Positions 1 through 64,000 of a DNA stretch of 64,000 bases are shown here, one piece after another. The notes beneath the pieces were generated by a model, which saw nothing but the letters and a program-made list of their open reading frames with translations, was not told the DNA's origin and did not search any database. The DNA is from Eledone cirrhosa (taxonomy: Eukaryota), in NCBI GenBank assembly GCA_964016885.1, contig OZ024740.1, positions 301,940,001-302,004,000 of the forward strand, in the 5' to 3' direction. Positions within the stretch are counted from its first letter, which is position 1. The number at the start of each line of letters is the position of its first letter. The translations under genes were made by a program, and so were the position numbers.

Positions 1-366
1 TTGGGGCCGGTTTGATATAGTAGAAAAACAGATAACTAACGTTCAACAACCATTTACCGCCTTCAAATGGAACAATACTTCTAAACCTATCGGGCATATA
101 AAATTATTATTCGACCGTTAGATAGATTTCAATGCATTAGAAATTATTCGCTTGCTTAGAATTCCGTGAGGATTGTGTTGTATCTTAGTTTGTTTGCTCG
201 TGTGTGATTAATATTTTTTTCCATAGTCCAGTAAAGCTATTCTAACACTATTGGTGTAAGCCCATGTTCGATGCAATTTTTCCTTGTGTTTTATAATTGT
301 TTTCGGTTTTTCCTTATTATATCTAGTGATGTTTCTTCCTCTATATTTTCCTTATAGTATTATTAC

Positions 367-664
<298 letters not shown>

Positions 665-698
665 TATATATATTTATATTTATCTATCTATCTCCCTT

Positions 699-759
<61 letters not shown>

Positions 760-885
760 GTATGTCTGCGTTTTCGTGCGCGTATTGTGCGTAGAAGTGT
801 GATGCCATGTAGACATTTATATATATGAGCACACTCACACACACAAACACACATACACACACACAAACACACACACGCACACGCA

Positions 886-943
<58 letters not shown>

Positions 944-950
944 TACACAG

Positions 951-981
<31 letters not shown>

Positions 982-1069
982 TCATGAAATTGACCATTTA
1001 TTGATTTTTTTTACGTTTGAGTTATATTATTATTTAAGTATTATTGATACAAAAGGGTTAGACACGCCA

Positions 1070-1243
1070 CTAGAGCGTTAGACACCGTGCTTTGCATCAT
1101 AGAGTTACGGCCCTTTGTGGTCTGAGTTTAAATCCCGCCGAGTTTAACTTTGCGTTTCATCTTTACGAGGTCGATAAAGTAATGTACCAGTAATGCACTG
1201 GGATAATTGCTGACCTTGTGCCAAAAGTAGAAACAATTATTAT
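1070..1243 (+). mobile_element. tRNA-derived SINE (window family 1)
   Basis: B-box-like GAGTTTAAATCC, central TTTCATCTTTACGAGGTCGATAAAG..TACCAG block and AGTAGAAACAATTATT tail, shared with about 11 other copies. Confidence 0.8.
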
Positions 1244-1289
1244 TTAAGTGTTCTATAGAATGCATAAAACGTGTGTGACTAGATAGAAA

Positions 1290-1800
1290 GACAATCTTCT
1301 TCGTCTTATTTGCCCACCTATTCTTGAGAAGGTCGTGGGGACAGAGTGCTCAAACGTCCTTCCAGCGGGTCCTGTCAGAAGCAACCGTTTCAAACTGATT
1401 GGGCTGGATTGCCAAGCGAGACCAGCCACGCTCTTGGATGTCGTCCAGCTCTTCATCTTCTGTCGCCTAGTTTTGCCCGTAAAATCTGTCAAGCGATACT
1501 TTCCTGAGATATTCTAAACACATGGGCATAGTATCGGAGCTGTGAGCCCTTAATTTGGAGAAATAATGGCTCTATTTGGAATGACTCGCTCATCTCCAAG
1601 CTACGATTTCTATCGAGCAGCCTACTCCAAATACCCCTCGGAAGAATGCAATTTCGGCCGCTTGTATTTGCGATCGTATACTTGAGGTAATTACCCAAGA
1701 ATCATGATAAGGGTTGGAACGAATACCGAATTGTGTAAATGGATCATGTCTCTGCCATTACCTTGCGTCAATCTTATTGAAAGCCATGCGTTTCCACATT
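1290..1800 (-). mobile_element. Decayed RTE-clade LINE 3' fragment
   Basis: Minus-strand peptide 'IEPLFLQIKGSQLRYYAHVFRI' matches the RTE C-terminal QLRW.GHV.R region. It is related to 19985-20340. Confidence 0.7.
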
Positions 1801-2277
1801 GCACCATATAAATCCTTCAAGATAGAAACAATTACATCTGGTCAAGCTTTATAAGTGTCATGGGATACATGCTGATATATTTTATCAATATTTAGTAGTT
1901 AAGTTTTTTTAAATGTTAATACTGTAACCCGTGTCTCAATACGGGTGGTACTATAGATGTAGAATACAACCGCAAGCTTATTCAGCCAACGTCCTTTGAA
2001 TACAATCTTAACCGACAACTAATAAGTCTCTTCAAAACTGTACAAGATGTCAAAAAAACACATACATTGCGAACAAATAATTGTTGTTCAACCAATCATT
2101 TCACCTGAATTCTTGCTGTCATGTTGATTTGTTCAATGCCATTAATATAGCGACAATTGATTTGTACAAGTCTAGCTGACCTATCAACGAATTACATTTT
2201 TAAAGGCTATACAATTAAGGAAATTAAAAGTGTGCCTAATATTTTTACGTTTAAAACAATACTGTAAAGGGACGTTA

Positions 2278-2580
2278 ATTAGTGGTTAAAGATTTGGCCT
2301 CACACTCGTGAGGTTGTTAGTTTGTTTCCCTGAAAGAGTGGTGTTGTGACCTTGAGTATGCCATATTATTTCACCATTTGCAATCCACTCAGCTCGAACA
2401 AAAGGAATTATGACCTCAATGGGACCAAATGTTGGACAACATTGGTTGCATTGAGAGGGGAGACTGTTTTACATGGACGACTGCTGGTTTCCACAAATCA
2501 AATTGTGCGGGCTTCTGTTTTCTAATGGGAACTTTCTATGCTGCAAAACCCATGCTCATTCGTGAACAAAGTTGCTCTTA
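2278..2580 (+). mobile_element. Decayed tRNA-derived SINE (window family 2)
   Basis: A-box-like TAGTGGTTAA, then GTGTTGTGACCTTGAG...TTATTTCAC similar to 10613-10860. Confidence 0.5.
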
Positions 2581-3149
2581 TCTTACTAGATTACTACCGA
2601 CCTTGCATCCTGAGAAATGAATATGCACTAAGTTCCAACTTAATGTCTAGATTTTGTATATAATACAAGATTTGTGCAACGCATTTAAGTGATCGTAGAT
2701 GTGTGTGTACAAGAACACGTTCATTAATTTGGAGAATACAGCCATGGAGAAAGAAATCAATTTCATGTCAGATGCCACGCAAACTTCCCTTCATAAAGTA
2801 ATAAGTAGTGTCCTCAGTCACAATTTCCGAGTATGACTACCCTGGCTTACATAAATTTCGCCTTCAGTTGCATTCGACTTACGGTATTTGGAGTGGGAAT
2901 CTCTCCACGGTTACGGATAATCGCTTAACACTTAGACCAGGTTTAGTATCCTATGCGGAGGATGCGCTTCAATACCCATGGATAGCGTCATATCTGCTTG
3001 TCTTATAATAGTACGACTGTATTATATTATTATGAACTGGTTTAAGGAAAAATGGGTACACCTGTTGCCAAATATTGTAACCCTTCCTCCTTATTCCGTT
3101 AGGTATGAATGTTTAACTAATTTTTTTAACTGAATTATTCAATGTTGAT

Positions 3150-5340
3150 TCCCTTTTTTCTTCTACGTTAAAACAGTTTTCTTGGATTATGGTGTGTCAA
3201 CTACACTTAATAATGGTTTTCCTTCTGAAGTCCAATACCAGTTAGCTATCCGAATTCTGGTGCATTGTTCAGAGTGAGTGTTTCATGAACTAATGTATAT
3301 TATAAGAGTATATGCTGCTTCATGGCGCACAAGTATTCTGTCTTTACAATTATAGATGATTGACGTTCCTGATGCCATGCCAAGATTATTTTTGTTACGA
3401 CTAGCATTTTACCTTTCAGCTTCTTTCAGTTATTTATTTGAATTGTTTCAGGAATTACCTAGGAAACGTCTTTCTTAATTGTGTTATTGATAAATTAGCT
3501 CCACTTACTCATCGAAAACAAAACATAAATCATTTTACTTTGATTTTCGTTAACATTGAAGATCTTCGTTTTAAAGTTAGTTCTTTTTAATAATTTCTTC
3601 TATAAAATTCTCCTGATATTTCTGCTTCGTGCGTGTCTTGACATTACGTGCCTGTAGTTCTTTGTCTATAGTTATCTTCCCTTTCATCAAAACAACTTTA
3701 CCGCAATAGGAAATGTGCTGGGTCTGCAATAATCTTTCAATTGTTTGGGAATTAAATTTGGGGTCCTCTACCCATTTACCAATGTGCTTCTGCTTCCTAT
3801 TCTTACATTTCAGCAATCACATTTTTCCTTTACCGCTCTCCATCATTTATTTAGCCAACAAAAATAACCAGAGCCTTTCTTCTTGTTCTCCTCCATGTGT
3901 GCAGGCCTTTCATGGTTTCAGTATTTATCATGACTATTGGCATAAAGATCAAATAGCTGATTCTTTTGGGACGCAAGGCTTTAATCACTCCCTGTCACAA
4001 TCTCCTTTGCAGATAGTGAGCTTCTCTACCCATTATTCACATCCAGTTACATCTTATCTTTGATCGTTGCCTTATTTTAACATTCATTCTGGATAGGTCC
4101 ATGCACCATTACATAATTTTAGCTACAATGTCTCTCTGGAAATATTTACACTATCAATATCGTGAAGCGACGCTTTCATTCCCTGATTCTTCTCCTTGTG
4201 AGAATTCCTTTCCTCTTCCAGCTATTCTCCCTGCCTAGAAATTACAAGAAGGGATATATTAATGTTTCATTTCTCATTGGCGATACTTAGTTAAGCCACT
4301 TTATTCCACTCTCCCTGCTTATAGTTGCGCTAACTTTCTAATTTCAACGCCGCGGTAACTCCTTGTATCAGCGGTACAATTCCACGATCTTTCCCAGTTG
4401 CCAGTGAAGGCTGTACGAAAACTTCAAATCTGGACCGAACGAATTCTAGTGTCGCACTTCAGAATTTGGGCTAACCGGACGTTTAGTATATTTGGAACAA
4501 TGAATTATATATTTGAAGGTCCTCCTGCCTTCAATAGCTATCAGGCACTGAAATCTAACGTTAAAGCACAATTACTTGCTTTCTTCTTTTCCAATATTAA
4601 CTTCGACAGATTTGGTTCTGTTCCGCTAGACATCCCTTCTCGGTGTGCTATGCGTTTATTCGCTCTGCATTATTAATTCTACATATGGAACGAAAATATC
4701 CTTCCGTCTAGTCTACTGGTTTATGATCCTGATAATATTCATGCTATGACTATGAAAAATCTTCTCTTCACACTAAATTCGTTAATAGATATGCCATAAG
4801 TTTTTCCCTGCAAGCTCGCTGGAAGGCGGTCTCTTCTGTACTTTCAAAACCTATTGTGAACAATCTAGTCTTTGTAATTACCACCTCACATTTGTGAAAA
4901 CCCGTTGTTCTTTCATATATAGAAATATGTGTAAAGCTTTAGCATGCTAGTCTCCACCAAAAAAGTCATGAAATTTCTGGATGCATTTGTTTTAATTACG
5001 TAACATCTTTATACTATTTCTCGGTCTTTTAATAGGGCTATCCCCTCATGTGCGATGTTGGTCGTCTAGTAGGTTATTTCTTCAATATTTCTTAATTTGA
5101 AATCTGATCTGTCTTGTTCCCAAATACTTAAAATATGAAAATGTTACATCATATTCTGATCAGCTTTAATACCCCAAGGACTGTGTCCCTTTAAATAATT
5201 TTCATTTGTTTCTTCTCCTGGAATTTCCCATGCGGAGTTTCTTTTTGATCTGTAAGTGTGACTTCCAATAAAAGCAATACAGGGCACCGATTTGTGAAGT
5301 ATTTGTTTAAGAGAAAGCGTCATATTAAGAAATGCTTTTG
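3150..5340 (-). mobile_element. Highly decayed APE-type non-LTR retrotransposon, clade unresolved
   Basis: Hand translation of the minus strand gives GGD*HAK (~4940-4965; APE GDFN-like), QDHKPV (~4715-4735; SDH-like), KDYCRPST (~3715-3740; YRPI-like) and ASRNKNNLGMA (~3375-3405). Many stops and frameshifts. Confidence 0.5.
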
Positions 5341-8300
5341 TTGTTAAGACAAATTAACTATGCTCTTTACAATGCCGTTCGAGTGCGGACTGCTGTAATA
5401 GATAGAAATCTACAATAATGCAATATGCATAATTTATTTTTATTTTCCTTATGGCTCACCTCTTCAGTATATTATCCACTAAATTGCTTAATTTGCACAA
5501 ATATTAATAGCGTACTGAAGTACGCAGCCTAATGCTACATATTGTATCCTTTGCACCTTAGACATTCTATATAATACCTAGGTATTCTATTAAACCATCT
5601 ACATAAAAAATGTAAGGCCGTAATGAATTGTACGTATGCTAGAATGTTTTGCATTCTCGTCAATGTACGAATATCATTACCTAGATATTCTAAATAAAGA
5701 TTCGGTATTCCATTACATATCTTAGTTTTTACCAGTGCCGGAATAAGATCAAACTGCTAAATGTTTAATTTACGGTTTACACCTCTGTACATTTCATTTT
5801 CGGCTCAAATACTAGTTTTGTGGGTTTTACGTTTTCTGTGTATGAATATATTAGTAGTTCTCATTAAAGTGGCAACATAGAAGGCAAAGTCTGCAGGTTT
5901 TAAGATTTAATTGTTCATTATTTTCTTTACATGTCTGAAAATATTGTTCAGCGTATTTACACTTTTCGACCTTACGGAATGTTATTCAGAATTCTACTTC
6001 GCACTTCATAACAAAAACACGTCGACAAGTCAAGATAACCATAATTCTTTTTCTGACTAGTCAGAAAATTAAACTGACAATTAAACTGTATTCTGTAACA
6101 GATTTCGAGTGTATATTGTAATGATTAATACTGTATATAGCATGTATATTGTGTGTGAATATCCAATACATTGTTTTGTGGTTCTATTTATATGTATTCA
6201 AATACTGATGCAAAATGAATGCTATGCTATTTCTAAGATTTAATAATATCATTTCATCTATAGCATTCTAGCTTGATATATCATTCTTTCCAATTCAATA
6301 TTCGGAAATTAAATCTATTACACAATAGGTGTATGATATTTTATTTTTTATAAGACAAGAAATACTTGCGAAAAGAGTTGTCGCATAATTTTAACCATGA
6401 CATTGTGTACCATTTTCTCTGTAGTGTATACTGCTCACTAAGTCTAATTATCCCATTCATGGATACGTGTGTTTGAGAGTGAGAGAGAGAGAGAGAGATA
6501 GAGAGAGAGGGAAGGAGAGTGAGAGAAAGAGAGAGAGAGAGAGAGTAATTCAATACTGATGCAATATGCTTTGGGTATTAACCATACATCAACAACCAAT
6601 ACATTCTATTGCTGGGTATCTTCAGTTACTAATTAAAACAATATGAATAGGTTAACTTGTGGATGGAAATGACCTTTACCGCCTAAAATCCCAAGAAAAT
6701 TATTTTGAATATGAATAGCTGGTCACATGACTACTTTACTATCCAAGAAAGAGACAACTAAATAATGACAATCATTTCATAACTCTCATTGTCAATTCTT
6801 CAATGTGTGCACCTGGTAACTGATAGTTAAATGACTTTACTGCTGACAGGGCCGATCTCGTATAAGCTGCATGTTTCATGATATATGCATTAAAAGATCC
6901 CATTATTTCTGAAACGAGATATATACTATACCAGAATTCTATGTCCATTACACAACTATGTATCTGTAAAATGTATTATGTTGTATACTGCTTTAATCGA
7001 TCTGTACTTCTATGTTGATACAATGTCAAAGAAATATAACATAATTTCTCTCAATTTATACAATGTACTAAAATATAATCCGTTTTTATCTGGTATGTAT
7101 TTAACAGACTATATAAACAATTCAACATGACATCCAGTATAGTAACGATTATAGTATAGCTTATACCGTATAAAAAACACGTTATTTAGAAAATTCTACA
7201 GCACAAATTTACAAATTTACTTAGCGCCCTCAGATTTTTTCTCTTATAAAAGCTCGTATCCCCAATTTATTATCAAAATATAACATGTAATACCGTGAGG
7301 TGTAATGCAAGGCACTGTCTGACCGACACTGGATTCATTTTATCTCCAAAGCAATAGAATAATGTTTTCTCAAACATAGTGTACATTCTTCTCTTTCTCT
7401 TCACGAGGGACATTTCCGCAATATTACTATGATTCTTGCAACATTTTTTCTTAATAATAAGTGGAAATGTTTAATGTTAGTTCTTTATCAATTATAGGCA
7501 GGAATACAAAGGTGTATTTTGTGTCGAAAGTATGGTTGATATGGAAGGTATGTTGGATGTTCCAGGTACCATGTTGGACTGTACGTAAACGATGATCTGT
7601 ACATCAGAGTTTTGTCTTGATGTGCAACATGAGTCACTATAAAATCCAAAGAAGAATTTTCAACATTATTAATCATCCTGTATTATGTATGCTTCAATTA
7701 CAATCGCAAAGTTGAAAGTTTGTCTCTGTGCTTTTTCTATAAATAATATCAATGAGGTTTTCTATTGATATTCCCAAATTGTTGATTCGTTGTCATATAT
7801 TTGAACGTGAACCCACATGTTCCGCTAGGTCTCCTCCACTTACCGTTGGAATTCCTAAATTTAATTGCAAATTCTATTCTGATAGTTATTTCTTTCTTTC
7901 TCATATCTCGCTTTGCTAAACACCTGAAATTTGTATCTCTTCTTGAGTTAAGTTCTCTTGTCTTTTTCTATTCTCAGTAGGCCCTTGCATTCTATTGGCG
8001 TCATTGTCTTGCGTGGGATGAAGAAGAAGAAAATGTTGTTTTTCTTGATTAGTTACTCGACAGCTTTTTTTTAAGTGGAGATATGAGCAAATTCTCTCCT
8101 ACTTTCATTTTACATTCATAGTGGATATAGGAATATATTATTCATTCGATTATTATGTAGTTGTCTCGGCAGTCTGTGCATGCGGGAGAATTTATCAAAG
8201 GTATAACAGGTCGAATATTCACCTAGATTCTTCCTTGTGATTTCGAAAGGTATGTAGTTGAGAGAGTCATTTATGGAAACAGTTCCAAGGATGATCAATG

Positions 8301-9070
8301 TTTGCTATATAATTGGGAGCAACCTCTTAATACTAATATATGAAATCAAAAATGTTTTGTAAAATTCGATTAATCTTATATGAAATATCATTAGCAAATG
8401 TCACATAAATATTAGACATCTCCAAAACTAGAAATATGTGTCAAATAATACATTTGTTTTTGTTTCATTTAACAGATTTTTTTTCAAAACCAGCTTCTGA
8501 AAATTACTCTAGACTACAGAATTGGTATAGAATACAAATCAGTATCTGTCACATGTCAAAATAATGCCTGATATGAAAAGTGAAAATGAAGACCGCTTCA
8601 AAATTGAACAAATATATCACACCAAGTAATTGAAACAAAGTATCAGTTTATCACTAATTGCTACATTAGCAACGAAAACAAACTGGAATTGATTGGAAAA
8701 TTACAGGTTAAAGAAATTGTCTACTGTTTTTTGCTTTATACATTTTCCCAGTGTTGATGTTGCATATGTATCACTCGTCATCAGTGTTTGTCAGTCAGTA
8801 TACATGTATTGGTAATGCATATGGGAGCAGCAAAAGATATATATATATATATATATATAAATGAGTGCGTCTGTGTGTATGTGTGTGTGTATATGGAGAG
8901 AGAAAGAGAAAAAGAAACTAAGTTGGTGAGTAAGGTGATGTGATACTGTAAAACAAATAATATATTTGTAAATTGATTCGGATAATGATATTCACACCCA
9001 TATATAGGCACGTTTTTTAAATCTTTATTATTTATATTCGTGGCTGTGCCTTTGTACATGTGTGAGTGAC

Positions 9071-9208
<138 letters not shown>

Positions 9209-9402
9209 TAGGAACGAGTAGAACCCCGACGGCTGAGCTCAAGCTGTTTCGACGGCTAATTCTGGACTCAGAATTAGCCGTCGAAACGGCTTGAGCTCAG
9301 TCGTCGGGGTCCTACTCGTTCCTATTACCCACTCTACTACCCTAAGTATTGAGTAATTTTGGTGCGTTATGGTCCATCTGATTCCTTACCACATTTCCTT
9401 CG

Positions 9403-9403
<1 letters not shown>
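9209..9403 (+). mobile_element. Fold-back PLE-like terminal fragment (family B) containing the 3' half of a hammerhead
   Basis: Palindrome 9209-9324 followed by a ~75-bp tail. GAAAC-GGC...GUC-GUC-GGGG resembles stem III plus a GUC site. Homologues lie at 26748-26880, 29191-29413 and 55176-55367. Confidence 0.7.
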
Positions 9404-9442
<39 letters not shown>

Positions 9443-10444
9443 GGAGGATGTTTATGCGTATATGAAAAGAAGGTGCAGAACTATGTTTCATTGTGGTTGA
9501 TTGGATGGTATACAGGGCTTCTGGTGAGGTTCCAATAAGATACGGAATTCTATTATGAATGTTTAGCACTTTTACAATTGACAGGAACATTTGTATTTCT
9601 GCCATTTCTATATATTAGATATGTCACATATGTGTGCATATTGATACATGTTGGTGTGGCTTCGGTTGCACACTCTACATGTATATAGATATAACTTCAT
9701 CATATGCCGTATATATACATACATACATATGTGAAATTATCATACATGATGATGAATGTGTTGAATTCGATATGAAAATACGTTAAATCCAACATCGGGT
9801 CCCCTCTGTCCTCACAGCGTGTATGAGCGTTGATGTCTGGTCTGGCCTTTCCGAGATCGACAGATGCGCGCACAGCGACTGCAAGGAAATGACTGTTTTT
9901 TTCATTGCTTCATCCTGACCCAGCTATTTTTATGTGCCTATGACTATGAAACGCAAGTCGTGGAGCACTTAGTTAATCATTCTATATCGTGTAAACCATG
10001 GTACGGGAACATTTCCAATTGTCCTCACTTCAATTTGAGATTATTTTTGCACGTTTAATACGTTTAAATCTTCTTGCATTGAGCGAGAAATGAGAACAGC
10101 GGTTCAATAATAAATACTTTTCTCTATGCCCCGTTTTAACTACAAACAAAATATATGTTTATATATTGTTATATTTGGGGATGGCCATACTGTTATAATA
10201 TTGGTAGAAATAATAATAAAACACACTCACTGTTTGGTTTGGATCGGTTTTCCCTTCTGTATATTTTAAATACATATATACACACACATATATATATATA
10301 TACATATATATATATATGTACTTGTCTATACCACACTAATTCGGACTGCCTGAAGAGGTCACAGCCAAAGATGGCTGTCACTGAAATATATATAGCAGTA
10401 ATAAACGAAGCTAAATTTTAAACATTTGACTTTTTATTTAACTT

Positions 10445-10499
<55 letters not shown>

Positions 10500-10566
10500 T
10501 GTGTGTGTGTATATATGTATATAAAATATATATATGTGTGTGTGTGTGTGTATATATGTATATAAA

Positions 10567-10602
<36 letters not shown>

Positions 10603-10612
10603 ATGTGTAATA

Positions 10613-10860
10613 TGGAGCCACGTGGCCTAGTGGTAAGTCTATTTGTCTTATGATCATAATATTGTGGGCTCGATTCATGGGTTGCGTGTTGTTTTCTTGA
10701 AATAACATTTCATTTCACGTTGCTCCAGTATGTTCAGCTGAAAATGATTACCAACAATAGCTAGGGGTTTAAAACTGCGATGAACTGTCGTCTTGTACAC
10801 TCAGTCGCGTCACGCCATGAAACTGGGATAATCACCGGCCAAATGAGCCTTCTGGCTTAA
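10613..10860 (+). mobile_element. tRNA-derived SINE (window family 2)
   Basis: A box TGGCCTAGTGG, B-box-like GGGCTCGATTC, then GTGTTGTTTTCTTG...ATTTCACGTTGCTCCAG body. Confidence 0.65.
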
Positions 10861-10889
10861 GACATATTTATATATATATATATATATTA

Positions 10890-11550
10890 GGATTGATGGA
10901 AACTAAACCTCGATGAATGTTTTATTTTGTGGATGAAAGTCTTGATGAAATAAGGAATTTTCAAACCCTCATGACACACAAAATGCTATAAACTCTAAAG
11001 CCCAATTCACTATGGAATTTAGCAAAGCAATACTCTCTTCCTTAGACATAATATTAACAAAAAGAACCACAAATCTAGATATTGACATATTTTTCAAATC
11101 CAGCGACTCCCGTCAGAATCTCACTTTCCCATCTGCTCATTCAACTCAAACACGCACCCACATTCCACTTAACCTAGATAAGCTGATCTACACAATAGCT
11201 TCAAAAGCAACAAGAGACCACCGACTAGTGACGATGAAAAATATACACATCAAGCAAAATTACCCACTAAATCTAATGAAAGACACCACTCAAAAACTCA
11301 AAAAAATAATATTCAACTTCATCTCCTCCGAGAACCCCACCCCGCAAAAAGAAGTCATGCCATGTATCTTAACCTTCAAACCCCAAAACATCAATACCTC
11401 TACCCTTATACAACTAAAACTACGTATACTACAAAAAAGATTTTTTAAATGAATCTCTTACAGAAATATTCTATTATTAAAACTAAATAACAGCCGAAAT
11501 CATTAAAAAGTATTAAGATGGGCAGAGCTGCGAACCACAATTACAGAACC
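10890..11550 (+). mobile_element. Decayed Penelope-like element RT/thumb fragment (Neptune-like)
   Basis: 'LDECFILW' (~10908-10932; YxDD-like motif), then 'QFTMEF..LSSLDI..DIFFKSSDSRQNLTFPSAH..HIPLNL..QNYP', typical PLE RT C-terminal and thumb motifs. Confidence 0.8.
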
Positions 11551-11781
11551 TCATGTGAAAAGATGCGACATGTCACTTCTATGGGTCAACACACTCCTCA
11601 TTGACCTCCTCTTATTTCAATCTTTTCTATATTTCATCTGCCTTTCACCCATCTTGTGTATTTCTCACTGTCCAGCACTGGCCGCTGTTCTACGTCCTCT
11701 GAGGCACTGTTGCCCATTACTTTCCTTCCTTGAGTGTAAATAGTTGTTTTAACGGCTGTTATAGTGATTAGGTTTCTCATT

Positions 11782-11878
<97 letters not shown>

Positions 11879-11924
11879 CCACACACACACATATATATAT
11901 ATATAGGGGGTGGGGGTACTTAAT

Positions 11925-12088
11925 TTTATAGAAGCATCAGCCTTGTTTGACTATGACAATATTTTAACTTGTTGGGCATCTATATCCTTGATACGGAAAC
12001 AAATTGTACAGCGACGTCCCCGGGACTCGAATCCACAAATGGAATGTAGAGTTTCACCGTGCTAACCTTTACACTAAAGTGACACCGC
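11925..12088 (-). mobile_element. tRNA-derived SINE, diverged
   Basis: Minus strand: TAGTGTAAAGGTTAGCAC (A-box/D-arm-like) and GGATTCGAGTCCC (B box). Confidence 0.55.
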
Positions 12089-13287
12089 CAAATGTTTCCT
12101 TTATAGTAAGCCATATTAAGCAGGTAATAAATATGTAATAATATATTTTAAAACCATAGAGCGATAGTAAGTTTTAAATTTGAAAGTTATATACATGTGT
12201 GTTTGTGTGATAAAAATAGATGAACGTGCTGTTGATGGTATGAGAACCGAAACATCTTTCACGAATCTAGTAAAACCCATATAGATGCAGGAAAAAATGC
12301 CGCAACATTTCAAGAATGCAGATATTGTCCGCCTCCACAAATAAATAAAAGTAAAAAACATAAATCTCTCTGTGATTATTACCGAGGGTCTCACAAATAT
12401 CGGCAAGTGCTATTTTTAATCATCTTGACATGACTCATATGCATAGTTTCCATTTGTACGTGATGCTCTCGTGGCCACACAGAGCTGGTTGATGATAGTT
12501 TTTCCAGCACTGCCCACGTACGTATGTGTGTGTGACTTCAAATAAAAAGGAAAGTAAAGGAATTCATAGCATTGAAATTTAAAGTGTAAATTATTACTGA
12601 TATTGATATTTCAACATAGTGCAACATTGGATTAATCGGCTTTTCTTTTCTATATATCCGGATCTGGTAAAAATAGTAACAGTAATAAATTGCGTCCTAT
12701 CTTTTCACTAAATCATCATTTACTTTGAAAGAAATAAAAGAAATAAACAAATTATATAACGGATGATTACAGGAAGTTTGACAGTAAGACAACATAACAC
12801 ATTCAATGAAAACAAAACTTCATGTTGAATCACTGACCAACCAGAATGGTGATTGGTTAGAGAAAACTTGTTTCTATGAAATGAGAAGAATAAATTAAAA
12901 GGCATATCTCAAGGCTGTGAAACAGAGGACTGTTTTCATTACAGAGCTCTCGTGGCGAATGTTTGATTTGTGGGGGCGGGGTGTTAAATGTATTTTATTT
13001 GTTCCTATTTTTTCTATTGTTTAAAATGTTGGTTGTTTCTTCATTTGTTGTCTCCTGTTTACGAAAAGAATCACGTTGTCTTCAGAGTCCTTAACTAAAA
13101 GCCACAGTTGAAAGAATGAAATCCGTGACTAATGGTCTTTTATAGTTTGACAGACCGTGTGATTGGAGTTTTAAAAAAATAGAAGAAAATAATTGGGGAA
13201 ATAAACGAAAATGGTGTAGAAATGATAACACGAGAGAGAAAATGAGTGAAAATAATGTGATGATAATGATAAGGATAATGATGATGA

Positions 13288-13321
<34 letters not shown>

Positions 13322-13589
13322 GATAATAATAGTAATAACAATGAGCTGGAGGATGATACAGATATATACGAACATGATGGTGATCATGATTGATTATGAG
13401 GATGATAATGGTGATTAAAATGGCGATGATGATGGAAATGAGGAAGAAGAAAAAAAGAGCAACTGAAACAAAAAAATTACCTCAAGATCAACATGAATAG
13501 CCAAAAAAATATATTTTCTATTTATTTTTTTTTTTAAGAGGGAAACTTCGTGGAAATATTTCAATCATATGTGTAGATGGATGGAAGAA

Positions 13590-14240
13590 ATGTTAAAGCG
13601 CCGGTAGAAGCCATTGCTGTATTTCATTTAAATGTCACCAAGCTCAATTTCTCATTTCAAATCTCTGGTGTCTTTAAAATAGATATCGAGATATACATTT
13701 TCGTGACATCCCCAAAAGTGTTTGGCCTCGTATTAATGTACAATTGAAGGGAAAAATAAGACACTTTGACATCAGCTGTATAATCAGATTCCTGTTTCAG
13801 CTGAGGCAATCGAACTTCAGCTTTATTCATGTTTATGTGTTGACTTGTGGGACTAATGTAAAAGCATGTCCCAGGACACTTCAATTATCCGGGACTAGTG
13901 TAGTGAACATCGTTAATACCTTTCCAGACTTTACTGTCATCATGTGCTAGGTGGAAAACTCGAGAGCCTGGGCGTTCTAAATCTTTCTGGACGTAGAAGA
14001 TAATTAGGGTCCTTGGGATTTGCCTCGATTTTGTTGATAGAAGGAAACGAGTGAGTGAGATCGAAGTTGCTTTTTGCGTAGCTGGAACAAGAGCAGTGAA
14101 AATTATGAGTGAATTTAGAAATACGAAACTGGGCCAACCTTACGTCCATGCGCTGGTTCCTAGGAAAGCATTTGATACAATGATTTGCTGCCAAGGTTCT
14201 GAGTATGAAAGAAATATGGTGATGAACAAAAATTATTTCT
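13590..14240 (-). pseudogene. Unidentified frameshifted coding-like segment
   Basis: Complex peptides in adjacent frames (..NPKDPNYLLRPERFRTPRLSSFPP / HDDSKVWKG.. / QHINMNKAEVRLPQLKQESDYTADVKVSYFSLQLYINTRPNTFG) separated by stops and frameshifts. Family not recognised. Confidence 0.35.
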
Positions 14241-14272
14241 AAATTTGGCCAGCAATTACCCCTTTGCATTAT

Positions 14273-14818
14273 TGGTGCATTATCTCATCTACCTCGTAAG
14301 GATGAAAGTCAAAGCTAACCTCGGTAGAATGTGTACTCAGGACGTAAAGGGCCATAACTCTATGCTGCAAAGTGTGGTGTCTGACGCTCTACCGATACGA
14401 GAATAATGGTTTCTTATATAGGCACAAGGCCAGCAATTTTGGGGGAGGGTAAGTCGGTTTAATCAACCCAGTACGTGACTGGTATATTATTTTATCGACC
14501 CCGTAAGGATGAAAGGTGAAGTTAACCTCGGCTGGATTTGAACTCAGAACATGAAGCGCCGTAGCACTATGCTGCAAAGCATGGGGCCCGACCCTCAACC
14601 TATACTGCCAATCCACCGATACTACAATAATTGTTTCTACTGTTGGCACAAGGCCAGCAATTATCCAGTGCATTACTGGTACTTTATTTTATCGACCCCG
14701 TAAGGATGAAAGGCAAAGTTAACCTCGGCGGTATTTGAACTCAGAATGACAAGAGCCGTAACTCAATGTGTCAAAGCAAGGTGTCCGACCCTCTACCGAT
14801 ACTGCCAATCCACCAGCC
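14273..14818 (-). mobile_element. Three head-to-tail SINE family 1 copies (14273-14400, 14401-14622, 14626-14818)
   Basis: Three repeats of GTAAGGATGAAAG..AAGTTAACCTCGG..GAACTCAG..CTCTACCGATAC. Confidence 0.85.
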
Positions 14819-14916
14819 ACTTATATGTCATAGGTGTCCATTCCATATTTGTCAAATCTCAGAATTGATGTAGCATGAAAGGAAAATGAAATATAGGAAA
14901 TTTAGGCCGATTAAAA

Positions 14917-16140
14917 ATGTTGTTTGTGGTGCTAGTGTTGGTGGTGTTGGTGTTGTTGTTGGTGTTGGCGTTGATGATAGTGGTGGAAGTGGTGGTACTA
15001 GTAGTAGCAGTTTTGGCGTGGGCAGAAACGACGATGTTGATAGTGGTGGTAGTGTTGGTGTTGATGGTGGTGCTGCTGGTGGTACTAATGGTTTTGACGG
15101 CGGCAAATACAAACCGTAATGGTAGTGGATGTAGTGTTGGTGGTGATGATGTTGGTGGTTGTGGTGCTAGTGGTAGTGCTGGTGGTGGTGGTGTTGGCGG
15201 TGGTGGTAATAATAGTTTTGTTGGCGACCGAGACGACGATGTTGGTACTGGTGGTAGTGTTGTTATTGATGGTGGTGGTGCTGGTGGTGGTGGTAGTAAC
15301 AGTAGTTTTGGCGTCGGTAGACACGACGTTGATGGTAGTGATGGTTATGTTAGTGATGATAGTTGTGTTGTTGTTTGTTGTGGAGGTAGTAGTCATTTTG
15401 GCGGCGCAGAGATGACGGTGGTGGTAGTTTTGTTGTCGGTGGTAGAGTTGGTTGTGTTGGTGGTGATGTTGATTGTGGTGCTGGTACTGATGGTGGTGGT
15501 GATGGCGGTACTATTAGTTTTGACGGCAGCAGACACGATGCTGGTGGTAGTGGTGATGGTGTTGTTGGTGACGGTTGCGTTAGTGTTGGTGTTGGTGGTA
15601 GTAGTAGTTTTAGCGGCGGCAGGTATAATGGTAGGAGTGGTAGTGTTGGTGGTGATGGTAGTAGTAGTAGTAGTAGTAGTATGATGATGATGATGATGAG
15701 GAGGAGGAGGAGGAGGAGGGGTAGTAGGAGGAGGAGGGGGGGGGGGCGGAATTTAGCGGCGGCAGACACGACGGGGATGGTAGTAGTGTAGGTGGTGTTG
15801 GCTTTCATAGTGGTTGTGGTGAAAGTGGAATTTTTGCTGGCGGCAGAGACGACTATGTTGGTATTGGTCGTAGTGTTGGTGGTGATGGTGATGGTGCAGG
15901 TGATGGCGCTGACTGTGGTGGTGATGGTGGTGCTATTAGTTGTGACGTAGGCAACACAGCAGTGATGGTAGTGGCGGCAGTGTCGGTGGTGATGGTTGTA
16001 TTGTTGTTGGTGGTGGTGCTGGTAGTAGTAGTTTTGTCGGAGGTAGAGATGACAGTGCAGGTAGTAGAGGTAGTGTTTTTGGTGATTTGTGGTGGTTTTG
16101 GCGTATTGGTGGTAATATTGATACTGTTGATGTGTTTGTG
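14917..16140. repeat. Degenerate (GGT/AGT/TGT)n low-complexity tract with recurring GTTTTGGCGGCGGCAGAGACGACG-like subunits
   Basis: Trinucleotide-periodic GT-rich sequence with an irregularly spaced (~60-110 bp) recurring motif. It produces the poly-V and poly-T ORFs. Confidence 0.85.
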
Positions 16141-16234
16141 ACGAGGGAGGGGGATTATGAGTAGATGGTGAGCTTGGCTGTGTTTAAAAAGTTTGAAATC
16201 ATGTTGTCCGTCTGTTGATGTCACTGAGTAACAT

Positions 16235-16401
16235 GTTGGGCAAACGCCATGCTTTGACGCATAGAATTACGGCCCTTGCCATTCTGAGTTCAAATCCCGC
16301 CGATGTTAAGTTTGCCTTTCATCCTTACGGGGTCGATAAAATAAAGTACCAGTAATGTACTGGGTAATTGCTAGCCTTGTGCCAATAGTAGAAACAATTA
16401 T
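16235..16401 (+). mobile_element. SINE family 1
   Basis: GAGTTCAAATCC B box and GCCTTTCATCCTTACGGGGTCGATAAAATAAAGTACCAG block. Confidence 0.85.
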
Positions 16402-19400
16402 ATTGATCCTGGTCATAATATTTAGCAAGTCACGAACTCCGTACTTTATGAAACTAAATATTGTAATTCCCAATTACCATATAATTGTAGTATATTTAAT
16501 CCGAGAAATGCGTAATGCGTCAGTAAAGTTATTATTCTGCGAATGGAAATGGAAATTCCATATATTTTACTCTTAGTATTTAATGAAAGGACTTGTAGCT
16601 GAGTCCTGTAAACTTAGTAATATAACTTTCTCATTATTAAACTGGCTTAAAAGTTCTATTCAAAATTTAGGGAAGATTTTTAGATATATATAAACACTGT
16701 AAAACGAATACTGTGTGTGTGTGCGCACAACAACGCGGATATGATCCGAACGTCGAAGAGCCGAACGTTTCAAGAATGGAATCATCGACGAAACTGAACA
16801 ATCGCAGTTGTCAGAAGATTTGTTGATATATGTGCAATGTGGCTCTCTTAATGTAAAACCATTTGAACTGTTGATTTATTTCTGATGCAGCAAAAGTGCC
16901 AGTTATGCGGAATTGGAATATGGAGAGTTATATATATTAGGTATTGCCTTAAAGCATTGACGTTGCAATGATGGGAACCACTGTTTGGGGCACGTATTTT
17001 ATTATTTAATAGTATACCATAAATCGAACACTAATGTAATGCAGCTCACACATAATTGTGAAAAATAATCATTTGATTCTAAAGCATGGCTTGAGATTGA
17101 AAGTTTTGACTTATTTCGTCTTTCCTAATCAGAGTGAAAGCTGACCTGAGAAACAGAGTATATTGCGAGCTCTAATGATTGCTGAGTAATTAATCTTAAA
17201 CGTTACAAGAAGTCCTTTGCAAAATCGATTAAATTAGGTTTCATTGACTATGTATACATACGCGTTGGACTGCAATTTCTGATCAATACACGGATGCTTG
17301 GTAGTAAATACATGTGTCTGAACATAGGAAATATATATAATATATATGTGTGTGTGTGTATGTGTGTGAGTGTGTGTGTGTTTGTGATTGTGTGTGTATA
17401 TGTAATACCTACATAGATTAATGTGTCCTTGTGTTTGATTTGTTCGTGAACAGTATTTTGTATGTAGCTTATACACCTCCACGCGGAAAACATTGATCAA
17501 TGCTACCTCCCACGTCGCATTAGACCACTAACAAAGAACAACCTGCATAATTGATTGCTATACAAAAATTGCATACACTCATTCACATGCATTCACGAAT
17601 TCACGTACAGAATCAAACATATATATTCGTAATTATTCACAGTTACGTACCTAACATGTATTCTGCGGATAGATATTTATCGAAAGAAAACCTAACAGAA
17701 AAAAAGGTATAAATTGCAATTGCATGTATTGTGTACATTTGTTGTTAGGCAATTTTGATGTCGAGGGGAAAAGACCAAAGCCCATAAAGGGTTACTATCT
17801 CAACAGTCGGCGCTGTTTCCGTCTTCAAAATTCCACTCTCAAGTTATAGTTTAATTTGAGACTATAGTAGAATGCCTCACACAATGGATTAACAAAAAAA
17901 CACATGACCTTTTTTAGTTCACAATTTCTTTTGGAAATTTCAGTTCGTCTGCTTAGCTCAAAAATATAATTAACGATATCGATATATCTTGATATGATGA
18001 AGCTATTCAGAAGCCCAACGGGAATAGCGCACAAACAAAAAATGTTTAAGCGTATCATATTAAAGATTTGTTTATTTTCATAAAACTATTGCTCGATAGG
18101 CCTACTTCCAATACAACTAGGGGATTTCTAGTTTGAAAGCATAGCATTACGAAAACTGCAGGATGGAAAAAAAATCACTATGTGTAGAATTTGGTTGATG
18201 GACACTCTGCAGAACTTCATTTGAATGGGTGTTCCTGTTCCTGAGATGTAGATATATTCCATATGGTTATAGTGTGCTTTAAGCGGTGTCTACTTTGTTG
18301 CAAGCATCCAACACAAATCTCCTCCATTTGACGATAATCAGGTGCGACATATCTCGGGTGTCTTAAAAAGGCTTCTGGGGTTGTCCTTCCTCTTTTGTCA
18401 AAATTATTTCAACATATAATACATGGATGCTAGATAACTGCGGCTATATATGATTTTCGATATTCAGAAATGTTCAAGATATTCTGAGATGTTTGAGCTA
18501 GTTGTCAGGTTAGTTTGGCGTAATATCGATATTTACAAAGACATAAAATATGAAAAATATGAATAAATTGTTTTTATGGAAGTATTGTGTATATGTTATT
18601 CCCTACATAATTCTACAATGTTATACGAACACTGAGATCACATTACCATGTCTAGAATTTTATCAATATAAGCAGAATCGTTAACTTGTCAACAAATTAT
18701 GGGGCTTATATGAAAATTCTATCGCACTGTTAACTTCATTTTTAGAGCGTATATTTCCATTCACCATATAATACTATATATTGATTTGATCGAAATTCGA
18801 TGCTCGTCAGGCATTTTGTTTCTCATTATGTATGTTCGTCTAGTTTGAATCAAGGGAACAATCGGAGTAAACGAAGGGTAATAATGGTTCTATCTACAAA
18901 ACAGCGAGAATTAAATGTTGTTAATATGTATTTCCAATATAGGGGTGCAGATTTAACACGTTTACAACAATAGCTCCCCTTAAACCTTTAATAAGCAAGA
19001 GCATGTCTGCTTTGATAATGATTACATGCTCCACATATGGCTACCTTGTTGGTAATCGGCTTACTTAATGCTGATTGTATAGTCAAATATTTCAAAAGCT
19101 GAAATATATAAATCCATTTATTGTTGCATTTCCTTAAATACCAGCAAGCAAGAAGTCGCTCCATGATTCAGCAGCTATCTTTTATTGGTTTAAAACCGCT
19201 TTCAATTGAAAAGCACGCTTCTTTAAATTAAACTTTATACTAAACATATTTATCTCCTTCTGCTAACCCCAACTTCCTCACACTCTCGCTCACACTCGAA
19301 TCATACATTTCAATAGTACATTACCCTCTCCTGTATATTTCCCCCCTCTCTCTCTCTGTATATCTCCCCTCTCTCTCTCTCCATCTCTCTCGCTCTATAT

Positions 19401-19984
19401 ATCTATCTATCTATCTATCTCCCGTTCTTTCATTATTTCTCTCTCTCACTAACACACGCACTCTGTCTCCACACACCTCCCTCTCTAGAGTTCTAAATCG
19501 CAATGGAAAGATTTTCTATGCTCTACATTAATATAAGTATATAATATAATGCGTGAAGAAAACATGCTCAAGAAGACTTCTCATGGACATACTATAGTTA
19601 GATATCTTCCAATATGATTATAGTGTTGACTCCCAAATAATGTTTAATCAATTTAAATTATAATATCCATGTGACGAACATTAGCAGCATTAAAGATAAT
19701 GTTTTCAGGGTAGGCATTTGAGAGAACGTGGCAATTTAAAACTACTTCATTGATTACAAATACAGAAAAAAAGAAACACAGTCCGGTTCAATTTTCTCTT
19801 CAGAATAAACCTAGAGACGAATGCAGCAAAAACTATTTTAACCCAATAATCAAACACCTCCAAATATATATCTTATGACATTCCATGAGGACAACCTTTT
19901 CCCAACAGGTGAGTAAATACCACAGAGCACACGTTCAAACTTAAAATGAACAACTAACTCATGTTCTATTTCTTCTATTTCTTT

Positions 19985-20340
19985 TTTCATCTTCTTTGCC
20001 CATATATTTCTGAGAGGATCGTGATGGAAAAGTCCTGAAACACGCCTTCCAGCGGGTCCTGTCAGAAGCATCTGTTTCCAACAGATCCTGCCTGATCCCC
20101 AAGCAAGACCAGCCGAGCTCATGAAGGTTATCCAAACATCTTGCTCCGGGTCTATCTCTGGGTATCTTGCCTTTTGGTTTTGCCCTTAAAATCTGTCCAG
20201 CGAGTCTCTCTGAGATATTTTTACCACATGCTGTAATATCGGACATGTGATCTATGAATTGTGAGAAGTAGCGGCGCTAACTCAATCGAATCTCTCATTT
20301 CCGAGCTACGCACTATATCAAGTAATGTTACACCTTAAAC
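19985..20340 (-). mobile_element. Decayed RTE LINE 3' fragment
   Basis: ORF 19959-20246 'SERLAGQILRAKPKGKIPRDRPGARCLDNLHELGWSCLGI..ASDRTRWK' is an RTE C-terminus. Confidence 0.75.
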
Positions 20341-20966
20341 AATTAATAACAAAAGATATATGCATCCTTTCAGAAAGAAAAAACTACCCAACAGTGTAAT
20401 GATTTAGAAGAAATCCGTATTGTAAGATAGAAATGCCATCAAAATATTTACAGCCTAATACACAAAACATCTTATCTCATACAGCTATATTGACTAAAAT
20501 AGATTTGCTGCCATATAAACATATTTCTTATTTAATAAGAACATAATCGCTAATTGTATTCAATGCTACATCTTACAGAATCGGTCTAGGATATTTCATT
20601 TATAATACCAGGAAATCGGCGATATAATTACATTATTAGCAGATTGTGAAGTACATGAGTTGAGGCCCCCATCACATTGTGGAGAACAGAATCCAATCAC
20701 CTTCAAACATACATTTCCCAACAACACAAGGGCAGACACCCAATACCACAATTGCACGTGTAATACAAGTGCATCCAAATCAGCGGAACAATAATCTACT
20801 CACATCAAACGAAATGCTAAATGAGATATTCCCAGCTCAAACCATCCGATGTGTTTAACAAAATATTAAACAGTAATTGTAAAAAGATTTTTGAAGTTAC
20901 CGTTGTATAAAACTTTATATGTATGTATAGAAATATGATTTTGCTTCTAGCATGACATTCATACAA

Positions 20967-21302
20967 ATATGTATAAACATTTCGTATTTCTAAGGAGACA
21001 TGGTTTTAGGAAGCCGTAGCTATGCAAACACCGGGGCTAAAGCCCTCTGGTGGTGTCCAGCAGAGGCAAGGGGGACAACCGTCTATGCATTTCAGGCTTG
21101 ACGGGCCTCGACTGCTTTCAAGTCCACCAGTTGAAAGCAGTGGGAGGGACCGTCCCGAAAAAGGCCAGTCAAGCCTGAAATGCATAGACGGTTGTCCCCC
21201 TTGCTTCTGCTGGACACCACCAGAGGGCGTTAGCCCGGTGTTTGCATGGCTACGGCTTCCTAAAACCGTGTTACTTTAGAAATACGAAATTTCTATACAT
21301 AT
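20967..21302. mobile_element. MITE-like fold-back element with ~140-bp terminal inverted repeats
   Basis: 20967-21108 is the reverse complement of 21162-21302 with few mismatches. The GC-rich arms enclose an internal ACTGCTTTCAA/TTGAAAGCAGT hairpin, and the flanks are TA-rich. Confidence 0.7.
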
Positions 21303-21391
21303 CTATATATATAATCTCAGCAGCTAACTATAGAAATGTTCGTTTTCAGTACATTGTTTAACTGTGGTTACCCGGCCGAAACTATTCGGGA

Positions 21392-21487
<96 letters not shown>

Positions 21488-21752
21488 TATCGAGAATCGG
21501 AACTTCGGCCCACGAAATAACGAAAAAACAATCTTCGAAAAGTGCGGCAAAGTGCTCAATGGTTCGGATAAACCAGAGCTAAAACTAACGTTTAATACCA
21601 ACACACTGAGACGATGCTTAAACAATCATTCGCACAGCCAAAAATACGACGAAGAAAATTCGGGTCAAACAAATAAAAATATATATGAATGAATAATTAT
21701 ATATGAATGAAAAAAAAAAAATAATAATAAAAAAATATATATATATATATAT

Positions 21753-22058
21753 ATTGGTAAACGGAATAGAAAATGCTGACAAATTGTTCACAGTTGAAAA
21801 ATGGTTTAATTAGAAATAAAAGAGTATTAGTGATTGTATGGGTTAGTATTCAGTTGTGGTTTTAAGTTTTTAAGTTTTTACCGGATGTGCATTTCTAAAT
21901 GCTTTTCAAAAATAATTTTGAGATAGAGTGTCCGTGCTGTTTGCTCTGATCTTAAAACCAAAACTGAATACTAACCAATACAATTACTAATTCTCATTTA
22001 TTCCTAATTAAACTATTTTTCACTGTGAACAATTTGTCAGCATTTTCTATTCCGTTTA

Positions 22059-22063
<5 letters not shown>
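21753..22063. mobile_element. Fold-back insert with ~110-bp imperfect inverted arms between (TA)n tracts
   Basis: TTGGTAAACGGAATAGAAAATGCTGACAAATTGTTCACAGT... is mirrored by ...ACTGTGAACAATTTGTCAGCATTTTCTATTCCGTTTACCAA. Confidence 0.7.
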
Positions 22064-22137
<74 letters not shown>

Positions 22138-25100
22138 GGGCGAAGGCTTCAAAAACATCATCTTTGTCCATTCCCTTGTCGTTCTCGTTTGGTGTGTCAC
22201 AAGAATGTAACCTTGTTATGCAATGAAACACTCTGATTAAATTATGAAACTTTTTGCTCCGAATCGCGTGACCACTGTCGTGGTTGAAATATGTACCACA
22301 GCTTTATCAATAAAGGACTTTAATATCTGCAACTTCTTCGCATTTCTTATTATATATATATGTGTGTGTGTGTGTATATATCTGTCAGTATTTGATGGCT
22401 GAAAAAAAAGAATACTCGATACTGAAGTAAATATTTAAAATTCATTTATTAAGTCTAAGTCGTGAGTCTTCTTACTCTGGGTTTTCACCAGTTTATCACA
22501 GGGTCATCAAACTAGAACTGTCTCTATATATAATTTATACCATTCATAACCTTGTCTGTAATATTTTTGTTTTCTCCTGCTAAAATGGAGACATTTATCA
22601 TCGGATCAGTAGAACAATCACCATGTTCTCTTAATATATTCTCTTATAACATGTTATCACACATTATAACATATAAAAAATTAATATGTCTTCGAATTCA
22701 AAGTTAACATATAAAGTGAAGAAGTTGTATAACATCAGTAGATAATTGCTGTTTCTTCATTTTAATCTATTTTGTTATTGCGTGTATATGTTTGACGTCT
22801 GAACGAGTATTTTTCCACCTCTAAATAACGTTCCATTCGCCTTTTGTCCCAGCTGACAAGACGGATAAAACATGGCCCCGGAGGAGAGTGAATGAGACGC
22901 TTTTTAACAGTCACTCCCCCTCTCAGGAATCACACCTGGAGGCATAGAACATAGTCAATTGTTTAAATATTTTCAACATGTATCACTGACAAGAGATCCA
23001 GTCTACTATATTCATTATTATCGTATTTCACATCAATACCAGCTGGAAGTATTAGCGACATTGTAGCGATTTCTAAGTTTAATAGATTCCTACATTGTAA
23101 ATGCGAGGTTTACGGACATCCTTTCATACATAGGTATCATATCGGAAGATCTAAAACATAATGATGTTTCAATTAATAACTTGTTTCCTTCTAAGACGGT
23201 TTCCCTGTTAAACGCACTGACAATGAAGCACAACCCATTCGCATATATGCGCACACAAAATCTCACTCACGCACACACACATACGCACACGTGCACTTAT
23301 TCATCTAAGTAAAGTTTCACTTGCTAAAGTCACATTTATTGATGTATGCTAGAAATTAATGAGCTGCGAAAGTCTGAATAACACAACCCTGTTTCTTTCT
23401 TTGTTTTTTGTTTTTTTGTTCTTAGTCTAGATAATTATGAATCAAGTATACATACGTACAAAGAGTACGTTTCAACAGCCACAACATATCATTCATATAT
23501 ATTGCATCAAGGACTATCTACGGCTCTTTTATTCAACGCATCCACCATAACAATAATAAGATTCTACGTTATTTGAAAGAATTTCGCTATATTTTTAACC
23601 GGATGATTGATCACGTAAAGGCATTTAATGTTGCTCTGCAGTGTTTGCTGTTTTATCCCCAAGCAACCTTGAGTAAGCTGATTTGATTAACAACATTCCA
23701 TCCACAACAACCTCGTATTTATAGAGGTTCGTAGAAATATATTATACATTACTTCCCTTGATACTTTTCTATAATTTAGTTGATCTTTTAGAAATTTTAT
23801 CGATAGTATACACGTTATTACGATAGTATTTTGAAAGAAACATTACTTAGTCAGACAAAGGCTATGTTGTATTTTTTCTGGCTTGTTATTTTCTAATTAT
23901 AAATTCTACTGAGGTTTTAATTCTTTCGAGGTCAAAATTAGAAAGTTTAACATACCCTCCCTCTGAGCATGGCAGTGTGCCATCATACGGATTATACAGG
24001 ACCTCCCTGTACAAAATGTTGATATAAGAAGGGCAGTCTGAAAAGTGGAAAGTTACCTTTCCCCAACAAGCGAGGGTGCAGAAGCCCCAGCCTAGTGAAA
24101 TACATCTAGTACGATATGGCAGTCAAGCAGTAACAGAATGTTGTATTTACCCGCGTAGATGGGATTCTACTCCCCATCAATGAATACTGAAATATAGAAA
24201 AAGCGTAAGACATACTTTATCAAGTCAATTTTCGTAATAGTAATTTCCTCTTTTACAAAACATCTCTTCATTGTTCGGGTTTATCCTATTTACATTATTG
24301 GTTTTATTTGCCGCCTTTACAGGGTGTCTATTATATAGTGATTTTCTATGGCATCATATTGTTTTCTTTGGCTATATTAGCAAGTATTGATAAGATTCCC
24401 TTCTATCATCCAGCATAAGTAAGGCACGTTGCATCTCAATATTTCCAGATTTTAGAGCCAATGTATGGTTTGCACCTTATTCCTGTGCTTCCTATTCTCC
24501 TCACACGTATTGCAGCTAGTGCTACGTGATTTAATTATATTACCTACTGTTTTATTCAACGTTGTATATACACAAGGCGACAATGCCAGATATTGTATAA
24601 ACAGTAGTATTTTTAGCATTATTGTTGATTATTATTATTACCATTGTTGTTGTTATTATTATTATTATTATTATAATTATTATGATTATTATTAGAGGTA
24701 GTAGTAGTAGTAGTAGCAGCAGTAGTAGTAGTAGTAGTAGTAGTAGTAACATCCGCAACAACAGCAGCGGAGGAGGAGTGATGGCTGTGATGTTGGTTGG
24801 TGATGAATTTCGCAAATATATGTATATTTTTTTTTTAATGAATAAAAGATAAATGAAATGAAAGTGCTAAATACTTAAACACGCGAAATGAAAGAAACAA
24901 AAACAAACCGCCCCCTCCCCCATGAAAGAAGCAAACAAGAGATAAACAAACGGCAAAGCCAACCAGTAATTACAACTAAAACAACAAAAGACAAACATGA
25001 GATGAAGGCGTGGAATAATGATGTTCTGTATTAGCAAAGTTAAACAAACAAATGTACAAAGAAAAGTATAAATGAACAAACACTTAAAGGAGAAATATAA

Positions 25101-25265
25101 TCAAGAATAAAATAATTTAGCCACAATTAATAATGAAAATATCTGAACAATAGAATGCTTAATATTATTGAGTTAAACAGTGGGAAAGGGAAAAAATTAA
25201 GTAGATGCAGAATTAAGATCAAATAACACACATACACTAACACATGCACACACGCTTACACATGT

Positions 25266-25317
<52 letters not shown>

Positions 25318-25406
25318 TCTAGATATGTTTGTGTATACATACACATATATATGTATGGATATGTATATATATGCATATATATATATATATATATACGTAC
25401 ATATAT

Positions 25407-25460
<54 letters not shown>

Positions 25461-25474
25461 ATATATATACATGA

Positions 25475-25600
<126 letters not shown>

Positions 25601-26003
25601 ATATATATATATTTGTGCCTCTGTGTATGCATATGTAGGTATATATACATGTGTGCATGCATGTGTGCTTGTGGGTCTGTGTGTAACAAAACAGAAATAA
25701 CTATCAGCATGCATTGAATTAATGCAGAAATAGAATTAAGAGGAAAACATTGGCAAATGACAAATTTTATTTAAATGAAAGAATGTCGATGACAGCAAAC
25801 AGAGAAAGCCATTTGCTGAGAAAACAAATCGAAAAATTTCGGAAATTAGCAAAAATGAATAAACAAAAAAATAAGACGAATGCAACATCTAAAACATGTA
25901 AGCATATTGCCTTGTGTATATATTACGGAGGCGTTTATATTTACTAGTGAACCCATGCCGTCAAAAAATAGATGGCGATGCTCTCACACACACACACACA
26001 CAC

Positions 26004-26042
<39 letters not shown>

Positions 26043-26050
<8 letters not shown>

Positions 26051-26414
26051 TAAGCGGAATTCCAACTTTGTCTGATTTACTCGTTTTATTTACAATCCTT
26101 TAAAATTTATAATGGTATTATAATGAAATAGTATGATAGAATATTAAATTCTAAGTGTTAATTGAACAAGTACTTTCATGCTTTCGCAATCTTCAGGTTC
26201 ATAATATGCGGAGACAGTCAAGTTTGCATGCAAACTTGACTGTCACCACATATTATGAACCTGAAGATTGCGAAAGCATGAAAGTACTTGTTCAATTAAC
26301 ACTTAGAATTTAATATTCTATCATACTATTTCATTATAATACCATTATAAATTTTAAAGGATTGTAAATAAAACGAGTAAATCAGACAAAGTTGGAATTC
26401 CTCTTATTAATATA
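26043..26414. mobile_element. 372-bp near-perfect palindrome carrying a hammerhead on each strand (family C)
   Basis: Axis between 26228 and 26229 (TTTGCA|TGCAAA), with only ~3 mismatches between arms. Flanked by TA and CT tracts. Confidence 0.85.
26256..26294 (+). ncRNA. Minimal type I hammerhead ribozyme (mirror copy at 26163-26201 on minus)
   Basis: UGAAC-CUGAAGA-U-UGC GAAA GCA-U-GAAA-GUAC-UU-GUUCA. Stem I 5 bp, stem II with GAAA tetraloop, palindromic AGUACU stem III, CUU site. Confidence 0.8.
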
Positions 26415-26491
26415 ATCTTCTATACACAATCATACACACCCGTGAATATTTATCTATCTCTCTCTCTCTCTATATATATATATAAATATGC

Positions 26492-26526
<35 letters not shown>

Positions 26527-26747
26527 ATAAAAGTCCGTGTTCCTACATGTAAAAAATACACATAGGGATACAAGTATTGTACAATCGTATGCCAGTGTGG
26601 TTCAATGGCAGGTTAATAAATTAACATGTCAGAACCGCGGTAAAGGCACATATTGTAAGTACAGTGAAATTTGGGAAATTTATTTTAAAAATTCTTCTCT
26701 ATTTGCTAAACCTTGATTTTATATATATATATATATATATACATACT

Positions 26748-26876
26748 GAAGGAAGGTTGGTAAGGACCAGGTGGATGATAACGCACTCGTTCTTTTGGGT
26801 AGTAGATTGGGTAATAGGAAATGGGAAATAGCCGTCGAAACGGCTTGAGCTTTGCCGTCGGGGTCCTGAACATGTT

Positions 26877-26880
<4 letters not shown>
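26748..26880. mobile_element. Family B PLE-like fragment, head-to-head inverted
   Basis: Minus-strand tail (CCTATTACCCAATCTACTACCC..) joined to plus-strand GAAATAGCCGTCGAAACGGCTTGAGCTTTGCCGTCGGGGTCC. TA flanks. Confidence 0.7.
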
Positions 26881-26929
<49 letters not shown>

Positions 26930-27244
26930 AAAGTCTTCGAAGGAATGTGAGAAGATAATTTAAAGGCACAGCTCTGGCTGTATTGAAGTGGAAGAGAAAG
27001 ATCCCCTAGATGGATAGATAGAATGATAACAGTTTATGGGAAACATTTTAAAATAAGTCGTAAAGAAATGGTCTATCTTAAAATAACCAAGCTCGCTTCA
27101 CAGACAATGGGATTGAAAGAGGTTGTTATAATAGTTACGAAGTTTATACACACACGCACTCATACACACACACCCACACACCCACGCACACACACACAAA
27201 CACACACACAAACACACACACACACACACACACACCACACACCC

Positions 27245-27291
<47 letters not shown>

Positions 27292-27294
<3 letters not shown>

Positions 27295-27412
27295 TATGAG
27301 AGAGAAGCTTTCTCAATACCGAAATAGTGTATTAAAATTCATTGTATCATGGCTATATAAGTGAGTCTTGATACTCTGGAGTTTCGTCTATTTATCAGCG
27401 TGTCATCAGAAT
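27292..27412 (-). mobile_element. PLE-like terminal fragment with HHR core (family D); related decayed copy at 22385-22520
   Basis: Minus strand: CUGAUGA-cacgcugauaaauagac-GAAA-CUC CA GAG-UA-ucaagacuc. Stem II is weak and stem I is truncated. Confidence 0.55.
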
Positions 27413-27497
27413 ATATATATGTGTAGTGTCTCAAAAGTTACTATCCATTTTGTTGCACTTATTGCTATTCAAATCATATAAAGACTATTAAAACATC

Positions 27498-27541
<44 letters not shown>

Positions 27542-28016
27542 GTGTGTGTCTATGTTTGTATGTGTGTATGTTCATGGAAATTGCTGTAGTTCAGATGTTC
27601 TAGCATGAAAAATATATATGAATACATTCATATACACAGCCATACATGCATATTTATGGTTTCAGTGAGAGGAGAGTGGGTGACAAAGAGCGATGGATAA
27701 ACCTAAGCACACATAAAAAACATTCACAAACAAATTTATATAATATATAGGGCTGAGAGCCCTATATATTATATTTAACGTACGTTCTCAGGCTTTCAAA
27801 GATCTTTGATGTTACTCTCAGTTTTATAAAATAAATATTTAAATATGTATACCTTGTTCAATTAACCGATGTTGTTTTCATATAATTAAAAGTCCGTAAA
27901 TATATGCGTGTGTAGGTCTATGCATAATGTACATATAATAATCCCTTGTGTTTATAGGATAGCACGCTCAAAATGTATACTACAGACCATGTGACTATGT
28001 ATAAGATAGGTTATAT

Positions 28017-28075
<59 letters not shown>

Positions 28076-28385
28076 ATATATATATATGTATATTTGTGTA
28101 TCTGTGTATGTATGTGTGTGTGTTGTGTGTGTTTCCGTGAGTTTCAAAACAGTAATTTTATATAACTTTATGTAATTAGAAAGATTCATTTTATAAGGGT
28201 ATTTGTTGGTCCATGTAGACGTGGGAGAGGCGTTATCTTGTAAATCACGGAACGGAAATAAATCAGCAGAATCATGAATTTATAAAATAGTTGTAGACAG
28301 ATTTCCCTTCAGAAATACCACATAAACAGCAAATACTCAGGCATAAATACACACACAGATATACTACACACATACATATTATGAC

Positions 28386-28960
28386 ATATTCATACGTTGC
28401 TAACTCACTACGCAAATCAGTTGTTTATAAGTGGCTGCTCTAATTTACGCATTCAATTTTCAAACCAGTAAAATATGAATATCTCTACTATGGTACTTGA
28501 ATGTCATTAGGTTGCCTTGACGAAGCCATGTTGAACTTCAATATTCCCAGACATGTATTTCCTATCATTATATATATATGTATATATATAATTGTTTCTA
28601 CTTTTGGCACAAGTTCAGCAAATACTCAGTACATTACTGGTACTTTATTTTATCGACCTCGTAAAGATGAAAGGCAAAGTTAACCTCGGCGGGATTTGAA
28701 CTCAGATCGTAAAGGGACGTAACTGTGCTGGAAAGCATGTCTGACCCTCTACCGATACTGCCAATACACCGCCCTAATGACAGGAAATACATGTCTGGGA
28801 ATATTGAAGTGCAACATGGCTTCATCAAGGCAACCTAATGACATTCAAGTACCATAGTTGAGATATTCATATTATAATGGTTTGAAAATTGAATGCGTAA
28901 ATTAGAGCAGCTACTTTTAAACGACTGATTTGCGTAGTGATTTAGCAACGTATGAATATG
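28386..28960. repeat. ~178-bp inverted repeat pair (28386-28563 / 28782-28960) enclosing a SINE
   Basis: Arms are about 90% complementary by eye. Confidence 0.85.
28589..28772 (-). mobile_element. SINE family 1
   Basis: Reverse complement of the family consensus, including the A box and B box. Confidence 0.85.
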
Positions 28961-28961
28961 T

Positions 28962-29145
28962 GCGGTGGATTGGCAGTATCGGTAGAGGGTCGGACGCCAT
29001 GCTTTGACGCATAGAGTTACTGCCCTTGCCATTCTGAGTTCAAATCCCGCCGAGGTTAACTTTGCCTTTCATCCTTACGGGGTCGATAAAATAAAGTACC
29101 AGTAATACACTGGCTAATCGCTGGCCTTGTGACAAAAGTAGAAAC

Positions 29146-29150
<5 letters not shown>
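28962..29150 (+). mobile_element. SINE family 1, best-preserved copy
   Basis: A box TGGCAGTATCGG, B box GAGTTCAAATCC, Deu/Nin-domain-like CCTTTCATCCTTACGGGGTCGATAAA, and AGAAACAATTA tail. Confidence 0.9.
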
Positions 29151-29190
<40 letters not shown>

Positions 29191-29194
<4 letters not shown>

Positions 29195-29413
29195 AGAAAG
29201 TATGACACCGACGGCAGAGCTCAAGCCGTTCCGACGGCTATTTCTGGACTAAAGTGTAATTAGAAAGATTCATTTTAGTCCAGAAATAGCCGTCGAAACG
29301 GCTTGAGCTCTGCCGTCGGGGTCATACTTTCTCCTATTGCCACTCTACTACCCTAAGTATTGAGTACTCTGGTGCGTTATGGTCCATCTGGTTCCTTACC
29401 ACAACTCCTTCGT
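29191..29413 (+). mobile_element. Family B fold-back PLE-like fragment
   Basis: Palindrome 29191-29336 plus tail. GAAA-CGGC uugagcucu GCCG-UC forms stem III and a GUC site. Confidence 0.75.
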
Positions 29414-29428
29414 TATATATATATATAT

Positions 29429-29930
29429 AAATTGGAATAAATGCTCTGAAATAGCGATATATATGTGAATATAGACATAGAATATTCGAAAATATTCTGT
29501 ATGTTTATAATAAACATTTTGAAGACCTAATCGCTATAGAATAGAATACGTCACGTATTACAATTAGATTCTCGATAAAAGCAAGGGAAGTAATCTACGC
29601 GTTTCATTCTCGTTAGAAATCATCAGGACTACATATCCAGTGCTTTTATCGAGAATGACACAGCTAGAGACTTATAGAATACTTAGCTGTGTACAGGAAC
29701 TGGTTTGAAAGAGCGGTTGCCGGTCCGGCAGAAATTAGAAATTGGAATAAATGCTCTGAAATAGCGATATATATGTGAATATAGACATAGAATATTCGAA
29801 AATATTCTGTATGTTTATAATAAACATTTTGAAGACCTAATCGCTATAGAATAGAATACGTCACGTATTACAATTAGATTCTCGATAAAAGCAAGGGAAG
29901 TAATCTACGCGTTTCATTCTCGTTAGAAAT
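29429..29930 (-). repeat. Inverted ~1.6 copies of the 310-bp hammerhead unit; one complete HHR at 29568-29656
   Basis: Reverse complement of the array unit, joined head-to-head with the plus array at 29930/29931. Confidence 0.95.
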
Positions 29931-32900
29931 CTGTGTCATTCTCGATAAAAGCACTGGATATGTAGTCCTGATGATTTCTAACGAGAATGAAACGCGTAGA
30001 TTACTTCCCTTGCTTTTATCGAGAATCTAATTGTAATACGTGACGTATTCTATTCTATAGCGATTAGGTCTTCAAAATGTTTATTATAAACATACAGAAT
30101 ATTTTCGAATATTCTATGTCTATATTCACATATATATCGCTATTTCAGAGCATTTATTCCAATTTCTAATTTCTGCCGGACCGGCAACCGCTCTTTCAAA
30201 CCAGTTCCTGTACACAGCTAAGTATTCTATAAGTCTCTAGCTGTGTCATTCTCGATAAAAGCACTGGATATGTAGTCCTGATGATTTCTAACGAGAATGA
30301 AACGCGTAGATTACTTCCCTTGCTTTTATCGAGAATCTAATTGTAATACGTGACGTATTCTATTCTATAGCGATTAGGTCTTCAAAATGTTTATTATAAA
30401 CATACAGAATATTTTCGAATATTCTATGTCTATATTCACATATATATCGCTATTTCAGAGCATTTATTCCAATTTCTAATTTCTGCCGGACCGGCAACCG
30501 CTCTTTCAAACCAGTTCCTGTACACAGCTAAGTATTCTATAAGTCTCTAGCTGTGTCATTCTCGATAAAAGCACTGGATATGTAGTCCTGATGATTTCTA
30601 ACGAGAATGAAACGCGTAGATTACTTCCCTTGCTTTTATCGAGAATCTAATTGTAATACGTGACGTATTCTATTCTATAGCGATTAGGTCTTCAAAATGT
30701 TTATTATAAACATACAGAATATTTTCGAATATTCTATGTCTATATTCACATATATATCGCTATTTCAGAGCATTTATTCCAATTTCTAATTTCTGCCGGA
30801 CCGGCAACCGCTCTTTCAAACCAGTTCCTGTACACAGCTAAGTATTCTATAAGTCTCTAGCTGTGTCATTCTCGATAAAAGCACTGGATATGTAGTCCTG
30901 ATGATTTCTAACGAGAATGAAACGCGTAGATTACTTCCCTTGCTTTTATCGAGAATCTAATTGTAATACGTGACGTATTCTATTCTATAGCGATTAGGTC
31001 TTCAAAATGTTTATTATAAACATACAGAATATTTTCGAATATTCTATGTCTATATTCACATATATATCGCTATTTCAGAGCATTTATTCCAATTTCTAAT
31101 TTCTGCCGGACCGGCAACCGCTCTTTCAAACCAGTTCCTGTACACAGCTAAGTATTCTATAAGTCTCTAGCTGTGTCATTCTCGATAAAAGCACTGGATA
31201 TGTAGTCCTGATGATTTCTAACGAGAATGAAACGCGTAGATTACTTCCCTTGCTTTTATCGAGAATCTAATTGTAATACGTGACGTATTCTATTCTATAG
31301 CGATTAGGTCTTCAAAATGTTTATTATAAACATACAGAATATTTTCGAATATTCTATGTCTATATTCACATATATATCGCTATTTCAGAGCATTTATTCC
31401 AATTTCTAATTTCTGCCGGACCGGCAACCGCTCTTTCAAACCAGTTCCTGTACACAGCTAAGTATTCTATAAGTCTCTAGCTGTGTCATTCTCGATAAAA
31501 GCACTGGATATGTAGTCCTGATGATTTCTAACGAGAATGAAACGCGTAGATTACTTCCCTTGCTTTTATCGAGAATCTAATTGTAATACGTGACGTATTC
31601 TATTCTATAGCGATTAGGTCTTCAAAATGTTTATTATAAACATACAGAATATTTTCGAATATTCTATGTCTATATTCACATATATATCGCTATTTCAGAG
31701 CATTTATTCCAATTTCTAATTTCTGCCGGACCGGCAACCGCTCTTTCAAACCAGTTCCTGTACACAGCTAAGTATTCTATAAGTCTCTAGCTGTGTCATT
31801 CTCGATAAAAGCACTGGATATGTAGTCCTGATGATTTCTAACGAGAATGAAACGCGTAGATTACTTCCCTTGCTTTTATCGAGAATCTAATTGTAATACG
31901 TGACGTATTCTATTCTATAGCGATTAGGTCTTCAAAATGTTTATTATAAACATACAGAATATTTTCGAATATTCTATGTCTATATTCACATATATATCGC
32001 TATTTCAGAGCATTTATTCCAATTTCTAATTTCTGCCGGACCGGCAACCGCTCTTTCAAACCAGTTCCTGTACACAGCTAAGTATTCTATAAGTCTCTAG
32101 CTGTGTCATTCTCGATAAAAGCACTGGATATGTAGTCCTGATGATTTCTAACGAGAATGAAACGCGTAGATTACTTCCCTTGCTTTTATCGAGAATCTAA
32201 TTGTAATACGTGACGTATTCTATTCTATAGCGATTAGGTCTTCAAAATGTTTATTATAAACATACAGAATATTTTCGAATATTCTATGTCTATATTCACA
32301 TATATATCGCTATTTCAGAGCATTTATTCCAATTTCTAATTTCTGCCGGACCGGCAACCGCTCTTTCAAACCAGTTCCTGTACACAGCTAAGTATTCTAT
32401 AAGTCTCTAGCTGTGTCATTCTCGATAAAAGCACTGGATATGTAGTCCTGATGATTTCTAACGAGAATGAAACGCGTAGATTACTTCCCTTGCTTTTATC
32501 GAGAATCTAATTGTAATACGTGACGTATTCTATTCTATAGCGATTAGGTCTTCAAAATGTTTATTATAAACATACAGAATATTTTCGAATATTCTATGTC
32601 TATATTCACATATATATCGCTATTTCAGAGCATTTATTCCAATTTCTAATTTCTGCCGGACCGGCAACCGCTCTTTCAAACCAGTTCCTGTACACAGCTA
32701 AGTATTCTATAAGTCTCTAGCTGTGTCATTCTCGATAAAAGCACTGGATATGTAGTCCTGATGATTTCTAACGAGAATGAAACGCGTAGATTACTTCCCT
32801 TGCTTTTATCGAGAATCTAATTGTAATACGTGACGTATTCTATTCTATAGCGATTAGGTCTTCAAAATGTTTACTATAAACATACAGAATATTTTCGAAT

Positions 32901-35900
32901 ATTCTATGTCTATATTCACATATATATCGCTATTTCAGAGCATTTATTCCAATTTCTAATTTCTGCCGGACCGGCAACCGCTCTTTCAAACCAGTTCCTG
33001 TACACAGCTAAGTATTCTATAAGTCTCTAGCTGTGTCATTCTCGATAAAAGCACTGGATATGTAGTCCTGATGATTTCTAACGAGAATGAAACGCGTAGA
33101 TTACTTCCCTTGCTTTTATCGAGAATCTAATTGTAATACGTGACGTATTCTATTCTATAGCGATTAGGTCTTCAAAATGTTTATTATAAACATACAGAAT
33201 ATTTTCGAATATTCTATGTCTATATTCACATATATATCGCTATTTCAGAGCATTTATTCCAATTTCTAATTTCTGCCGGACCGGCAACCGCTCTTTCAAA
33301 CCAGTTCCTGTACACAGCTAAGTATTCTATAAGTCTCTAGCTGTGTCATTCTCGATAAAAGCACTGGATATGTAGTCCTGATGATTTCTAACGAGAATGA
33401 AACGCGTAGATTACTTCCCTTGCTTTTATCGAGAATCTAATTGTAATACGTGACGTATTCTATTCTATAGCGATTAGGTCTTCAAAATGTTTATTATAAA
33501 CATACAGAATATTTTCGAATATTCTATGTCTATATTCACATATATATCGCTATTTCAGAGCATTTATTCCAATTTCTAATTTCTGCCGGACCGGCAACCG
33601 CTCTTTCAAACCAGTTCCTGTACACAGCTAAGTATTCTATAAGTCTCTAGCTGTGTCATTCTCGATAAAAGCACTGGATATGTAGTCCTGATGATTTCTA
33701 ACGAGAATGAAACGCGTAGATTACTTCCCTTGCTTTTATCGAGAATCTAATTGTAATACGTGACGTATTCTATTCTATAGCGATTAGGTCTTCAAAATGT
33801 TTATTATAAACATACAGAATATTTTCGAATATTCTATGTCTATATTCACATATATATCGCTATTTCAGAGCATTTATTCCAATTTCTAATTTCTGCCGGA
33901 CCGGCAACCGCTCTTTCAAACCAGTTCCTGTACACAGCTAAGTATTCTATAAGTCTCTAGCTGTGTCATTCTCGATAAAAGCACTGGATATGTAGTCCTG
34001 ATGATTTCTAACGAGAATGAAACGCGTAGATTACTTCCCTTGCTTTTATCGAGAATCTAATTGTAATACGTGACGTATTCTATTCTATAGCGATTAGGTC
34101 TTCAAAATGTTTATTATAAACATACAGAATATTTTCGAATATTCTATGTCTATATTCACATATATATCGCTATTTCAGAGCATTTATTCCAATTTCTAAT
34201 TTCTGCCGGACCGGCAACCGCTCTTTCAAACCAGTTCCTGTACACAGCTAAGTATTCTATAAGTCTCTAGCTGTGTCATTCTCGATAAAAGCACTGGATA
34301 TGTAGTCCTGATGATTTCTAACGAGAATGAAACGCGTAGATTACTTCCCTTGCTTTTATCGAGAATCTAATTGTAATACGTGACGTATTCTATTCTATAG
34401 CGATTAGGTCTTCAAAATGTTTATTATAAACATACAGAATATTTTCGAATATTCTATGTCTATATTCACATATATATCGCTATTTCAGAGCATTTATTCC
34501 AATTTCTAATTTCTGCCGGACCGGCAACCGCTCTTTCAAACCAGTTCCTGTACACAGCTAAGTATTCTATAAGTCTCTAGCTGTGTCATTCTCGATAAAA
34601 GCACTGGATATGTAGTCCTGATGATTTCTAACGAGAATGAAACGCGTAGATTACTTCCCTTGCTTTTATCGAGAATCTAATTGTAATACGTGACGTATTC
34701 TATTCTATAGCGATTAGGTCTTCAAAATGTTTATTATAAACATACAGAATATTTTCGAATATTCTATGTCTATATTCACATATATATCGCTATTTCAGAG
34801 CATTTATTCCAATTTCTAATTTCTGCCGGACCGGCAACCGCTCTTTCAAACCAGTTCCTGTACACAGCTAAGTATTCTATAAGTCTCTAGCTGTGTCATT
34901 CTCGATAAAAGCACTGGATATGTAGTCCTGATGATTTCTAACGAGAATGAAACGCGTAGATTACTTCCCTTGCTTTTATCGAGAATCTAATTGTAATACG
35001 TGACGTATTCTATTCTATAGCGATTAGGTCTTCAAAATGTTTATTATAAACATACAGAATATTTTCGAATATTCTATGTCTATATTCACATATATATCGC
35101 TATTTCAGAGCATTTATTCCAATTTCTAATTTCTGCCGGACCGGCAACCGCTCTTTCAAACCAGTTCCTGTACACAGCTAAGTATTCTATAAGTCTCTAG
35201 CTGTGTCATTCTCGATAAAAGCACTGGATATGTAGTCCTGATGATTTCTAACGAGAATGAAACGCGTAGATTACTTCCCTTGCTTTTATCGAGAATCTAA
35301 TTGTAATACGTGACGTATTCTATTCTATAGCGATTAGGTCTTCAAAATGTTTACTATAAACATACAGAATATTTTCGAATATTCTATGTCTATATTCACA
35401 TATATATCGCTATTTCAGAGCATTTATTCCAATTTCTAATTTCTGCCGGACCGGCAACCGCTCTTTCAAACCAGTTCCTGTACACAGCTAAGTATTCTAT
35501 AAGTCTCTAGCTGTGTCATTCTCGATAAAAGCACTGGATATGTAGTCCTGATGATTTCTAACGAGAATGAAACGCGTAGATTACTTCCCTTGCTTTTATC
35601 GAGAATCTAATTGTAATACGTGACGTATTCTATTCTATAGCGATTAGGTCTTCAAAATGTTTATTATAAACATACAGAATATTTTCGAATATTCTATGTC
35701 TATATTCACATATATATCGCTATTTCAGAGCATTTATTCCAATTTCTAATTTCTGCCGGACCGGCAACCGCTCTTTCAAACCAGTTCCTGTACACAGCTA
35801 AGTATTCTATAAGTCTCTAGCTGTGTCATTCTCGATAAAAGCACTGGATATGTAGTCCTGATGATTTCTAACGAGAATGAAACGCGTAGATTACTTCCCT

Positions 35901-36638
35901 TGCTTTTATCGAGAATCTAATTGTAATACGTGACGTATTCTATTCTATAGCGATTAGGTCTTCAAAATGTTTATTATAAACATACAGAATATTTTCGAAT
36001 ATTCTATGTCTATATTCACATATATATCGCTATTTCAGAGCATTTATTCCAATTTCTAATTTCTGCCGGACCGGCAACCGCTCTTTCAAACCAGTTCCTG
36101 TACACAGCTAAGTATTCTATAAGTCTCTAGCTGTGTCATTCTCGATAAAAGCACTGGATATGTAGTCCTGATGATTTCTAACGAGAATGAAACGCGTAGA
36201 TTACTTCCCTTGCTTTTATCGAGAATCTAATTGTAATACGTGACGTATTCTATTCTATAGCGATTAGGTCTTCAAAATGTTTATTATAAACATACAGAAT
36301 ATTTTCGAATATTCTATGTCTATATTCACATATATATCGCTATTTCAGAGCATTTATTCCAATTTCTAATTTCTGCCGGACCGGCAACCGCTCTTTCAAA
36401 CCAGTTCCTGTACACAGCTAAGTATTCTATAAGTCTCTAGCTGTGTCATTCTCGATAAAAGCACTGGATATGTAGTCCTGATGATTTCTAACGAGAATGA
36501 AACGCGTAGATTACTTCCCTTGCTTTTATCGAGAATCTAATTGTAATACGTGACGTATTCTATTCTATAGCGATTAGGTCTTCAAAATGTTTATTATAAA
36601 CATACAGAATATTTTCGAATATTCTATGTCTATATTCA
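29931..36638 (+). repeat. 310-bp tandem array, 21 full + 1 partial units, each with a type I hammerhead (retrozyme-like)
   Basis: The unit start CTGTGTCATT recurs every 310 bp from 29931 to 36441. The only variants I saw are T>C at 32874 and 35354. Confidence 0.97.
29938..30026 (+). ncRNA. Type I hammerhead ribozyme of the first array unit, repeated 22 times at +310 intervals
   Basis: Outer stem AUUCUCGAUAAAAGCA/UGCUUUUAUCGAGAAU (16 bp); inner stem I GUAGUC/GAUUAC; CUGAUGA at 29968-29974; stem II UUCU-AACG-AGAA; GAAA at 29989-29992; stem III palindrome ACGCGU; predicted cleavage after GUA at 29998. Confidence 0.9.
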
Positions 36639-36728
36639 TATATATATATATATATATAAGCAAAAGGTAAAAACTTGAACTGTTAAGATCTTCCTGGTTA
36701 TGTAAATATTTATAAAACAAACTTTGTA

Positions 36729-36785
36729 TTTTATCTGATGAGAACGTACGAAAGTGTTGGTACCCTTGAAACATATATAATAGAA
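36729..36785 (+). ncRNA. Degenerate hammerhead-like motif
   Basis: UUUAU-CUGAUGA-gaacGUAC..GUACccuu-GAAA-CAUAUA-UA-AUAGA. Stems are imperfect. Confidence 0.45.
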
Positions 36786-36832
36786 TAAATATGGTTTTAT
36801 AAATATACTTTCCATTTATTTAATATCATTGA

Positions 36833-36868
<36 letters not shown>

Positions 36869-37343
36869 ATACACAATCCGAGGCCATATTCATGTGGTTT
36901 TGATATATTAAAATCCGTAATTACTATGGAATATCAGTTATGACAGTCTGAGCTCCTCAGGCGGTAAACCTATATAAACATGGATATATTTTTAAAAAAA
37001 AAATTAAATTTGGAAAGGGTTTACTTTTCTTGATACTGGGAGCGGTCGACCCTTGAGGAAATAACATCACACAAAACGGTATCAATGATTAACCAGGAAT
37101 CCCAGGCACGGTACCGTCCCCTTTGAGTCAGACTATTTGTTACATACATATACCATCCTGATAAACATTATCTTGTTTAATTATATTTTCTCTTCAACTT
37201 TCCAATTCCCTCTTTAACTTAACTTTGCTGAAAATTAACTTACGATACATTGAAATATTCATTTTCATTTCCCAATAAGCGTGAATCTAATAAGATTGTA
37301 TATTTGTAACCCTTTGTTTGTCTTTTTATCCTGATATTTCATC

Positions 37344-37400
<57 letters not shown>

Positions 37401-37404
<4 letters not shown>

Positions 37405-37438
37405 GTAATTGATCAAAAGAATATATATATGTCAAAAG

Positions 37439-37474
<36 letters not shown>

Positions 37475-37616
37475 CTTTTGACATATATATATTCTTTTGA
37501 TCAATTACATTTTATTATACATATTCCGGATGTACAACAGTACGTCCTCATCAGACAAAATATAATGATACATGACATACCCTGAGATGTTAAATGGTTA
37601 AGATTTAAACCTTGAA

Positions 37617-37617
<1 letters not shown>
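37401..37617 (-). mobile_element. Family E PLE terminal fragment with degenerate HHR (37510-37560) and fold-back around a (TA)n tract
   Basis: Reverse complement matches 50550-50668. The core reads GGAA instead of GAAA. 37401-37441 is mirrored by 37471-37512. Confidence 0.75.
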
Positions 37618-37697
<80 letters not shown>

Positions 37698-37974
37698 GGC
37701 GACAAGTTTGATTCATCCTGTATTCGGGGTGGGTGGTCAGTATTAGGCTTTGTATCCTTGTATAAACATAGATAGATAATATAACATCCCCTCTCTTTCT
37801 CCTATTGAGGGAGTTCTTCCTTTTTTTCACACCTACGGATATTACTACACACACACACACAGACGCACACACACACACACACACACACATACACATACAC
37901 ACACACACACACGCATATATATATATACACACACACAGACGCACACACATACACATATATATATATATATATAT

Positions 37975-38616
37975 AGTTTTAAATATAAAAGAGCTTCTAC
38001 GGGACTGGAACTGTTTCATTCGTGAGAAATCATCAGGAAGCTGGCTGTCCAAGTAAATGGTAGTATTTATATCTTTCCTTATCTGGTGGTAGAAGAGGGT
38101 GGGGATTGGGATGGGTGGAGGTCATTGGTTGATGGATTTAAAGAAAAGGGAGTTCATTAAAAGCTAATTCTTAAAAGCTGTAATATTAACAAAAGCAGAA
38201 AGAATACTGTAAAAATTGGAATACCTATCCATGTTTATCACTTAGACTAACAATGCCTGTAAGACAGGTGTCTACAGGATGGGTGGGGTTCAATGGTTTA
38301 AAGAAAAGGGAAATCCTTTAGTCTAAGTGATAAACAAGGATTGGTATTCCAATTTTGAATTTGTTTACAGTATTCTTTCTGCCTTTGTTAATATTATAGC
38401 TTTTAATGAACTCTCTTTTCTTTAGATCCTTCTACCAATTACCTACGGCCATCCCAATCTCCACCCTCTCCTACCACCTGATAAAGAAAGATATAACTAC
38501 TACCATTTATTTGGACAGCCAGCTTCCTGATGATTTCTCACGAATGAAACAGTTCTAGTCTGCTATGTATTGAGTACCTTACTAACTGTGGTTACCTCCG
38601 ATTCAACCTGAAATAA

Positions 38617-38618
<2 letters not shown>
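37975..38618. mobile_element. Family A long fold-back PLE terminal fragment with two HHR copies
   Basis: Arms 37975-38250 (minus) and 38318-38560 (plus). Minus HHR: AGCUUC-CUGAUGA-uuucucacgaau-GAAAC..GUA-GAAGCU. The tail matches 608-664. Confidence 0.8.
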
Positions 38619-38710
<92 letters not shown>

Positions 38711-39223
38711 TATCTATATATATCTATATGTATTATGTATGTGTGTGTATATATGTATCTGTGTCTGTATGTGCATATATATATATATTTCTACATGTGA
38801 ATTTATATTAAGTATTCACATACATATATATTACCTGAATACTACTTATATATATATACGAACACATCGGAATGCCATTAGCTACGTCAGTGATATAACG
38901 TAAGGAGTGTCAGCCATTGCAAACCGCAAACAAGAAAATCAGTATTTATTTAACTTGAAGCCAAATAATTTATCTTTCTAAAGAATCGTTTTTCTCCATC
39001 ATTAACAAATGAGATAGACAATATCTGTTAGTAAAATATATAGGGATTCTAATATGTGAGTATATTATATAAACTGAAAACTCGATGCTAGATTCTGATA
39101 TTATTAGAATGATTAATGCAATAATAATAGATTTGCTTGTTCCCCTCTTGTAAAAGAGAGCAGGAATATAGAATATATTCTCTTAAATACTATCTGTCTA
39201 TAAATCCATTTATCTAACCTTCT

Positions 39224-39334
<111 letters not shown>

Positions 39335-39335
39335 A

Positions 39336-39366
<31 letters not shown>

Positions 39367-39439
39367 TCTCTGTCTCTCTCTCACTTTATCTCTCTATCTG
39401 TCACTCTCTCTCCCGATATATATATACATATATATATAT

Positions 39440-39620
39440 TAATTTATTAAAATAACAGATTAAAGTTTAAGCAAATAATCGTTGCTTTCACCCTTAACGG
39501 GATCTTCTGAAACTAACAAACTCAATCTGTGAACGCAGAAGTGAATATTTCAAAAAACGTTGTGACCGGAGGAAGACAGGAAGACGATACTTTGGTTTGT
39601 GGAAACGTTCCCTCGCAAAG
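39440..39620 (-). mobile_element. Family F terminal fragment with variant HHR (CAGAAGA core); second copy with fold-back at 43232-43457
   Basis: Minus strand: AGUUU-CAGAAGA-U-CCC guuaa GGG-U-GAAA-GCAA..UUGC-UU-AAACU. Confidence 0.65.
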
Positions 39621-39658
39621 AACGAGAAAAAACCGATTATAATACGTCATTATTTGGA

Positions 39659-39759
39659 GCGGTTAACTTTGCCTTTCATCCTTACGGGGTCGATAAAATA
39701 AAGTACCAGTAATGTATTGGTGAATTACTGGCCTTGTGCCTAACGTAGAAACAATTATT
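39659..39759 (+). mobile_element. SINE family 1, 3' half
   Basis: GGTTAACTTTGCCTTTCATCCTTACGGGGTCGATAAAATAAAGTACCAG...AGAAACAATTATT. Confidence 0.85.
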
Positions 39760-39982
39760 TGGAGCGGTGAAAAACAATTACGCGCAAAGACAAATCCAAG
39801 TTTATGGTATAAAAGAAGTCGTACACTAATATTCTATTAGGTGGTTCATAGAGACGTTTCTCTTGTAATGAACGGAAAAAAAACGAAAATAATACGTCAT
39901 ATGTGGAGCGGGGAGAAGAATTGTACGCAAAGACAAAACCACTTAAATGGTATACCTGAAATCGTAGACTAAAATTCTAACT

Positions 39983-40183
39983 AGGAAACCGAATGAGTCT
40001 CGGCTTCAGAGTTAAGAATAAAGTAAACGAAATACAGTGGTAATTGAAAGTAAACAAATACATACACGTATCCATATACGTACATACACAAGCATACGCG
40101 AAAACACTCGCCATAATTTCAATTACCACTGTATTTTATTTACTTTATTCTTAACTCTGAAGCCGAGAATCATTCGGTTTCCT
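39983..40183. repeat. ~67-bp inverted repeat pair
   Basis: AGGAAACCGAATGAGTCTCGGCTTCAGAGTTAAGAATAAAGTAAA... is mirrored at 40117-40183. Confidence 0.8.
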
Positions 40184-40484
40184 GTATTGACGAACGAATA
40201 ACTATCCTAAAGAGATTACGCAATAGTGAGTGCCTAAACACGAGAAGTGAATTTTTCACACGTTGTCGACACGTCACCAAACATCTATTACATAACTACA
40301 AGGTTCCGGACTGATTCTTTGTAATTTTATTTTTAAATTTCTTTATTTTATTTTCAACCAAAATACTTTCCGGTTATCTCTCTTACACCCCCCCCCCCCG
40401 CACGGAGTCTACTATTGCTTGTGTGAAGTGACCGAGTTTCTGCGCATGCGCGTTCGTACGGTTGTCCTTCCTGTTCCTATAACC

Positions 40485-40630
40485 ATATACATCCCGCGCT
40501 GAAGATCCGCGAAGGTGAAACAATTGTTCTCTGTATGGTGAACTAACTGTTGTGTAACCACTTCTATCTAACTCGTCCCTTGGACTGAGTGCTCTACCAC
40601 TACGGATATTACCTTCCAGTGTTCCACCAC
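40485..40630 (+). mobile_element. Family G terminal fragment with minimal HHR; second copy on minus at 63930-64000, cut by the window edge
   Basis: CUGAAGA(40499-40505)-U-CC gcgaa GG-U-GAAA-CAAUUG-UU, with palindromic ACAAUUGU stem III. The 63930 copy keeps AG/CU stem I pairing. Confidence 0.7.
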
Positions 40631-40894
<264 letters not shown>

Positions 40895-41356
40895 ATATAT
40901 AAGTTTAAGGAACACAGATTCAGTGTTGCATCATAACATATTTAATAACATATGTTTCTCTATCGATCAGCTCGAGACAAGATCTATTATAGATCAAACC
41001 TGAATCGAAAGGTCATCAGATATTTACAGCATCTGAATTAGTGTCCGATTCTGTGTGTTCAAATCTTCAGCTATTAGCTATCTATAGCACATATTAGCTT
41101 CATGTTATATTATGCCCTTTCATTGGTTCTATTATCCTATCATCATCATCATCATAATCATTCTATTCTCGGGGTGGCGGCTGTCTATCCTCCGGTCAAG
41201 ATGTCGTGTGCGTTCGGGCGTGGGATTCGTTGGCCTGTCATTTACTACTAGATTTAATGTCCATATACCACCGATACCTACACATATACATATATAAATA
41301 TATATGATATGTTGATTTAAAACTGCACTATTCACAAGTGATTTTTAACTTTCATA

Positions 41357-42118
41357 TCATCATCATCATCATCATCACTGTTTTACGTCCGTTCTTCCAC
41401 GCTAGCATGGGTTAGACGGGTTGTCCTGTTGTGGGCAGTGTCTGGTCGGCTGACCATGCCTTGCTCATACAGGAACTGATTTGGCTTGATTTCTCCAGCT
41501 GGATGCCCTTCCTAACACCAACCTCATTTACAATGAATGCTGGGTGCTTTTTCGTGGCGCCTACATGTCCACTTTACAGTGTGGGCTGGGTGCTTTTTTG
41601 CTGTGGCACCTCCACGACCACCTTGCGGTGGGGGGTGTGGGGGCATATTGTATATATGCTTCAGCTTGTACCCATGGGAGGTCGGGTACTCTGTATTACT
41701 GCGTGACGCCAGATGTCACGGTCGTGTGTCATTGTCTTTGAGAGGTGCAATTGGGTAAGGTCGGCTTTTATCACCTCATCCCAGGTCATCTTGGGTCTCC
41801 CCACTCCGCGGTTTCCATCAACTTCTAGTGCTCTGCACCTTTTTATGCAGCTGTCATCCTTCATACGCATCACATGTCCATACCAGCGCAACCTCCTCTC
41901 CTGCACACAGCATTAGATTCCTCTTATGCTCAGTCTCTCTCTCAATTCATTTATGCTTTGTCGTTCACGTATATTACTGTTACACATCCATCAGAGCATG
42001 CAGGCTTCGTTTCTCTCTAATCTACGTAAGTCTTCCACCTTCAGCGCCCAGGTCTCACTACCATGCAGCATCGCTGTTCGGATACACGCATCATACAGTC
42101 TGCCTTTCATTCTCCTAT
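41357..42118 (-). mobile_element. RTE LINE 3' end with 3' UTR and (GAT)n tail
   Basis: ORF 41661-41906 'MQERRLRWYGHVMRM..GVGRPKMTWDEVIKADL..DRDIWR'. (CAT)n on plus at 41357-41377. Confidence 0.85.
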
Positions 42119-42140
42119 TAGATAAGTAGATAAATATACA

Positions 42141-42407
<267 letters not shown>

Positions 42408-42409
<2 letters not shown>

Positions 42410-43138
42410 TTTCATTTATTAGCCACCAGGGCCGACATGTAGGGGACAATACAAAGACAGGGACAGTGGGGGTTTACAATAAGGTCGAGTAAAAGTGCAC
42501 AATGGCAAGACTAATTTAACAATAAAAATATAATATAAACTATGCATAAATATAACAAAATAAATTCCCCGATAGGGGGTGTACGACCCTGGGGTGCTTC
42601 AGGTACCCCACCAATCCTGAACCACTTTGCGCTTCTAGGGCACCCAGGGAGAGCACCCCTCTCCTTAAGTTAGCCAGCCTATAGGCGCATGGTCAGAGTA
42701 GGCCCATTCACACGAGCCATTCTCGCCACATTCACCCACCTTTTAGCAAATGTACTGGGGGGCAGCACTTCTCTCTCCACCCTCATCTTCCTTTCCAGGT
42801 GAAACTTGAAGAAGTTGATGAGGGATTGGCCGAAGAGAAAAGTGTCTGTCTTTAGTCCTTTCAACCTGGTCCACCATATAATCTCTTTCGCAACTGCCAC
42901 CAGAGAGAGGAAAATTTCCTGCTCTTCCTGACCTAAGGAAGGCGGTGGATCGATCTTCACTATGGACTCGGCCGATAGCCGGATTCGTTCCACACGCGAC
43001 CGTAGCTGTTCGACATAACTCCACAAGTCAGTAACGCACGGACATTGGACAAGTGCGTGCAGAATGGTTTCGTCGTTCTGTGCGCATCTTGGGCAGATCC
43101 GTCTGACAGCACTTCCGTGCCTGTAGAGTTTATCCCGA
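42408..43138 (-). mobile_element. L1/Tx1-like LINE 3' end
   Basis: ORF 42679-43242 'RDKLYRHG..ICPRCAQNDETILHALVQCP..LW..IWWTR' carries the CCHC zinc knuckle typical of L1/Tx1 ORF2. (TAA)n on both sides. Confidence 0.8.
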
Positions 43139-43499
43139 ATAATAATAATAATAATAAATTTGAAGACTAAAATCCAAAGAGGGCTCGTTAAGGATAAATA
43201 TATGTCAAATATATTAGAACCGTAGTGCAAATATTTATTCAAATAACAGATTAAAGTTTAAGCAAAGAATCGCTGCTTTCACCCTTAACGGGATCTTCTG
43301 AAACTATCAAAGTCAATCTGTAAACGCAGAAGTGGATATTTCAAAAAACGTTGCAACCGGAGAAAGACAGGAAGACGATACTTTGGTTCGTGGAAAGGTT
43401 CCCTGGCATAAGCAGCGACTCTTTGATTAAACTTTAATCTGTTATTTTAATAAATATATATATATATATATATATATATCTGTATATATTTAAAATTAA

Positions 43500-43848
43500 G
43501 TATGTGTGTGGGTGTGTGTGTGTCTGTGTATTACCTATCCTACATCTTACGACCGATTTTCATGAAACTTTACAGGTTCATAGATTAGTCATCGGGAAAT
43601 GTTTTCTATATATCAGGGTATCGTTTTTTTTTTTATTCCAGGGTCATTCTGCAGATAAAAATCGATAGGGGGGGGTCACCCTTTTTTAGGTATCGGATAA
43701 TAAGATTTTTGGCTCTAGCTCCCACATTTTGCCACCGATTTCGTTCAAATTTTAAAGCAAAATAGAATTTGACATTGCACATCCTGTAATATGTTTATAT
43801 TTTACATTTATTGTTTAGGGACGGCGTAGCAGCCGCTTAAATATTCAA
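43500..43848 (+). mobile_element. Possible Helentron-associated (HINE/DINE-like) non-autonomous element
   Basis: GTGT/GTCT microsatellite, twice-repeated ACCGATTT(T)C.T.AAA.TTT motif, and a 3' GC hairpin CGGC GTAGCA GCCG. Confidence 0.4.
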
Positions 43849-43956
43849 AAATACCACTTTTAGACTGAAATTTCCACTTTTAACATACACCAACATACAT
43901 ATACCCACACATAAACATACACCTACATACATATACATATATACATACACATACAT

Positions 43957-44006
<50 letters not shown>

Positions 44007-45240
44007 GTACACACAGAAACGCACCCACATACACAGACACAGACGCATTTATTTTTGTCTATTAAACACACATGGCAAATTATGATTCTAAATTCAACTG
44101 ATATATGATGCTAACAGTGTAGTACATACATATAACTGGGTTAGCATGCCCAAATTCTACTCCCGAAGTAATATATATGTTTCCTACTTCCATCACACCA
44201 TACAGAAGCAGTATTCTGTCGCCTCAGTGAGTTAGATGATCCTACTCATGCATTTTGCCTAGTTAATTCTTTTAACCCATTCAATGAAGATTTGGTTCAC
44301 CCACTGAATGCGTAGTTCAACATAATCTTAGCTCTCAAGGAAGTGAAATGTACGCTCACTGATTTGTCGTGCCGAATATGTGTTCCCGTTACCACATGGC
44401 TCTTCACCATTATGATGCTTACCATACTGATTTCCGATGTGGCCAACACTATGAAGGCACCCTCATCCACGTGTGGAGATTCGGCTTTCAAGTGCCCCAC
44501 GCTCAGTGGTCTGCATTCAATGTCACTAAACTCCACACTAAAAAGGAAGTACGAAGACATACACAAGTTGTCAGAGTGGTCATAAAAGATAGGCCTAAAT
44601 GTTTCCGCTTGTTATGTGTTTAATTGTATAGCGGAATTGATGTCACTGTACATTGTACTGATCCACCATCTGAAGAAGAGACTAAAGATGACTGCTCTTT
44701 TGTAGCGGTAGTCTAATCTATTATGTTCTTCAGACTAATCTAAATCGATCTGGGTCTCTCTAGAGCTAGATCTATTTTGAACATATTAAACTATGTACAT
44801 CATATGGTGAATCTCGTCCTGGACAGAAATATATGGGATCATGCCTTCGTGCGTCGTGAGTTAGACTACCGACAAAAATCACCAATCTCAATGTGGGGAA
44901 TGTTTCTGTAAAACGGTGTGTCGAGCAGATTTAGGAAACTAAAATTGTGAATTATGACCTCTTTGTTCTGGTTTTTTCGTCGCAGCTTCATAATTCCTCT
45001 GTTTAGGCGCCTAAAATTGTTGCTATTATGCATACCGATTATAGAAAGGATAACGTTAATAGTATTGTGTACAAATATATCGACATTTATTCTTAATGAA
45101 ATGCAATGTGGAATCAATATTGCGTCAATATGATGTTTGAAGCGGAAATGACGTCAGCTCGATTGTGCAAATATAATATATTGAATATATTTACAAAACA
45201 CTCGGTTTTGTTCAGCTTCTAAATTAGTTAAAGTCCTGAA

Positions 45241-45400
45241 TAATAATTGTTTCTACTATTGGCACAAGGCCAGCAATTATCCAGTACATTACTGGTACTT
45301 TATTTTATCGACCCCGTAAGGATGAAAGGCAAAGTTAACCTCGGCGGGATTTGAACTCAGAATAGCAAGGGCCGTAACTCTATGCGTCAAAGCATGGCGT
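45241..45400 (-). mobile_element. SINE family 1
   Basis: Reverse-complement family consensus. Confidence 0.85.
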
Positions 45401-46373
45401 AGGCATATTCTGTTTAATATGTTTTCTCTTGAATAGTTATTCTTCATGCAAGAAATGAAATGATATTCTACTGTTTCTACTATTCTATTTTCTAGTATGT
45501 TGTGCTACAGATGCTTTTTTAATCTAAATGGGATATTTCATATCATTGCTGTGTAAATCATAAGAATATAATCTAAGCGTATTGAATTACAACACAGGAT
45601 TAAGTCATAGGAAAAATAGTTTTACTTCATTTTAAATTTTTATTGAAACTGTTTATTTACATTTTCTAAAATAATCCTTTAACTCTTCAAATATCTTTCA
45701 AAACGAATGGAAAGCTGTATGTGGAGGAACAACTCAAATGACAACAAAACAATTATTAATATATTACAAAACCGAAGGTCCCAAGGAGACCATCATATTC
45801 AAACTGAGGAATTAGAAAAAATACTGATTTTGTTGATTGGAGCTTATATGATGCAACCTATTAATGGCACTGCCAAAAATAACACTAGAGTATGTTTCCA
45901 TAGGGACCATTGAGTTTCTTAGTTTTCATATATTGTTGTTATATGTGCCGTAGAAATGAGCCTGTTTTTACCGATATGTTTGTGCACAGATTTCATGTTG
46001 ACATAGATTAAAATATGTTGCAAGCGTTGTTTTCTTTTGGCTGTTGTATTTGCTGTATTGCAGGATCATGAATGATGGATTATGTCCCTTGAATAAGAAA
46101 CCTAAAATATTCGCCACAAAACTGTTTATGCATTGCACATGCTACAGGTGAATAATTTCATCATTGTAGCGCCAAATCCCTTCTTACTTGTTCAAAATGT
46201 TAATCGATAACGCCTTTGAAATAAATAGTTTCGATTAACTGATTACGGAGATCACACGTTATTTTTCTTTTTTATCTAGATGTTCGACGTAGATAAAACA
46301 TAGTGCATATTGCCGGCACTCAATGTTACAAGGGGTCATTTAGCAAGTTGGATAAGTAGGAATTGGCATGACC

Positions 46374-46565
46374 AATAATTGTTTCTACTTTTGCACAAGG
46401 CAGCAATTAATCCAGGGCATTACGGGTACTTCATTTTATCGACACCGTAAGGATGAAAGGCAAAGTTAACCTCGACGGGATTTGAACTCAGACCGTAAAG
46501 GGCCGCAAACTGTGCGTAACTCAAACCATGGCATCCGACCCTCTACCGATATTGCCAATTCACCT
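46374..46565 (-). mobile_element. SINE family 1
   Basis: Reverse-complement family consensus including the A box. Confidence 0.85.
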
Positions 46566-48592
46566 GTTCATTGACATGAGCAATAATGAACAATCAACGG
46601 TGCTTTTAATGTTAACGGACGAGGGCGTAGAATCCATTGCGTTTAGCAAGGAACTGAGCTATAGTGAATCCTATATTGAAGAAAAGCTAATAGAGGATTA
46701 AGAAATTGGTGTTATAAAATCACGTTCGATGTGTTAGCGTATGACTTTCCACTAAATATGACACGTATTTCATTGTTTAAGTTAATGCGCTTATTCTATG
46801 CATCAAAGGGAAACACCTTTTCATTATGTTATATTATGAATGACACTACATATATATTTATTCTAACTAGAGGCTACCTTCATTCATTTCGGTTAACCCC
46901 TTTACTATCTTCATTTGTTATGCTATTTTGAAAATATGGCATCGACAAAAAATAGTGAGAGTTTGCGAAAGTTCTCGATTGAATCAGTTTGATATTACTC
47001 TACTTCAGTTTATTAAAGGGAATTAGCTTATCCACTATAAATAACGCCATATCTACATATGAAGTCATTGTACATGGGGGAAGGTATGTGCTACATTAAT
47101 TGTCAATTTACAATTATTTTCCCCAAAATATTATACAATTTTATTGTCGTTTATTGAGAAATTATAAGGAAAAGCGTACTGGATATGATGTTATATAATT
47201 ACATGTAGCCTGTCCAGATTATCTTAATAAATATATTGGGGAGTTATAGGAACTAAGACTCCTGCAAAGAAATACAACGAAAGATCAACAATTAATTTTA
47301 ACCCATGATCCAGTAGTTTCAGTCTGTTAGTTAATTTCGTCTGTTAGTTGAGTCATAGGTTAGATATAATTATTAATACGGTAGCAAATATGTGAACATT
47401 ACTTCCAGATGTTTAAATGAGATGGTTGACATATCTCATTTGTAATGTCTCCCTATACAAATAGGTTTAAGATCTCTAACTGTTTGGTAAAAATGCATTT
47501 GAAAAGGCATCAGAAACTAATAGACGTGTTCTATCGCACATTTACATCTAACAACAAGGTCTTCACCAATGCAAATTTGACCAAATTTCAACATACTACG
47601 ATAATTGGCACAATAAATGTACATAACCTACGTTTATTTTCCCTGTTGAAAGCCCAAATAGATATATTATGAAACTAATCGAATACATTGGCCTACAAGA
47701 ATTTGCCTAACTATATACTAATGTACCAGCATCGTTTCTATGGTGGGCGTATGCAATTTGTGACTAAAGTGTCGTTCAATTGAGTTTTCCTCTAAATGTA
47801 TCGAGAGATTTAAGATATAACATAAAATATTGAATTGCAGTTTTCTACCAATAAAATTCTATCCAATACAACTACTGCATTATTTTATCAATAGACGAAC
47901 ATTCACACACACATAAATGTATCTTACACATATGTCCATTTAATGGTCAGCTATAATAGACGTTACTGGACATCAAAAGAACAATAGATTCATATATATA
48001 TATGTATGTGTGTGTGTATATGCTATTTAGTGATTCACTTTCTAATTAAATTGATTTACCGTCCAAAACAGATACGATTGTCTATAATTAAATATTTTGA
48101 AAGATGTTTCCATCTAGTAGTTACACCACAAACTAGTAGATATTCGCGTGAAGGTATTTATTATTATTTCAATATACTCAAATCAATGTTTGCAGAGAAT
48201 AAGAGATTTTAGATGATTTTGAACAAATATTAAACATTCGTTCATATAAAGACAATCAATACATCTATCATGCGTACGAGCGCAAAAGAATGCGTCAGTA
48301 TTGTTGCAGGGGCGGTGTGTGTATGTTTGTATGTGCATATATTATTATGGCAGTATTTGCGGTAACTAATATTTCAAATATATCAAATATATATAAGATT
48401 CTCATACGGCCTGATTCATAATATAGCCGACATTATTGAGCATGTGTAATCAATCATATGGAGAGGTACTGTTTCTTTTTACTTAATCATCATAAACTCG
48501 TCACACAGCTCAATAACAGTTATAAACATATACACGCAAACATATATATATATGTGTGTATATATATGTGTGTGTACATATATATATATATA

Positions 48593-50693
48593 TTGAAGAG
48601 TTAAACAATGAGTATATCAAAAAATGAGTTTTACAGTAGATTCGAAGCCCTGTAACATGGCCCAAAACATCGCCAAATTAAACACTAAAATCCTAAAACA
48701 AAACCAGCATAATGATACTAATAATAGAGTTAACATAAATGATACTAAACCTAAATGTAATTGTTTGAAATAAAACTGATTGCCCTTTGCAAAATAATTG
48801 TTTAGATAGTAATTTGGTTCATAAATGCACCGTAAAAACTGATCACAACACATACAACTACATAGGATCCACTTCTTCCACTTTTAAAGCCAGATTTGCG
48901 AATCATTCTCGAACTCAAAGAGGAAATCATCCACTTCTTTATCACAGCTCATATGGTCATTAAAAGAGAAGAATTTAAAATACTCCTTTCTTTGGACAAA
49001 ACTTCGTATATCAAACTCTAGTATATCAAATAACTGCGCACTCTGTAAAATGGAGACCCTGTTGATTATTAATAACTACGAGACCCTAATTAACAAAAAA
49101 AGTAAATTATTCTCTAGTTGCCTCCACAAAGTTACGTCCACATTCTTAGCCTCCCGCAAAACGAGAAAAAAAAGAGAGAGAAACACTAAACCATTAAAAA
49201 CTTGGTTGTCAGACGTATATAATCAACAGGGAAAACCTTTATTGGCCTTTAATATTGCACTATCTTATAACTATCTATAGAAGAAATAACGCTCGAATGA
49301 ATGAAAGACACTTGTTCAATAACATGCCGGAACATTGATACACATAACATTATCCTGTTAACTTTGATCCATACCATTATTTCTTTATTTCTCTATCCTT
49401 AACTTCCTATTTAAGTTTTAAATCCGTGTTTTGCATCCAACCCTTACATCTTTACTGAACTTATTTATAACTGTAAATTTTTCATGCGTTTCTGATCTCT
49501 TATTTATAATATGTATGTAATTATATTTGTTATGTTTTTAAATATACCTACCGCATTCTTATATCCATGATTCAAATATATAGCAAATATCCAAATTATA
49601 AATTATTATAAACATTATTTCGAACTATGAATTATCCATGCATTTATTATTGTTTTTCTTATATATATATATATATGTATTTAAATTTAACACGTAGAAC
49701 TTTATTATATAAAATTATAACCGTTATCATTTACCTAAAGTATACTGTATCACTAATACATAATATAAGATATACCCATATATAACTCCCAAGTATATTT
49801 ATATACATAATTTTCAGTTAACTTCTAAATTTCTTGATTGTTTTTACCTAGGAATAATTAAAACATGCACACACGGTTGTATATGGGTATATATTTAGTT
49901 TTATCATGCCTCAACCAATTATTTTATTTTTATTTTATTTTCATTATCATTTACCTAAAATATACTGGCTCATTAATTAATTAATATATATCTATATACA
50001 TAACCGTTATTTAGTTTTTTATAACAATAAGTACTTCAAAAACTTTATATACCTAATACGTTGACAATAACTAACTTCATTAAAGATTACATTTAGGAAA
50101 ATATTCAACAGTGTAAACTTTCCTTAATAATGGCCAGCTAAATCCTTTTAATCGTATCATCAAAAAATTCAGAAGCTTAGAAATGTTATGAGATTTACAA
50201 AACTAATATACAAATAACCACCAATTTAAAAAAAACTCCTAAAACATTGATTCTTCAACCTAAGATAACATAAATTAAATATTTTCAAACTTAACCGTTT
50301 AACTTTCGGGAAAAAAATCTTCTTCTGCATACATTACCCCCCCCCCCTCCCTTCTCTCACTGACTGTTATAATTCATGAAATGGTTTCCTAGATAAATTG
50401 TAGTATCATACATATTAAAATCTCGATAGCTGGTACATTAAGCAACGTTTTTCTTACTCACACATTCTCTATTGAATTTATTACGTTTTGGCATTTTGTC
50501 ATTATTAGGGTATAAATGTTAAATTTTCTCTTAGGTTAATCACTACGTTGTTTAAATCTTAACCATTTAACATCTCAGGGTATGTCATATATCATTATAT
50601 TTTGTCTGATGAGGACGTACTGTTGTACATCCGAAATATGTATATTAAAATGTAATTGATCAAAAGAACATCTATTTTATTAATATTTATATT

Positions 50694-50696
<3 letters not shown>
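48593..50696 (+). mobile_element. 5'-truncated Penelope-like element: decayed C-terminal GIY-YIG endonuclease (~48655-49140), AT-rich 3' region and terminal HHR
   Basis: Hand translation across two frameshifts: NMAQNIAKLNTKIL..CNC-x5-CPLQNNCLDSNLVHKCTV..YNYIGSTSSTFKARFANH..STSLSQLIWSLKEKN..W..CALCKME..LINKKSKLFSSCLHK. TA tracts on both sides. Confidence 0.85.
50600..50650 (+). ncRNA. Type I hammerhead ribozyme, slightly decayed (family E)
   Basis: UUUUGU-CUGAUGA(50606-50612)-GGAcGUAC uguu GUACaUCC-GAAA(50633-50636)-UAUGUA-UA-uUAAAA. Confidence 0.75.
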
Positions 50697-50784
<88 letters not shown>

Positions 50785-50843
50785 TGTTATACTTGGAGAG
50801 GGTCATATTTGTGTAATATTGTCAGAATTAATATTCATGGCCG

Positions 50844-50881
<38 letters not shown>

Positions 50882-50884
<3 letters not shown>

Positions 50885-53800
50885 ATCTAAGGCGGGTAAA
50901 ATTCCCGACATCCATGGACGAGTTCTCTCCAGCGGTCTCTGTCCCTCATTATCGCTGCCATGTCCTGCATTTCCAACAGACCAGTGTCTGTCCTTAGGGC
51001 ATCAACATACGTTAACCTTGGTCTTTTTCTTCTAGTGTGTCCATGTAGGGGTTCCCAAAGGAGTACTGAGTGCAATGTCAACTCTGCATGTCGGTGAGCA
51101 TCTCCAGCTAACCTCAGTCTCCTCTGTGTCACTTTTGAGCTGACTTTTGGGATGCTCCCATACAGCTCTGAGTTTTTCATCCTCAGTGTATAATGATTAA
51201 TGTTAAGAGCCATCCTCAGCATTCTCGTGTAGCACCCATCCACCATCTGAGTGAGTTTCTTGGTCAGTGTCCAAGTCTCAGACCCATACAGCAGCACAGA
51301 CTCCACTACAGCAATGAAGAGGCGGATTTTCAGGTCTCTACGAAGGTCCGACTTCCACACCGATCTCAAACTGTGGCATGCCGCCCAGGCCTTGCTCTTC
51401 CGCTCAACCACATCATCTTCCGTATTCCCAATCTTTGCTCCCAAATACAGGAAGTCCTCAACCAATTCCAGCGGCTTCCCGCCTACATTAGTGATCCCCT
51501 CTGGCCTCTCAACATTCTCTACCAGATATTTTGTTTTAGTCTCATTCATTCTCAGCCCCACACTCATCGACACAGTCTCAACCTCCCGCATCAAATCCTG
51601 TGCCTCCTTCATTGTATTTGTCCCAAAACTATGTCGTCGGCAAACTCAGCATCCTATACCTTTTTCGCCCTAACTCTCCTGCTCTGAGCCGGTGCTATAG
51701 TAAAGCCAGAGTCCTGGTGTTTCTCCAGTGCAAGGCGCATACAATAGTCCACTACGATGATAAAAAGGTAGGGAGCCAATGTATCTCCCTGGAGCACTCC
51801 AGCCAGTATCTCAAAGAACTCTGTCATCCCATCAGGTGTAATGACTTGGGCTTTGGTGTTGGTGTAGAGCAGTGATATCAGGTCCACTATCTTCTTGGGG
51901 ATTCCATAAGCCTGTAAGATCTTCATCAGGCAGTAACGGTCCACAGAATCAAAGGCCTTCCTAAAGTCAATGAAAACCATGACCGCAGGAAGGCACTTTG
52001 CTCTAGCTCCCTCTAATATCCTCCTCAGCATCAGGATGTGACTGGTGGTTGATCTACCCTCTCTGAAGCCGTTCTGGTTGTCCCTGAGCTTCTTCTCCAT
52101 CTTAGGCTGGATCCTGTTAAGAATCATCCTGTTGGGGGTCTTTGCCACAAGTGACGTCAGTGAGATCCCCCGGTAGTTGTTGGTGTCAGAGAGATCTCCC
52201 TTCTTTGGCAATGGGACAATGTTACTGATCCTCCACTAATTCGGGGCAACTCCTTTCTCCAGTGCCCCGTTACAGAACCCCAGGATGATATCATCAAAAT
52301 CACACCTCTTAATCACCTCTGATGCCACTCCATCTTCTCCATGAGCCTTGCCCTCGTTGATCCTCTTCTTGGCTCTCTGAAGCTCCTCTCTGGTGAAGGG
52401 CTCTGTCTCAACATCCAGTTCCTCAAACAGCCGCCTGATCTCCCCAGTGCTCTGGGCTGTGGAGGGTGGCTCTCCTAGTAGGGTCCTAAAATGCTCTAGC
52501 CATTTCCTCTTCCTATCCTCGGGCCCCGTTCCCTGGATCTGACTCGAACACCTTCTCTTTCTGCCTGTGATCTCGTTGATGATCATCCAGCTCTCCTTAC
52601 ATCCAGATCTGTCCACCGCTCTCTCCACACTTCTGATCTTCTATATCAGTGCCTCCTCTCTGACCTCAGTGTAAGTGGTACAGAGCTCTTCCCTCATCAC
52701 CTCCACAGTCTCCACCCTCTCCTCCGTAGGATCAGCATAGAATTGGTCCTTGGCAGCTTTCAGGTGTTCTCTGGCTGCACACACTTTTGGGTTTGCAGAG
52801 CTGACGTGCTTCCCTTTATTCTTTTTCCTCGGCACCTGGGTTTCACTTGCTTCCGCCACTGCATTGGCGAAGTGCCCGTACCTCCTCGTCACACTCTCCT
52901 CAGTCCATCCGATCTCTCTCTCCTCTGACTCTCCACACAGAGCACTAAACCTGTTTCTCACTTCCACTGTGAACCTCTCCTGTAGCTTATCATCTTCCTT
53001 GAAAGCTCCCCAGTCATAGATTGTTCTCCGGGGCTGAGCCTTGTTCTTTCTTAAGCTCACGCGGACCTCACTCATAACAAGCCGGTGGTCACTACCCAGT
53101 GTACTGAAATAGCTGTATGGTTCCGTGTTCAGAACACTATTCCGCCACTTTTTCCTCACCAGAATGAAATAAATCTGGGACTTGGACAGGTGCATATCTG
53201 AGATGTTGGTCCACATCTTCCCCAGATTCTTCCTAAACCTTAGGTTGGTCGCCATCAAGTTCGCCTCCAGCAGGGTGTCTCTCAGTAGTCTTCCATTTCG
53301 GTTGGTGTTGTTATGGAAGTACCAGCAAGTATCTTCACTGCCCTCCTTACTCAGATGTGCATTGAAGTCCCCCAAAACAAGCAGGATATTGTGTGCCTGA
53401 GTGGTGTTGACAGCTCTACACACCTCCTCATGGAACACTTCCGCATTCACATCGCTGTCCCCCTCGGTTGGACTATAGGCTGAGATGACTGTCAGTCTTG
53501 GGTTTCCATTGAAGGTCACCCTCAACACTCGCGGGGAGATAGGCATTATTTCCCTCACCAACAGATTGGTTTTTGCACTGAACACAAAACCCACTCCTCC
53601 TACTGCAGCATTTGTTGTGTTCTTCACTGCTGATGTAGTGATGAGCTGGCTCTTCTTCCCAATCATCACACTCCTCACGTGCTCATCGTGTAGAATCCTG
53701 TGTTCTTGGATCACAAGTATCTGTATACCACTCTCCTCGAACAGATGTCCTAACTCCTCTCTCTTCTCCAGCGTCCGAATAGTCCTCACATTCAAAGTGC

Positions 53801-54190
53801 CCATTTTGATGGCTCTTCTGCAGGACAAAACTGCATTCTTTATATTTGTTTCAGAGACAGCTGATCCATCATCCACTGGCCCTCTCTGTGGCTCTAAGCC
53901 AGCAGAGTCATAACGACCAGGCTGCTCCTTGACAGTGTCATTAGGGGCTCTAACCCTAGTGCTGTTAGATCGACTCTCCATATTTCTTTTCAATGGCTGA
54001 CAATACCTTACCGGCGCCACTCGAATAAGGTAGTTATTTAACCCATAAACGGAGCCCTAACAGGTACTACCACCCCGGGCCAGGGCAGACCTGGGAGTCA
54101 TGACAACTAAGGCGTAACTCCACATTCCCCACATCTCCTGAACTCCCGAACTGGAGCCTTGCCACTGGATGTAGTTTAATGTCATACCCA
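50882..54190 (-). mobile_element. Near full-length RTE-clade LINE (APE + RT), inactivated
   Basis: ORF pieces 52641-54020 (TLNVRT, IQEH, AYSPT, GDFN, SDH), 52236-52628, 51654-52211 (NYRGISL, QNGFR, FIDFRKAFDSV, GVLQGDTLAP), FADD ~51633-51644, and 50887-51612. Three in-frame stops plus one frameshift. (TA)n flanks. Confidence 0.95.
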
Positions 54191-54204
54191 TATATATATA
54201 TATG

Positions 54205-55160
54205 TATGTAAAAGATAAACAAAAATAACAAAACAATCGGTACATATATGGAAGGGATATATTAGGTTAACGCTTGAAATAGCAGGAAGATGGTCTTAAA
54301 GTGTCGGACGCTTGTGCTTCATCAGAAGAAATAATGAGAAATAAGATAGATTGAAGGGACGGGTTAGGATTAGAAAAACATGTCTTTAGTTAAAACTAAC
54401 ATTTCAATTCATTTTGAAATCTCTTGGAAAACTCTTGATGCTGGCGTTTTGTGTATGATTTATTTTTTTTAGAGAGGTGGATGCTGGAGAGCGTCTATCT
54501 GAAATGGAAAAAGAACGTTTTGTAAAAAGAGCTATATTTGTGCGCGTGCGTATGCATGTGTGTGTTTGTGTGTGTATGTGTGTGTGTGTGTGTGTGTGTG
54601 TTATTATACGACCGTACGAAGCTAAGAAGAAATGTGTGTGTATATGTAAGTAAAAGATCGTGTGTGTGCTTGTAAGTACGAGAGCTATGAACAAAATTAT
54701 GTTAAAATAACGGTATGTATGTGTACCCATATAAGGTTATGTATGGGTACAGAACTGTGAACAGAAAAGTGGAATGTGCATATTTTGTCGGTCTGTATGA
54801 GTTGTAAGAGAACATGCTTCTGACCATAGGAGCGCCATAGGGTTGAATGAGATATCTAGGGTAGAATGTACAAGTGCGTGTGTGATAATGGATGGTGTAC
54901 TAAAGAAATTGGGAAGGTCAGTTGAGTCCATGAGGGAAATAGGACCCAAGGCGGTAAATCAGACTCTGTTTAGTCCTGGTGCGCAAGGCCTGTGATCTGT
55001 GATGTAAAAGGACACCCAGGACGGAGATATGTAGAGAAGAGTGACCAGGAGAACGGAAATGATGATGGACAGGAGTATCCAGACCGAGTAGTATGTCCCT
55101 GAAATGCTCAGCAAAAGGGTCCGCCGTACGGCGTCCCGTTTGTCCGAAGTGTATATATAT
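54205..55160 (-). mobile_element. Neptune-like Penelope element 3' end: GIY-YIG C-terminal fragment, 3' region and degenerate HHR (54292-54329; family H)
   Basis: ORF 54918-55190 'GQTGRRTADPFAEHFRDI..PVHHHF..H..ISVLG..LIYRLGSYFPHGLN'. Minus strand CUGAUGA-agcacaagcgucc-GACA. Confidence 0.85.
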
Positions 55161-55175
55161 ATATATATATATATA

Positions 55176-55365
55176 AATGAAAAGATTCAACCCCGACAGC
55201 TGAGCTCTGGCAGATTCGACAGCTAGTTACGAACAGTTCGTATCTAGCTGTAAAAACGGCCGGAGCTCAGTCGTCGGGAGTCCTGAATCTTTTCATATTA
55301 CCCACTCTACTACCCAAAGTATCGAGTACTCTGGTGGGCCCACCTGGTATTTTACCACATTTTTC

Positions 55366-55367
<2 letters not shown>
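55176..55367 (+). mobile_element. Family B fold-back fragment, diverged
   Basis: Imperfect palindrome 55176-55296 plus the TTACCCACTCTACTACCC tail. Confidence 0.65.
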
Positions 55368-55427
<60 letters not shown>

Positions 55428-55503
55428 CAACAAAATTAAAGATGTCTGAGAAAATACGAAACAAACATGCATACACACACACATACACATATATATATAT
55501 ATA

Positions 55504-58500
55504 TCTTAGTCTTAGTCTTAGTATTAGTTCCTCCAGTGCCTTGTGGAACATTGGGCGACGAGCTCCTCCACTTGATCCTGTCACTGGCGGCCCTTCTTTC
55601 ACCTCTCCAGGTAATTCCCATCTCCTGCAGGTCCTCCCTGAATGTGCTCCGCCATGTTTTTCGTGGTCTTCCCCGTTCTCTCCTGCCACCTTCTGGTACC
55701 CAATCCATGGCAATATGAGCAGGTCGATCTGCCGGCAAACGAAGGATGTGGCCGCGAATCGCCGTCTCCTTTTCTGGACAATGTCCCTTAACCTCTCCAA
55801 TCCTGACCTCCTCATCACTTCCTCGTTGCTAACTTGGTCTCTCCATGACATTTTCAATAAGGTCCGAATGCAACGACGGTGGAATACATCAAGCTTGTTA
55901 CACACACTTTCCGTACTCTTCCATGTCTCACAGGCATATATCGATGTTGGTACTACAATGAACATGTAAACACGGAATTTGACGGCGTTGCCGATGGAAC
56001 ACCTGGACCATACCGGACGGAGTCGCTGGAAGACCGCCACTGCTTTTCCCAGCCTTGTGCGCACATTTACCTCAACATCCCCATCGTCAGAGATGTTGCT
56101 GCCAAAGTATTGGAAGTGGTTTACACATTCAATGTTACGCTGACCAACCATGATGGGAGGATTTGGAGGGTCACCTGTCGACATGGTCTAGGTTTTTTCA
56201 CAACTGATGCGCAGGCCAACTTTCTCTGCATTGTTATTTAGAACGTTTGTCATCTCTTGCAGGTCTTCTCGGGAATGGCCTATCACTGCGATGTCATCGG
56301 CAAAGTCCACGTCGCTTAATGTCCTTCCATCCCAACTGATGCCAAAACGAGGGTCACTCATTGTCTTCTTCATGATGAAATCGATGACAATGAGGAAAAG
56401 GAAAGGCGAAAGGATGCAGCCTTGTCGAACACCCGTCAAGGTGTCAAACATTTCCGTGTTTCCGTCCTTTGTCCTAACGCAGCACCTGGAATGTCGGTAC
56501 AGCGACCTGAAGATGTTAATATATTTCTCTGGGACACCATAGAGTCTTACAATCTTCCACAATGACACCCGATGAACACTGTCGAAAGCTTTCCTGAAGT
56601 CAATGTAGTTGACAACAAGGGACTTGTGGAACTCCCGACATTTTTCAATGATATTTCGGAGAGTGAAGATCTGCTCTGAACAAGACCTTCCACTACGGAA
56701 GCCAGCCTGTTTATCTCGAAGATGACGATCTACTTCTGCTCTCAGCCGGTTCAGGATGACTGTGCAGAATACCTTCCCTGGCACTGATAGCAACGTGATC
56801 CCTCTCCAGTTGTTACAGTCGCTGAGACAGCTCTTCTTCGGTAGTGGTACAATCACTCCATGTCCCCAGTCCTCCGGCACCGCCTCTTCTTGCCAAATCA
56901 CATTGTATAAATGAGTGAGATGCTCTTCTATTACATCCTTGCCGTGCTTCAGAAGCTCTGCAGGAATCTCATCCAGCCCTGCCGCTTTGTTATTCTTTTG
57001 GCAGCGGATGGCCTTGGCCACCTCAGCTCTTGTGATGTCGTCTAGTCGTACATCCAGCCGGTAGCTCGATTCCTCCCAGTCAAGCTCGAAGACTGTGATG
57101 GGGGATGGCTGATTGAGGACCTCACGAAAGTGTTCTTTCCACCTTTGGGCCTGCTCTTCACTGGCTGCAAGCATCCGACCTTCTTTGCTCTTGATTGGCA
57201 AACTACTTCCACTTCGTCCTCCAGTTAACTCTCTGACGATCCGGTACAGCGTCTTGTAATCATTTCGATCTGCTGCCACCTGTGCCTCTGCAGCCCCATC
57301 TTCTAACTACTGGCGCTTGTCTTTTCGACAGCTCTTCTTTACTTCCTTGTCAAGCCGTCTGTACGCTTTGTCCACTTCCTTCCATTGCTGTCGAGTTTTG
57401 GTTTGATCTCTTTTGTTCTTAACATCCTTCCTCTCGTCAATAAGATTCCATGAAGTACTGCTGATCCATTGTTCCCGGTTGGTCCCTTTTCTTCTACCAA
57501 TAACTACATCAGCACGCACCCTGACCGCCTGAGCAAACATCTTCCAATGGTCTTCACGGTTCTGTGCGTGCTGTAGTTCTTGGAACTTATTCCTGATCTC
57601 CAGGTAGAATCTCTCTGACGTGCCTTGGTCTTGCAGGCTTGCGACAGCAGATGGCCTCACGGTCTTATTTGCTTTGTTCTTCTTCAACCTCAAGCGGATT
57701 TTTCCAACCACAAGATGATGGTCAGATCCGACGTCTGCCCCTCGGTAGGGGCGAACATCCAAGAGAGAGGAATGCCACCTCGTGTCAATGCAGATATAAT
57801 CAATCTCATTCCTGGTGTTGCCATCAGGGGAAGTCCATGTCATCTTGTGAATCCGTCTATGGGTGAAGAATGTATTCCTGTGGAGAGGTTGCTGATACTG
57901 CTCAGGGACAGCAACCATTCCCCGTTGTTATTGGTGGAATCATCTGAACTGTGGGGGCCAATGGCTGAATGCATGTCTCTCCTGTCTCCATCTAGCTTGG
58001 CATTAAAGTCACCAATCACCAGCCTAATGTCTGACCTGGTTGTTTCCTATAGGACATCCTGTAGTTGGATAAAGAAGGAACGTTATCTTCATCTCAGGCA
58101 ACTTCAGTCGGGGCGTAGACTTGCAATACGGTCACCTTGGCTAACCTTGTGCTCAATCTGGCAGTAATAATTCGTTCAATCACTGGCCTCCATCCCACAA
58201 GAGCCCGTGATACATCTCCGGTGAGGATGATACTAACTCCGTGGACATGGTGGTCATCATCACCGGCGTAGAGAATAGTCATGTCTCCACTGTCGAGTCG
58301 TCCCCGTCCTGTCCACCTCGTCTCGCTGAAGCCCATGATGTCAAGGCGATATTCCCTCATCTCTTTCAGCACCTGCTCCATCCGCCCGTCTTGAAAGAGC
58401 GTGCGGACATTCCAGGTGCCTACTCTCGTATTTGACTTGGCGTTGAAGATAGGACTTATCCGCGGTCGGGCCTCCTTTCGGCTTTGACCCGGCCCCATCA

Positions 58501-58670
58501 TAGGCGCATCCAGGGATGACCTGTCTTCTCTTTTCCGCCGCTGGGTATCAAAATGGTTTTTTCTCGTCGTTTCTGTAGCGGTAAAAATGTTTTACGGGGG
58601 CAGGACTGCTAACACCACGCCCCAACCCTCCTCCTTTCTCAACCGGGCTTGGGACCGGCTAGGGCGAAGT
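55504..58670 (-). mobile_element. Full-length RTE-clade LINE (APE + RT), inactivated, with (ACTAAG)n tail
   Basis: ORF pieces 58094-58501 (TWNVRT, SETRW, VYAPT), 57307-57918 (IDYI, GSDHH), 56188-57279 (NWRGITLL, QAGFR, IDFRKAFDSV, GVRQGCILSP, FADD) and 55267-56184. Tail TCTTAG x3-4 on plus at 55504-55528. (TA)n flanks. Confidence 0.95.
58620..58670 (-). ncRNA. Twister ribozyme (P1-type) 3' cleavage-product portion at the RTE 5' end
   Basis: Minus strand: A-CUUC-GCC-CUA-GCCG-GUCCC-AAGC-CCGG-uugagaaa-GGAG-GAGGG-UUGGGG. It matches the twister core GCCGGUCCCAAGCCCGG...GAGGG, with P2 CUUC/GGAG, P4 CCG/CGG and pseudoknots CCC/GGG and GC/GC. Confidence 0.85.
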
Positions 58671-58734
58671 ATATATATACATATATATATATAAGAGGGT
58701 GTTAAAGTTTGCTTGAAGCATTGTGAAATATGTA

Positions 58735-58820
58735 AAATATGTAGTTTAGAAAGCCACAACAATGCAGAGATGGGAATTCTCGAGATTTCCCATCTGCATT
58801 GTTGTGGCTTTCTAAACTAC

Positions 58821-58826
<6 letters not shown>
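58735..58826. repeat. ~92-bp palindrome centred on CTCGAG, next to (TA)n
   Basis: AATATGTAGTTTAGAAAGCCACAACAATGCAG..GATGGGAA / TTCCCATCTGCATTGTTGTGGCTTTCTAAACTACATATT. Confidence 0.85.
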
Positions 58827-58911
<85 letters not shown>

Positions 58912-58914
58912 AAT

Positions 58915-59660
58915 GAAAGATTAAGGAAAATTAACAGAGAGGACAAGACACCCAGTGAAGACAAGACTTATATGTATGCAAAAAAGTAAATAGTAATAAC
59001 AAAGCGAACGACACAGTACGGTGAAGGTATATATTAGTTTTACGTTCGATATAGTTTGAAAGAGTCTTAACGTTTCGGACGCTAGTCCTTCATCAGCAAT
59101 TATAATGTGAAATTAAATAAGAAATAGAAATATAGAGAAAGGTGAGAAGTCGAGGAAATGAAAGGAAAACAAAAAAAAATATTCTTTCATAAAAAGCAGA
59201 TCTGTTGAGGTTGCCATATCTTGTAAAACTGTTGAATTCAGCATTTGGGTATATGGGTTTCTTCTCAAAGACTGTGATTAAAGGGGCTTGTATCGTGCTG
59301 AAAAGGAAAAGAATTCTTTATTGTTTGTACGAAGCTGTGACGATGTAGGTGTGCGTATGTGTTTGTTGTTTTTCTGTACGTGTGTGTGAATATTTGCTGT
59401 TGTCTGCATGCTTGTGCATGTGTATTCGTGTTTATTGTTGATACATTCAGAGCTATAATGGTGTGTTTCTGTATCTCAGAGAGGAAATAGAATACGGGTG
59501 TGCGATTCGTGCGTCCTATAGGATTTGTAGCAGTGGGGTTTAGGAGAGAGTCGTGTGAATGGTTGAGGAAACGAGGTTTTGGTATTGTAGGTTGGTGTTG
59601 TGTCAGAAGATAAAGGGCGGTATAATTATCTGGTGTGAATCTGACAGAGGACCTCAGTCC
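58915..59660 (-). mobile_element. Family H (Neptune-like) 3' terminal fragment with HHR core at 59064-59100
   Basis: Minus strand CUGAUGA-A-GGAC uagc GUCC-GAAA-CG-UU-aagac. Similar to 54205-54330 and 63730-63880. Confidence 0.7.
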
Positions 59661-59715
59661 AACACACACACACGCACGCACACACACACACACACACACA
59701 CGCACACACACGCAC

Positions 59716-59880
<165 letters not shown>

Positions 59881-61074
59881 CTTTAGCAGGCTGTTTGTTA
59901 GCAAGCATGAAAGATTATTTGCAGGGTGAAATCTATGGGATGAGGAACTAATTGCTGAGATGGAAATAAGGTAGAATGAATAAACTTAGTAGAGCACTGA
60001 ACTGTGCTGGGGCCATTAATAGAACTCAATTAAATGATAAAACTAGGATCAATAAATAATACATAAAGGGAGATTTGGGCAAAATAGTCCAAGGCATCAC
60101 TCAAGTAATGAAGCGTGTGCGTAATCTCATTATTAAGGACAGAATAGAGAAATGTACGACAGTTTAACGCTACAAGAGGCGTAACCAGCATTGTAATTGT
60201 CAAACAGCCAAACACCCCCGTAATCGTGTTAACTAAAGTACATCGACTGTGAATGTAGTTTACAACAGAATCAGATCTAATATACATTCCTAAAGGACAG
60301 TTGCTAGTAGATGGTATTGGACGGTGGTAGAGTTACAGATAGTGCTGAAACGGAAAAAGGTCATTCAGCATATCCAAATCTAGTGGGAAGATGATGATAA
60401 TAGATATATCATTAATATTGCGATACACTCGCACATACACATGTGCACGGACGAACGTCCACAAACACACGCAGACGCACACAAATACTCATACATATAT
60501 TTACGCTATGTACGTACGTGAGCTTGTGTTAATGAATATGCATGAGTAATATATCGCATGCATGTGTAATCTTATTACAAATCTGAATGCAATAGAATTA
60601 TTCCTCTGAAACCTAACGTAAACAATATGTTATTTCACACCCTATGTCAACTTAACATCTTGACTAAACTTTATAAGATTAATCAATTTTGCATAGTACA
60701 CTGGTTATTGTATATTTTGATCCCAGTATATTAACGTTAGAGATGTAGGTCGATATTTTATGGTTTCTGCCACCTCCATTGCCTTGGCCTATGTACTTAT
60801 TGGGAAATATAACTCATCTATGTTAAACATGACAAATGAGATTGTTAGCTGTTAGTTTGTTCGTTTGTTCGTATTGTTGCAACGATTCAACATAACATAC
60901 CAATCGCAGTCTTGTTCCTCGTAATTAGACAATGATGACAAGTGCCTTTCATCATTTCGAATTCGATAAAATAAAGTACAAGTGAGAGAGTGAAATCGAT
61001 ATAATCGACTTTCTCTTTCCCTCCAAAAATGATTCGCCCAGTGTAACATTACATAACATCAATGCATACAGCGA

Positions 61075-61265
61075 AATGACGGAGCCATTACAACGTTGAT
61101 CAATGTACTACAGCTCTTTACTTTCTGAGTTCAGATTACCCTCTGGTTAGGTCTGCATTTCATCTTTATGGGTCGTTAAAGTGAAGCACTAATAACGCAC
61201 TGGGGCCAATTTAATTGACTCTTGCCTCCCGTGCATATTTCCGACCTGCGTATAGTAGAAGACAT
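61075..61265 (+). mobile_element. Diverged SINE family 1-related copy
   Basis: TTCTGAGTTCAGATTACC..GCATTTCATCTTTATGGGTCGTTAAAG..CACTGGGG. Confidence 0.55.
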
Positions 61266-61785
61266 TTCATTGCGAGTTGTTAATGCATTCCCGAGTACAG
61301 TTCTGTGTACCTTGCGTATTTGCTGCGAAGTTTTTGGTATTGTTATTTCTGTTGTATGGGGGAATACGCTCCATAATGTAGGTAAAGCGCCTAAGAACAG
61401 TATATATTTGCTGTATATATTTGTAAGTCATTAGATTTTAATTATGAATGTGTGTAGTTTTATTATTCCCCGATCACCTATTTTTATAGGGATTACATTT
61501 CTGGATTTACGCCCAATAACTCCTCTCATCTACAGATCACATCCGTGATATCGGAAGCTAGTACTTGCCTTATGATCAGTATGGCTACAATTTTGCTGTG
61601 TTCATCGCCGACCTATTTTTGAGGTTCTCCAGTAAAAGGAAGATTGTTTCTCAACAACATGTATACTACGTATACTTATTTTTCTATATTTGGATGCGAC
61701 TTTTAATTAAACACGCAAACAATATGTCACTTGTAGTTTTAATGCCATCTTCATTATTGGAGATCTTGGCAAATAACAGATTTTT

Positions 61786-61978
<193 letters not shown>

Positions 61979-62039
61979 AGTGTGTGTGTGTAGTGATTGA
62001 GGTTGTATACATCATAAAATCATATGTATTGATGATGTA

Positions 62040-62400
62040 ATTGTTTTTTTTATACATTTTCGAAACGATGCCAATGCTGTTGTTGCTGCTATTGATTTTC
62101 ATGCTGATAAATTTGTTAGTGGCGGTGATGGAGGTAGTGGTGATGGAGGTGGTGATGGAGGTGGTGATGATGATGATGGTGACGGTAGTGATGGTGGTGG
62201 AGGTGGCTGTGGTAGTGTTAGTGTTGGCGGTGGTGTCGGTGGTGATGATGGTGTTGGTGCTGATTGTGATGCTAGTTGTGGTTGTGGTTGTTGTAATAAT
62301 CGTAGTGATGGTGTTGGTGATGGTGGTACTGTTGATGGTTGTGTTGTTGTTGTTGGTGATCACTGTGGTCATGATAAGCATGATAAGGATAAGTTGTTGG
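62040..62400. repeat. Degenerate (GGT/GAT)n low-complexity tract
   Basis: Trinucleotide periodicity. It produces the poly-V and poly-T ORFs. Confidence 0.85.
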
Positions 62401-63729
62401 GGATGAATTAGAATAAGGCAAGTAAAAGCTGCACAGGTTATGATAGTTGTTCTTGTTATTGATGTGGATGCTAATAGTGGTTGATTTCACTGTCATATAT
62501 TTTACGGAATTTATTTTTCCTTGTGGCATATCAAAAAATATAATGAAACTAGAAGTAAAACCGCCAAATACAATTATACCACATCAATTGTGAGAAGGAA
62601 AATGGAGGTTATCGATTTCCATTTTCTATTGCAGTGGTTCATAGAGTGCATGCAACTCGTGATAAACGGGGACTGTGTACTTAAGTATAGAAATACAACA
62701 AACTATAGCGTTGGGAGCTGTGTAAATGGCGTCCATCATATTTGTGTATTCTTCGTTGAGAAACATCTGATGGTGAGACACGCAAAGATATACCCTAGGA
62801 CATTGAGAGAAAATAAGCCAGAGAAAGAAAGGAGAATGATAGACAGAGACAGAAGTAAGAGAGATAAAGAGACAGCGATAAAGAGATTGAGCAGTGAATG
62901 AGATATAGAAACACTTAATTTCTATAAAATCATTGTACTTTCTTAATCTGCATTAATCCAACCCGATTTCAAGATTTATATAATGTAAATTCTGAATGTC
63001 AGGTAAAGACGAGCAGATTGATCCATCCAAGTACGCTGTGTGAGGTCCTACTGCAGTCGTTATGACCTGAAACTACGAGGCAAAATATGTGTGTGCGTTT
63101 TATGAGTATAATATCGATTTTGATTTTTTTTAGTTATACTTCAAAATTTTGGCGATCTATCAACCGTAGTGTATTACAGGTATTTATATTCGTGACTTCA
63201 ACGGAGCGAAAGACAAATCGATATTGTATATTGTCAGAGCAATGGAACTCATCTGTGTAATGCATATCGTGATAGTATGATGCAATACTGCCACCATTGT
63301 ACGGTTAAATGATAAATGGAAGAAAAATATGGTAGCACGCAAAATGCACTACGTTAAGAAGTTTGCGTGTGCATGTTGTAAAAGTGCTAACAACCCCTTG
63401 ATAATGCATTTCTATATGTAATCATTTTCAAATGCATTCATATATGTATAGTCAATTTTATATGCCTTTAACGGTTGCATGAATATTACTGAATAGTGAT
63501 TAACGTATCTTGAAACAGCGCTGTCTAGCATTCTCGAAAACTATTCATAAACCTTTGAAGTATTCCTAAAAAAGAAGACAGAAAAAATATGTTTTCTTCA
63601 ATACCGAAGGTCAGCTCCCATATGTGTGTTGTATATAAATATATCGTATTCTCTTTCATATACACCCCTATTACGCTTAAGGCTATATTAATGCTACTGT
63701 CAATATGTATGTTATTTTCTCTAAAACAT

Positions 63730-63880
63730 GCCCCCCCCCTCCGGCTCGTCTGCTCTTCTGATTAAGGACTAGCGTCCGAAACGTTAAGACTAATTTCGTA
63801 CTATATCAAGCGTAAAATTTGGTATATATTTGTCCATTGTCCAGTGGCGTTTGCCTTGTTATTTTTTCCTTTTGGACACA
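63730..63880 (+). mobile_element. Family H terminal fragment with HHR (63754-63789), core mutated to CUGAUUA
   Basis: UCUU-CUGAUUA-A-GGAC uagc GUCC-GAAA-CG-UU-AAGA, with stem I UCUU/AAGA. Confidence 0.7.
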
Positions 63881-63887
63881 CACACAC

Positions 63888-63919
<32 letters not shown>

Positions 63920-64000
63920 ATATATGTGTGTAGAAGTGGTTACACAACAGTTAGTTCACCATACCGAGAACAATTGTTTCACCTTCGCGGATCTTCAGCT

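Follow-up and report, generated by a model that had tools for sequence, protein, structure and literature searches.

Among described systems, the closest to the element analysed here are the metazoan non-LTR retrozymes of coral, mussel and axolotl (Cervera and de la Pena 2020, PMC7229834). In the accessible text of that report they are non-coding tandem repeats of 150–450 bp with a GC content below 50% and one canonical type I hammerhead ribozyme per unit, they share their genomes with Penelope-like elements (PLEs), and they are described as plain tandem arrays for which expression and circles were shown. Their link to PLEs was proposed from common hammerheads and co-occurrence; neither that text nor PMC7761336 settles what machinery mobilises animal retrozymes, or whether it copies them from circles. 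For vertebrate retrozymes of similar unit size, a recent preprint (Li, Clavereau, Pollet, bioRxiv 10.64898/2026.07.22.740005) also concludes that PLEs mobilise them, on the evidence of co-occurrence and pLTR homology and with no mollusc sampled, and favours local tandem growth by unequal crossover. Newt satellite 2 and similar hammerhead satellites, as presented in PMC7229834, have repeats of ~330 bp in which helix III is weak and palindromic, and cleave as dimers. Endonuclease-bearing (EN+) PLEs themselves (Penelope/Poseidon, Neptune, Naiad, Hydra; PMC8557442, PMC11167929) insert as partial tandems with an inverted 5′-truncated arm, a 30–40-nt tail at one end, internal reverse transcriptase (RT) starts and a (TA)n or AT-rich target. 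The inverted 5′ copy, the one-ended 30–40-bp tail and the microsatellite bias are listed as PLE features in PMC8557442, which leaves open how the inverted arm and tail are formed.

The element examined here lies in a 64,000-nucleotide stretch of Eledone cirrhosa contig OZ024740.1, called the window below. It shares with the metazoan retrozymes the non-coding tandem repeat (310 bp; array GC 34–35%), the single type I hammerhead per unit and the co-resident PLEs, and it differs in having an inverted second arm, a tail, a fixed pair of ends and a (TA)n target, all absent from the descriptions in the accessible text of PMC7229834. The connection to PLEs comes here from insertion anatomy in genomic DNA. 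The unit resembles newt satellite 2, although that is an old satellite and the copies described here are recent, dispersed, two-armed insertions. All of the EN+ PLE insertion features recur in the 310-bp element, which is distinguished by the lack of an ORF and by arms that are both long multimers. No library entry searched is related to the unit. The best reading is a new family of a known class, the metazoan non-LTR retrozymes, with unusually direct evidence for its mechanism. We put at roughly 70% the probability that it is a young, non-autonomous retrozyme mobilised by an endonuclease-bearing PLE, mostly by way of monomeric RNA circles.

A two-armed insertion of hammerhead units

The long arm (29931–36638, + strand) consists of 21.64 tandem 310-bp units (TRF: period 310, 21.7 copies, 99% matches, 0% indels) that run from unit position 1 at the 5′ end to unit position 198 at the 3′ end. 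It contains 2 mismatches in 6,708 bp, at 32874 and 35354: units 1–21 differ from one another only in units 10 and 18, where position 154 carries a T>C change, and the partial unit 22 stops at position 198 (36638). Because the unit itself has ATATATAT there, this short end, S, is ambiguous between positions 198 and 207. The initial annotation had recognised 21 full units and one partial, near-identical unit without an ORF, and both TRF and the unit-by-unit comparison bear this out; the longest ATG frame in the unit is 30 aa and the longest stop-to-stop frame 59 aa, so that it carries no coding ORF and none of the RT plus GIY-YIG reading frame of an autonomous PLE. It had also placed the element's start at 29931, which is correct for the array; the element as a whole, however, is two-armed and begins at 29429, and the (TA)n tracts at both outer ends had been missed. 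The inverted arm (29429–29931, − strand) holds 1.62 units with 0 mismatches, has its 5′ end at unit position 43, and ends 3′ at unit position 235, the long end L, which bears a tail of ~30–35 nt. Both arms are 5′-truncated and meet head to head at 29931 with one base in common. Outside them lie the left and right portions of the target microsatellite, (TA)8 at 29414–29429, which itself flanks an older fold-back insertion (29190–29413), and (TA)10 at 36639–36658; since both flanks are (TA)n, a target-site duplication cannot be delimited. Neither LTRs nor a plant-type layout is present, the ends of the element being (TA)n junctions and its insertions dispersed and mobile. Further upstream, at 28964–29151, is a repeat that we take to resemble an octopus SINE, a likeness that would fit the cephalopod source thought probable in the initial annotation.

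Each unit contains a type I hammerhead, at 29956–30008 (+) in unit 1, with the architecture given in PMC4209133 (helix I of 6 bp, helix II of 4 bp, helix III of 1–2 bp with a palindromic loop). Helix I is GUAGUC/GAUUAC, the core CUGAUGA (29968–29974) is followed by U.U, helix II UUCU/AGAA and GAA, helix III (29992–29997) is the palindrome ACGCGU, and the cleavage triplet is GUA. In having U.U below helix II and a helix III of 2 bp it matches the description of axolotl HHR_Amex2 in PMC7229834. The hammerhead elements claimed earlier for each unit (helices I–III, core and triplet) are confirmed, and the GGA/UCC extension and perfect 16-bp helix claimed with them are both real; the latter (29938–30026, +) pairs 29938–29953 with 30011–30026 (unit 8–23 with 81–96), extends helix I and closes the putative circle-forming stem. 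The predicted cut positions, 29998 + 310n, were reproduced, giving 22 predicted sites on the + strand from 29998 through 36508, and a 23rd hammerhead in the inverted arm (29586–29638, −) has a predicted cut after 29596.

The region 29931–30040 folds with z = −5.0 (0 of 200 shuffles equally stable), the circular monomer with z = −4.1 against 100 shuffles, and the hammerhead descriptor matched none of 3000 base-shuffled units. In the ViennaRNA minimum-energy fold the hammerhead core is mispaired; a fold that contains helices I and II costs 1.5 kcal/mol more. A search with Rfam Hammerhead_1, which had been suggested as a check, failed to give a hit: the whole window yielded 0 hits at the gathering score, an E-value scan of 1.2 kb returned no hammerhead at E ≤ 10 and only hairpin-type chance hits, and with a 66-nt query the sole match was Hammerhead_HH9, sub-threshold at 13.5 bits against a cut-off of 52 (E 0.36). 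A match at the curated score is a test of the library and stands outside the published definition of a retrozyme.

Comparison among copies also bears on the fold. The core is unchanged in 448 of the 449 copies that span it, the first 11 loci having been chosen for an intact core. Substitutions in unit 8–96 that break core or pairing account for 0 of 9 locus-wide variants versus 12 of 14 sporadic ones (p = 7e-5), and for 0 of 5 versus 12 of 14 when only paired and core sites are considered (p = 0.002); the test counts distinct variants, several of which are transitions tolerated by G.U pairs. The sparing of the fold by locus-wide variants points to selection on the ribozyme fold.

Insertion anatomy across the genome

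The array is real, but the locus is not special: it is one among about 1,500–2,000 estimated insertions, which make up about 0.2% of the genome. A 28-nt unit marker has 19,171 exact genome matches (0 for the reversed control), and the exact 43-nt ribozyme of the window locus has 4,033. With divergence of 0.03% within the window locus, the element is a very young non-coding mobile family, and in this respect the genome-wide evidence upholds the young retrozyme family first proposed.

In most insertions the arms are divergent, lie in (TA)n and are joined at random 5′ phases. Nine of the first ten other loci picked by the ribozyme alone are two-armed, all with S plus L and all in a TA-rich microsatellite; only these ten were unselected for a TA target, the end-search patterns requiring TA. 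Within the unit, S falls at 194–207 and L at 228–240, and 75 of 84 arms are longer than one unit. Where a minus-strand and a plus-strand end lie next to each other within the initial ~97 Mb of contig 1, the pair is S-L in 20 cases, L-S in 17 and alike in none (n = 37), for which the chance probability is 0.5^37 = 7e-12. The inverted 5′-truncated arm, one-ended tail and microsatellite target are thus PLE-type features, and together with the intact PLEs in the genome they support the PLE-based mobilisation that had been suggested from the window.

The near-identity of the units makes such arrays difficult to assemble, and the copy number at the locus is approximate. That the array is an artefact of assembly is nonetheless the least probable of the explanations weighed here, as the loci have distinct flanks, locus-specific haplotypes and unit lengths of 308, 310 and 311 bp, and separately assembled contigs of another sequencing run (X5) have matching loose (TA)n ends, at unit positions 207 and 238.

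The two ends fall in a 3′ module (unit 127–264; 30057–30194, +) composed of a helix (127–134/206–213), the S start region and a second helix (217–221/260–264) that encloses the U-rich L start region. This module may be where the RT binds and initiates. In vitro work on a PLE (PMC11167929) identified the tail as the stretch that separates two internal RT start sites, found both strands nicked and extended, and predicted a dimer. The bulk data in that study revealed no start-site difference between the strands, whereas here the two strands of each insertion differ, one having S and the other L.

The copied template

The two arms of a locus agree. Arm-discordant haplotypes number 0 among 42 two-arm loci with 19 haplotypes (chance match 0.18), most of these loci having been picked for having both ends and all lying on contig 1; we count this for one template per locus. 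Sporadic variants are private to one arm in 35 cases and truly shared in 1, and 62 of 76 sporadic variant entries are single-copy. Private variants may also fill whole loci, for example 278C>A in 17 of 17 copies at L060. At L058 a 274-bp piece of a different non-LTR element lies in the junction, in sense orientation, a capture that we count for copying at the RNA level.

An alternative, which we regard as unlikely but the strongest of the competing accounts, is that a PLE copies long linear uncleaved multimers, the hammerhead being a passenger or having another role, and that exchange at the DNA level homogenises the arrays and makes them longer. PLE insertion in vitro is independent of hammerhead cleavage, with ribozyme mutants still inserting and unprocessed RNA the main substrate (PMC11167929), which counts against the circular route, as does the in vitro cleavage of only 1 of 9 predicted retrozyme dimers in Xenopus (bioRxiv 10.64898/2026.07.22.740005). 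Likewise, an uncleaved multimer would leave no scar at 68/69, and at least one template was multimeric: at L137 a variant occupies the same index in both arms, and therefore the template was at least a dimer, while L057 and L138 each have one variant in both arms at different indices. Block duplications exist too. The position-154 variant recurs 8 units apart in the window and a linked variant pair 7 units apart in L057, which points to later DNA-level block duplication or to assembly, so that not all 21 units need stem from one reverse-transcription run. A short-multimer circle fails to account for the 8-unit spacing, since unit 2 lacks the variant. Yet source arrays with sporadic variants should pass them to both arms of their daughters, contrary to the 1 shared against 35 private; private variants fixed over loci of 8–19 copies demand a bottleneck of one unit; the predominance of single-copy entries is unlike the clustering expected under gradual expansion; and the ribozyme fold is spared by locus-wide variants. 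The rolling-circle origin put forward in the initial annotation has genome-wide backing, except that a single run need not account for the whole array.

Homogeneous arrays would likewise result if a monomer circle of DNA were copied in rolling-circle fashion. This and the block duplications could instead suggest a satellite that spreads at the DNA level, by extrachromosomal circles or by repair synthesis, with an inactive hammerhead. Such a satellite is very improbable, for it leaves unexplained the two fixed, mutually exclusive 3′ ends and the PLE-identical layout, as well as the (TA)n targeting, the selection on an RNA fold and the sense capture of a retroelement.

Two further schemes were considered. 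In L1-style twin priming the sense arm starts where the inverted arm stops, which the random-phase 5′ ends contradict. End-to-end jumping on linear monomers is disfavoured, there being neither pile-up nor scar at 68/69: 5′ ends near the cut site number 1 of 88 versus 2.3 expected, and no sporadic indels occur at unit positions 64–74 in 449 copies. Together with the predominance of arms longer than one unit, these counts speak for a continuous template.

Under the preferred reading, a PLE-mobilised retrozyme copied mostly from monomeric circles, arrays would be transcribed from some promoter; the hammerheads would cut after GUA, probably as dimers formed through the ACGCGU palindrome, to give 310-nt monomers; and a host ligase would close these into circles. 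The cutting and circle steps are suggested by the structure, by selection on the fold and by PMC7229834. A PLE protein, the probable enzyme, would then nick both strands of a (TA)n tract, the target seen in the insertions, and the two 3′ ends would prime reverse transcription on the same RNA from internal sites S and L ~30 nt apart. The observed pattern, in which one strand has S, the other has L and no pair shares a site, would follow if a dimer worked on one molecule. Each RT would circle the template for 0.3 to >20 turns and halt at a random phase, and the two cDNAs would be joined by microhomology, as the patterns of arm length and junction indicate. DNA-level exchange may afterwards add blocks of units to some arrays, and multimers would account for a minority of the templates. 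Whether each insertion is such a paired rolling-circle, target-primed event, with a PLE dimer on one small circular RNA and mutually exclusive starts on two nicked (TA)n strands, we consider evenly balanced. If so, the genome would show directly that the retrozymes of animals retrotranspose by way of circles, and the inverted arm and one-ended tail of PLEs would have a general explanation.

Candidate Penelope-like partners and other sequencing runs

The genome has two young intact PLEs, a Neptune-type element with a 775-aa frame (RVT_1 plus GIY-YIG) and an 830-aa family with alternating ends at 4347/4484. Both have the inverted-arm-plus-tail layout of the 310-bp element, with tails of ~65 and 137 nt, and the hammerhead of the Neptune-type family is a U3-A8 core variant. 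When these 775-aa and 830-aa units were compared in full, neither had a significant match to the 3′ module, and no parental pLTR for the 310-bp unit was found in these two families. GIY-YIG candidates in the genome number 10,595, of which 30 loci were read; 60 loci around PLE endonucleases yielded only a non-coding relative. An older sister family has about 77–81% identity to the 3′ module in local matches, with the same two ends.

It could be argued that there is no free-standing retrozyme, the unit being a pseudo-LTR that belongs to an autonomous PLE whose truncated insertions make up the arrays. The insertion grammar is that of PLEs, a family with 16,443 hits and a tail that continues into a PLE-like N-terminus carries a related hammerhead (with U.U at the helix II base and a GUA cut), and the preprint cited above (bioRxiv 10.64898/2026.07.22.740005) derives retrozymes from pLTRs. 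We find this quite improbable: none of the 50 rows mapped, of ~1,900 insertions, has arms continuing into an ORF; one apparent exception, L123, is nested in the (TA)n of a PLE 3′ UTR (a target tract of (AT)9–25 in empty copies of the host PLE) and another, L052, ends at a 200-N gap; and the sister, third and fourth related families that share the 3′ module have no attached ORF at the loci covered (13 loci in one set, 4 of the 42 hits in another).

Because the retrozyme family is young and abundant, its insertions serve as replicates. Furthermore, with a 310-nt substrate of mapped starts, a defined target and intact candidate enzymes in one genome, the questions of retrozyme mobilisation and of PLE arm formation become testable in the in vitro PLE assay. 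Two-armed loci are also long inverted repeats, from which read-through transcription would give double-stranded RNA, and circle-copying, target-primed RT could have value as a tool.

The words of the unit also occur outside this assembly: 20 of the 24 runs listed contain 65–100% of them, across 18 organism codes and 17 studies, with no RNA run listed. Horizontal transfer is unsupported among the four runs examined. In two of them, X2 and X16, a single contig without flanks occurs, at depths of 6.7 and 5.1; two sibling runs of a further run (X18) have none of the unit's words; and in X23, a set of raw reads that shares its organism code with X1, the run richest in those words, 0 of 12.8 million reads matched, a result that tests transfer only if that organism is in the run. 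The scattered runs are more simply explained if a high-copy repeat was carried over between libraries. X5, in turn, looks like the host or a close relative, with 662 contigs, a summed depth above 1e5 and loose ends of both the S and L type.

An array of 310-bp units and its overlooked inverted arm

Tandem-repeat analysis of the window resolves an array at 29931..36638 into 21.7 copies at period 310 with 0 indels. Units 1–21 are identical apart from units 10 and 18, both of which have T>C at unit position 154. The final unit, 22, is incomplete, its last base being position 198 at window 36638. Every unit carries helix I (GUAGUC/GAUUAC), the core CUGAUGA, a U.U followed by helix II (UUCU/AGAA), GAA, helix III (ACGCGU) and a GUA triplet, and the 22 predicted cuts in the array run from 29998 to 36508. 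This motif fits the canonical metazoan hammerhead as PMC4209133 outlines it: helix I of 6 bp, helix II of 4 bp, helix III of 1–2 bp with a palindromic loop, and activity as dimers. The hammerhead region has a folding z of -5.0, and the descriptor matched 0/3000 shuffled units. The initial annotation had described this near-identical array, with a type I hammerhead in each unit, the same first and last cut sites and no ORF, and all of this holds; the unit is non-coding. It had also proposed a check of the unit against an Rfam hammerhead model, which gave no confirmation: neither the window scan nor an E-value scan of the array sequence returned a hammerhead match, and a 66-nt query returned HH9 alone (13.5 bits, E 0.36). 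What it had overlooked is an inverted arm, 1.62 units long and free of mismatches (29429-29931), lying head-to-head with the long arm; the whole element spans 29429-36638, holds 23 hammerheads rather than 22, and has (TA)n at both outer ends. A fold-back insertion with a one-sided tail (29190-29413) adjoins the element, and its (TA)n flank is the element's target; its kin lie near 9208-9442, 26720-26922 and 55189-55407.

The two-armed layout is typical of the family. Among the first 10 other loci picked by ribozyme alone, 9/10 were two-armed and 1/10 (locus L034) one-armed. Exact matches to a 28-nt marker from the unit number 19,171 across the 3.0-Gb host genome (reversed control, 0), which amounts to ~0.2% of the genome and ~1,900 insertions if reckoned at ~10 units each. 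The end patterns matched the forward strand 787 and 643 times, which puts insertions bounded by clean (TA)n at ~1,300-1,600; this count rests on the forward strand, as overlapping matches inflate reverse counts. The 50 rows mapped, which are confined to contig 1, have their 3′ ends in a short cluster (S, unit 194-207, 48 ends) or a long one (L, 228-240, 46 ends), one further value being the edge of a truncated region; 5′ ends are scattered across the unit, with 0-7 bp of overlap at most arm junctions. Because many mapped loci had been chosen for having both ends, the raw end listing is the fair test of pairing: over the first ~97 Mb, the listed ends form 37 adjacent minus/plus pairs no more than 16 kb apart, of which 20 are S-L, 17 L-S and 0 alike. 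In independent contigs of sequencing run X5, loose (TA)n ends lie at unit 207 and unit 238. The insertion at locus L123 lies within the (TA)n tract of a Penelope-like element (PLE) 3′ UTR, a tract that is empty in that PLE's other copies, and therefore fixes the target. At L129, the entire insertion is apparently doubled along with its long microsatellite flank, either by duplication or as an assembly artefact. The unit also turns up under 18 organism codes (runs X1-X24), at low depth in two of the runs examined; there, this apparent spread looks like library carry-over, of which the unit is probably a marker.

Evidence for a single template per insertion

Every copy in both arms of a locus carries that locus's own unit variant, private changes included (L047, L050, L057, L059, L060 and L123). 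Across 42 two-arm loci, leaving out the rearranged L043 and L129, we found 19 haplotypes and 0/42 loci with discordant arms, the chance of a match being 0.18. Sporadic variants in two-arm loci behave differently: 35 are arm-private, and 4 shared entries represent two variants, of which that at L057 is an alignment artefact and that at L137 is real (52 entries had no counterpart for comparison). For one variant to fill a whole two-armed locus, passage through a one-unit stage is the only route. Arms exceed one unit in 75/84 cases (mean 5.0, median 3.4 units), there are 0 sporadic indels at unit positions 64-74 in 449 copies, and 5′ ends near the cut site (1/88 versus 2.3 expected) show no pile-up. 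The simplest template is a covalently closed monomer, and we infer that the unit is transcribed, cleaved and ligated before copying. The unit contains two T4 runs, which argue against Pol III read-through. Copying of uncleaved linear multimers is the main rival to this reading, because a PLE did not need ribozyme activity in vitro (PMC11167929) and 8/9 Xenopus dimers failed to cleave (bioRxiv 10.64898/2026.07.22.740005).

If the template is a closed circle, it need not always be monomeric: L137 shows that there the template was at least dimeric and that both arms began in the same unit, and circular dimers form in vitro (PMC7229834). Later duplication is evident from variants that recur at a spacing of 8 units in the window array and of 7 in L057, so the 21.6 units of the window locus probably include a duplicated block. 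The earlier suggestion of rolling-circle copying from a 310-nt circle is thus kept as regards the template, though probably not for the full length of the array. The arm junction of L058 contains a captured stretch of 274 bp (1799-2072) in sense orientation; its source is the 5′ region of a non-LTR retroelement that is clustered on contig 25.

Penelope-like layout and a selected ribozyme fold

The layout of these insertions is that of PLEs, for which PMC8557442 lists partial tandems, an inverted 5′-truncated copy, a 30-40-bp tail at one end and a microsatellite bias, calling their origin unsolved. According to PMC11167929, each strand of AT-rich DNA is nicked and then extended by a PLE protein, for which a dimer is predicted; the two internal RNA sites at which reverse transcription begins are separated by the length of the tail. 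We infer a comparable dimer geometry, with a PLE as the enzyme. The host genome contains PLEs that are young and intact and share this layout. One family, Neptune-type by its motifs, encodes RVT_1 and GIY-YIG in a frame of 775 aa and has a tail of ~65 nt. The other has an 830-aa frame, for which 150/150 scored matches over a 193-aa stretch are identical; in 3/5 two-arm loci its ends alternate between a pair of sites separated by 137 nt, one of the other two loci being incompletely covered and one having an odd end. This second family (L226-L237) is extremely young, with a ~7-kb unit, tandem copies and a 137-nt tail; a pattern search found no canonical hammerhead in it. Because neither family has significant sequence in common with the 310-bp unit, the partner PLE is still at the candidate level.

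The ribozyme fold is under selection. Within unit 8-96, substitutions breaking the core or pairing make up 0/9 distinct locus-wide changes versus 12/14 sporadic ones (p = 7e-5; p = 0.002 for paired and core sites alone), with indels set aside (1 locus-wide, 4 sporadic). The nine locus-wide substitutions are at N7, in loop 2, U.U to A-U, or Watson-Crick/G.U swaps. Three older non-coding families (L143-L155; L197 and L034; L238-L241) share the 3′ module (unit 127-264), and in related families helices II and III differ in sequence yet remain paired or palindromic. Since related families keep this module, and a 320-bp sister family also has identical S and L ends, it is likely the recognition region; metazoan retrozymes are described in PMC7761336 as having no conserved motif that points to a helper. 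The 320-bp sister has a U3-A8 hammerhead core, as in Neptune-type PLEs.

The 310-bp family appears to be new within a known class (PMC7229834; bioRxiv 10.64898/2026.07.22.740005), and the weight of the finding lies in its mechanistic footprint more than in the array itself. Among the papers searched, largely open-access main texts, none describes a retrozyme from a cephalopod or retrozyme insertions with two arms and a tail; the supplements of PMC7229834 and of the preprint could hold such a family. A term search of the available text of PMC13282606, an Octopus repeat annotation, found no mention of ribozymes.

Other repeats of the window and genome

Two-armed (TA)n insertions at 472-680 and 37975-38620 belong to a very abundant PLE-type end with 16,443 pattern matches; its hammerhead resembles that of the 310-bp unit (U.U, GUA cut), and in L068, L081 and L089 its tail leads on to a PLE-like N-terminus. 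Further hammerhead-like motifs of other families lie at 10350, 26196/26261, 27409, 36735, 40499, 59096 and 63998, the 26196/26261 pair being a fold-back that matches the 3′ end of a GIY-YIG element in L225. Fragments at 10949-11449 and 48888-49280, without a Pfam match, appear by similarity or sequence reading to be decayed PLEs (RT-like, endonuclease-like). The minus strand also carries two LINE-type elements (50887-54056 and 55267-58591), both broken, with RVT_1 and endonuclease pieces. A dispersed SINE-like repeat of ~160-190 bp occurs at 28964-29151, where it presumably resembles an octopus SINE, and in about ten other places. Elsewhere in the genome, L126 (7926-9584) holds a second two-armed hammerhead repeat, with a 465-bp unit unrelated to the 310-bp family.

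Follow-up and report, generated by a model that had tools for sequence, protein, structure and literature searches.

The stretch of DNA analysed here, called the window, is 64,000 nt long. All coordinates refer to this whole window, and position 1 of the monomer is window position 29999. The window contains a tandem array with two arms of opposite orientation, which lie between (TA)n tracts and meet with an overlap of 1 nt. The features are as follows.

29414..29428, no strand: left (TA)n flank, putative target
29429..29931, minus: inverted arm, 1.6 units, ends at monomer position 167
29931..36638, plus: plus arm, 21.6 units with 2 mismatches in total, ends at monomer position 130
29999..30308, plus: retrozyme monomer, 310 nt, GC 0.34-0.35, from one predicted cleavage site to the next
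30011-30026 with 30248-30263, plus: 16-bp distal stem I, clamping the remainder of the monomer
30035-30049, plus: AAUACG hairpin
30057-30064 / 30136-30143, plus: AUAGCGAU / AUCGCUAU helix, pair probability ~0.6
30077-30093, plus: near-palindrome hairpin, pair probability ~0.4
30096-30115, plus: AGAAUAUU hairpin
30129..30165, plus: 'tail', monomer ~131-167, between two recurrent insertion ends
30174-30186, plus: UGCCG hairpin
30212 / 30238, spanning 30212-30246, plus: ACACAGCUA / UAGCUGUGU hairpin
30272..30314, plus: type I hammerhead, motif read off the sequence
30272-30277 and 30309-30314, plus: 5' and 3' strands of hammerhead stem I
30278-30284, plus: CUGAUGA of the hammerhead
30285-30298, plus: hammerhead stem II, with U.U at its base
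30299-30302, plus: GAAA of the hammerhead
30302-30307, plus: hammerhead stem III, palindromic ACGCGU
After A30308, plus: predicted cut following GUA, equal to the monomer start (29998/29999 equivalent)
36639..36658, no strand: right (TA)n flank, putative target

The hammerhead core was repeated at a spacing of 310 nt at 22 positions of the plus arm, and a hammerhead was present in every tandem unit of the array. The array had no open reading frame of at least 150 aa, the RT + GIY-YIG frame of an autonomous Penelope-like element (PLE) was absent from it and no LTR arrangement was seen, the arms terminating directly in (TA)n. A bacterial promoter scan gave nothing above shuffles, and its bacterial model is irrelevant to this host. 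The monomer is almost certainly the unit of a young non-LTR retrozyme, a known class, and its RNA is predicted to cleave itself and to circularise. Pattern searches of the 3.0-Gb genome returned 4,262 exact and 16,981 degenerate matches to the core. This puts about 17,000 units at about 1,900 loci, the latter number being an estimate from the share of short insertion ends that face long ends (61/100, see below).

In the circular ensemble, hammerhead stem I was paired with a probability of 0.86-1.0 and stem II with ~0.15. Stem III was unstable in the monomer, where its folding costs energy, and a self-duplex of the ACGCGU palindrome had −7.5 kcal/mol. Given the costly stem III and the stable self-duplex, these calculations make it likely that the hammerheads would cleave in pairs, as dimers held by the palindrome. 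For axolotl hammerhead motifs of similar shape, pairwise cleavage is reported in the available part of PMC7229834.

The animal non-LTR retrozymes described in the accessible sections of PMC7229834 and 10.64898/2026.07.22.740005, and newt satellite 2, likewise have tandem units (150-450 bp) of less than 50% GC, a type I hammerhead per unit, a predicted self-paired circle and dispersed multicopy arrays. Two axolotl families also share the palindromic one-pair stem III and the U.U at the base of stem II (PMC7229834, same sections). The sequence differs, and expression and cleavage were shown there, whereas they are predicted here. In a related survey, cleavage failed in 8 of the 9 retrozyme dimers that were assayed, according to its available text (10.64898/2026.07.22.740005).

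In the sequencing runs X1 and X2 the monomer was assembled as a single contig of 340 nt (310 + 30). Such a contig is expected from tandem DNA as much as from a circle and therefore allows no inference on expression. X1 and X2 covered only the high-copy repeats of the window, and X3 covered unique DNA at ~11x. The runs X1-X6 contained a near-identical monomer under four organism labels, and three of the four runs that were mapped represented high-copy repeats only. No run recorded as RNA was among those listed with the monomer.

Fold of the monomer and selection on its helices

The original prediction had described the monomer as an almost continuous chain of hairpins, and all motifs that it named were found at their positions. 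Folded as a circle, the monomer reached −67.8 kcal/mol against −48.8 ± 5.0 kcal/mol for dinucleotide shuffles (z −3.8), and none of 300 shuffles was as stable. Linear folding gave −72.5 vs −53.1 kcal/mol (z −3.9, 1 of 100 shuffles as good), and the part enclosed by stem I alone (monomer 29-249) had a z of −2.4, with 4 of 300 shuffles as good. Pair probabilities were mostly above 0.8 in five of the seven named helices, the weaker two being the AUAGCGAU helix and the near-palindrome. By the circular z-score the hairpins are real, but 'almost continuous' was an overstatement, as the paired fraction was 0.60 compared with 0.56 ± 0.04 in shuffles. The near-palindrome had been drawn with a 1-nt loop, which is impossible; 7 bp with a 3-nt loop can form at the probability listed above. 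The 16-bp helix is present, starting 12 nt inward of the monomer's 5' end and stopping 45 nt short of its 3' end, but the joining of the cleaved ends that had been ascribed to it would be done by the hammerhead fold instead.

Folding of this kind is nothing unusual in a retrozyme. Taken by itself, the energy says little, since the paired fraction is like that of shuffles, the minus strand folds better than the plus strand (z −4.8) and z ≤ −4 was also reached by 5 of 19 background windows of uninspected content (25 shuffles each). That these windows fold equally well by z-score would agree with chance hairpins in an ordinary AT-rich satellite or in a fold-back created by the assembly. The same can be said of Rfam, which had 0 matches at the curated threshold and, at E ≤ 10, a weak HH9 hammerhead match (15.8 bits, E 0.8) besides miRNA-like matches produced by the inversion of the array. 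Such an origin is hardly credible in view of the full hammerhead, the selection on helices and the covariation described below, and the asymmetric ends, which are found at over 1,100 sites and again in a sister family that has diverged. That the array is not ordinary satellite DNA, as had been proposed, also follows from the arrays being dispersed, short and fixed at their ends. The term 'viroid-like' fits the shape, and the element resembles hammerhead viroids and satellite RNAs in size, branched fold and hammerhead. It is, however, encoded in the genome (~17,000 DNA copies), has a complete hammerhead on one strand only and belongs to the described class of non-LTR retrozymes. From retrozyme biology and the anatomy of the arrays we infer that the monomer would circularise.

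Variants were sampled from 56 loci with at least two full units, among which 26 haplotypes were found. Variants fixed in an array were regarded as propagated and variants in single units as of later origin or as errors, and 3 fixed and 11 singleton indels were left out. None of the 24 distinct fixed substitutions broke a firm helix or the core, whereas 20 of the 45 single-unit substitutions did (p 4e-5), in a test that was not blind because the helix list had been drawn up after the variants had been seen. With the two weak helices included, 1/24 fixed and 23/45 single-unit variants were disruptive. The hairpin region alone gave 0/13 vs 13/38 (p 0.02), and the ribozyme together with stem I gave 0/11 vs 7/7. 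This shows that the monomer structure is under selection during propagation, and the purifying selection on the helices bears out what had been predicted for the fold.

Compensatory changes had been named as a further check of the fold, and they were found in a sister family B and in a third lineage. Family B has a unit of 314 nt that is 65% identical to the 310-nt family, with 94% identity among its own copies, and one copy folded independently into the same layout (z −5.8). Its pairs were mapped from conserved anchors because an alignment by sequence only mis-registers stem I between the families. Among the 61 pairs mapped, 37 were unchanged, 11 had two-sided and 4 one-sided changes, and 9 were broken; 82% of the cells pair, compared with 39-47% for a slid control. 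Where both sides were altered, 11 of 13 pairs still pair (p 6e-4), and when all altered pairs were pooled, 15 of 24 were kept, which is not significant against 0.5 (p 0.15). The 16-bp distal stem I had four of the two-sided changes. Five of the nine broken pairs lie in the AAUACG hairpin; its equivalent in family B is placed 5 nt away, has a new sequence and, in 8 of 10 copies, forms 6 pairs closed by a 3-nt loop. In place of the ACACAGCUA hairpin, family B has a shorter one. In the third, older lineage the AGAAUAUU hairpin is retained with other pairs, with 8/8 pairs formed in at least one copy and six distinct loci represented. Since the covariation comes from two or three lineages, each change counts as one event.

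The older sister families B (L182-L211) and C (L236, L243, L250, L252, L253) have the 59-165 region and the insertion ends in common. A 17-mer of the 59-165 region had 24,721 matches in the genome.

Anatomy of the insertions

At 10 of 11 unselected loci, the one in the window included, the insertion consists of two arrays in divergent orientation within (TA)n. All ten two-armed loci had one end at monomer position 128-139 and the other at 163-170, and in eight of them the arms were joined by an overlap of 1-4 nt. The 71 fetched loci, 60 of which had been picked through an end pattern and 11 unselected by ends, comprised 56 with outward arms, 13 with a single orientation, 2 complex ones and none that were simply inward. 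Genome-wide, 1,164 short-end and 1,166 long-end junctions with TA were counted. Of the first 100 short ends, 61 faced a long end within 20 kb, one faced another short end, and long-long combinations did not occur. When 20 'unpaired' short ends were fetched, a second end was present in 12 and was a long end each time (12/12). The ends of family B lie at homologous sites, with a long and a short end in 12 of 30 loci and two alike in none, where the query favoured long ends. The borders of the tail are the putative start sites of reverse transcription. As both flanks are (TA)n, a target-site duplication is indistinguishable.

The 112 inner ends were spread over the monomer with a mild enrichment in its first half (KS p 0.04). 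None of them was at the cut site (position 1), and the arms run through many cut sites. We also considered that monomers or short insertions came first and that the arrays then grew by unequal crossing-over and were homogenised by conversion. A satellite route by crossing-over is proposed for vertebrate retrozymes in the available text of 10.64898/2026.07.22.740005, and paired variants at fixed spacing, 7 units apart in L119 and in units 9 and 17 of the window array, suggest some later duplication. As the origin of the arrays this route is improbable, because the two inverted arms each contain multiple units and have private variants in common, the outer ends are fixed while the inner junctions vary, and many arrays have 0-2 mismatches across thousands of bases.

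Penelope-like elements as candidate partners

According to the available text of 10.1101/2021.04.23.441226, PMC8557442 and PMC3846280, PLE insertions have an inverted truncated copy, a tail of 30-40 bp on one end and a bias for (TA)n. The retrozyme insertions show an inverted truncated copy, a one-end tail of ~35 nt and a (TA)n target. In the accessible part of PMC11167929, the purified Anolis PLE protein is described as cutting both strands of the DNA and extending them, with reverse transcription beginning at two positions inside the RNA that delimit the tail. Mobilisation of the 310-nt retrozyme by a PLE-type activity is very probable. The endonuclease-positive PLEs (Penelope/Poseidon, Neptune, Nematis, Naiad), as far as the cited texts were available, share with it the inverted 5'-truncated copy, the 30-40 bp tail and the AT-rich or (TA)n targets; the canonical clades carry a hammerhead in the pseudo-LTR, and Naiads are without one. 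The retrozyme differs from PLEs in having no protein and in its arms, each of which can comprise more than 20 identical units.

The genome contains a young PLE family (L062-L071) with intact RT + GIY-YIG frames of 775 aa and a CX4CXXC linker, and a homologue search with this protein gave 767 relatives. The family has inverted ends in (TA)n and a tail of ~66 nt, compared with ~35 nt in the retrozyme. In its pseudo-LTR a hammerhead is predicted whose core is a U3/A8 variant and whose stem III is palindromic.

A sequence match to the monomer of the kind expected from a partner was not found in 79 PLE-bearing loci (10 of the 775-aa family, 49 with RT or GIY-YIG and 20 with long frames), which are a small sample of the more than 10,000 GIY-YIG candidates in the genome. 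The matches in these loci were low-complexity ones, nearby retrozyme copies and one related hammerhead. The partner search at 21 of 30 loci with the conserved 17-mer in other contexts gave no partner either. A short motif common to the end of the 775-aa family and the retrozyme tail was set aside, as its placement relative to the ends is different. The non-autonomous Chlamys PLEs (MRC1; PMC8557442, available part) are likewise multicopy and mobilised by PLEs. They resemble the 3' end of their partner and are mostly without a hammerhead, whereas the retrozyme has a hammerhead under selection and no partner match was found.

Retrozyme arrays in (TA)n tracts directly adjoined PLE ends at L045, L070 and L035, which is consistent with a shared target. 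The window itself contains a decayed PLE fragment at 10897-11665, with 32% to the 775-aa protein. An unrelated 465-nt repeat at L062:6988-8487 has its own type I hammerhead and lies back-to-back in (TA)n; at this one locus its ends differ by ~70 nt, which is near the tail length (~66 nt) of the young PLE family beside it. Immediately to the left of the array, at 29193-29412, another inverted element lies between two (TA)n tracts, with one arm longer by ~75 nt, and run X3 reached a very high depth there. The window also has two LINE-like elements, both interrupted and both matching endonuclease and RT, at 50887-54056 and 55267-58591 on the minus strand.

Short hammerhead elements with the stem II type of the retrozyme are found at 508-590, 37990-38060 (minus strand) and 38510-38560 of the window. 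Their family had 1,494 exact matches in the genome, often as two hammerheads back-to-back at 35-50 bp, and a PLE protein match within 1.5 kb was found in 0 of 20 loci. Window 30224-30273 (monomer 226-275) aligned weakly to an inverted hammerhead of L222:4716-4789 (74% over 80 nt including the core). By this alignment, stem I may be derived from an inverted junction of the short hammerhead family.

Template of the inserted copies

In 37 of 39 two-armed loci both arms carried one haplotype (chance 0.12), which favours the reverse transcription of a circular monomer from two ends. At seven loci both arms shared variants that were absent from all other sampled loci. Clean single-unit variants were mirrored on the other arm once, in L086, and unmirrored 28 times, in 39.8 kb copied by both arms at 38 loci; L097, L110 and L128 were set aside from this count as haplotype effects. 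These data are best matched by a bottleneck of one monomer that is then copied repeatedly, as a circle would provide. We lean towards circular RNA as the template.

The same element and PLE enzyme could instead have used an uncleaved linear or multimeric transcript of a homogeneous array, with circles as a by-product or absent. In vitro, the Anolis PLE worked mainly on uncleaved RNA and could dispense with its own hammerhead, as stated in the available part of PMC11167929. Many arrays are also nearly homogeneous and so able to transmit one haplotype, and the mirrored variant suggests a multimeric template in L086. A linear template alone, however, leaves unexplained why new variants have reached fixation throughout both arms (26 haplotypes among 56 loci, with private variants on both arms at 7), why ribozyme and stem I variants are filtered out (0/11 vs 7/7 disruptive) and why 28 of 29 clean single-unit variants are unmirrored. 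We regard it as unlikely.

L097 and L110 are haplotype mosaics, and with the paired variants of L119 they indicate that template switching or later duplication also occurs. A 7-mer circle was ruled out for L119, where one of three doublets is off period. Classical twin priming on one linear RNA was ruled out as well, as the inner junctions are not beside the opposite outer end.

In the proposed mechanism the 310-nt arrays would be transcribed, the hammerheads would cut the transcripts, probably in pairs through the ACGCGU palindrome, and a host ligase would close the monomer into a circle. The PLE protein would nick both strands of a (TA)n tract and prime two cDNAs at two internal sites of the circle ~35 nt apart. 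Each cDNA would run several times round the circle, and the two cDNA ends would be joined by microhomology. The hairpins would serve as a scaffold of the ribozyme and, around 59-165, as the region for protein binding and initiation. That a self-cleaving, circularising retrozyme RNA is recopied into (TA)n by a PLE reverse transcriptase/endonuclease is a reading we consider likely. Whether the ~1,900 young insertions are, in full, a record of two-ended rolling-circle retrotransposition by a Penelope-type enzyme on one circular ribozyme RNA is evenly balanced in our judgement.

The class of non-LTR retrozymes is already known, and a link to PLEs was proposed before. This link was argued from co-occurrence and sequence likeness, with the mechanism left open, in the accessible part of 10.64898/2026.07.22.740005, and a 2020 review, in its available text, has no motif pointing to a mobilising partner of retrozymes. 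For inverted arms, tails and (TA)n targeting no description in retrozymes came to light in the abstracts and the main texts of retrozyme papers covered by our searches, and an earlier description of the insertion footprint may exist.

In the literature available to us, the mobilising enzyme of animal retrozymes and the role of circles as template are stated as open questions. The retrozyme family described here bears the insertion signature of PLEs at more than 1,100 counted sites and supplies exact predicted start positions and a minimal RNA, so that the question of mobilisation can be put to the test in the in vitro PLE system that already exists. The value of the finding rests on the insertion footprint and not on the folding, and the contrast between fixed and singleton variants shows that the fold was selected during propagation. 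If true, the two-ended rolling-circle reading would be direct genomic evidence for the movement of animal retrozymes, and the start sites of the enzyme and a conserved structured recognition region (~59-165) would be mapped on a 310-nt substrate.
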